From the NCBI RefSeq assembly GCF_006345805.1, contig NW_021836801.1, forward strand, positions 1 through 37,075: 37,075 nt of DNA, read 5' to 3'. Position numbers and translations under genes: made by a program. The notes under the pieces are model-generated. The model saw only the letters and a list, made by a program, of their open reading frames with translations, was not told where the DNA came from and did not search any database. This DNA comes from Octopus sinensis. Taxonomy: Eukaryota. This document shows, in pieces, positions 1-37,075 of the stretch (position 1 is the first letter of the stretch; each line of letters opens with the position of its first letter).

Positions 1-99
1 GCGGAGAGCCTCCGGAAAATATTGCCCACGGCGATGGGCCTCACGCCGTTGTCCTTTTTCCCAAGGGCAGTAAGGTTGGCGGAAAAGAAAATATCACGA

Positions 100-275
100 G
101 CAAAATCGGGGAGGGAACCGGAGATGAAGCGGCAAAAATATGCTTAATCAATTTAAAGAGCTGTAGCAATTGACTGGCCGTGTGATATTTGGTGACTATT
201 CTTTCGATGTCTATCACGAACACAAAATTTGGCTGACGCTTGTCAGTATACTTTCCGAGCGGTCTTTGATCTATC
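100..275 (-). mobile_element. Possible decayed C-terminal remnant of an RLE-type (NeSL/R4-like) non-LTR retrotransposon
   Basis: Minus frame reads LGKY...FVIDIERIVTKYH, resembling the end of the element at 4952-5200 (IIPIVLTRDGVISKFF). Similarity is short and weak. Confidence 0.3.
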
Positions 276-1677
276 GCTGACTACAGATCACCAGCAGTTA
301 ATAAGAGAGCTTTTCTTAGGATAATCTAATTAGCTTAATTTGTAAATCAGTGATGCAATATTCACTAAATCAGAAACATAAGAATTCAATCAAGATGGAC
401 GTTTGTTAAAAACTTAAATCTATATAAAAACAAAGAGAACATAGACAAATTAAAATTCAGTTTCTACAGGGCTATTTCAATAAATGTGGCTCTTTCAATC
501 AAATTTTTTTGGCGTTCGAAAGTAGCGTCCGACGAACAGTTCACAAAGGACACGATGGCATTGCTCAACTTCAAATCCTCCACAAACGGTACTCTTTCTT
601 AACCACATGAGACATCCTCGCTGTCGGGAGTATCCAAGGCGTGCTTAGATTATACTCTCCAAACATGATAGCGATAGGGCCGAAGCAAATCTCGAACTCT
701 TTATAAAGCGGTTGATTTGCAATTGTTGAGCGGGACTTTCACTCAGTCATTGTTTATGTTTATTTTGGACAGGAACGATGACCAGACGTGTCTGGCCGTC
801 CTAGAGCCTCAAAGACTGGCTGTTTATATCTGCACCTCCAAAATTGAGAGATTTAATGAGATTAAATAGCCGGCGTCATCGGCGAAAAGTCTCTTCAAGC
901 TTGGCCGCATGATCTTACGCGAGTCCAGTGGCTTTTCGAAAGGATTGGCCATAGTACGTGGAAAAGCATTTACGATAGAATTTAGTTAGACTATTGTTAT
1001 TACATATAAAAAAGTTTTCGAAAATTAAAATAGCCAAAAATTACACTTTTGTGGTCGAGTTTAGTGGAGATTGGACAGACCTGCAGTCCACACTGGCAGT
1101 CGACTTGTTTTTCTTTTTCAAAGTTGACCAAAGTATTAATTGTGCATCTATTTGCTGGTCAAATGCACATTTTAAAAAGATTTCATTTGCCTCTGCACAT
1201 GATGCGTTTTGACATCCCCGACATGTTCGAAGGATATCTCAAAGTCACTTTCAAATCAGCCAAAATACTTGATTTGGGTGGCTTCATAAAAAATATTCCA
1301 AATAATCAAATAAAGATCACCGCATCGAGGATACACTCCTTAAAACCACGCTGAGATTCCCAAGTGGACAGACAGTCTCCATCTCATGGAGTATTTCTGT
1401 TATGTCGATGAATTAGGCCAACATTCGTGCTCTATTCAGGCCAATGATTACCGAAAACTGTGGTTGGTCTTGGAGGCACTGCTGACCTCATTAAAGGACG
1501 ACTAATTCCAACTAACTAACAGCGGGGATATCCCTACAGGTGATATTTTCCATTTGATTACACAACACAATAAAGTATGACGTTATAATTGTCACAAGTT
1601 TGTGCACAATTGAGGAAATTACAATTTGAGGTTACAATCAGATAATTTAGTTAGTATTATGTTTATGATATCTATGT

Positions 1678-1726
1678 AGCCTGGCGGATTGCCAAACTGT
1701 TTCCCGGATAATGGCAATCGAGAACC
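1678..1726 (-). mobile_element. 49-bp fragment of the 3' end of a CRE-like non-LTR element
   Basis: Close nucleotide match to 27575-27624; translates FSIAIIR..NSLAIRQA, the CRE-type SIAIxRGN C-terminal motif. Confidence 0.6.
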
Positions 1727-2271
1727 GAAATTACGACAAGAAATGAGCGACTACTGCCAACAGATGCGTTCAGTAGAAAAGTGTTTGCTGTCCAAAGTAC
1801 GTGACCCAGTCACTTGGCCACTACGAGTGGGTGTGTGAGGACCTAACCAACAAACTGAATTATTGCCCCACAAATGTTGTTGATTGCTTGTACTGATCAA
1901 GTCAATTCAAACAAGCGTGAACGAACTCAGGATCAGTACGGTTGGTCTTTCTTCTTGTACTTCTCTAATTAATCTGATCAAACTGCAATTTGCTGAAATC
2001 ATTACTTAGGCTTTTAAATAATGTCACTTGGTTAGGTTAAAGGTCATTTATAAAACGCCTCAGACCTGGATTAATACACTCGGATTTCGAGCACTAAGTG
2101 TTCCAAAAGCTGAGGTTTTGTCCAAAATTGAAACAGATTTATTACTCCGAAAAGTTATAAAAATCATTATTTATAGATAATAATTATCAGTTTTATTTCC
2201 ATAGCCATAGATTTTATTCAAACGACTGAATAAACTGTCTGAAGCAAAAAAATTGGATCACATTAAACAAT

Positions 2272-2668
2272 GAAAATGAAAGGTGTCAAAAAAGAATTTT
2301 TACAAGACTACCTAAACAAATTTATGTGGCGTGACAACGTAATTGGTGATCCTTTTGAAAAGTTAATGGAGCTTTTGAAAAATTATTATGTTGTTCAATA
2401 AACTTGTTCTAAAGTATAGTATTTATTTATAAATTTGATTTTAGTTTTACATTATTTTAATGTTTTCGTCGAATGTTGACATGTATAAATAGGGGCGTTT
2501 GTTTAGGTGCGTTGTTTAATATGTGTAAATTTAGGGGTTTGTTTAATATGTGTAATTTGGGGGCGTTTGTTTAATATGTGTAAATTTAGGGGCGTTTGTT
2601 TAATATGTGTAATTTTGGGGGCGTTTGTTTAATATGTGTGAAGTTAGGGGCGTTTGTTTAATATGTGT
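2272..2668 (+). repeat. Direct copy of the element's own 3' end (matches 3495-3914)
   Basis: Starts GAAAATGAAAGGTGTC at both 2272 and 3495; differences are almost all homopolymer lengths. Confidence 0.95.
2492..2668 (+). repeat. Subterminal tandem repeat, ~28-bp unit GGGGCGTTTGTTTAATATGTGTAA(A/T)TT..
   Basis: About 6 adjacent units with no unique spacers. Confidence 0.9.
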
Positions 2669-2705
2669 TATTGATGTTATAAAAAATTATATTATAATTT
2701 TTCCC

Positions 2706-3622
2706 ATGTTTATTGTAGGTAGTACATACGAAACAACTTTAAGAGAACTTCTAGGAAGTGATACAATCGGGATAATATCATTTTTTAAGGCAAAAGGACT
2801 AATGAAATCAAAATGATGTGTGTTTACTGCAGAAAAGAAATGGTTTGGGTTTTCAAGCGTACCTTATCTGACCAATATACTTGGAAATGTCAGAATTCAA
2901 ACTGTTCAAAATACAAGACCACATTGTCAATACGAACAGGTTCTGTTTTGGCTACTTCGAGTATAAGTCTCAAAACATGGTTAGATATTTTGTATAGGTG
3001 GAGCAATGAAGAATCAATTGTTATGATTAAAAAATCACTGACTGTATCATCTCCAACAGTTATAGAAATTCTTAAAACCATTAGAAAATGTATTAACAGA
3101 CACTTTGAAAGTAATCCCGTAAAATTGGGTGGAGAAAATGTAGTCTGCCAATTTAATGAAAGTCTCTTTTGTCATAAACAAAAGTACCATCGGGGTAGAC
3201 TTGCTAATTCTCAAGTGTGGGTATTCGGTATTGTTGATACCTCATTTTCACCGGGAAGAGGTTTTATGCGAGTGATTCCAAATCGATCAGCGGCCACTTT
3301 AAAACCAATTATCTGTGAAGTCATTCTGCCAGGATCAATTATCCATAGTGATGAATGGAGGGCCTATTCCATTTGAATGTTTTTGGGTATGACCACGCTA
3401 CCGTAAACCACTCAATTAATTTATTGAACCAACCACCGGTGTTCATACCCAACATGTGGAGTCCTATTGGAATAAAAACACAATTGCGTTGTAAGAAAAT
3501 GAAAGGTGTCAAAAAAGAATTTTACAAGACTACCTAAACAAATTATGTGGCGTGACAACGTAATTGGTGATCCTTTTGAAAAGTTAATGGAGCTTTTGAA
3601 AAATTATTATGTTGTTCAATAA
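2706..3622 (+). CDS. Merlin/ISXO2-like DDE transposase, frameshifted
   Basis: Zn-ribbon CVYC...WKC...C, SIRTGS, VCQFNESLF, KYHRGR, WVFGIVD, IHSDEWRAY, YDHATVNHS, and C-terminal LQDYLNKFMWR (in frame in the copy at 2272-2400). Several +/-1 frameshifts, mostly at homopolymers. Confidence 0.85.
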
Positions 3623-3713
3623 ACTTGTTTCTAAAGTATAGTATTTATTTATAATTTGATTTTTAGTTTTACATTATTTTAATGTTTTCGTCGAATGTTT
3701 GACATGTATAAAT

Positions 3714-3914
3714 AGGGGCGTTTGTTTAGGGGCGTTGTTTATATGTGTAAATTTAGGGGCGTTTGTTTAATATGTGTAATTCTGGGGCGTTTGTTTAATA
3801 TGTGTAAATTGGGGGCGTTTGTTTAATATGTGTAAATTAGGGGGTTTGTTTAATATGTGTAATTCTGGGGGCGTTTGTTTAATATGTGTAAATTTGGGGG
3901 CGTTTGTTTAATAT
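3714..3914 (+). repeat. Subterminal tandem repeat, same ~28-bp unit, ending in the right TIR
   Basis: About 7 adjacent units; the last merges into TTGTTTAATATGATCC. Confidence 0.9.
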
Positions 3915-4951
3915 GATCCAAAAAATTCTCCATTTATCCCACAGGATACATGATTTCGATGTTATTATGAGGTAAATTAATTTTATTAATAAGTCACAAA
4001 AAATCTCGGGTGATATCGCAGGCCTTACATTGACTTTCCAAAATGGAAAAGAGTGTTCCAGTTCCGTGATTGAGACCAGAATAGAACAAACGCCATTGAA
4101 TCAAGGCTCCTCTGATAATGTCGTGGGGAATAACAAAGTAATCTACCTACAATCAGTTTGCAAAAGAGAGGATAAAGTTTCTTATAGTCGATAGCTTTCT
4201 CGCATCGAGGAAAAGAAGACCTGCTTACTTAAAGACACAGAAGGAGGCAAATCGTGATCTGTCGGATTTGTCATCAACGAAAGATCCGGCGTATGTCAAA
4301 GGGACAGCACAAAGCCAATCGCCAGAATAAGGTCAGTAAGCAGTGATCAAGGCTGATAGACCAAGTTAATTCGAACCTAGATTTTTTAGTTTTTATTTTA
4401 AAGTTTTCTGAAATTAAGTTACATAATCAATGATCAAACTTTAACTATATATTTTCTATAAATATTATTTTTTAAATAATTAAAAAGTATAAATATTGAA
4501 TCATTATTTTCATCAGCGTGTTCTATTTTCGACAGTTGATGTGGTTACTTTTAATTACGAAAAAAAAGAATTCGGTTGATTATTATTGTTATTCAACATT
4601 TTTTTAAATAATATTTTGCATTTAATTGAAGATTAAATATTTGGTACATGTAGAATATCTTGATAAAAGTTATTTTACAAGTTAAGTGTCCATTTTTTTA
4701 TAATTTAATTTCAATTGAATGCATCTTTTTAACTGATATTTTCCTTTCTATTATATACATTGATTTTATTGATATTTTATAATTATCGACTTTATTTTCT
4801 TTTGTTTTATTTTTATCAAAATTTGATTCAATTGCTCTAAATTTTACAGTGAAAAATCTTAATTTTAATTTCCGATTAATTTTATATCAACTTCAAACTT
4901 TCTTTAATATGTCAATTCTATTTTAAATTATCCAATTAAAAATCCAGATCT

Positions 4952-6500
4952 TCAGTGATTTCTCTTTCGCTTGGAAGAAGAGTTTTCCATAAACTTCCTT
5001 TCATTTTCTATTTCTGCGTCAATGATTTTATTCAACTGAGTGTCCTCACGACATGCCAGCTCCGCAAGTTGATTGGATAACTTGTCCATATGACTTTTAA
5101 AGAACTTTGAGATAACTCCATCCCGTGTCAAGACAATTGGAATAATCTTCACTTTTGCTTCATCGAGAACCAACAGTTCGTTTGCAAGCAGGTCGTATTT
5201 GTGAAATTCTCAACTTCAACTGATTTAAACGGTCTTGCGAGGTAACTCCCACTTCGATGAAATTTTCCTTTAATTGCGAAGTCAGTGAACCGCGCTGCTT
5301 CGAATTAGGTCCCTGAAGGGTGTGCCAATTGCCATGGAACCAAAGCAAAATAATTCAGCCAATCGGCAGGCTGGTCAGAATCGAGGGCGTTTACAGTGGT
5401 CTTCGTGAGCGAGTCTGCGACGGAAATCCGAGCTGCTTTTGGAATTTTTATGCATATCTTCCGTGCGCGGCGCAGACCGGCAACAGAGGATAACAAATCT
5501 TCGAAGGGGATGTCACAAACAACCGGACGAGACGGAAGTGGGGATTTGAAGGGGTACTGGCTTTAGGGGACAAGCACTGAGACACGCTGGACATTTCCAG
5601 ATTGCGAGGGCTGCAGATGATAACTTTGTTAAGCCGGCACAAGATACGTGCACATCTCTCTGACAGTCAAGCACTTCCTCGCCTTCTTGCGAGTGTTATT
5701 TGTTGAGCAGATTAAGCATTCGAATGTTTGAAACGATTGAATATGAGATGGGATCACAGATAGATTAGAATACAAGAATTCAAGAATATAACAATAAGTA
5801 CAAGAATATAAGATAGAATACAAGGATATCAGAAAGAACAATATACAATATAAGAATGAACAACAATGCAAGAAATAGCAACAGAGCAACAACAACAACG
5901 CGCACGAGGGATTATGGATTTCTCTTTTCCTTTTGTCATAAACGAAAATATCAGGTTTATTGAATTGGACTTTCGTTTCAGTCATAATTGACGTGTCAAC
6001 TCTGATTTCGACATTTTGGGTCGACATTGTTGACACACCCGAATGTCCTTTCAATTTCCTGCTTCGTTTAATTCCATACATTCGACACAAGTGAAGATGA
6101 ATACACTTCGTTATGTCACTGTTTAGCATCCTACCACACTGCGTGGCCAGATGGTCAACAGTCTGCCTGCTTTTTGCAATGGACGCAGGGTGATCCCGTG
6201 CATGCTAAGAACAAATTCCTATCTTGCAAAAGACAGTACAATGCTTCGCTTTGTGGACCATTGTTCCCTTTCGATAGCCATTGCGAAGAAGTAGATCTGT
6301 CGACATCTGATTCCTCCATACATTTGAACATCACCGAGTGTAGTGATTTACTGTTGATTCGGTTAAGCAAGAGTTTCCTTTGTGCGTCCTTCAGTAACTC
6401 AATGGTCAGATTTTCCCGGCCGACAACTGCATATTTGGAGGCAAGAAACAGTCCTGTTAATTCACAGTCGCTTTGGATAACTAAGTGAGCAAAAAGTCAG
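4952..6500 (-). mobile_element. 3' part of an RLE-type (NeSL/R4-like) non-LTR retrotransposon, frameshifted and interrupted
   Basis: QSEALYCLLQDRNLF, zinc knuckle CVHC...CIHLHLCRMYG, RLE motif KPDIFVYDKRKREI|FIEVGVTSQDRL, YDLLANEL, KIIPIVLTRDGVISKF. Confidence 0.85.
5262..5916 (-). mobile_element. 5' fragment of a CRE-like element (low-complexity leader, PHD finger, CRE-type N-terminus) inside the RLE motif of the host element
   Basis: Separates YDKRKREI from FIEVG. With one added T it reads CLIC..CLTC..HVSC..WKCPAC (C4HC3, 5582-5718), then KIPKAARISVADSL..W..YF..P..SLTSQLKEN, which I recognise as a CRE-type ORF N-terminus. Confidence 0.65.
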
Positions 6501-6945
6501 ACAAGTGGAAGCATTATAATCATATTTTATATTTCAAACCGAGGTCCGACTGTAGCGATTTGATCGTTTGCTTATTTTAAAGTTTGAAATTATTCAATCG
6601 GCCTTGACATTTTATCCAGGTGCTTGCGTTTAAATGATCCTATAATCGTGATGGCTTCATCGCCTCATTGAGTGAGAAAGAATATTGACAAATAAGATAA
6701 TAAGGCCGTTTTGTATCTTCAGTACTTTGAATAAACCCATATTTTAAATATTCGTTTGATAATGACGACCTTTCTTATTTGAGCCAGAAGACATCTTAGG
6801 TATCAAACAAAAATGTAAAAACAGCGCGCTATTTTGAATATAAAATTTAAGGAAAACAATATAAAAGAAATATTAATAAATCTGAAACAAAAGGAAATTT
6901 TCTTTTTGAATCAAATTATTCAAGTCCATCGTCGCATATCTTAGT

Positions 6946-9865
6946 AATGAATGAATGAATGAATGAATTTTTATTAACGGAAAAGCCGAAAAAGAGGGAG
7001 GAGAAAGTTAATGAGACAACGTATGCCTCTTCTTCGTTGTTTCCCTCTTTTTTTTTTTTTTTTTTTAATATTTAATTCGAGAAGAAAAGGCTCTCTCAAG
7101 AACACTTCCAACCGTTTCCGTCGCGTCTTCCATCACTTGAGGGATGGGTTGGTCCAACTGGAGTCCATTTGCCAATTTGATGGCATATCGCCTCGTCTTT
7201 TCGAGCTTAGCGATAATGCCATCCCTTCAGCAGTAGGATACCATCCCTCGAACCCGTAGGTAAGCAATGGTTCGACGCACGTTTATAAACATATAAAAAC
7301 GTTTCCGGGGAAAGGTGGAAGTGAATTATGCTCCTGAGAATTTGAGCGCATTTCCTTCTCCTCGAGTCGATGTATCTGAAGTAAGAACCCTTGGATCCAA
7401 CTTCAACCCCAAGGTATTTCAGGTTCTCCGTTACTGTAAACCCATAGAGGTTTCTCGGCGTTTTCGTTTTGCTCCCTGTTTTGCAATCCAAGTGGCGGTG
7501 CACTTTTCTTTTGCAAGCGTCAGTCTTTTGATATGTACCATTCTTCCACTCTTGTCACGTATCCTTTTAACTTCCTCCACGAGATGTCTTTTCTCCACGA
7601 AGCATCCGTTATTAATATGTCGTCCGCGTAGATCATGAGACGACTGGTAGGATCTTTCGGTTTTGGAATATCAGCAACGTAAATATAAAAAGCAGGGGGC
7701 TCAAGACCGAGCCTTGAGGTACCCCTCTTTTGAGATCGACAGATTCCGACAAACGGTTTCGCATCGTATGTATGACCTTCTCATTGATAAATAGCTCTTC
7801 AGCCAATTGACCGTTTTAGACCCGGGTTTGCTCTTGGCGACACTTCCAAGAGGCCCAGGTGCCATACGCTGTCAAAGCTTTTGAGACATCGAGGCAGATA
7901 GCAATAGTCGCTGTATTGTTAGCAAGACTAAGCGAGATGACTTTCTCGAGTTCTCCAAAACAATCTCCACAGGATTTTTTCGTCGGAATCCCCACTGCTC
8001 CACTGCAAGTGCACCTGATTCCTCTACGAAGTTCCAAAGTCTTGTGAAGACAATCCGTTCCATAATTTTAGAGACGGAGCATATTAGGCTTATCGGCCTA
8101 TAGTTCTCTGCATGGTCCTTCATTTTTCCAGGCTTTGGAATCATACGTACGATTGACTTTTTCCAAGAGTCCGGTACGTATCCAAGTCTCCAGCTTACAT
8201 TGTATAGTGCGGTCAAGTATCGTAGGAGAATATTTGGAGCATGTTTGAATACAGTAATTGGAATGTAGTCATGACCGGGTGCATTGTTCTTGCAGCTCAT
8301 AATTGCGGCATACGTTTCTTCCAACGTTATGTCTCTGCACAGTGGTTTCGTATAACTCAAATTAGCTCGTAGACTTCTCTGTGCCTCACATATAAATTCT
8401 TTCGGAACCATGTCGATCGGATCCACCTCTTGAACTTTTGCCAGTTGACTTCGCAAATGTGAGGGAACTTCATCGAGCGGGATAGCTATTCCTTCAGTTG
8501 TTTTTAGTCGGATCTCTTCTCCTTTGTTCTCCATATTACTTAGTCTGTTGAAAACCTTCCAAAAATGAGGGTTTTCTTATTCAGTTTCGAGCATTGACTC
8601 TTCCAAGCAAGGTCTGAATGTTTTTTTGCGACATCATTTATCTCTATTTTCACGGTACGAATCTTATCCCGAAAACGAATACGATCTATGGGGTCACTGC
8701 ATCGTCTTAGCTTCTTTTCAAGGTTTTCCTTCCATTTTATAAGTTTTCTCAAAGATTCGTCAATCCGGGTTTTTCTGTTAGTATTTGACATGATGTATTT
8801 TCTGATTGAAGATTTTCGGAGAAAGTCCAGTATAGCTTCTCTGAGAATTTTATCAAGTTTTTCAATTGTATATTCGAAGAGATGTTTTGTATTGGATACG
8901 GTGTCAAATGCTTTTCATTGATACCTCAAGGTCCGACCAGATTGTCCGAGACGTATCGTATCCGATAAACAGATCTTCGCATATCGTAGATGATGTTCGC
9001 ATACACAAGGATTGAGGTAGGTGATCACTACCAATGTTTATCTCAATCCTTGGTATGCTGCATTGATGAACAAGATCTGCCGATACGAGGAAAACTCCAA
9101 TACAATCCTCTCCATAACAAGAGAAATGGTTTGGTTCTCGTGAGGTCAAAACACTAAAACCGCAGTTCTCCGATAATCTGAGGAGTATTACCGTCCGAAT
9201 TTGTGTTGGCACATCCGTACGATGTGTGTTTTGCGTTAAGGTCTCCTATTAGAATTCCTCTATCATTGTTCTGGAAAAATTCTTCAATAAGATTTTGATA
9301 ATTCTTCATTGCTTTGGAGTACATAGCTCCGACAGATATCCATCCAAGGGATGTTAGTAGTTTCAATGTAATCAGTTCGCACAAATTTTGTTCGACGATT
9401 TTCAAGTCCCTCACCATCAGATTGTCTTTATAATATATGGATGTCCCAGTGCCAGCCACTGCGTCAGGTCGCCATGGGATATCAATCGACTGAAAACCAT
9501 GGATTTTATGATGCTGATTTCCCTTAAGCTTCGTTTCATTAACAACCAATATGTCCATGTTTACCGAGCTAACCAAGTAGGTTAGCTCCGTAGCCCGTTT
9601 CCGAATTGACCGGGCGTTGATAAGCGTAAAAACGCTCATCTCGTCAAGTTTGGTGACTGTCCTCCATAACGAGCGCCACCAGTTCCAGTAAATTTTTAAA
9701 CGTTTTTTTAGTCGTCGTTTTCGATTTAAGATGGAGGTCCTCCAGTTTTGCTTTTAAATGTTCAATTGCATTTGTCTTTTCATCTGCCACCTGTATGTTG
9801 CATGGTGGTTGTCCCGGGTTTGATTTGGAAGTGTCCCCGAGTTTCATGCCTTTTTTGGGTTGAGT
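6946..9865 (-). mobile_element. 5'-truncated APE-RT LINE (Jockey/I/L2-like), degenerate
   Basis: ORF1 3' remnant 9644-9847 followed by ORF2; A19 run (T at 7048-7066) and AATAAAAA(TTCA)n tail at 6946-6974. Confidence 0.9.
7207..9639 (-). pseudogene. LINE ORF2: AP endonuclease + reverse transcriptase, multiple frameshifts and deletions
   Basis: INARSIR, NETKL, GDLNAKH, GSDHLP (APE); APGHDYI, IPKPGK, YRPISL..VSKIMER, QWGFR, LDVSKA, GVPQGSVLSPLLF, YADD, KYLGV (RT). Confidence 0.92.
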
Positions 9866-11088
9866 AAACTACAAGGAATAAAACACAAATTATAAACTAC
9901 AAGGAAGAAAATGACAGTGTTTCGTGTCAGCTTATGGCTGACAGATTCTCACATTTATTCCGCAAGACGATCTCGAAAAAGACGATAAATAAATAATTAA
10001 CTGCTTAATAAAAACTCTATTTTACGGGATTCGAAAATCTATCGAAATTCGTTTAAAGCTGCCCACAAACCAAATTTTCCTACGCGTGAAGAAAAATTGA
10101 TCGAATGGATACAATAGAGTCTAAAGGTATTAATTGAAAACTAATTTATAGGTGGTTTTTGAATAATTCCTTAATATCGTGTAAGGCTGCGCATTTTACC
10201 GAGGAGTTACAACTTAGTAACTTAAAAATTCTAATGGATATTGGCAAAATTCAAAAAGAGACGGTTTTAGAATGCCAAAATTACACGGAGAGATGTGAAC
10301 TGATAGAGAAGTTGACATTAATTCCTTTCGTGAAGAATTCAAAGAAATTTCTAAATTGTATAAGCCTGATCTAAGTTATAATTTAGATGAAATTGCATTA
10401 TACTACAAGCTTATTCCATCGAAAAGCAGAAGAAACCGATTCCAAGGATACAATAATTTTAAAGACCTTGTGTCTATTATGCTTTGCTCAAACATGACCG
10501 GAAGTCATGAATTGAAACCTGTGATGATCGGAAAACCGTAAATGCCTAGATGTTTTAGAAATTTGACTATGGATGTCTTGTTTCATATTATAGCTCGCAG
10601 AAAGCTTGGATGACTAGATCTATTTTTATTGATTGGATTATTAGCTTTGATCTTCAGCTTAAAATTGAAAAGAAGAAAATTTTATTGCTAATAGACCACT
10701 GTCCTGCACATTCTATTCCTCAAAACTTGGATTGTATTTAGATTTTATTTTTTCCTAAAAATTCTACTGGATTACTACAACCAATGGATATTGGAATTAT
10801 AAAAACTTTCAAGACTCATTTCATGAGAAGAAAGCTCCAGTACTTAATTGACTTGGTGGAGACTGAAAATATTTCTTTATACAATTCATACAAAAAATTG
10901 ACATGAAAAGATGCAATTTTGTTTGTTATTATGGGTTGGGGTGACGTATATACTGAAACCATTCAAAATTGTTTTAAGATTTTAAATAAATCTAGCCACC
11001 ATAAATTGAACATTATGACACTGAAATTGAAAGAACTGATATTTTCGATCCTTTAATGAGTGAAGATTTATTAGATATCGAATGCATA

Positions 11089-12687
11089 CAGTGGGTCAAA
11101 TTAGTCTTGGGACACTTGTATATTTTTAATAAAATTTTCTTTTCTTAAACATACCTGTTTTTATCTCATTTTTTTCAAAGGCTAAAAAATTAAGCAAAGT
11201 TTTTTACATAATAAAACATTTAAAATAATCCAAGGAAAATTTTATTTGAAAAATTTTGACATTTTTAAACAAACAGTCACAAAATCAAATGCTAATTAGT
11301 CTTGGGACAAATTACTTAATACTTTGTAAAGTATCCGTTATTCTCCAAAACTGCATTTAAGCGATTTTTATAATTGTTAACAAGCTTTTTACAAGTTTCA
11401 ACAGGAATTTTATTCCATTCTTCAAAACAAAATGATTTCAATTTCGCAATATTTTTTGGATTATGCGCCCATACTTTGGCTTTTAATTCCTTCCAAAGGT
11501 TTTCAATCGGATTAAGATCTGGGGACTGACTTGGCCATTCAAGGGTATCAATCAAATGTTCTTCTAGCCATTTTTGAGTTTTTTTGCGGTGTGCTTTGGA
11601 TCATTGTCTTGTTGAAATGTCCAATTTCCTGCAATACCACATTTCTCAATTGACGAAAATAGATTTTTTTCCAAAATATCACAGTATTTAGAAGCATTCA
11701 ATATTCCGTCAATTACATGAAGTTCTCCAACGCCCCAAGAAGAAAAACACCCCCATAGCATAATACTGCCACCTCCATGTTTAACTGTTGGTATGGTATT
11801 TTTGGACGATATTCATCCTTTGATTTACGCCACACGTAGCTTGTATAATTGTGTCCAAAAATTTCTATCTTTGTTTCATCCGACCAAATAATATTATTTA
11901 GAAAGTCGTCGTCTTTAAGTAAAATTTTTTTGGCATATTTTAGCCGTGCATGGACGTGTTTCTTAGTAAGCAGCGGAACTTTACGTGGACGACATTTATG
12001 GAACCCTTCTTTTCTTAGGGCATTTGTAACAGTCTGTGAGCATACTGGTGTTCCTATCTCACCCAAGTAAGTAGAGAGTTGTTTACGAGATAATCTCGGA
12101 TTATCAAGCACTTTTCGTCTAATTATGGAAATTGATCGAGATGATTTTTTTTTGGTTGTCCTGATCTTGGCTTATTTTTGGTAGTTTTAAATAATTTCCA
12201 TTTATTGATAATGTTCTATACTGTACTCTTCGGAATATGAACACTTTCGGAAATTTTTCGGATTGAGTTTCCTGCATTATATTCAAGAAGTATAAGTTTT
12301 TTTATTTCTTCTGAATGTTCCTTTCGCTTAGGCATGTACAAAATATTAATCGCAAATAATACTAATAATCATTTAAATATACGAATTAATCCAGAATTAG
12401 TATAATTTCGTTGATCGATATGTAGATCAATTCAATTATTTTATCAAAAAGTAAATAAATAACTAACTGTCCCAAGACTAATTGGAACATGATATTCTAT
12501 CTGTTGGAAATAAATGTGAAATTTTTCTATAAATAAAACGAATTTTGTAATTTTTTTATGATCTAGGATGTAAAGAGAACTAGGAGCACTATTATACTAT
12601 TGAAAAAAATTAAATAAAAACAGCTATGTTAACGAAAATAAAATTTTATTAAAAATAAACAAGTGTCCCAAGACTAATTTGACCCAC
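11089..12687 (-). mobile_element. Tc1-family IR/DR-type transposon inserted at a TA in Tigger copy A
   Basis: TA|CAGTGGGTCAAATTAGTCTTGGGACACTTG at left, inverted copy at 12660-12687. Inner 16-bp repeats at 11294-11309 and 12468-12483. Empty site GAATGCATAGATCAAG present in copy B near 33031-33046. Confidence 0.95.
11316..12335 (-). pseudogene. Tc1 DD34E transposase with one nonsense codon and frameshifts
   Basis: MPKRKE start at 12335; RSGQPKK, PRKVPLL, WSDETKIEIFG, KHGGGSIMLWGCF, FQQDNDPKH, WPSQSPDLNPIENLW; in-frame TAG at STV*NIINKW. Confidence 0.95.
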
Positions 12688-13325
12688 CAAGATATAAACA
12701 AAAATTGTTTAAAAGAAGATCAAGAGTTTGAAAGTAGCGACGAAGAGACAAAAATCATATATCCACTCAATAGAAAGAATATTGCAAGAAGATTAACTGA
12801 AATAGAAAGGGAACTTTACTGTAATGCAGAAAATAAGAATGATGTTTCGCTCATTTAAGAAATTACAAAGCAAAGTTAAAAAGAGCCAATAAAAAGGAAT
12901 TAGGGATTGAATTTTTTTAATAAAATTTAAACGTGTTTATTATATTTGTAGGTATTGATTTTTTTTCAAATTGGCCATAAAATTTGTATGTACCAAAAAT
13001 GGCCAATTTGCGAGGGTTCACTGTATACATTTTTCTGTTAAATTCTGCTAAATTAATCATTTTTTCTGTTAAATAACTACCTCAGTAAATGAAACGTTCA
13101 ATTTCAAAGATATACAGATTTGACGTATTGATTAATAGCTATGAATATTGTCAAAAGTAAAAAACTTGTTTCCAGTACTGAGGCTTTACTTTTCAAACTC
13201 AGTGGTTTATTTGTGTTTCATTCAAAATAGCAAATGGATTGTATAAAAAATGACAATAAGAAAGTTTATTTAGAAAATTTTTTATTTGGCTTGGGTCAAA
13301 AACAAAAATTAATAATATTAGTTTA

Positions 13326-13866
13326 TTAACATTGAAGGATAAATTCATACATATAGTTCGTTCTGTCATGGAACCCTGTTATAAATAATCATAATAAACA
13401 CTTTTTCTCATTTTACCACTGTAAACAAAACCCATTCTGGTGATTATTGGGATCAAGCCGCTCGTGCAGTCCAACACGATTTGCTGAACTTTTTCCTTTG
13501 TAAATTTGCGAATTAAACTTCTCAACAACACCTCATACATCCCCTCATTAATTTAATCATCAAAATAAACAAATCTTTTTGACAAAGAATGGTGATATTT
13601 CACTTGCTTAATGACCGCCCTTGTATCAGAAAATAACCAGCAAGACATGTGCTAACAATCATTTTAAAATTATAACCGCCTGAAGCTCTTCGTAGTGGTA
13701 ATAACCCAATGTCACTCGGTCAGATATTGACTCCTCATCACTCTCATCACATCCAATATCCCCAACCAGCCATTCATAGTTTTTTAGAGTTGGGGAATCT
13801 ACTGCTTGATTAGAACTCATTTGTACTGTTCTTTATTTCCCGGACTTTCAAATTTTCTTCAATCAT
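13326..13866 (-). CDS. GNAT-fold acetyltransferase-like protein, 145 aa, copy A, 5 exons
   Basis: Exons 13866-13827, 13801-13677, 13651-13571, 13543-13402, 13375-13326 joined by GT-AG introns of 25, 25, 27, 26 nt give an open 438-nt ORF. C-terminal half HSLSKRFGMYEVLLRSLIRKFTKEKVQQIVLDCTSGLIPIITRMGF resembles GNAT motifs A/B. Gene model is firmer than the family call. Confidence 0.7.
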
Positions 13867-14141
13867 TTAGTTTTTTAATTGCGGAAATATTCTTTAAGTG
13901 GGCTGTGGCTCGTGCGAATTGATTAGACATTTCAACTAATTGGTGTTCTCAAATAATTTAATTGATTGGTTCAGTTTTAATACTTCTGCCTAAAAAATCG
14001 ATCTTTAAAAAATCTTTAAGAAGCGTACTCTTCTCCTTAGTCGGTTCGGCTTACAATTCAAGGAGGTTAATCTAACACAAATATTTTTTTGATAAACTAC
14101 TTCCGTCTATTTATAAAATAACAATTGTGTCAAAATCGCTA

Positions 14142-15290
14142 CAGTCCGACTCCGAATTGAGGCAGACCCCAGGGGTGGAGCACCCTCGGATTTTGGGGCA
14201 CTATAAAATTGTGGGGAACGAAATTATAAGTAAATAAAATTATATTTTATTAATAAATACATAATTTAAATTTACACGTTTATTTACATTTTTTTGTTGT
14301 CAATGGTTATAAACTACGAAACAAAATTAAAGATTGCTAAATTGATATCGAAGAACAAATTATGTGAAAGACAGATAATTCAAAAATAAAAAACTAGTAA
14401 AGGAATGATTTCACGAATAAAAAACAATTGTGCCTTTTCTTGAACAAGGAACTGTAAACACGGATGAATATCCTATGCCTTATTGTGAGAAATCGAAATT
14501 TGATGATCAAGTTTTTGAAATATTTCAGAAACTACGGGAAGATAAAATTCCAATATCAGGTCCTTTCATAAAGAAAATCGCCTTATATACGGCTTCTAAG
14601 ATTGGATTTGATTCTTTCAAAGCTTCAAACGGCTGGCTTGACAGATTCAAAAAGCGTCATGAACTGAGATTCAAATCAATTTGTGGAGAGAAAAATTCTT
14701 ATTGAGTTTTTATTTTTGCCAAAAAATACAACACCGTATTTGCAGCCAATAATCAAGACCTTCAAAGATCATTACTCAAATTATCTGATTTGTGCTTTGA
14801 GGATGATGGTGATGAATTCAAACGGTCGATAAACAAAATAAACCTTCGTCAGGTAATTCTGCTAATTTCTAAACCTGGGAAAAACTTGATCCAAGTTTAA
14901 TATTTAATTGTTGGGATCAAATTGAAGATTCGTGATTCCGTAAGAATTGAAGATAGAATTACAGAAGAATTAATCAACAATGCCGTAAACGGAACATTGA
15001 ATGGTGAAAATGACGAATTCGTCAATAATTTTTATAACGAAGGTTTAGAAAACGATAAAATGGAAACAAGTCTACGAGAAACGCAAGATTTGTTTGATCA
15101 GTAAGAGAAGAAAATTTTTCACATATCTCGTGAAATGCTCAAAGAATTTTACGATTTTCGACTTAATTTTATGAAAAATGTAACAAGTAAAAGGAAAACT
15201 GGGGATAAATTAACTGATTATTTTTCTAAAATTGATTGTTGATGTTTAATTGAGCCTACAATTTTAAAAATTGACCTAAAAATATTATTT
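14142..15290 (+). mobile_element. Tigger/pogo element family 2, copy A, internally deleted
   Basis: TA|CAGTCCGAC 5' end; CENP-B HTH (IPISGPFIKK..FKASNGWLDRFKKRH..CGE) joined directly to the C-terminal FLPKNTTPYLQP. Right TIR not found, so the end coordinate is approximate. Confidence 0.85.
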
Positions 15291-15308
15291 ACAACTTAAT
15301 TTCATATA

Positions 15309-16120
15309 CAGTCAACCCACTCTATACTGAACAACTTTACATAATTACAAGCTTCATAGAGTGTCGGGACATGAATTTTTTCATCTTCCTCTAGTTCTTC
15401 AACTTCGTCTTGCTGTTTTAGTTTTCTCAAAAAGTTTTTTATACAGTTTTCCTTCGTCAATTTGATCATTTTCATGAATCAAAAATTTTTATCATCTATT
15501 TCTTCTATTTCTATCACTTTCTGTATTACACATTTTCTAATGGATTTTTGAAACAATTTGTAATTGTCAATTCCGATACTTATAACCAAGCTTGATTTAT
15601 GAATATCAAGCAATCAAAATTTTTTCAACTTTTGCGTATTTTTTTTGATCTGCATTCCCATCATTAGTATAGAATTCAATCTTGTGTGCAGTTGTCACAC
15701 TTGTCTGTGCATGATTTTATTATTCTTTGTTGTAACTTCGATGTTGTATTTGAGGCAAAAATGTACAGTAGCATTATCAAGTAAAATTCTAATTGTTGTT
15801 TTTTTAAATCATTTTTTGTTCAATTTTATGAGCCATTTTAAGAAATAATCATAACAGCTAGTGTTCTACTTAACAAAAGTTAAAAAAATCCAGTTTCGTT
15901 TTAATTTAAAATAATTTTTGAACAATATTGTTCTAATTTTCTACTGAGGTTTACAGTAAAGTCTTCAATCAAAGAGATAGAGACTTGAATCAATAGTACT
16001 CTCGGCAGTTGTGGACAGTTATAGAAAGAGGATCTCCTATTTTCCCTTGACCACATTCTCAAAGTGAAATCTTCGTTATGCAAAATCCTTCCGAAAAAAA
16101 TCAAGTGCGGTTAGTAACTG
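15309..16120 (-). mobile_element. Tigger/pogo element family 3, decayed deletion derivative
   Basis: Bounded by TA|CAGT and ACTG|TA with imperfect TIR similarity; minus-strand remnants ILLDNATVH and INQAW.VSELTITNCFK. Confidence 0.6.
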
Positions 16121-16552
16121 TAGGAGGCTGAAAAATAGGAGCTGGGTGTACTATAATTTTTTCACCTTTTAATTTTTTTCATTTTTTTTGAAAACTGAAA
16201 TCTGCAATGACGATTTGTAGATAGATGTGGATCGACACTAACATTTTCTTTCCACCTTTTGTTCATCTGATCAGTTAGTTGTGACTGTTGTTTTTGCTTG
16301 GTTTGAAACTATAATGTGCAACTTGATGGTTAATAAATAAAAAAAGTAAGAAGCGAACTACCGACAAATTACATATACTATATATTTGATATCTTTCCCC
16401 GACTTAAAACTATGAATAAAAGGGACAGAAATGGCAGGATACACCAGATATCTTTTCCGTTATTTATTCACGTGCTAACTTATCTACACTACTATAGCCA
16501 GACATTACATTTAATCAGGACTGTCTAAAAGTAAAAAGTTCAACAAAAATAA

Positions 16553-17870
16553 TCAAATAGCATATCCCTTGTAACACTTTTGGTGGTAGTCCTAAGAACA
16601 TCCGAAAAAGACAACTACCAATTCACCCACGCGGATGGCATCCTTCAAGACCCAGCCTTCGTCCTCCTCACAGTGCCTCCAACCCCTCATTGCACACACT
16701 ACATCGACTTGTACACCCAATCTGTACGTCCTCACATCCACTAACATCTGCGGCCTGAGGACTACTACTTCTGGTCTCCACACCCCAAATCCAGTCCTAC
16801 CAACAATCACCACACCACTACAGCATGCTTCCTGTATAGGTCTCGACATGTGGTCACAGCACTCCTCTTCTCCACCTGTTGGTTAGCTCGAAAGTGTCTG
16901 TCCAGGTGTCTCTTGTACAACTCTGCCTGCCCGTCCCTGAAGCGAAATGCACATGACCCACAGGCCACACCGTCGTAGAGAGTCCTCACGAATGCATCGG
17001 GGGGTCTAGGACAATACAAAGTGGGAGTACCTCGATAGACTCTCCAGAGTGAGATCGACCGGACTGTCCCCCTATCACACATATCAAACAACAACAGATT
17101 TATTCATCAAAATACAAGTCATCAACACTCTAGAATACCTTTCTCTCATTTCCTGTCTGCTGCCTCTACACTTCATTGCAAAGACAAACCGGAATGTGTC
17201 GCTTAGTAGATGCCCCTTCATTGTCAGTCTACAATATGGAGAATAGATCAACTAGAGTGGTGGGTTGTGTGTACTTTCCGGACTTGAATTGGTAGGTGAA
17301 GGCAGGGATCTCAGCCAGAAGTTTGATTTGTGGGACGGGGCCTCGAATAGATAGAGAAGCGAGGAGACCAGACAAGGCAATGGAGTGAGGGAGTCCAAAC
17401 AAGTGGACAACTCTGGGAGGGTCCCCAAATCCAATTTCATAGAACATGTGGCCAATGATCAACTCGTGACAAGGCCCACCAAAGGAGACAGTCCTGGTGA
17501 CCCCATCAATGTCGAGTTGACTGGGCTTGGTCAAGTCGAAAGTGTAGGTGGTGTGGTCGATGGTGGTGAGATCACGGATTCCGGGGAGAAGGAGACCGCT
17601 CTGGCCTGATGGGCGACATAGACGAAGGGAATGAGCTCATCGAAGACAACAGTGTGATGTCGGCCGTCGATGATGACCATTTTGGGAGGTGGGCGGAATC
17701 TGAGTGTGTGTCCATCAGGAAGGGTGACAGGGCAACCACCGTACTGGGCGACGACCTGTCCGTCCATGATGACATTGTTGGTGGGACTGTCCACTCGGAT
17801 CTCCCATCTGCCACACTGCATGGGAGGTGCGTCTGCTCTGGCCTCCACAGGGAGGAGTTTTAGAAAATAA
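16553..17870 (-). CDS. PCF11: PCF11-like pre-mRNA cleavage factor, C-terminal half (two apparent frameshifts; 5' part not found)
   Basis: Spliced reading gives DLTLESLSRPPDAFVRTLYDGVACGSCAFRF..YKRHLDRHFRAN, DWI, CSVCNEGLEAL(W)EEDEGWVLKDAIRVGELDYHQKCY: the two PCF11/Clp1-interacting zinc fingers. Introns 17252-17229 (24), 17189-17166 (24), 17138-17072 (67), 17030-17006 (25), 16821-16797 (25), 16618-16592 (27). Frame breaks at 17583-17586 and near 16670. Confidence 0.85.
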
Positions 17871-19440
17871 CTAAACAAAAAAAGGAATAATTGAAGAAGT
17901 AATAACTATTAGCAAACAACCATTATATAATAGAATTTTACTATAAATAAAAAATATATGAATCTCACGGGAATAATTTGTATGAATATATTTTCTAATA
18001 TCATGTTATTAAAGTATAATGAACATAGTAAACAAATGCTGTTGTATTTTTCGGAAAACTTCACCTACGGGGAAAAGAAAATTTTTATTAATAAAAAGCC
18101 TAGATTACAGCTGGGTCTCGGGTACATTATATTATTTCCTGGTCCACAACTGTTACGAGCGAACTTTTTATTCGTTCATGAAGAATAACTTGCATGGGTA
18201 TATTTTTTAATTTTATGAATTAAAGTATAATGAAAATATAAAATTGTATCTTTACTCTGAGGCTACATCTAAAACGAAAAACTCCCATGCACGAGAAAGA
18301 AACAATAATAAAATATGAATAATCAGTGATGTAGAAATATTTGCATTTCTTGATGTAATTTCAATATAAAAGAAATATTTGAAAAGTATAAAGAAACACA
18401 TATGAGGTTTACTGCCTGGCTTTCTACGCGTCGAGAAGAAATTCTCGTAAAAAACAAGCCTACATTATAACTGGGCTACATAGTTTTATGAACTAATTTG
18501 ACGCAGCATCAATGCATTTTCAATATGATAAACACAATTATTTTGATTTCCATATTTTATCATAATTGAAGTATACATTGGTGTAGGGGTGCCCACTTGG
18601 ATCAGGACCTACACAACAGAGATTCCCAACTGGAATTATTCCGCCGCTGTGTAGGAGCCCTGACCAAACTTGGAGTGGATATGGATATGCAGCAAGAGCT
18701 CCTGCTAGAAGGGAGCAATTCAGCAACATAGCCACTATTAACTCTGGCTCACGACAGATAAATTGGACGCAAGCTCAGAAGAGTTCAGTTGCCTTGGCAT
18801 CAGTCTCGTCCTATCACCGTCCTTAATTCCTGTCACTTTCTCTTTCTCGGTTAATTACAATAAACTTGTTCGTTTGTTAGCTTGGCAAAATGGGTATTTC
18901 TCAATTATAAATTTTTTATTGACAAAATCAATTTTTTTTCTAAGCACACAAGTGTAACGCGTCTGGACGGGTCGCACGTCTGGACTGTGACATTTTATAT
19001 TGTAGAGATCTTAATAATATTCTGGGAGTGGGGACTCATATTTACTAAATCAGCACTGGATACGCGTACATTTCTTATAAGATTTACAAGAGGGATTTTT
19101 TGGTCTAAATTTCATCATAAAATGTGTATGTGTTTTTATTCTTTTTCTTTTCTAGGATCTTGGGGTTGTTGTAGTACAGCCTTAAGACGCGGCTGAACTT
19201 TTCACGCTCATCTTAGGGTTGCCCTTTAACTCTCTACATTCTAGCAAGTTCAGTTTGGTTCGACATCCAAATCCATGTTATATAAGGACATTTTTGAGCA
19301 AATTTCAGAAAGAAATAATATAAACAAGTTTTCATTTCAAAGTAGTTAATAATTTACAGAACGACAAATACGTACTTATATTGTTTGCAAGACGTAAATT
19401 ACAATAATTTTTTTAAACAAATTAGGTCAAGAGAAAAATC

Positions 19441-19605
19441 GTCATTGGCAGATAGCCAGAGTATTTCCTCTGACTATGGCCATAGATATTCTTTCGATTA
19501 AATACCGGTGCTCACACGGGTCGCCGGTAACCCTTTCGATTAATGAGGCAATGCGCTGGAGTAGGGTCCGAGTAGAAGGCCCCTGTATTCCTGACGTCTC
19601 AATGA
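19441..19605 (-). repeat. Second copy of the CRE-like C-terminal segment (matches 19885-20047)
   Basis: 165-bp direct repeat with a few differences; encodes IETSGIQGPSTRTLL..TGDPCEHR..SIAIVRGN. Confidence 0.9.
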
Positions 19606-19884
19606 ATGATTAGAGACATTTTTATAAGTGTTTAAAAATACAAATTAAAACGTATTGTAATAAGTGTTGATATCCGGGTATTATCGCGATCTATCATGAT
19701 AAATTGATACAAAATTGTCTAAATGACATTCATTTCATATAAAAATCATAAAACTAGATCAAATACTTTGAAAATCAATATATTCGCATTACTTAAATTT
19801 ACCGTATTATTGTAATAATAAATTTTAAATAAAACTAACCGTCTCTCGACGATATAAAATATATTTTAAATCAAAAGAGAAATA

Positions 19885-20620
19885 GTCATTGGCAGATAGC
19901 CAGAGTATTGCCTCTGACTATTGCTATAGATACTTTCGATTAAATTCCGGTGCTCACACGGGTCGCCGGTAACCCTTTCGATTAATGAGGCAATGCGCTA
20001 AAGTAGGGTCCGAGTAGAAGGCCCCTGTATTCCTGACGTCTCAATGACATAATTTGATATTCTGATTAGAAAAGGAGTTCACACACGTGACGTCCCAAAC
20101 CAGACACTTTCCCCTCTGGAATGGAAATGTGGTCATCCCATCGGGTCTTCTGCCGTCCTCTACGAAAATCCCTGCAGGTTCCAATTGTGTGTGGAATCCA
20201 GCAGTTCGAAGAGATCGACAGATGATCTGGTTCAGTTCGGAATGCCGTGAGGAACGTCCAATTCCGTTTCGACATGAGAGGGAGTGATATCCAAACTCGT
20301 CAGTCCACATTCCGCACCGGCATTGGTGTTTTGCATAGACGCGTAGACCGAGGCGCAGACAAACTCCTATTCTTACGGCTTCATCATTAAGAAGGCAGCC
20401 AGTTGTATTACAAGGGTAACAGTTTAGCCACGCGCCGCTTAGGGGCTGGCTGCCCGCTTGTAAACAAGCCAACCTTCTCTGGTCCATGGTTTCCTTTAGG
20501 CATGAAAACGTATTGGCGTGGACTTTCGACGTCCACTCCGATTGGCAGGTCACATCAGATGGCAATGGCAATCCCAGCTTTTCTCATACGGCGACGCAAT
20601 CATCCACAGCAAATGATTTC
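19885..20620 (-). mobile_element. CRE-like non-LTR retrotransposon, 3' fragment with RLE domain
   Basis: SGAWLNCYP, LRLG, CRCG..H.LSC, SRHSELN, EP..RRPDG, LVWDVTC, then after a deletion ETSG.QGP and SIAIVRGN. Confidence 0.9.
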
Positions 20621-20825
20621 CTCTGTTCGTTTATTTGAGAAAGAACAATAATTTTTGTTAATTTAGGCCCCTTTTATTAAAACAGCGTTACATCCATTTT
20701 TATGTGTTAACCCGTAATTATTAAATATAAATAATAGTTTGTCGTTAGTGGTAAGATTAAGTAAGCAAAAAGTTAAGATAATTTAAATTCATGCAAAATC
20801 TGAGGTGAATGGAATTCTGTTCGAG

Positions 20826-21120
20826 AACCAGTCAGGTACTTGGAGGGATTGCCAGCCAGCTAAGGAACAGGCACTGATCAACAAATGCCTTGCGAGAGCC
20901 TACGGAAACTCACTAGTGTCGATGTGGGTGGATGTGAAGAAGATGACCATGCCTACCTTGTTGAGTATCTGCAAAGACTCAATTTGCCTTCTTACTTTAT
21001 AATTTGTTGTGACTGTAATGGACAGATGGAACATGCACTACAACAAATACGAGGTTAAGGTAGAGAGGGGCATATTACAGGGCGACAGTATGCCTCTGTT
21101 GTTGTTTGTTTTTTCATTAA
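20826..21120 (+). mobile_element. RT fragment of the NeSL/R4-like family
   Basis: AKEQALINK, MWVDVKK, DHAYLVEYLQRLNLP, VERGILQGDS.PLLLFV. Confidence 0.8.
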
Positions 21121-22379
21121 AACTCAATATCTTTCATAATTTTATCATCGAACTGAGGCAGCAAGACCCGTCCCATAAGCCAATATTTTACGCTCTTTTA
21201 AACTCTGAGTTATTTGAAAGGAAAATTAAGTAATTAATGTTGGAGAAAATTTTATTGGGTCGAAGGGGGGATTGATAAAATCTGATTTCTTCTGCTCAAA
21301 ATGATAACTAAATAATTCAAGTTATAAGGTCTGATTTTGAATCATAAATTTGAGTTATCAACCGGTTTTATAACTTACAACAAACAATAGTTATTTTCCA
21401 TAAATCAGACGTACTGGTAACTTAAGCTACTAATAGCTCGGAGATGATCGTCCAGAATTGTTCACATACTCAACAGAGTTTCTATATGCTTGAAAGTAGC
21501 TAATTTTGATGCTTTTTAGTAGTCAACAATTTTTAATAAAGTTAATTTTTTAATTTTTTGCTCTTATATTTTCTGGCGATTTGAGGATACCTGATTGTTA
21601 AATGCTTTTTTTGTTTCAGTAAAATTTTTAATTTTAATTATTCAATATAAAGATGTGGCCTCAGAATGGAAGAAACTCCTTAGGGAGGCGCATCATTTGA
21701 AAACCTCTGCTGTAGACTATGATGTTATTTTCTTCATCGACAAAGTAATACTCATGATTAATCCCACCTGATTGTACATTTGCGAAACTATTGGCAGTTT
21801 TTGATTTACGTTTCTGTATTTATTATGGGAATACTCGAAACAAATTTGAATTCCTAATTCTTTAGAACACAAGCAAAATTTCGAGCAATTTAAACACTAA
21901 ACAACACCCACAACAGAACCAGCGCATGTAAGGGCCCGTAGGTGACTAAGGTCTTGTTTGCGGCAGTTGCGCAAAGAGAATTTTACAAAAGAGAACAAGG
22001 AAGTTAATTATTTTAATTAGTTTCGAATTATGAGTCTGTCTTATAAGTTACCTTTTTGATTGCTGTGCGGCTGTTACAAAGCTTGGAAGCCCATCTGGAA
22101 GTCCATTCATGTTTGAAATCCGTATGTTAGGCAGCCTTGCAATTAAGACAAACCTATTAGGAAACCCTGCGATTACTATTCAGTCACAAACGCGATCATT
22201 TACGTGGTTTGGAGTTTTGGTGATCCCTGACACTATGGATTGGCCACACTAATATTACTGAGCAGTAACTATGCAGAATAATCAGATGTCTTGACCCCAC
22301 AATATGAACTCGTATCAAAAAAACACCTCAAATTTAAAAGGTTATTCAAAATTCCTACAGAAATATTTTATCCGACTTG

Positions 22380-23474
22380 TCATAAACGACCCCCCTTCCC
22401 GAGGACAGTGTCGTAGGCAATGCCTATAAAAACGACCGCAGTTGAAATCCATTGATGAACCATCATTTCGTTCCCGAATACAATCACCGACAGAACAATC
22501 GTAAAAAATTTTCTAGTTGTAGTAAATATAGAACACACAAGTGGTCCTAAATGTGCAATAGTTCCGAATATAAAAAGCTAAAGTACATTCAAACCGAGCA
22601 AACCTGACCAATCGAACTCGTCCCCGCAGCACAAATTATATTCCCCAACAATTTTGGGTGAATTCTTACAAATTTCAAAAAACGCGTGAATTCGCCCGTG
22701 AATGAAATGACTGAAATACATTTATTTTATGTACCCGAAAAAAGAATAAGACACGACCACAAATTCATGTTGAACATTAAAATAAGTGGATCAAGTTTGT
22801 AAAAAGACTTTATCCTGTCTTGGATTCCACCTGTGAAGCCATCAAACAACAAAGAAATAATCTAAGTCTCAAAAACAGAAAAAACCAGGAGAAAAATGGG
22901 GAATAACCCATTCGACTGTTTTGACTCAAAATTAGAATAATTGGGTTTGTAGAAGAACACGGTGATTCCCAGTACTATTACTGCCACAGCAATATATTTA
23001 TGGATTGAGTATCTCTTCCGCCCAATCAGAACGCCAAGGAATAAAACAGAAATTGGCTTAACAGACTTTGCCAGAACTTGTGTTGGGTAACTGACATATT
23101 TTAGTGCATAATTACTAGCAAGCATTGCCACCACATACGTTACTCCACATGATATAAAATAATAAAAAGGAATATTATTTTCCTGACATATTTTGCCGTT
23201 CATAATATAATTTGCTAAAATACTCAATGGATTTCATTTACCGATTATGGCTGCCACGAGTGAGGCCAAACATAAGCAAAACACCAAAGTGAGAGTATAT
23301 TCGAATCTTGTCTTTAGGTTGTCCGAACTAATATAAACTGATTTTGTTCTACAAAATAATAAAAAAACATTTTAACATTTTTTCTTGAAAAAATCCATAG
23401 ATTAAATAACTTGAAAATATTCCCATAAAATAAAACAGGGATGAAATAATATTACTTTTTTTCACAACACCCAT
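22380..23474 (-). CDS. SLC35B1: SLC35B1-like nucleotide-sugar / ER ATP-ADP transporter (UAA family), 321 aa, intact
   Basis: Exons 23474-23377, 23348-23242, 23214-22886, 22861-22735, 22710-22604, 22577-22380 (introns 28, 27, 24, 24, 26 nt) give an open 966-nt ORF. Motifs YGFFQEKIT, SNYALKYVSYPTQVLAKSVKP, DGFTGGIQD, MNLWS, TGE, GQLFIF, GPLVCSIFTTTRKFFT, QW. Confidence 0.95.
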
Positions 23475-23699
23475 TAAATACGTGTCCTTAAATAAATATG
23501 TATTTATAATAATTAAATCGTTTTAATAAAATAAACAATTTAATATATTTAAAATAATTTTAATTGTGTTTGAATGTTTTTGGTAATTTCATTCTTTATT
23601 CCCTAACACTTGTACGCTATTATTTTGTAAGAATAGTGATTCATAAAACAGTTATTGGATTTAAAAACAAAAATAGTTGGAATTTAGGTTGAGGAATCA

Positions 23700-24050
23700 T
23701 TTTTTGTCGAGGAGTGTATGTGGCCTGAAATGTCCATTTTTAGAAAATGTTTTGAAGAATTTTGTTTCCAAATTGGCGAACAACCGGAAGGAAGCTCCGT
23801 ATCCCAACCAGGAAAATTCCAAGACAACTGTTGAAAAAGAACATTTTAAATGGAATCAACGCATCAATCAAGCAATATATTGGTCCCCTGCCAAATTTAA
23901 ATATCATCGATATTACCGCTATTATCTATGCAGGACAGTGCACATATGAAAGCCTTTCCAACAACATCAGGCCTAAGAGTATCTGGGAAGAATCAATGAG
24001 GGGGAAAATCGCCAAACTACAACTTGAGCAAGTCCTAACAGCGTGACACC
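23700..24050 (+). mobile_element. Probable N-terminal fragment of the NeSL/R4-like family
   Basis: IIYAGQCTYESL..RPKSIWEESMRGKIAKL resembles the pre-RT region I recall for this family; no start or RT follows. Confidence 0.5.
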
Positions 24051-24187
24051 TTGTGCTCATATGGCTTTAGGAAGATTCGTTTGACCGTTGGCCAAACCAA
24101 TTTACTTTGACATTGCCTTCCGACGACAGGTATATGCGAGCTTAGACCCTGAAAGAAATATTGTCTGGTTTATTTAAATATTAATAA

Positions 24188-25533
24188 TCATTGTTCAATG
24201 TGATTCTTAAATGAGAAAATGTATTTGTGTAGTCCTTTCTTGAGTTCGCGGTGGAGAATAGAGTTGGAAATGTTCATCTAAAATGGTGACGAATAATTAT
24301 GAACATTAATATCCACGTTGGAGAATACGGACAATTCACATGAGAAATTATCGGGGAGGGTGACTATGCGGAAGCCTGTCCCCAGCTTGATCGTGCCTCT
24401 CACTTGTGTGACCGTATTTTCTGGGACCACTGATATGCTCGCAAGGACGCAGAACGACTGGCCTCTGTCTGGAAATATTGCCATGTCCTCCGGAAAGTGA
24501 ACACTCTGATAGAATAATTAGAATACCTCGACTTGATTAATCCTCTCAGTACTTCCTTGGATACTAACATAACAACGTCAGAATCCTTGTTAAAACACGC
24601 CTCTAAAATGACAGAAATAATTACATTGATGGAGGAAATCGAATCAGTTCAGACACGATCAATTCGAGGGGTGCCAAAATCGTAGTCTTTCATGTTTGTT
24701 AGGAAATACCCTTCCACAGAATATATCCCCCAATTCGGGGTGAGACAACGACAAGATCGAGACTTGGTTGTCATTGTAGCACGAATTCCAACATTTCGAA
24801 TCAAAAATTGGCAAAACGACTTGCCAAACTTTTTTTTCTCTTCTTCCATGCCCTCGAGTTGTCAGGCGACAAAATACCATCTTATCTCTGCCGGATTTGC
24901 TCTGGACTGTATAAAAGATGCCGAGTCAGACTGATCCAGCCAGTCCTGCACGTTTTTGTGCAAGTCCCCTCTGTATTCCGCCCGACTGGAGTTGTCGGTG
25001 ATGTCTGAACTGGACAGTTTCCACAACTGCAGCCAGGAGAGTGCAAAGCTCAGAAGGAGGATTGGAATGACAAAACTGAGTGCTTGTATGTGTGAGGAGG
25101 GGTAGTTGGTGAACATGTAGTACTTTAGTATTTTGACCACAATCATGGCAGTCGTCCCAAATGCGAGAGACTAGGTTTGAGGGAGTCGATTACAATCAGA
25201 AGGACCAGTCGGTAACGGAAAGTGACGAAAAACCACAGGGAAATGAGGAGGCCCCTAAACACGGAAAGACACTGACATAAACTAAAAAACTCACCACAAA
25301 GTCAAAAAGTGACGTCTTGAATGAATAATGGACTATTTCGGATGCAAAACTAACTTCTGGTTTGTTGACCTGAATATTGGGGTAGGAATACAGACCATCA
25401 CGAATATGCACCACAGCAAACAGATGAGGATTGTGTCGAGGAAGGCAAATGACAGTACGTGCTTTACTGTGATGAAATTGAGGATACAGGCTTGGTCAGG
25501 AATAAGCAGTGCACTCTCAGATAAGTGCTTCAT
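24188..25533 (-). CDS. STARD3: STARD3/MLN64-like sterol transfer protein (MENTAL + START), ~386 aa, three apparent homopolymer frameshifts
   Basis: MENTAL: DTILICLLW, EIVHYSFKTSLFDFVCLSVFR, IVVKI, ILLLSFALSWLQLW. START-like: HPELGDIFCGRTTILAPLELIVSELI, FNK, SRVFTFRR, VRG, SNVDI, ILHREL. Exons 25533-25370, 25349-25295, 25271-25194, 25170-24878, 24852-24710, 24686-24625, 24602-24527, 24505-24305, 24277-24188; introns 20, 23, 23, 25, 23, 22, 21, 27 nt. Intron 4 is the least certain. Confidence 0.85.
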
Positions 25534-25779
25534 ATAACTTATTCGAATAATTTACATTTTTAGTTCAAAAAATCAATTGATTAAAATTAATAATAATAAT
25601 GTTTCTCTTGGTGTAAACGTTGATGAGAAATATTTTTTAATAATTTGTGACTGCAATAAAAGACTTGTCAAAAGTGTACAGGGCAACCATGGGGAAATCC
25701 CACATTTGGTGCCAATAGCACAACTCCGTAAAGCGAGCTGTCATATGACCATTATTTTGGCAGATCTCTACACTTGACA

Positions 25780-26400
25780 ACCTGAAGGCGGACGGGGACC
25801 TGGTCGACCATTGAGTAAATTAGTACTGGGGATGATATCTGCAGTTATGTCTTTGTTGGAATCTTCACGGACGACCTCGTTTTTGTCAAGGGCACTGACT
25901 TTTAATTAACACGTTGAGTAAATTCGCTTTAAGTCAGGAGCTGGTCAAACAAGTGGAGAATTTTCTCCTTGATGTACTACTCTATCCTTGTCTTCAGGCA
26001 TTTTACGGAGAGTAAGTTCACGTGGACACTCAGTTCGAGTCGATCAAAGGAAGATCATTAAATTCCCAGAAAGTTCTACTTACCGTTTGGATAATTCCTT
26101 GGCCAACAAGGGGAAATGACTGTTTATCATATTAATTACAACATTGACTTCTTCGATCGACTCAAAGTGGTTGAAAATGAGCAGGATGGTTTTCTTTATG
26201 CCGGAATCACCTGAGTACAGCGGGCTTTTCTCATTCCTCAAAATGGTCGTGCTTCATGTCTTCGGCTTCAAATCAAGCCAGTACTTTTGTGTTGAGTCTC
26301 CTGAACTGGGGACTGTCCAGTACTCGTTTACCGACAGATTGAGCAGGACTTTCTGTCCCTTAGACTTCACCCCACAGATGTCAAAGATACACTTACTTGA
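25780..26400 (+). mobile_element. Heavily decayed LINE reverse transcriptase 3' half
   Basis: Collinear remnants PEGG..GP, IFTDDLVF, WSNKWRI, QIKPVLL; many stops. Confidence 0.45.
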
Positions 26401-26949
26401 GAAATAAATTCTTTGATGTCGCCAAAAATGAAGAAATTTGCCTAAAGTACTTGTGGTGACTTTTCTTGTAAAACAGTTGTTTCCAACCCAAACTTCGGTG
26501 ATTTCCGTGTTGGGAAAATTTTTTACGATTTATTTATTGTTGTCGGATTAGGCCACTGAAGATGAATGCGGGAAAATATTTTGTGCAGTAAATAAATTTG
26601 AAAGTAGTAAATTTACGTGGGATTATGTATGAGTGAATGATTGACATGGAAAGGCTGATAATTCTGAGAAGAGGTAGACGTCTGGTTTGTGCTGATATTT
26701 GCAAAGCTGGGTCGCTGTTTGTGTCTGAACAGTCGCAGAGCGGATTCCGTCTACTTTGATGGATTCTCCATTAGAAAGATCCGGTTCAGCTTAATGCCAA
26801 GAAAAAAGTGTTGCCACGTACTTTGGTAGTTTTATATTATAGATTAAGGAGTCACCTGGGAATTGGGGAAACTCTGGCGTGGTTTGGAAGGAGACAAAAA
26901 TGACGACTGATCGAGGACTTGTTAACGTTTTCCTAGTTTTTCTATATTC

Positions 26950-28600
26950 AAGCTTTTGTGATTCAAATGGATTATTTAAAACATTTTTAAATCAGTCATA
27001 AAAAACAAGCTTCAATGCCGGCTCTTAAAGGATTTAACATCATGTTAAATTCTCTTTCTGCCATAATCATAAAGAAAAGGTGTAAAGAACTTTTAAAGAA
27101 AAATAAAATATTTATAAAAAAGAAAGTCTATTTTTAGATGTTAAAGAAATTACTCAAGTTATGAAATTTTTAAAGGAATAAGAAAGTCCTATCATTTTAA
27201 TGTGGAAATTGGTTGACACGTGCTATGGCGAGCTTAGTCCTTCTTCAATGATAATTAGAACCACATTCTCAAAAAAATATTTTCTGAACAATTTAATGTA
27301 AAATGGGAGGGGCCGGAACATCAGTCGGATTTATGTCATTTATATGTGATGTTATGTCTACTAAAAACAAAAATTTCAAAATATTAATTGTAATTCGAAA
27401 AAACTCTTCTTGTCACCGTTCTTAGCGATAAACAGATAGATTCAAAAATGTTTTTTACGGTAATAGATTTTCAGCTACTGTCATTAAACATTCTTTAATA
27501 AATTCTCCGTCTGAAAATGTTTTCATTCGTTTCGCAATTATCTTTAATATTTCGTAATCAAAGGGAAGGCCAGCAGCCTGGCGGATCGCCAAACTGTTCC
27601 CCCGGATAACGGCGATCGAGAACCACTGAAGAAGCCAGTCCACCTCCCAAGGATCGTGAGTGCGCATGGAAATTTTGGCCCGAGCTTGCGGAGGAACCCG
27701 GGGCGCAGAGAGATTCCGATCTTTACCGATTCATTGTCAAGGAGAGTGCCAGATGGGGCGTTCGGGAATGCACAAAGCCAAGCTCCACTAGCCGGGGATG
27801 CTGCCGACAGAAGGCAAGCGCGGCGGTGTTGGTTGGACGACTCGAGCAGCAGATTGAAAGTTTGCTTGCATACTATTCGATCCCAGGCTCGTTGAGACAT
27901 TCGATCTTCCGGAGAGTAAAGACCTTGTTCCTTCCAGACTTCGCTGAAATGAGCCACATTTGTGTCCAAGGAAAATTCAGAAAAGGAGCGTAGAATTTCC
28001 ATGATAAGTGTTTGGCTCGAGGAGACGGACGAGACAAAAGCAGGGACCGATAAGTCTGAACATGAGCGGATGCCAACACCCCCAAAAGATAACGGGAGGG
28101 TTGCGCCTGTTCCAGGGGGAATTGCATAGTCTCCCTGGAAAAGCAAAGCACGGAGAAGAGCATAGCAAATAAGAGAGCTTTTGGATTGAAAAGCAATTCC
28201 GTAGAAGAAGTAATGCTGTATGTAAGTCCAACTGACTGATACGTTTAAAAACTCTGAATTCCTTTTTGCGTAGGGTCACGTCAATAGAATCGTAATTTGT
28301 GCTTGTGATATCATCTTTTTTACACCTCAAATTATAAAAAATGTTGTTTGCTTTTGGTAATTTTGTTCAAAACTCTTAATTTCTTTTATGCAAGATTCTC
28401 CTGTAAACTTGTTAAATTTTTCGTAATGAAGAGATTCATAATATCGCTAAATGTTATAAAGTTTTGGACAGCAACTTTTTCGAAGCATATTAAACATATA
28501 GGTTTTTCATTATCCTCAATAAAGAAATATTCACGAGTCCAATCTGGATTAAACGTGGGGACTTGGACATCTTTAATTCTTTTCGGATAATTCAAGATTC
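26950..28600 (-). mobile_element. Buster/SPIN (GTF2IRD2-like) hAT transposase remnant, interrupted by a CRE-like insertion
   Basis: FNPDWTREYFFIE..KPICLIC..VAV; after removing the insert, TNYEILKIIAKRMKTFSDGEFIKECL..SICLSLRTVTRR. Termini not identified; left coordinate approximate. Confidence 0.8.
27559..28289 (-). mobile_element. CRE-like non-LTR element, 5'-truncated and internally deleted, with 7-bp TSD
   Basis: LDLHTALLLLRNCFS..KL.YLL.SSP, ATLPLSFGGVGIRS, QRAWD, SGAWL.AFP..GTLLDN, SIAVIRGN. TSD TCGTAAT at 27552-27558 and 28290-28296; excision restores hAT codons ACA AAT TAC GAA ATA. Confidence 0.9.
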
Positions 28601-28739
28601 AAATTCACCAAACAAAATTATTAAAACTTTTAAAAATTTATTTAATTTTTAATAATAGATAAAATGTATGTATAAATACTTTACTAAATTTGTCCGCGGG
28701 CAATGTTAATTGGAAAAATTTGTGCGGACCAATTTCCTC

Positions 28740-29655
28740 TAAAGACCATCGACAATCCTTGAAAGTTATGACAGCTAACCAGAGAATTTGACTATCAGTT
28801 GTGCTTTTTCTAACTAAACGTCTTCAGTAAAAGAATTGATGGGTTGTGACTTGCCGGTCATGTGATATCCCCAATGAATCACCCAAAAAAATAGAACTAC
28901 ATAATTCAAGTAAACATATTGGCCATGATGCTGTGACGGTGATTCAACAGAAATCATGCCGTGTAGGGAATCCTCCTGCGGTGTCCCAATTGTTGTTTTG
29001 AAACCGCGGAAAGTTGATCCTTCTGTCCACATAGATAGTCTTGTGTACATAAATATATTTCTGATTATCCTAACCGACGATTTATTAAATATTTGCTCAA
29101 GCATATTCATCAGTTTCTGTCTGTTTATTGACTCTGGATAGATCTAATCTCAACACGGTTGCTCTTGAATCTTTAATGCGTTACGCAGGACTAAAACACT
29201 GGCAAATGCGGAAGTGGCTAAACTGAAGATAGGATGGCTAAGAGCCAAGGGAATTTACATAGGATGTAGGCTTTACAACGCGTTTGTGAAACCGATTTTA
29301 CTGTACAACCTTGGGACATCGGGGAGTCCCTTAACAAACTATTGAAACTGAATTTGTTCCATAGAAGGCAACTAAGGAGGTTACTCGGAATGGAGTGGTC
29401 ACGTAGAATATCAACTACCAGTATCTACAACAACTTTATGTGTTCTTACATCAGCAATAATATGATAGATGGCCAATGGAGGCTATTTGGACATGTACTA
29501 AGAATTTGACAAATTTTTTCGCGACTACTTAGATCGACACTTCTGACTGTCTTAAACAAAGATCTAAATCGCATGAGAAAAAATCTAAAAACGGAGGACA
29601 CCCTGGAGAAGTTGAGATCACTTTCATTCGATGGAGGAAGATGGAAAAAACGAAC
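28740..29655 (+). mobile_element. RTE-like LINE, decayed 3' part
   Basis: RLYNAFVKPILLYN, FHRRQLRRLLG.EW..IS, WRLFGHVLR, LNKDL..LEKLRSL..RW. Left boundary approximate. Confidence 0.8.
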
Positions 29656-29661
29656 TATATG

Positions 29662-31219
29662 CAGTAAAACCTCTGGTGCTCGCCATTTTCGGGACCGAAG
29701 AAAAAATGGCGAGCAATAGAATTTGGCGAGCAATAGAAATAATCAATAAATTTGTTGACATCGAAATTTTGAAAACATGTCCGTTTTCGATACTTTCCGA
29801 TCATAAGTGAACCTTCCAAGTCATATTTGACCAAAGAAACAAAGAAAATCGAAAAAAATTGCAAAGAAAAAATTAACTAAAAAAATCTTTAATAGTTTTT
29901 TTTAATTTAGCCATATTTCTAATAACGGTTTCGATTAGTTCCAACAAATTTATATCAAAATTTTCATTTTGATAAAATAATGACTTTATTCTTTTCAACA
30001 TTTTCAAAGCCTCTTCTGAATTCACATGAGATTCGTCATTATGAGTATCTTCATCGTCATATTTGTGTGGGAAAGAATCTCCAGCAATATTAAGGTAATC
30101 TTCAATTTCATCTATTTCGGTAAATTCATGATTAATAAAATCATCTTTATCCACCGGGTCCAATATTTTCAAGATATTTACCATTTGATCATAATTATCA
30201 ATTTCAACAGTTGGTCTTTCGAATTGATTTTCACATTCGATCCATTTTGAATGTCCGAAACAATTTGCAATTGTTTTGGTCGTTACTTTTTTCCAGGAAA
30301 AATATGTACAAAGAAGACCGTCTTTTAAGGTTATTTTTTATGAGCTTCCAGTGGATTTTCTCCATTTTCAAATTTTTCTAGCATTAACTCAAATTTAAGT
30401 TTATTAAAATGTCCTTTGAAGGATCTAATGATTCCTTGATCCATTGGCTGTAGAATTGTTGTAGTCTTCGAAGGTAGGTAAAGAACTTCAATTGACTGTC
30501 AATCAGCGTAAATTTTATGGGATGGGCATCGATCCACAACTAAAAGAATTTTTCGTTTTTTTAGATGCCTATCCCATGTTAAAAGCCATTCGTTAAAAAT
30601 TTTACTTGTCATCCATGCTTTTGGTGAATGACAGTAATCGACAAAATTTTCTACTTTAAAATTTTTAAAGCAGCGAGGTTTCTGGAACTTTCCAATCATA
30701 AGTGGAATTTTTTTGTCTGTCCCAGTCATTTTTGACCATAGCAACAAAGAAAATCTAAAAAATAAATTAAAATTAAACCGTTCTTTAAGGATTTTATGTC
30801 CATGTCGAACCTTCTGAAGGGATAGATTTGTAAAAAAATCCCAGTTTCATCAGCGTTATAAATGTTTTCAGCATTATATTGTTGAATCTTTGCAGAGATC
30901 AAAGAAGTAAATGCATCAATTTCTTGTTTCTTATCAACTGCAGTAGATCCTAATTCTCCATGTACGCAATAATGCGACGTTTTCAATTAAAAGACAATCT
31001 TGTGCACTTACGCATGTTAAATTTAGCGTGGTTGAAATATTTTATATAAAAAATAGTTTAACCAAAAAAAAATTTTTTAAATTAATGGCGAGATTTAGAA
31101 AATGGCGAGCAATAGAATATTTATCAAAATTTACTAGAAATTTTTAATTTTTTGAAAAATATGTGGCGAGCAATAGAGGTGGCGAGTAACAGAGGTGGCG
31201 AGCACCAGAGGTTTTACTG
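29662..31219 (-). mobile_element. Tigger/pogo element family 4, internally deleted, both TIRs intact
   Basis: Perfect 24-bp TIR CAGTAAAACCTCTGGTGCTCGCCA (29662-29685, 31196-31219); TA on the right, TG on the left. IYNADETG, MIGKFQKPRCF, KAWMTS, ILLVVDRCPSH, TIANCF; HTH region missing. Confidence 0.93.
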
Positions 31220-31410
31220 TATATTGTTTCATTGAAGCTTGCACGTGCGGAGCTATAAACATTTTGGCTCTCGTGAAAGTGCCATGATAATAATACCAAA
31301 CTGAACCCTAACTTCTGAACCCGAATGGTTGGTTTTACAAAGTTGAATGGAGAGTTTGATTATGTTGGCAGATTTTTGGATAACCGGAAATCTCCGTTAA
31401 TATTATGATT

Positions 31411-31630
31411 TATTATTATTATTATTTGCAACATACGTAGAATCATATTAGTTATAATTTTACTCGTGCAGCATTAAAAACAATCCTTTGAACCAGCCTC
31501 CTCCAACCTCCTCTGTCGTGAGCGAGTTTCCTCAGCTCGTCCAGATCCTCACCACTCCTTAGCCTTTTCTTCACACATTTCAGGTCTCCGTCAAGTGTTT
31601 CCGGCAGCGTAACACGTGGACGTCCACGTC
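31411..31630 (-). mobile_element. 3' end of an RTE-like LINE with (TAA)n tail
   Basis: RGRGRPRVTLPETLDGDL..DLDELRKLAHDRGGWRRL, stop at 31452-31454, (TAA)n at 31411-31424; same C-terminal pattern as 29500-29655. Confidence 0.8.
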
Positions 31631-31788
31631 CACGTTATGATTTAATACAAAGTAATTTAGTAAATAACCTACAGTGATTGTAAACAACTAACAAATGATA
31701 AGTATTTTATTAAATTAATTCAATTAAGAAGCCTTCGGAATGATTATGGCAGGAACTCCACATATACCTTTATTATTTTTCTACACCG

Positions 31789-33375
31789 TTGACTAAACTA
31801 AGAAAAAAATTAATTTTCTTAGTAAATTGGCCAATTCTCAAATTGAAACACAATTGGCTGAATTTTCTTGATAAAACACAAATTATAAACTACAAGGAAG
31901 AAAATGACAGTGTTTCGTGTCAGCTTATGGCTGACAGATTCTCACATTTATTCCGCAAGACGATCTCGAAAAAGACGATAAATAATTTACTGCTTAATAA
32001 AAACTCTATTTTACGGGATTCGAAAATCTATCAAAATTCGTTTAAAGCTGCCCACAAACCAAAATTTCCTACGCGTGAAGAAAAATTGATCGAATGGATA
32101 CAATAGAGTCTAAAGGTATTAATTGAAAACTAATTTATAGGTGGTTTTTTGAATAATTCCTTAATATCGTGTAAGGCTGCGCATTTTACCGAGGAGTTAC
32201 AACTTAGTAACTTAAAAATTCTAATGGATATTTGGCAAAATTCAAAAAGAGACGGTTTTAGAATGCCAAAATTACACGGAGAGATGTGAACTGATAGAGA
32301 AGTTGACATTAATTCCTTTCGTGAAGAATTCAAAGAAATTTCTAAATTGTATAAGCCTGATCTAAGTTATAATTTAGATGAAATTGCATTATACTACAAG
32401 CTTATTCCATCGAAAAGCAGAAACCGATTCCAAGGATACAAAAATTTTAAAGACCTTGTGTCTATTATGCTTTGCTCAAACATGACCGGAAGTCATGAAT
32501 TGAAACCTGTGATGATCGGAAAACCGAAAATGCCTAGATGTTTTAGAAATTTTGACTATGGATGTCTTGTTTCATATTATAGCTCGCAGAAAGCTTGGAT
32601 GACTGGATCTATTTTTATTGATTGGATTATTAGCTTTGATCTTCAGCTTAAAATTGAAAAGAAGCACATTCTATTCCTCAAAACTTGGATTGTATTTAGA
32701 TTTTATTTTTTCCTAAAAATTCTACTGGATTACTACAACCAATGGATATTGGAATATAAAAACTTTCAAGACTCATTTCACGAGAAGAAAGCTCCAGTAC
32801 TTAATTGACTTGGTGGAGGCTGAAAATATTTCTTTATACAATTCATACAAAAAATTGACATGAAAAGATGCAATTTTGTTTGTTATTATGGGTTGGGGTG
32901 ACGTATATACTGAAACCATTCAAAATTGTTTTAAGATTTTAAATAAATTTAATAAATTAAACATTATGACACTGAAATTGAAAGAACTGATATTTTCGAT
33001 CTTTTAATGAGTGAAGATTTTTTAGAAATCGAATGCATAGATCAAGATATAAACAAAAATTGTTTAAAAGAAGATCAAGAGTTTGAAAGTAGCGACGAAG
33101 AGACAAAAATCATATATCCACTCAATAGAAAGGATATTGCAAGAAGATTAACTGAAATAAAAAGGGAACTTTACTGTAATGCAGAAAATGAGAATGATGT
33201 TTCGCTCATTTAAGAAATTACAAAGCAAAGTTAAAAAGAGTCAATAAAAAGGAATTAGGGATTGAATTTTTTAATAAAATTTAAACGTGTTTATTATATT
33301 TGTAGGTATTGATTTTGTTTCAAATTGGCCATAAAATTGTATGTACCAAAAATGGCCAATTGCGAGGGTTCACTG
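31789..33375 (+). mobile_element. Tigger/pogo element family 1, copy B
   Basis: Collinear with 9879-13023 but lacks the Tc1 and has a 31-bp deletion removing ILLLIDHCP; 3' TIR ends at 33375, followed by TA. 5' TIR not found. Confidence 0.9.
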
Positions 33376-33482
33376 TATACATTTTTCTGTTAAATTCTGC
33401 TAAATTAATCATTTTTTCTGTTAAATAACTACCTCAGTAAATGAAACGTTCAATTTCAAAGATATACAGATTTGACGTATTG

Positions 33483-34001
33483 ACCACAAAGAAAACACAG
33501 AAGATATTGGGTGTAACGTTTGACACTTTCCTCTGTTTCTCACCTCATGTTGAATCGATCGTGTCAACTTGTATAAAGAAAATCAATTTTGTGAAAGCCT
33601 TTCTTTCGAACTGTGGGAGAACTTGTCCGCCAGGGGTAGAGACCCTTTACAAGCAGTATATCGAGCCAACAATAGGCTATGCATGTGCTGCTTGGGGCTG
33701 TAACCTGGCGGCAACGAACCAACTAAAAATCGAGAAAATCCAAGAAAAATCCATAAACATACTGAAGGACCATACCGACATGAAAATTGTCCATCGAACA
33801 CTGGAGTCTCTTGTAGAGGCAAGTGGGAGGGATCGTGGAGATGGACCACAAGCATTTCACCGTACATACAGAAAGTGTGTGGGGTCACGGTCTGAACATC
33901 GTGAAAAGATGGCTAGACTGTTGAGAAGTGTCGGAATCACCTGAACACGTTAGTTAATGGTTAAGACGGTGATTCTGTTTTTGGCTTAAATAATAATAAT
34001 A
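33483..34001 (+). mobile_element. 5'-truncated LINE 3' end with (TAA)n tail, present only in copy B
   Basis: KILGVTFD..L.FSPHV, LYKQYIEPTIGYACAAWG, KIEKIQ; tail TAATAATAATA near 33991-34001. Empty site GTATTG|ATTAATAGC at 13125-13139 in copy A. Confidence 0.88.
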
Positions 34002-34195
34002 ATTAATAGCTATGAATATTGTCAAAAGTAAAAAACTTGTTCCCAGTACTGAGGCTTTACTTTTCAAACTCAGTGGTTTATTTGTGTTTCATTCAAAATA
34101 GCAAATGGATTGTATAAAAAATGACAATAAGAAAGTTTATTTAGAAATTTTTTATTTGGCTTGGGTCGAAAACAAAAATTAATAATATTAGTTTA

Positions 34196-34736
34196 TTAAC
34201 ATTGAAGGATAAATTCATACATATAGTTCGTTCTGTCATGGAACCCTGTTATAAATAATCATAATAAACACTTTTTCTCATTTTACCACTGTAAACAAAA
34301 CCCATTCTGGTGATTATTGGGATCAAGCCGCTCGTGCAGTCCAACACGATTTGCTGAACTTTTTCCTTTGTAAATTTGCGAATTAAACTTCTCAACAACA
34401 CCTCATACATCCCCTCATTAATTTAATCATCAAAATAAACAAATCTTTTTGACAAAGAATGGTGGCATTTCACTTGCTTAATGACCGCCCTTGTATCAGA
34501 AAATAACCAGCAAGACATGTGCTAACAATCATTTTAAAATTATAACCGCCTGAAGCTCTTCGTAGTGGTAATAACCCAATGTCACTCGGTCAGATATTGA
34601 CTCCTCATCACTCTCATCACATCCAATATCCCCAACCAGCCATTCATAGTTTTTTAGAGTTGGGGAATCTACTGCTTGATTAGAACTCATTTGTACTGTT
34701 CTTTATTTCCCGGACTTTCAAATTTTCTTCAATCAT
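34196..34736 (-). CDS. GNAT-fold acetyltransferase-like protein, 145 aa, copy B
   Basis: Exactly copy A + 20870 with no indels; the only difference is AT>GC (13595-13596 vs 34465-34466), changing Tyr to Cys in VK[Y/C]HH. All splice sites retained. Confidence 0.7.
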
Positions 34737-35009
34737 TTAGTTTTTTAATTGCGGAAATATTCTTTAAGTGGGCTGTGGCTCGTGCGAATTGATTAGACAT
34801 TTTAACTAATTGGTGTTCTCAAATACTTTAATTGATCGGTTCAGTTTTAATAGTTCTGCCTAAAAAATCGAGCTTTTAAAAAATCGTTAAGAGGCGTACT
34901 CTTTTCCTTAGTCCGTTCGGCTTACAATTCAAGAAGGTTAATCTAACACAAATATTTCTTCGATAAACTACCTCCCTCTATTTATAAAACAATTGTGTCA
35001 AAATCGCTA

Positions 35010-36961
35010 CAGTCCGACCCCGAATTGGGGCAAACCACAGGGGTGGAGCACCCTCGGATTTTGGGGCACTTTTTTGGCCAACATTTTGGCAGAGTAAAAT
35101 GAAAACTTGATAAAAAGTACGGAAATTTTGGGGCACTATAAAATTGTAGGGAATGAAATTATAAGTAAATAAAATTATATTTTATTAATAAATACATAAT
35201 TTAAATTTACACGTTTATTTAAATTTTTTTGTTGAAAATGGTTATAAACTACGAAACAAAATAAAGATTGCTAAATTGATATTGAAGAACAAATTATCTG
35301 AAAGACAGATAATTCAAAAATACAAAACTAGTAAAAGCATGATTTCACGAATAAAAAACAATTGTGCCTTTTCTTGAACAAGGAACTGTAAACACGGATG
35401 AAGATCCTATGCCTTATTGTGAGAAATCGAAATTTGATGATCAAGTTTTTGAAATATTTCAGAAACTACGGGAAGATAAAATTCCAATATCAGGTCCTTT
35501 CATAAAGAAAATCGCCTTATATACGGCTTCAAAGATTGGATTTGATTCTTTCAAAGCTTCAAACGGCTGGCTTGACAGATTCAAAAATCGTCATGAACTG
35601 AGATTCAAATCAATTGTGGAGAGAAAAATTCTTATTGAGTTTTTATTTTTGCCAAAAAATACAACACCGTATTTGCAGCCAATAATCAAGACCAGGGGTT
35701 CTCAACCTTTTTAGCTCAAGGGCCAAATCGATAATTAAGATTAGCTTCGCGGGCCGCACAAAAAATATTTTAATATATTTTTATATTTTCCAAGCCGGTA
35801 ACTCGCTTGCAATCCGAAGTGCAGCCACTGCTGATGCGTAATAAGTTTTAGACTCTTTTTTTCTTTTTTTAATTTCCATTTTTTTATAAAGAAATAAAAG
35901 CTAAAAAAATCTACAAAAGACGTTGTATCTAAAAAGAAAATACTATTTGTTTATTAAGTTTTTGAAATCGGAATAAGTAAAGTCGAAGAAGTTCGTAAAA
36001 GCTGACTCAAGTGATTATCCGTGAGCTTGTTACGATATTTATTTTTTATTCGAATCATTTTACTAAATATTGATTCACATAAATATGTAGATTTAAACAT
36101 TGATATATTCATATATGCATTGTATGTTATATTTTTGAATTTGTCTTGAGGAATTAATTCGTAAAAATTAATAATAGACGCATTTTTGAACAATGCCGCC
36201 AGTAAATTAATGAGTTCTAGTTGAATTTTGCAGGCGCATCCTTAATTTCCACGCTGAATAAAGTTGCGAATATTTTCATTAAAGGAAGGAATTCTTTAAA
36301 ATTCTAAAAATTAAATTTATATAAATGTACCCCAAAACGTGCTTCAAATTGATTAATGAAATCACCAATTATGGATATGTTTAACCTTAAGAATGAATAA
36401 TTAAATTTAAACATTATTAAAAAATTAAAAAAGTTAGTTACTCTAGAGGGGCCGCAAAAAAAATCCTGGGGGCCACATGCGGCCCCGGGGGCCGCATTTG
36501 AGAACCGCTGATCAAGACCTTCAAAGATCATTACTCAAATTATCTGATTTGTGCTTTGAGGATGATGGTGATGAATTCAAACGGTCGATAAATAAAATAA
36601 ACCTTCGTCAGGTAATTCTGCTAATTTCTAAACCTGGGAAAAACTTGATCCAAGTTTAATATTTAATTGTTGGGATCAAATTGAAGATTCGTGATTCCGT
36701 AAGAATTGAAGATAGCATTACAGAAGAATTAATCAACAATGCCGTAAACGGAACATTGAATGGTGAAAATGACAAATTCGTCAATAATTTTTATAACGAA
36801 GGTTTAGAAAACTATAAAATGGAAACAATTCTACGAAAAACGCAAGATTCTCTTGATCAGTCAGAGAAGAAAATTTTTCACATATCTCCTGAAATGCTCA
36901 AAGAATTTTACGATTTTCGACTTAATTTTATGAAAAATGTAACAAGTAAAAGGAAAACTGC
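35010..36961 (+). mobile_element. Tigger/pogo element family 2, copy B, interrupted by a hAT derivative
   Basis: TA|CAGTCCGAC at 35010; collinear with 14142-15201; retains ~70 bp between ATTTTGGGGCACT direct repeats that is missing in copy A. Confidence 0.85.
35693..36510 (-). mobile_element. Non-autonomous Buster/SPIN-type hAT element (818 bp)
   Basis: TIRs CAGGGGTTCTCAA and TTGAGAACCGCTG; 8-bp TSD ATCAAGAC (35685-35692, 36511-36518); C-terminal transposase remnant FKSTYLCESIFSKM..KNKYRNKLTDNHL; single ATCAAGAC empty site at 14752-14759. Confidence 0.95.
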
Positions 36962-37075
36962 TGTTTTAGTTTTCTCAAAAAGTTTTTTATACAGTTTTCG
37001 TCAATTTGATCATTTGCGTGAATCAAAAATTTTTATCATCTATTTCTTCTATTTCTATCACTTTCTGTATTACAC

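What the first reader, a model, noticed from the sequence alone, without database searches (positions are those of the whole stretch)
13326..13866. Hidden, duplicated micro-intron gene encoding a divergent GNAT-like protein with an atypical acetyl-CoA loop
Seen: no ORF is called here, yet removing four GT-AG introns of 25, 25, 27, 26 nt gives an open 145-aa ORF (MIEENLKVREIKNID...VIKQVKYHHSLSKRFGMYEVLLRSLIRKFTKEKVQQIVLDCTSGLIPIITRMGFVYSGKMRKRFHDRTNYMYEFILQC), with a second intact copy at 34196-34736. Established: GNAT motif A is R/Q-x-x-G-x-G/A, followed by a helix, a beta strand and a GF motif. Inference: here the loop reads KRFGMY, with Tyr at the last G/A position, so this could be a lineage-specific GNAT with altered cofactor binding, or a pseudo-enzyme. 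I cannot assign a subfamily.
Basis: partly seen in the sequence, partly recalled or inferred. Interest (0 to 1): 0.75.

Follow-up and report, generated by a model that had tools for sequence, protein, structure and literature searches.

The report
Small duplicated micro-intron gene, GNAT unproven
A short gene split by four ~25-base introns is very probably real and sits in two copies of a 5.6-kb duplicated, transposon-littered segment. The claim that it encodes an acetyltransferase-like (GNAT) protein rests only on weak, sub-threshold similarity.

Summary
On the minus strand (13866..13326), removing four GT-AG introns of 25, 25, 27 and 26 nt gives the quoted 145-aa ORF. A second copy at 34736..34196 differs by two adjacent bases (Y74C).

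ORF length alone is not evidence, because about two thirds of shuffled windows yield an equally long spliced ORF somewhere. Three independent facts make a real gene likely (about 0.8):
- A bona fide UAA/SLC35B transporter gene in the same window has six 24-28-nt GT-AG introns (Pfam E=1.7e-50).
- Exons are 16 GC points richer than introns; 0 of 71 chance models reach this.
- The gene is the least diverged part of the 5.6-kb duplication, with 2 differing bases against 13.4 expected (P=1.5e-4).

The GNAT reading is only a hint.
- Pfam, NCBIfam, PADLOC, plasmid tblastn and the word-indexed whole-protein search of the 5.8-billion-cluster protein database find nothing.
- The best PDB hit is a GNAT, but at E=0.2-0.3.
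- One home-made GNAT profile gives 7.8 bits in the correct register; an independent one gives 0. True GNAT paralogues score 11-60 bits.
- The "atypical" Tyr in motif A is weak evidence, because E. coli RimL, PhnO and ElaA also deviate there.
- The tool did not accept the spliced protein for structure prediction.

Verdict: a new small orphan gene, possibly a very divergent GNAT. Modest interest.

The parts
13326..13866 (-). Copy 1 of the gene, from ATG (13866-13864) to stop TAA (13328-13326). Five exons: 13866-13827, 13801-13677, 13651-13571, 13543-13402, 13375-13326 (40, 125, 81, 142, 50 nt).
   Evidence: Splicing and translation reproduced. Exon lengths and GC (38.1%).
13802..13826 (-). Intron 1, 25 nt, GTACAA...GCAG. 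In-phase alternative acceptors give 22 or 28 nt. It also contains an ATG (13820) that could be an alternative start.
13652..13676 (-). Intron 2, 25 nt, GTTATA...TTAG, 16% GC.
13544..13570 (-). Intron 3, 27 nt (a multiple of 3), phase 0, with an in-frame TAA. It sits inside the putative motif A loop, between Phe82 and Gly83.
13376..13401 (-). Intron 4, 26 nt, GTGTTT...ACAG. An alternative donor at 13399 (24 nt) would give a 188-aa protein ending at 13199, but that tail is disrupted by an indel in copy 2.
13322..13327 (-). AATAAA hexamer overlapping the stop codon; a candidate polyadenylation signal.
   Evidence: Read directly from the sequence. Its function is inferred.
13299..13932 (.). 634-nt block with a single difference (the AT>GC dinucleotide) between the two copies. 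It covers the gene plus 27 nt on the 3' side and 66 nt on the 5' side.
   Evidence: Difference map; statistics.
34196..34736 (-). Copy 2 of the gene, with the same exon/intron structure shifted by +20870 (introns 34696-34672, 34546-34522, 34440-34414, 34271-34246). Cys instead of Tyr at residue 74.
9878..15531 (.). Copy 1 of the segmental duplication that carries the gene. It includes a pogo-like transposase remnant, a Tc1/mariner insertion (11091-12687) absent from copy 2, and a Tc5-type HTH remnant (14430-14705).
31871..37075 (.). Copy 2 of the segmental duplication, 95-98% identical to copy 1, running to the end of the window. It has its own insertions: a LINE tail at 33484-34001 and about 820 nt at 35694-36510.

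Best explanation
This is a genuine small protein-coding gene of a eukaryote with ultra-short introns. Its five exons are joined by removing four 25-27-nt GT-AG introns, giving a 145-aa soluble protein. The gene was copied along with about 5.6 kb of transposon-rich DNA, and both copies have been kept almost identical.

The most likely specific fold is a very degenerate GNAT-type domain (inferred, not shown). The proposed layout is:
- Residues ~66-78: strand beta4.
- K80-R81-F82-G83-M84-Y85: the loop whose backbone amides would hold the pyrophosphate of acyl-CoA.
- Residues 86-100: helix alpha3.
- Residues 103-108 (IVLDC): strand beta5, with Asp107 at the position of the RimI general base Glu103.
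- Residues 111-121 (GLIPIITRMGF): a helix alpha4 that is three residues short and lacks the usual catalytic Tyr (Ile116 in its place).

If this is right, the protein binds acyl-CoA and is either a weak or specialised N-acyltransferase or a non-catalytic binder.

Probabilities: real gene about 0.8; GNAT fold given a real gene about 0.35-0.5.
For: Gene is real:
- The same window contains a UAA/SLC35B transporter gene (23474..22380, minus strand). Its 312-aa ORF appears only after removing six GT-AG introns of 24-28 nt, and it matches Pfam UAA over 2-308 of 311 positions at E=1.7e-50. It uses the standard code, with no in-frame TAA or TAG.
- The candidate's introns have the same lengths and boundaries. 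Exons are 38.1% GC and introns 22.3%; the control gene shows 35.6% and 26.9%. No chance model in shuffles reaches that contrast (0 of 71, z about 3.5).
- Between the two copies, the gene has 2 differing bases where 13.4 are expected (P=1.5e-4). No other 541-nt window of the duplication has fewer than 5.
- The duplication is old enough that each copy has acquired its own transposon insertions.
- AATAAA overlaps the stop codon.

GNAT-like:
- The top two hits of an unbiased PDB search are GNAT spermine/spermidine acetyltransferases (2fl4, 9dsb). Query residues 86-128 align to residues 93-135 of a 149-aa enzyme. GNATs detectable with my profile make up only 350 of 177,635 PDB sequences.
- A profile of 9 E. 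coli GNATs scores 7.8 bits (i-E 2.5e-4; 0 of 2000 shuffles reach it), aligning FGMY to the G-x-G of motif A and MGF to the conserved GF. A 15-member profile gives 7.4 bits.
- RimI- and RimL-family profiles give p=0.019 and 0.027.
- A global alignment with the nine GNATs is co-linear end to end.
Against: Against a real gene:
- There are no transcript data.
- ORF length alone is not significant.
- The near-identity of the copies also covers introns and synonymous sites (about 4.5 neutral changes expected, at most 1 seen). Gene conversion rather than selection could therefore explain it.
- The exact start codon and the intron 1 acceptor are ambiguous.

Against GNAT:
- No match in Pfam, NCBIfam or PADLOC at E<=10, and no GNAT match in PHROGs.
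- An independent 6-member GNAT profile gives 0.0 bits, and 272 of 2000 shuffles do as well.
- The 7.8-bit score falls to about 0-1 bits when RimI, RimL or SpeG is left out.
- Every true GNAT paralogue scores 11-60 bits in cross-validation.
- hhalign gives probability 2%.
- The N-terminal half hits nothing.
- No homologue was found among about 15 billion proteins or in the DNA collections.
Confidence: 0.4

Rival explanations
1. The gene is real and constrained, but the protein is a lineage-specific orphan with a fold unrelated to GNAT. The similarity of residues 82-140 to motif A/B is then a chance resemblance of one amphipathic helix, a hydrophobic strand and a 'GF'.
For: All the evidence that the gene is real applies here too. 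All curated profile libraries are silent. An independent GNAT profile gives 0.0 bits and the positive score is fragile. In the PDB search, unrelated proteins score almost as well as the GNATs (E 0.46-0.65 against 0.2-0.3).
Against: The top hit of the unbiased PDB search is a GNAT aligned in the correct register, in a protein of almost the same length. Two profiles place the match on motif A/B with 0 of 2000 shuffles reaching the score.
Confidence: 0.35
2. There is no gene. The ORF is a by-product of permissive 'splicing' of AT-rich DNA, and the low divergence of the block reflects a recent gene-conversion tract or a mutational cold spot.
For: About two thirds of whole-window shuffles contain a spliced ORF of at least 145 aa. 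Conservation extends to introns and synonymous positions, as conversion would predict. There are no homologues anywhere and no transcript evidence.
Against: The exon/intron GC contrast is not reproduced by chance models (0 of 71). All four introns fall in the 24-28-nt range of proven introns in the same window. AATAAA sits at the stop codon.
Confidence: 0.2
3. The ORF is a passenger or accessory gene (or its remnant) of one of the flanking pogo-like DNA transposons, and it was copied by transposition rather than by segmental duplication.
For: The gene lies between two decayed pogo-like elements on the opposite strand: DDE_1 at 32347-32805 and HTH_Tnp_Tc5 at 35364-35711.
Against: No terminal inverted repeats enclose it. 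The duplicated unit extends far beyond any single element and contains several nested, independently decayed elements. The transposase remnants carry frameshifts and stops, while this ORF is intact in both copies.
Confidence: 0.05

Closest known systems
GNAT (GCN5-related N-acetyltransferase) superfamily. Examples: E. coli RimI, and the Enterococcus faecalis spermine/spermidine acetyltransferase (PDB 2fl4).
   Same: Similar size (145 aa against 148-149). A K-R-F-G-M-Y loop is followed by an amphipathic helix, a hydrophobic strand ending in an acidic residue (IVLDC against LWLEV in RimI), and a helix ending in GF. The alignment is in register in phmmer, hmmsearch, hhalign and MAFFT.
   Different: It scores far below every true member (7.8 or 0 bits against 11-60 bits) and matches no curated GNAT model. 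The first motif A position is Lys rather than Gln/Arg, and the last is Tyr rather than Gly/Ala. Helix alpha4 is three residues shorter and lacks the Tyr that acts as general acid in RimI (Ile116 in its place; alignment, catalytic roles from my own knowledge of RimI). The N-terminal half shows no detectable similarity.
Ultra-short-intron genes of dicyemids (Dicyema japonicum) and myxobolid myxozoans
   Same: Introns are 25-27 nt with bare GT...AG boundaries, AT-rich, in a repeat-rich genome that uses the standard code. Overall window GC is about 36%. According to PMC13644364, D. japonicum and the myxobolids are the only animals with median introns under 30 bp. PMC6736024 reports 36.7% GC and 49% repeats for D. 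japonicum. The in-window control gene has six such introns.
   Different: The source organism is not identified here. The gene has no recognisable orthologue, whereas the published examples are conserved genes such as RPS13.
Lineage-specific (orphan) genes in recent segmental duplications
   Same: No relative was found by the searches run here: the whole protein by the word-indexed search of the 5.8-billion-cluster database, exon 4 alone by the exhaustive search, and the PDB. There are two copies in 95-98% identical 5.6-kb segments.
   Different: Here the gene block is far better conserved than its flanks. This argues for constraint or conversion rather than neutral drift of a young duplicate.

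Membership tests
GNAT superfamily (Pfam clan CL0257) | Significant match to a curated GNAT profile (for example Acetyltransf_1/3/7/10, or the NCBIfam GNAT models) | tested here: not met
   Pfam and NCBIfam hmmscan of the 145-aa protein returned 0 families at E<=10. PADLOC returned none, and PHROGs returned only an unknown family at E=0.063.
GNAT superfamily (Pfam clan CL0257) | Motif A loop Q/R-x-x-G-x-G/A between beta4 and alpha3 | tested here: inconclusive
   The aligned loop is K80-R81-F82-G83-M84-Y85. The central Gly is present, the first position is Lys, and the last is Tyr. Real E. coli members also deviate: RimL QGQGII, PhnO RGLNVG, ElaA RGEKVG.
GNAT superfamily (Pfam clan CL0257) | Motif B / helix alpha4 ending in a conserved G-F/Y, after strand beta5 | tested here: inconclusive
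   MGF (119-121) aligns with the only invariant column of the 9-GNAT alignment (G119 of RimI). The helix is 3 residues shorter, and the Tyr of 'A..lY..GF' is Ile116.
GNAT superfamily (Pfam clan CL0257) | Profile score in the range of bona fide, mutually distant members | tested here: not met
   Cross-validated E. coli GNAT paralogues score 11-60 bits. The query scores 7.8 (set A), 0.0 (set B) and 7.4 (combined). The set A score collapses in leave-one-out. hhalign gives probability 2%.
GNAT superfamily (Pfam clan CL0257) | GNAT fold: mixed beta-sheet with a beta4/beta5 splay that holds acyl-CoA | not testable with these tools
Exon 4 alone (47 aa) gave an uninformative single helix with pLDDT 65, so no fold search was run.
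GNAT superfamily (Pfam clan CL0257) | Binding of acyl-CoA and transfer to an amine | not testable with these tools
   This needs a biochemical assay.
Ultra-short-intron nuclear genes of the host genome | GT-AG introns within the host's narrow length range | tested here: met
   Candidate introns are 25, 25, 27 and 26 nt. The proven UAA/SLC35B gene in the window has 28, 27, 27, 24, 24 and 26 nt.
Ultra-short-intron nuclear genes of the host genome | Introns more AT-rich than exons, and disruptive if retained | tested here: met
   Exons are 38.1% GC and introns 22.3%; 0 of 71 chance models reach that difference. Every retained intron leads to a nearby stop in the raw frames, and the 27-nt intron carries an in-frame TAA.
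Ultra-short-intron nuclear genes of the host genome | Transcripts spanning the junctions | not testable with these tools
   No reads were available. Exact look-up of the spliced protein found nothing, but the spliced control gene was also absent, so the look-up is uninformative.

The most novel reading that the evidence does not exclude
This is an orphan gene family peculiar to an ultra-short-intron parasite lineage. It has no detectable relative in any collection searched. It is held nearly invariant in two copies whose flanks have drifted 2-9% and have each acquired separate transposon insertions. It could be either a GNAT that has diverged beyond profile recognition and lost its catalytic Tyr (a CoA-binding pseudo-enzyme), or a recently born gene that already carries four micro-introns.
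Probability: 0.2. Interest if true: 0.5.

Novelty: new member of a known kind. Interest (0 to 1): 0.3.

Why it matters
If real, this shows that small genes split into exons of under 50 codons by ~25-nt introns escape ORF-based and standard eukaryotic gene finders. This matters for the few animal lineages with such introns, where published gene counts are very low (5,012 for Dicyema japonicum; PMC6736024).

A constrained, duplicated orphan would be a candidate lineage-specific function in a highly reduced parasite. If it proves to be a GNAT, it would mark how far that fold can diverge and still be retained. None of this changes current understanding of GNAT enzymes or of micro-introns, so the value is mainly for annotation.

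Tried and rejected
1. The whole-protein search of the 5.8-billion-cluster database returned no hit at E<=10.

I did not route around this. I submitted only exon 4, which is an exact window translation.
- Its exhaustive search returned only Listeria-Bacteroides repeat (Flg_new) proteins, whose scores are summed over repeats. I rejected these as spurious.
- Its structure model was a single low-confidence helix and is uninformative.

3. I used the 43-aa aligned fragment of PDB 2fl4 to fetch that family. It found only two short fragments.

4. A search with the 9-GNAT alignment returned only close RimI, RimL and PhnO relatives, so it did not broaden the profile.

5. tblastn against plasmids found no match.

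6. The search for related loci on viral and prokaryotic genomes found nothing. On metagenomes it returned one contig, L015, matching residues 10-63 at 41% identity.
- The contig was selected through the acidic 8-mer GCDESDEE.
- It is bacterial (Shine-Dalgarno sequence and terminator).
- The rest of its protein does not align.
- I treated it as spurious.

7. Pairwise phmmer against 189 E. coli ORFs showed only mild enrichment of GNATs (ranks 3, 11, 17).

8. I searched for terminal inverted repeats that would place the gene inside a transposon and found none convincing.

9. An upstream ATG (13930) cannot be joined to the ORF by any 20-32-nt intron.

10. Exact look-ups to identify the source genome found nothing.

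11. Rfam and tRNA scans of the window were empty.

Full report
**Observation**

The feature is on the minus strand. Reading 13866 down to 13326, I removed GTACAAATGAGTTCTAATCAAGCAG (13826-13802), GTTATAATTTTAAAATGATTGTTAG (13676-13652), GTTTATTTTGATGATTAAATTAATGAG (13570-13544) and GTGTTTATTATGATTATTTATAACAG (13401-13376).

The copy at 34736..34196 has identical introns and differs only at two adjacent bases, which changes Tyr74 to Cys. Unspliced, the locus has only ORFs of 56 aa or fewer.

**Does this genome really have such introns?**

Yes. Exons of a UAA/SLC35B-type nucleotide-sugar transporter lie on the minus strand between 23474 and 22380. Removing six GT-AG introns of 28, 27, 27, 24, 24 and 26 nt gives a 312-aa ORF. 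This ORF matches Pfam UAA over positions 2-308 of 311 at E=1.7e-50.

That CDS has no in-frame TAA or TAG, and its Gln codons are CAA/CAG, so the standard code applies.

The rest of the window is rich in transposons:
- LINE endonuclease and reverse transcriptase
- Tc1/mariner
- pogo-like DDE_1 and Tc5 HTH
- an IS1595/ISXO2-like transposase

According to PMC13644364, introns under 30 bp occur among animals only in myxobolid myxozoans and in Dicyema japonicum. PMC6736024 gives 36.7% GC and 49% repeats for D. japonicum, similar to this window. I could not identify the organism.

**Is the ORF more than chance?**

I used dynamic programming to find the longest ATG-to-stop ORF obtainable with at most four GT-AG introns of 24-27 nt. 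By length alone the ORF is not significant.
- 4 of 500 dinucleotide shuffles of the local 1.1 kb reach 145 aa.
- 14 of 20 shuffles of the whole window reach it somewhere.

Three further observations are independent of ORF length.
- **Composition.** Candidate exons are 38.1% GC and introns 22.3%, like the control gene (35.6% and 26.9%). In the best chance models from shuffles the difference is -0.004 +/- 0.046, with a maximum of 0.13. None of 71 reaches 0.158.
- **Conservation between the copies.** The gene lies in a duplication, 9878-15531 and 31871-37075 (95-98% identity). The duplication has had time to acquire separate insertions: a Tc1 element with 88-nt inverted repeats in copy 1 only, and a LINE tail plus an ~820-nt insert in copy 2 only. 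Across 3,846 aligned bases there are 84 differences. The gene's 541 bases contain 2 (one dinucleotide event) where 13.4 are expected (Poisson P=1.5e-4, Fisher P=6e-4). No window of that size elsewhere has fewer than 5. The invariant block, 13299-13932, is the gene plus 27 nt downstream and 66 nt upstream.
- **Polyadenylation signal.** AATAAA overlaps the stop codon.

One caveat applies. Introns and synonymous sites are also unchanged (about 4.5 neutral changes expected, at most 1 seen, P about 0.06). Gene conversion may therefore contribute to the conservation. I put the probability of a real gene at about 0.8.

**Gene-model ambiguities**

- Intron 1 has in-phase acceptors that would give 22, 25 or 28 nt.
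- An ATG at 13820, inside intron 1, could be an alternative start.
- A donor two bases downstream in intron 4 (24 nt) would give a 188-aa protein ending at 13199.
- A TAA lies directly upstream of the ATG, in frame.
- A 23-codon upstream ORF (13930-13859) overlaps the ATG and cannot be spliced into the main frame.

**Is it a GNAT?**

Negative results:
- Pfam, NCBIfam and PADLOC report nothing at E<=10. PHROGs reports one unknown family at E=0.063.
- There is no relative in the protein database, in plasmids, or in the viral or prokaryotic collections. The one metagenomic hit is a pattern-selected match to an acidic linker in a bacterial protein.
- The N-terminal 92 residues hit nothing in the PDB.

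Positive hints:
- The two best PDB hits of the whole protein and of its C-terminal 90 residues are GNAT spermine/spermidine acetyltransferases (2fl4, 9dsb), at E=0.2-0.3. Query residues 86-128 align to 93-135 of a 149-aa enzyme. Unrelated proteins follow closely at E=0.46-0.65. GNATs are rare in the PDB: 350 of 177,635 sequences match my profile at E<=1. A GNAT as top chance hit would therefore be unusual.
- I fetched nine E. coli K-12 GNATs (RimI, RimL, MnaT, SpeG, YjaB, PhnO, YpeA, YiaC, ElaA). Their profile scores the query at 7.8 bits (i-E 2.5e-4), above all 2000 shuffles. It aligns F82-G83-M84-Y85 to the G-x-G of motif A and M119-G120-F121 to the conserved GF.

The signal does not replicate.
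- A profile of six other GNATs (RimJ, YhbS, YjgM, YafP, YhhY, RffC) gives 0.0 bits.
- True paralogues score 11-60 bits in both directions.
- Leaving out RimI, RimL or SpeG drops the score to about 0-1 bits.
- hhalign gives probability 2%.
- Family-specific RimI and RimL profiles give p=0.019 and 0.027.

The GNAT reading is therefore a sub-threshold hint confined to residues ~82-140. I put it at 0.35-0.5, given that the gene is real.

The structure test that would decide this could not be run. Exon 4 alone modelled as one low-confidence helix.

**The motif A argument**

The loop does read K-R-F-G-M-Y in the aligned register. In the same alignment, RimL has QGQGII, PhnO RGLNVG and ElaA RGEKVG. 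The pyrophosphate is held by backbone amides (established knowledge of GNATs), so a Tyr at the last position is not in itself a sign of altered cofactor binding.

Two other differences would be more telling if the fold is confirmed. Helix alpha4 is three residues shorter. Ile116 replaces the Tyr that serves as general acid in RimI, while Asp107 aligns with the RimI general base Glu103. The alignment is; the catalytic roles come from my own knowledge.

**Mechanism proposed (inferred)**

I propose a small cytosolic GNAT-like domain that binds acyl-CoA in the beta4-alpha3 / beta5-alpha4 cleft. It would either transfer the acyl group inefficiently, or to a special substrate, using Asp107. Alternatively it would act as a non-catalytic CoA or substrate binder.

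The rivals are:
- a real orphan protein of another fold (0.35)
- no gene at all, with conversion explaining the conservation (0.2)
- a transposon passenger (0.05), since no inverted repeats enclose it

**Verdict**

The hidden-gene inference is well supported indirectly. The duplication is real, but it is segmental rather than of the gene alone. The GNAT assignment and the pseudo-enzyme speculation are not established. This is a probable new small orphan gene in an ultra-short-intron genome, useful for annotation and of modest wider interest.

Noticed in passing
window 23474-22380 (minus strand): An intact UAA/SLC35B-type nucleotide-sugar transporter gene. It reads as 312 aa only after removing six GT-AG introns of 24-28 nt (Pfam UAA E=1.7e-50). 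It served as the in-window control for micro-intron splicing.
   Followed up: yes
window 13933-14169: The stretch immediately upstream of the gene differs between the two copies at 22 positions in 237 nt (about 9%). That is roughly four times the 2% background of the duplication, and it directly abuts the invariant gene block. Unexplained.
   Followed up: no
window 13930-13859 (minus strand): A 23-codon upstream ORF (MSNQFARATAHLKNISAIKKLND) starts at the edge of the conserved block and overlaps the main ATG out of frame. No 20-32-nt intron joins it to the main ORF.
   Followed up: partly
window 11091-12687: A Tc1/mariner element with 88-nt terminal inverted repeats (92% complementary) and an HTH_Tnp_Tc3_2 ORF. 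It is present in copy 1 of the duplication only, so it inserted after the duplication.
   Followed up: partly
window 33484-34001: A 518-nt insertion present only in copy 2, about 200 nt downstream of the gene's stop codon. ORF 33441-33944, which runs across it, resembles the C-terminal tail of a non-LTR reverse transcriptase. That resemblance is my reading only; Pfam gave no match.
   Followed up: partly
window 2319-3944: An IS1595/ISXO2-like (DDE_Tnp_IS1595) transposase ORF at 2813-3376. It is bracketed by two arrays of a 28-29-nt tandem repeat (2502-2668 and 3725-3915, consensus TTTAGGGGCGTTTGTTTAATATGTGTAA) and by 90-nt direct repeats (2319-2408 and 3540-3629, 99% identical).
   Followed up: no
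window 31789-33040 and 35207-35711: Two decayed pogo-like elements on the plus strand flank copy 2 of the gene. The first has a DDE_1 domain with frameshifts and a stop. The second joins a Tc5 HTH almost directly to the 'LFLPKNTTPYLQP' segment, so it is internally deleted.
   Followed up: partly
window 16807-17878 (minus strand): A GC-rich (about 44%) run of three ORFs of 95-115 aa with no Pfam match. One contains a C..C...RF...H.D.HF pattern that reminded me of a PCF11-type zinc finger. This is from memory only and is not verified.
   Followed up: no
L015 792-1259: A bacterial groundwater-metagenome ORF (Shine-Dalgarno sequence, terminator) shares the acidic stretch DLGCDESDEE-GYY and 8 of 20 residues to its left with residues 10-63 of the candidate. 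The contig was selected through that 8-mer, so this is probably coincidence.
   Followed up: partly

Follow-up and report, generated by a model that had tools for sequence, protein, structure and literature searches.

Between positions 13326 and 25533 of the window (the whole 37,075-nucleotide stretch analysed here), four minus-strand loci yield long open reading frames only once GT..AG segments, mostly of 20-28 nt, are removed: a STARD3-like gene, SLC35B1, a PCF11-like locus and a short frame with a GNAT-like label (Table 1). An earlier reading, made from the letters of the sequence alone (the 'sequence-only reading'), had listed 23 intron lengths in these four genes. About 18 of them are reproduced below; the details of the remainder, which were not, are less secure.

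Four loci interrupted by very short segments

All five lengths proposed for SLC35B1 (28, 27, 24, 24 and 26 nt) hold. The model that contains them tops a profile built from 120 homologues (394.3 bits; no alternative exceeds 385.9 bits), every junction sits within an ungapped, conserved alignment block, and the intron positions are shared with a limpet gene (see below).

In the STARD3-like gene, the MENTAL domain, described from STARD3 and STARD3NL of animals, becomes significant only after splicing, with 55-59 bits for four joined exons and no more than 18.5 bits for single exons; judged by that score, the first intron may be 26 rather than 20 nt long. Seven of the eight lengths listed previously (20, 23, 23, 23, 22, 21 and 27 nt) were recovered. 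The remaining one, a 25-nt intron at 24853-24877 with a GAG acceptor, was rejected because a stop breaks the frame; the gene needs the 20-nt intron 4 and an additional 24-nt intron 6, for a total of nine introns. The stretch from HPELGDIF to HFPEDMAIF has to contain four introns, although their exact choice is ambiguous.

The PCF11-like locus corresponds to genuine PCF11 proteins over their C-terminal half. It has 204 library matches at E<=1e-3 (best PCF11 match 2.6e-19), which bear the CID, Pcf11_helical, Clp1_ID, Pcf11_C and zf_PCFS4 domains. Lengths of 24, 24, 67, 25, 25 and 27 nt had been put forward for this locus, of which the second 24, the first 25 and the 27 were reproduced. The first 24-nt intron becomes one of 23 or, more likely to judge from the homologue profile, 17 nt. 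The 67-nt intron, which ends at the same acceptor (17072) as the 98-nt intron 3 that fits here, does not keep the frame by itself and would need an added intron and a micro-exon of 6-21 nt. The second 25-nt 'intron' is a frame disruption, for which a frameshift-corrected reading scores 89.0 bits (79.9 bits with a 19-nt intron, 80.3 bits with a 22-nt alternative), and Pcf11_C is matched (E 4.9e-4) in the corrected reading only. A profile built on 79 homologues settles the lengths at junctions 4 and 5 as 25 and 27 nt, and homologue P0134 has an intron of 209 nt at the place of intron 5 and in the same phase.

The GNAT label itself found no family-level support, since a Pfam search of the frame was empty even at E<=10. 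Four introns had been assigned to it; those of 25 and 27 nt are required, that of 26 nt is optional, and the fourth was not reproduced. A second copy of the frame is carried by a transposon-laden segmental duplication (97.5% identity) within the window, and the two copies differ at 2 of 417 exonic positions, a count that is neutral as to decay or function.

Table 1. Features of the four loci and of the duplicated copy, with positions in the window
Feature	Position	Strand	Evidence or remark
STARD3-like gene, 10 exons, 380 aa; MENTAL domain and diverged START-like C-terminus	24188-25533	-	Pfam MENTAL PF10457, E 4.4e-15, aa 28-160
STARD3-like intron 1, 20 nt	25350-25369	-	MENTAL 55.4 bits; alternative 25370-25395 (26 nt) better, 59.0 bits
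STARD3-like intron 2, 23 nt	25272-25294	-	within MENTAL match; 26-nt alternative costs 6.3 bits
STARD3-like intron 3, 23 nt	25171-25193	-	within MENTAL match; 35-nt alternative costs 1.9 bits
STARD3-like intron 4, 20 nt, CAG acceptor	24888-24907	-	unconserved linker; sole frame-keeping GT-AG solution of 20-28 nt
STARD3-like intron 5, 23 nt, AAG acceptor	24687-24709	-	in 41/41 frame-keeping solutions; junction in ungapped but weak human STARD3 START alignment
STARD3-like intron 6, 24 nt, GAG acceptor	24601-24624	-	ambiguous; alternatives 22 or 39 nt
STARD3-like intron 7, 22 nt, AAG acceptor	24552-24573	-	frame-keeping solutions; ambiguous
STARD3-like intron 8, 21 nt	24506-24526	-	
STARD3-like intron 9, 27 nt	24278-24304	-	flanks weakly align to C-terminal part of STARD3 START domain
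SLC35B1 gene, 6 exons, 321 aa, TGA stop	22380-23474	-	Pfam UAA PF08449, E 6.5e-48; closest to Dicyema japonicum SLC35B1 (67% identity)
SLC35B1 intron 1, 28 nt, phase 2, GTTAAA..GTAG	23349-23376	-	column and phase of Lottia/Capitella intron 1; best profile score
SLC35B1 intron 2, 27 nt, phase 1	23215-23241	-	column and phase of Lottia intron 2
SLC35B1 intron 3, 24 nt, phase 0	22862-22885	-	column and phase of Lottia/Capitella intron 4
SLC35B1 intron 4, 24 nt, phase 1	22711-22734	-	column and phase of Lottia/Capitella intron 5
SLC35B1 intron 5, 26 nt, phase 0	22578-22603	-	column and phase of Lottia/Capitella intron 6
PCF11-like locus, C-terminal half only (repeat region, zinc finger 1, Clp1-interaction region, zinc finger 2)	16553-17821	-	homologue matches; start codon uncertain
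PCF11-like intron 1, 23 nt, or 17 nt with donor 17617	17601-17623	-	homologue profile 98.4 bits (17 nt), 92.0 bits (23 nt)
PCF11-like intron 2, 24 nt	17229-17252	-	unconserved linker; sole frame-keeping solution
PCF11-like intron 3, 98 nt	17072-17169	-	sole single-intron GT-AG solution
PCF11-like intron 4, 25 nt, phase 0	16797-16821	-	ungapped PCF11 homologue alignment; 89.0 bits against 83.9 (22-nt) and 84.2 (19-nt donor)
Frame disruption in PCF11 zinc finger 2, CSVCNEGLEAL / EEDEGW	16661-16677	-	frameshift-corrected reading 89.0 bits
PCF11-like intron 5, 27 nt, phase 0	16592-16618	-	89.0 bits against 85.1 and 83.9 for alternatives
GNAT-like ORF, 129-138 aa (putative family label)	13326-13820	-	best PDB match spermidine acetyltransferase, E 0.3, inside one exon
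GNAT-like intron 1, 25 nt	13652-13676	-	required by all solutions
GNAT-like intron 2, 27 nt, GAG acceptor	13544-13570	-	required by all solutions; identical in second copy
GNAT-like optional intron 3, 26 nt, or 24 nt from donor 13399	13376-13401	-	without it the ORF closes at 13379
Second GNAT-like copy, same three short segments	34196-34690 (approximate)	-	segmental duplication, 97.5% identity

Boundaries and splice signals

Among all 256 possible pairs of boundary dinucleotides, GT..AG is the only one that bridges each of the 11 homology-anchored junctions (the runner-up bridges 6, the median pair 1), and the acceptor is YAG at all 11. Donors are as variable as had been described (position +3 is A in 8, T in 8, C in 3 and G in 2 of 21), lengths cluster narrowly at 20-28 nt, and the introns are AT-richer than the exons (GC 0.17-0.35 versus 0.36-0.45). 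Retention of an intron brought a premature stop in 21 of 21 tests, a result that is partly circular in that stop-free introns of 3n length would have escaped notice.

Acceptors other than YAG are confined to junctions without strong homology support, in loci or segments without significant family support. Of the three named by the sequence-only reading, the AAG at 24687 and the GAG at 13544 are the sole frame-keeping solutions at their junctions, the GAG at 24853 was mistaken, and none lies at a validated junction. Because a permissive dynamic-programming search can fit GT..AG 'introns' of 18-45 nt into nearly any sequence in the window, and homology offers no support at these places, the linker and START-like part of the STARD3-like gene, the second and third PCF11 junctions, and the GNAT-like frame as a whole stay model-dependent.

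Ancestral intron positions in a probable dicyemid genome

The structure of SLC35B1 was compared with that of its counterparts in the limpet Lottia gigantea and in the annelid Capitella teleta (loci L001 and L002). The window gene shares alignment column and phase with five of the six Lottia introns and four of the six Capitella introns, a fifth Capitella intron having the same phase and being offset by an alignment gap; one further intron of the compared genes (column 163, phase 0) is missing from the window gene. The five matching introns measure 369-4632 nt in Lottia, and those of Capitella 49-7654 nt, as opposed to 24-28 nt in the window. Retention of five of six ancestral spiralian positions, with their phases, at such reduced lengths agrees with the earlier suggestion that intron number was kept while size shrank.

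Dicyemids, which are minute parasites of cephalopods, had headed the lineages considered for introns of this size. The best match of the window SLC35B1 is indeed the protein of Dicyema japonicum (UniRef B9ZYY0; 67% identity, 95% coverage, E 6e-129), whereas identity to non-dicyemid animals reaches at most 48%; a value of just 67% may mean either that the species is a different dicyemid or that the gene is a paralogue that has diverged. The stop codons of the gene models include TGA and TAA, which fits the standard code, and remains of metazoan-type LINE and pogo/Tc1 DNA transposons are plentiful, as expected from the transposon-rich intergenic space described previously.

That richness agrees with the 49% repeats of the D. 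japonicum genome, which has a GC content of 36.7% and 6.2 introns per gene (Lu et al. 2019, PMC6736024). Like the window, D. japonicum has several GT-AG introns per gene, mostly shorter than 30 nt and at conserved animal positions; its splice-site motifs have dwindled to GTa (5') and AG (3'), and A-rich stretches upstream of the AG are weak candidates for branch sites (Hadjez et al. 2026, PMC13644364). A Dicyema species from Enteroctopus dofleini likewise resembles the window in the length and number of its introns (median 27 bp, two thirds below 30 bp, 4.9 per gene; Zverkov et al. 2019, PMC6543705). Comparable introns occur in myxobolid myxozoans (Henneguya salminicola, Thelohanellus kitauei and Myxobolus; medians of 22-27 bp, PMC13644364), which are, like dicyemids, parasitic animals with reduced genomes, and which share with the window a reduced 5' splice-site motif and positions conserved between conserved exons. 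Their introns, however, are of independent, cnidarian origin, the window proteins are nearest to a dicyemid rather than to cnidarians, and myxozoan genomes, unlike the window, are described as relatively poor in transposable elements. Ciliates (about 25 nt in Paramecium and 15-16 nt in Stentor, as cited in PMC13644364) match the length range, the narrow distribution and the premature stop upon retention, but differ from the window in its animal gene set (MENTAL, dicyemid best match), its TAA and TGA stops, which fit the standard code, and its metazoan-type LINE and pogo/Tc1 elements.

With a probability of roughly 0.9, the window derives from the nuclear genome of a dicyemid mesozoan, in which U2-type GT-AG introns have shrunk to about 17-28 nt, occasionally remaining longer (98 nt), and have been kept at the ancestral positions and phases of far longer animal introns. 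The proposal that spliceosomal-type introns of about 20-28 nt interrupt the genes of an animal is borne out by the dicyemid SLC35B1 match together with GT..AG at all anchored junctions.

Decay, intron length and the mode of splicing

For part of the gene set it is conceivable, though on balance doubtful, that decay accounts for what is seen: the PCF11-like locus, the START-like tail and the duplicated GNAT-like frame would be degenerating or non-functional, and some 'introns', including those with non-YAG acceptors, would be artefacts of forcing open a reading frame. The CID-containing N-terminal half of PCF11 is absent from the window, where a search for its exons found none; the conserved zinc finger is disrupted in a manner that no intron explains as well; and the exon GC of 0.53 differs from that of the neighbouring genes. 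The START-like region matches STARD3 weakly in the PDB (E about 1), has no Pfam match, is some 15 aa shorter than the START domain of STARD3, and needs its four introns around exons of 25-62 nt, while the GNAT-like frame, without a family match, lies inside the transposon-laden duplication. Against this, homologue profiles precisely support PCF11 junctions 4 and 5 in a frame otherwise open across about 350 codons, the disruption could be an assembly error, and weak family scores are to be expected because dicyemid proteins evolve fast (PMC6543705). Decay of these parts is compatible with ultra-short introns as the explanation of the remainder.

It is unlikely that a reduced spliceosome picks these introns mainly by length, with splice-site sequence nearly irrelevant, so that degenerate donors and GAG or AAG acceptors are freely used. 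The mixed donor position +3, the narrow lengths, the two non-YAG acceptors without a frame-keeping substitute, an ungapped though weak match to the START domain of human STARD3 that runs across three junctions with non-YAG acceptors, and the D. japonicum logos, which show GTa and AG only (PMC13644364), are in its favour. The YAG at every anchored junction, the restriction of other acceptors to places where family support is insignificant, and the frame-incompatible GAG at 24853 speak against it, as does the finding that myxozoans with equally short introns keep the branch-point-interacting region of U2 as well as U2AF1 and U2AF2 (PMC13644364). The 37-kb window itself encodes no spliceosome component, and no snRNA was detected there by Rfam.

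That there are no introns at all (the interruptions being sequencing frameshifts or stop readthrough), or that the DNA belongs to a non-animal lineage such as a ciliate, nucleomorph or microsporidian, is extremely improbable and already contradicted by the results: introns of 15-35 nt do occur in those lineages (PMC13644364) and one genuine frame disruption is present, but the unique fit of GT..AG, the identity of SLC35B1 intron positions and phases with those of Lottia, the D. japonicum protein as nearest relative, the MENTAL domain, stops consistent with the standard code and an abundance of transposon remains unlike a nucleomorph or microsporidian genome all oppose it.

The core observation is a genuine trait, rightly recognised and previously described. 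In dicyemids it has been on record since 2010, when strongly shortened introns within a conservative exon/intron structure were reported from 40 D. japonicum genes (Ogino, Tsuneki & Furuya 2010, Gene 449:70, as cited in PMC6543705). Taken together, published work (Ogino 2010; Lu 2019; Zverkov 2019; Hadjez 2026) covers the ultra-short introns, the conservation of where they lie, the paring down of splice signals to GTa/AG and the abundance of genomic repeats. In such a dicyemid genome, the segments would be excised from mRNA by a conventional spliceosome acting by intron definition. The signal that it can use would probably come down to a 5' GT(A/T), a 3' (Y)AG and a weak A, some 7 nt before the AG, that may serve as branch point. 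Transcripts spliced wrongly would be non-productive, because each retained intron brings a premature stop.

Source of the DNA and descent of the SLC35B1 introns

On the minus strand of the window, whose GC content (27-47% in 1-kb windows) is AT-rich and eukaryotic in character, removal of five GT..AG segments joins six short open reading frames (ORFs), lying in different frames, into a single 321-aa product. This product carries a full UAA domain (Pfam PF08449, E 6.5e-48, aa 12-313), a domain also carried by the best 120 matches listed for it, among which the named proteins are all SLC35B1-type or related transporters; the gene appears to be an SLC35B1 orthologue with a full-length UAA domain. 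In a search of 5.8 billion proteins its best match was the SLC35B1 protein on record for Dicyema japonicum (67% identity, 95% coverage, E 6e-129), as against no more than 48% identity in all other animals. Because of this match, the source of the DNA is taken to be a dicyemid, in keeping with the sequence-only reading, which had counted dicyemids among the candidate clades for such tiny introns. The species is probably one other than D. japonicum; it is less likely that the gene is a diverged SLC35B1 paralogue.

When the product was aligned by MAFFT with its counterparts from D. japonicum and seven other animals, all five SLC35B1 junctions came to lie in ungapped conserved blocks. For comparison of intron positions, the exons of the SLC35B1 loci annotated in Lottia gigantea and Capitella teleta were mapped exactly. 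Every one of the five introns agrees in alignment column and phase with an intron of Lottia (six in total), and four of the six Capitella introns agree in the same way, a fifth being displaced solely by a gap that the alignment places in a variable loop. The lengths, on the other hand, are 24-28 nt in the window gene, where Lottia has 369-4632 nt and Capitella 49-7654 nt. Scored against a profile of 120 homologues, the model proposed from the sequence alone (28, 27, 24, 24 and 26 nt) reached 394.3 bits, versus 385.9 bits or less for every other in-frame GT-AG choice, so that all five of its introns are upheld by conserved blocks, Lottia positions and profile score alike. A first intron of 25 nt, suggested by an ORF-threading search, is wrong, and 28 nt is correct. 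As far as sequence comparison can tell, these segments are real introns descended from long ancestral introns. Lottia and Capitella share one further ancestral spiralian intron (column 163, phase 0) that exon 3 of the window gene (22886-23214) lacks, and intron loss has therefore occurred alongside intron shrinkage.

Continuity of reading frames is a poor guide in DNA of this kind. When dynamic programming was allowed to thread ORFs through any GT..AG segment of 18-45 nt, over the whole window and on both strands, chains scoring up to roughly 800 codons were obtained, running through transposons and antisense strands; since such permissive threading succeeds nearly anywhere, ORF continuity alone proves little about introns, and the naively spliced ORFs were discarded as evidence and kept as a source of candidates. 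A stricter control made use of the 11 homology-anchored junctions, of which SLC35B1 supplies five and the MENTAL domain and PCF11 three each; at these, all 256 pairs of boundary dinucleotides were compared for in-frame bridging by a segment of 17-32 nt. The pair GT..AG succeeds at all 11, the runner-up pair at six and the median pair at one, which points to canonical GT..AG boundaries for dicyemid introns at the anchored junctions.

Positions of the genes, modelled introns, repeats and transposon-derived elements in the window
Feature	Coordinates	Strand	Description
SLC35B1 gene	22380-23474	-	
SLC35B1 intron 1		-	28 nt; alignment column 77, phase 2
SLC35B1 intron 2		-	27 nt; alignment column 117, phase 1
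SLC35B1 intron 3		-	24 nt; alignment column 228, phase 0
SLC35B1 intron 4		-	24 nt; alignment column 270, phase 1
SLC35B1 intron 5		-	26 nt; alignment column 306, phase 0
STARD3-like gene	24188-25533	-	nine introns modelled: 20 or 26, 23, 23, 20, 23, 24, 22, 21, 27 nt
PCF11-like locus	16553-17821	-	C-terminal half of PCF11
Candidate PCF11-like intron under 20 nt	17601-17617	-	17 nt
PCF11-like frame disruption	16661-16677	-	in second (CCHC-type) zinc finger
Candidate non-YAG acceptors	13544, 24687, 24601, 24552		
GNAT-like ORF	13326-13820	-	short ORF, present twice in window
GNAT-like introns	13652-13676; 13544-13570		25 nt; 27 nt (GAG acceptor)
Segmental duplication	9878-15531; 31871-37075		95-98% identity
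Copy-specific insertions	11089-12687; ~33484-34001 and ~35694-36510		copy 1; copy 2
LINE	6977-9753	-	endonuclease and reverse transcriptase
Tc1/mariner fragment	11567-12171	-	
pogo/Tigger pieces	14421-14690; 32290-32805		
IS1595/ISXO2-type DDE transposase ORF	2789-3373		within region 2272-3915
Direct repeats, ~400 bp	2272-2668; 3495-3889		94.5% identical
Direct repeats, 185 bp	19427-19611; 19871-20054		93% identical
ORF of 176 aa	20041-20571	-	
ORF chain	27547-28598	-	

Splice models at the remaining loci

The spliced N-terminus of the STARD3-like gene matches the MENTAL domain (PF10457, E 4.4e-15, aa 28-160) at 56 bits (cutoff 22), across three junctions; the unspliced exons give no match or at most 18.5 bits each. 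The gene thus seems to encode the N-terminal MENTAL domain of STARD3 (MLN64). On scoring of alternative splice choices, 23 nt each was favoured for introns 2 and 3, and a first intron of 26 nt (25370-25395, 59.0 bits) came out slightly above the 20 nt proposed previously (55.4 bits). Seven of the eight lengths proposed for this gene recur in the nine-intron model; the exception is the fourth, a 25-nt segment with a GAG acceptor (24853-24877), which is incompatible with the frame and leads to a stop. Among GT-AG segments of 20-28 nt, the frame is kept there by 24888-24907 alone; it is 20 nt long, has a CAG acceptor and lies in a linker that is not conserved. Between the peptides HPELGDIF and HFPEDMAIF four introns are required (stretch 24506-24709), and all 41 workable combinations have in common a 23-nt intron whose acceptor, at 24687, is AAG. 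No Pfam match to START, the C-terminal domain of STARD3, was found in the C-terminus at E<=10, alternative splice models included; comparison with human STARD3 START structures gave weak but colinear matches (E ~1). A word-indexed search returned no homologous proteins for the model.

For the PCF11-like model, Pfam and a word-indexed protein search gave no match; an exhaustive HMMER library search returned 204 matches at E<=1e-3, the best of the PCF11 matches reaching 2.6e-19. Seven of the eight matches scanned carry PCF11 domains (CID, the N-terminal Pol II CTD-interacting domain, Pcf11_helical, Clp1-interaction, Pcf11_C or zf_PCFS4), the eighth having no Pfam match. Given these domains in the homologues, what the locus encodes is the PCF11 C-terminal half, which bears out the name first given to it. 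Its product appears to hold the C-terminal module of that protein (repeat region, zinc finger 1, Clp1-interaction region and zinc finger 2), with Pcf11_C scoring 20.4 bits, under the cutoff, solely after correction of a frame disruption. Exons for the CID, the helical domain or other N-terminal parts were not found in the window by motif scan or by tblastn with five full-length PCF11 homologues; the CID may be encoded beyond the window or have diverged past recognition. The GC content of the PCF11-like exons is 0.53, versus 0.36-0.45 in the neighbouring genes.

The PCF11 junctions were scored with profiles built from homologues alone. At junction 1 an intron of 17 nt, GTCGCCCATCAGGCCAG, is preferred to one of 23 nt (17601-17623) by 6.4 bits (98.4 versus 92.0); published analyses have covered classes of 20-27 nt, all longer than this candidate. 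Junction 2 has 24 nt as its sole solution, and the simplest third intron is 98 nt. The 67-nt intron suggested at this place shares its acceptor with the 98-nt one, yet is frame-incompatible alone and needs a second intron and a micro-exon. Junction 4 is best closed by 25 nt, at 89.0 bits, its alternatives reaching 83.9 and 84.2. For junction 5 the best length is 27 nt (89.0 bits, versus 85.1 and 83.9), and this intron has the position and phase of a 209-nt intron in one PCF11 homologue.

Between CSVCNEGLEAL and EEDEGW, in the second zinc finger, the reading frame is interrupted, such that the conserved CxxC and EEDEGW..H..C halves of the finger lie in different frames, 13 nt apart. Because introns of 19 or 22 nt score about 9 bits below the frameshift-corrected reading, the break is best taken as a real frame disruption, due either to an assembly error or to decay at the start of pseudogenisation. 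The second of the two 25-nt introns proposed for PCF11 had probably covered over this disruption.

In the GNAT-like ORF no model retaining the longest exon can do without two introns, of 25 and 27 nt. With these alone the ORF ends after 129 aa, and a third intron (26 or 24 nt, at 13376-13401) is optional; from the four proposed earlier, then, the 25- and 27-nt introns are required, the one of 26 nt is optional, and the fourth was neither reproduced nor compatible with the frame. The label itself found no support at the level of the family, as neither splice model gave a Pfam match to an acetyltransferase family at E<=10 and the best PDB match, a spermidine acetyltransferase, reached E 0.3 over 43 residues inside one exon.

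Duplication and transposons around the genes

The GNAT-like gene lies, together with pogo/Tigger fragments, inside a segmental duplication interrupted by copy-specific insertions, and is therefore present twice; its two copies have two exonic differences. Outside the genes the window is largely transposon debris. On either side of an IS1595/ISXO2-type ORF stand direct repeats some 400 bp long, which contain short internal tandem repeats. A second pair of direct repeats adjoins a 176-aa ORF without a Pfam match, which by eye resembles the Cys/His-rich C-terminus of LINE ORF2 proteins; a peptide similar to it, again by eye, recurs in an ORF chain elsewhere. No RNA genes, snRNA included, were found in the window with Rfam at gathering thresholds.

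The intron set and its meaning

Statistics were taken from 22 modelled introns, with properties counted on the 21 short ones. Twenty-one of the 22 are 20-28 nt long (median of the short ones, 24), one being 98 nt and one possibly 17 nt, which suggests a length mode below 30 nt, as published for dicyemids. The short introns consist of 41% T, 27% A, 20% G and 12% C, and their GC content is 0.17-0.35 versus 0.36-0.45 for their exons. Retention of any single intron brings a premature stop, in part a detection bias. Donor position +3 is A in eight, T in eight, C in three and G in two; acceptor position -3 is T in 11, C in six, A in two and G in two. Twelve of the 21 have an A at position -7, counted from the 3' end, versus 27% A overall, with T-rich neighbours. 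The acceptor is YAG at all 11 anchored junctions, and the four non-YAG acceptors are confined to junctions lacking significant homology support. Ancestral animal positions and phases appear to be retained by all five SLC35B1 introns and, judged from one homologue, at PCF11 junction 5.

Published accounts of dicyemids describe much the same picture. In 40 genes of D. japonicum, highly shortened introns with a conservative exon/intron structure were reported (Ogino et al. 2010, as cited in PMC6543705); the published median intron length is 26-27 nt, with 27 bp in Dicyema sp. (Zverkov et al. 2019, PMC6543705), and the D. japonicum genome has 6.2 introns per gene, 48.9% repeats, an expansion of LINEs and a GC content of 36.7% (Lu et al. 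2019, PMC6736024). Its splice signals are pared down, GTa being left at the donor and AG at the acceptor, with weak A's 5' of the AG, and myxozoan introns are equally short, alongside a conserved U2 snRNA and U2AF (Hadjez et al. 2026, PMC13644364). The donor and acceptor counts in the window are consistent with the D. japonicum logos (GTa; AG; weak upstream A's), n=21 being too small for more, and the excess of A at -7 may, on the same small number, correspond to the weak branch-point A's reported there.

The feature is thus real and striking, and dicyemids were already known to show it. About 18 of the 23 intron lengths in the sequence-only reading hold, its errors being the GAG acceptor at 24853, the 67-nt intron, a frameshift taken for an intron and the GNAT gene. 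Apart from the idea of a reduced, length-measuring spliceosome, all parts of the finding are already in print, and even the handling of animal introns under 30 nt by the spliceosome is a question already raised (PMC13644364), so the finding raises no new one. What novelty remains would lie in the possible 17-nt intron and the putative non-YAG acceptors. That this dicyemid routinely splices introns shorter than 20 nt and uses GAG or AAG acceptors is unlikely, at about one chance in seven. If true, such splicing would lower the size limit of animal introns beneath the 20-27-nt classes analysed so far, and would suggest that the distance to the donor, rather than the 3' sequence, largely decides which splice site is taken.

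The main import concerns annotation. Prokaryote-style ORF callers, and likewise eukaryotic gene predictors run with a default minimum intron length, fragment nearly every dicyemid gene: here the 321-aa transporter is broken up into six ORFs, and the MENTAL domain cannot be detected until four exons are joined. The window probably adds an instance from a second, well-assembled dicyemid species, and its SLC35B1 gene offers a clean worked example in which ancestral intron positions and phases appear to outlast a 15- to 300-fold shortening.
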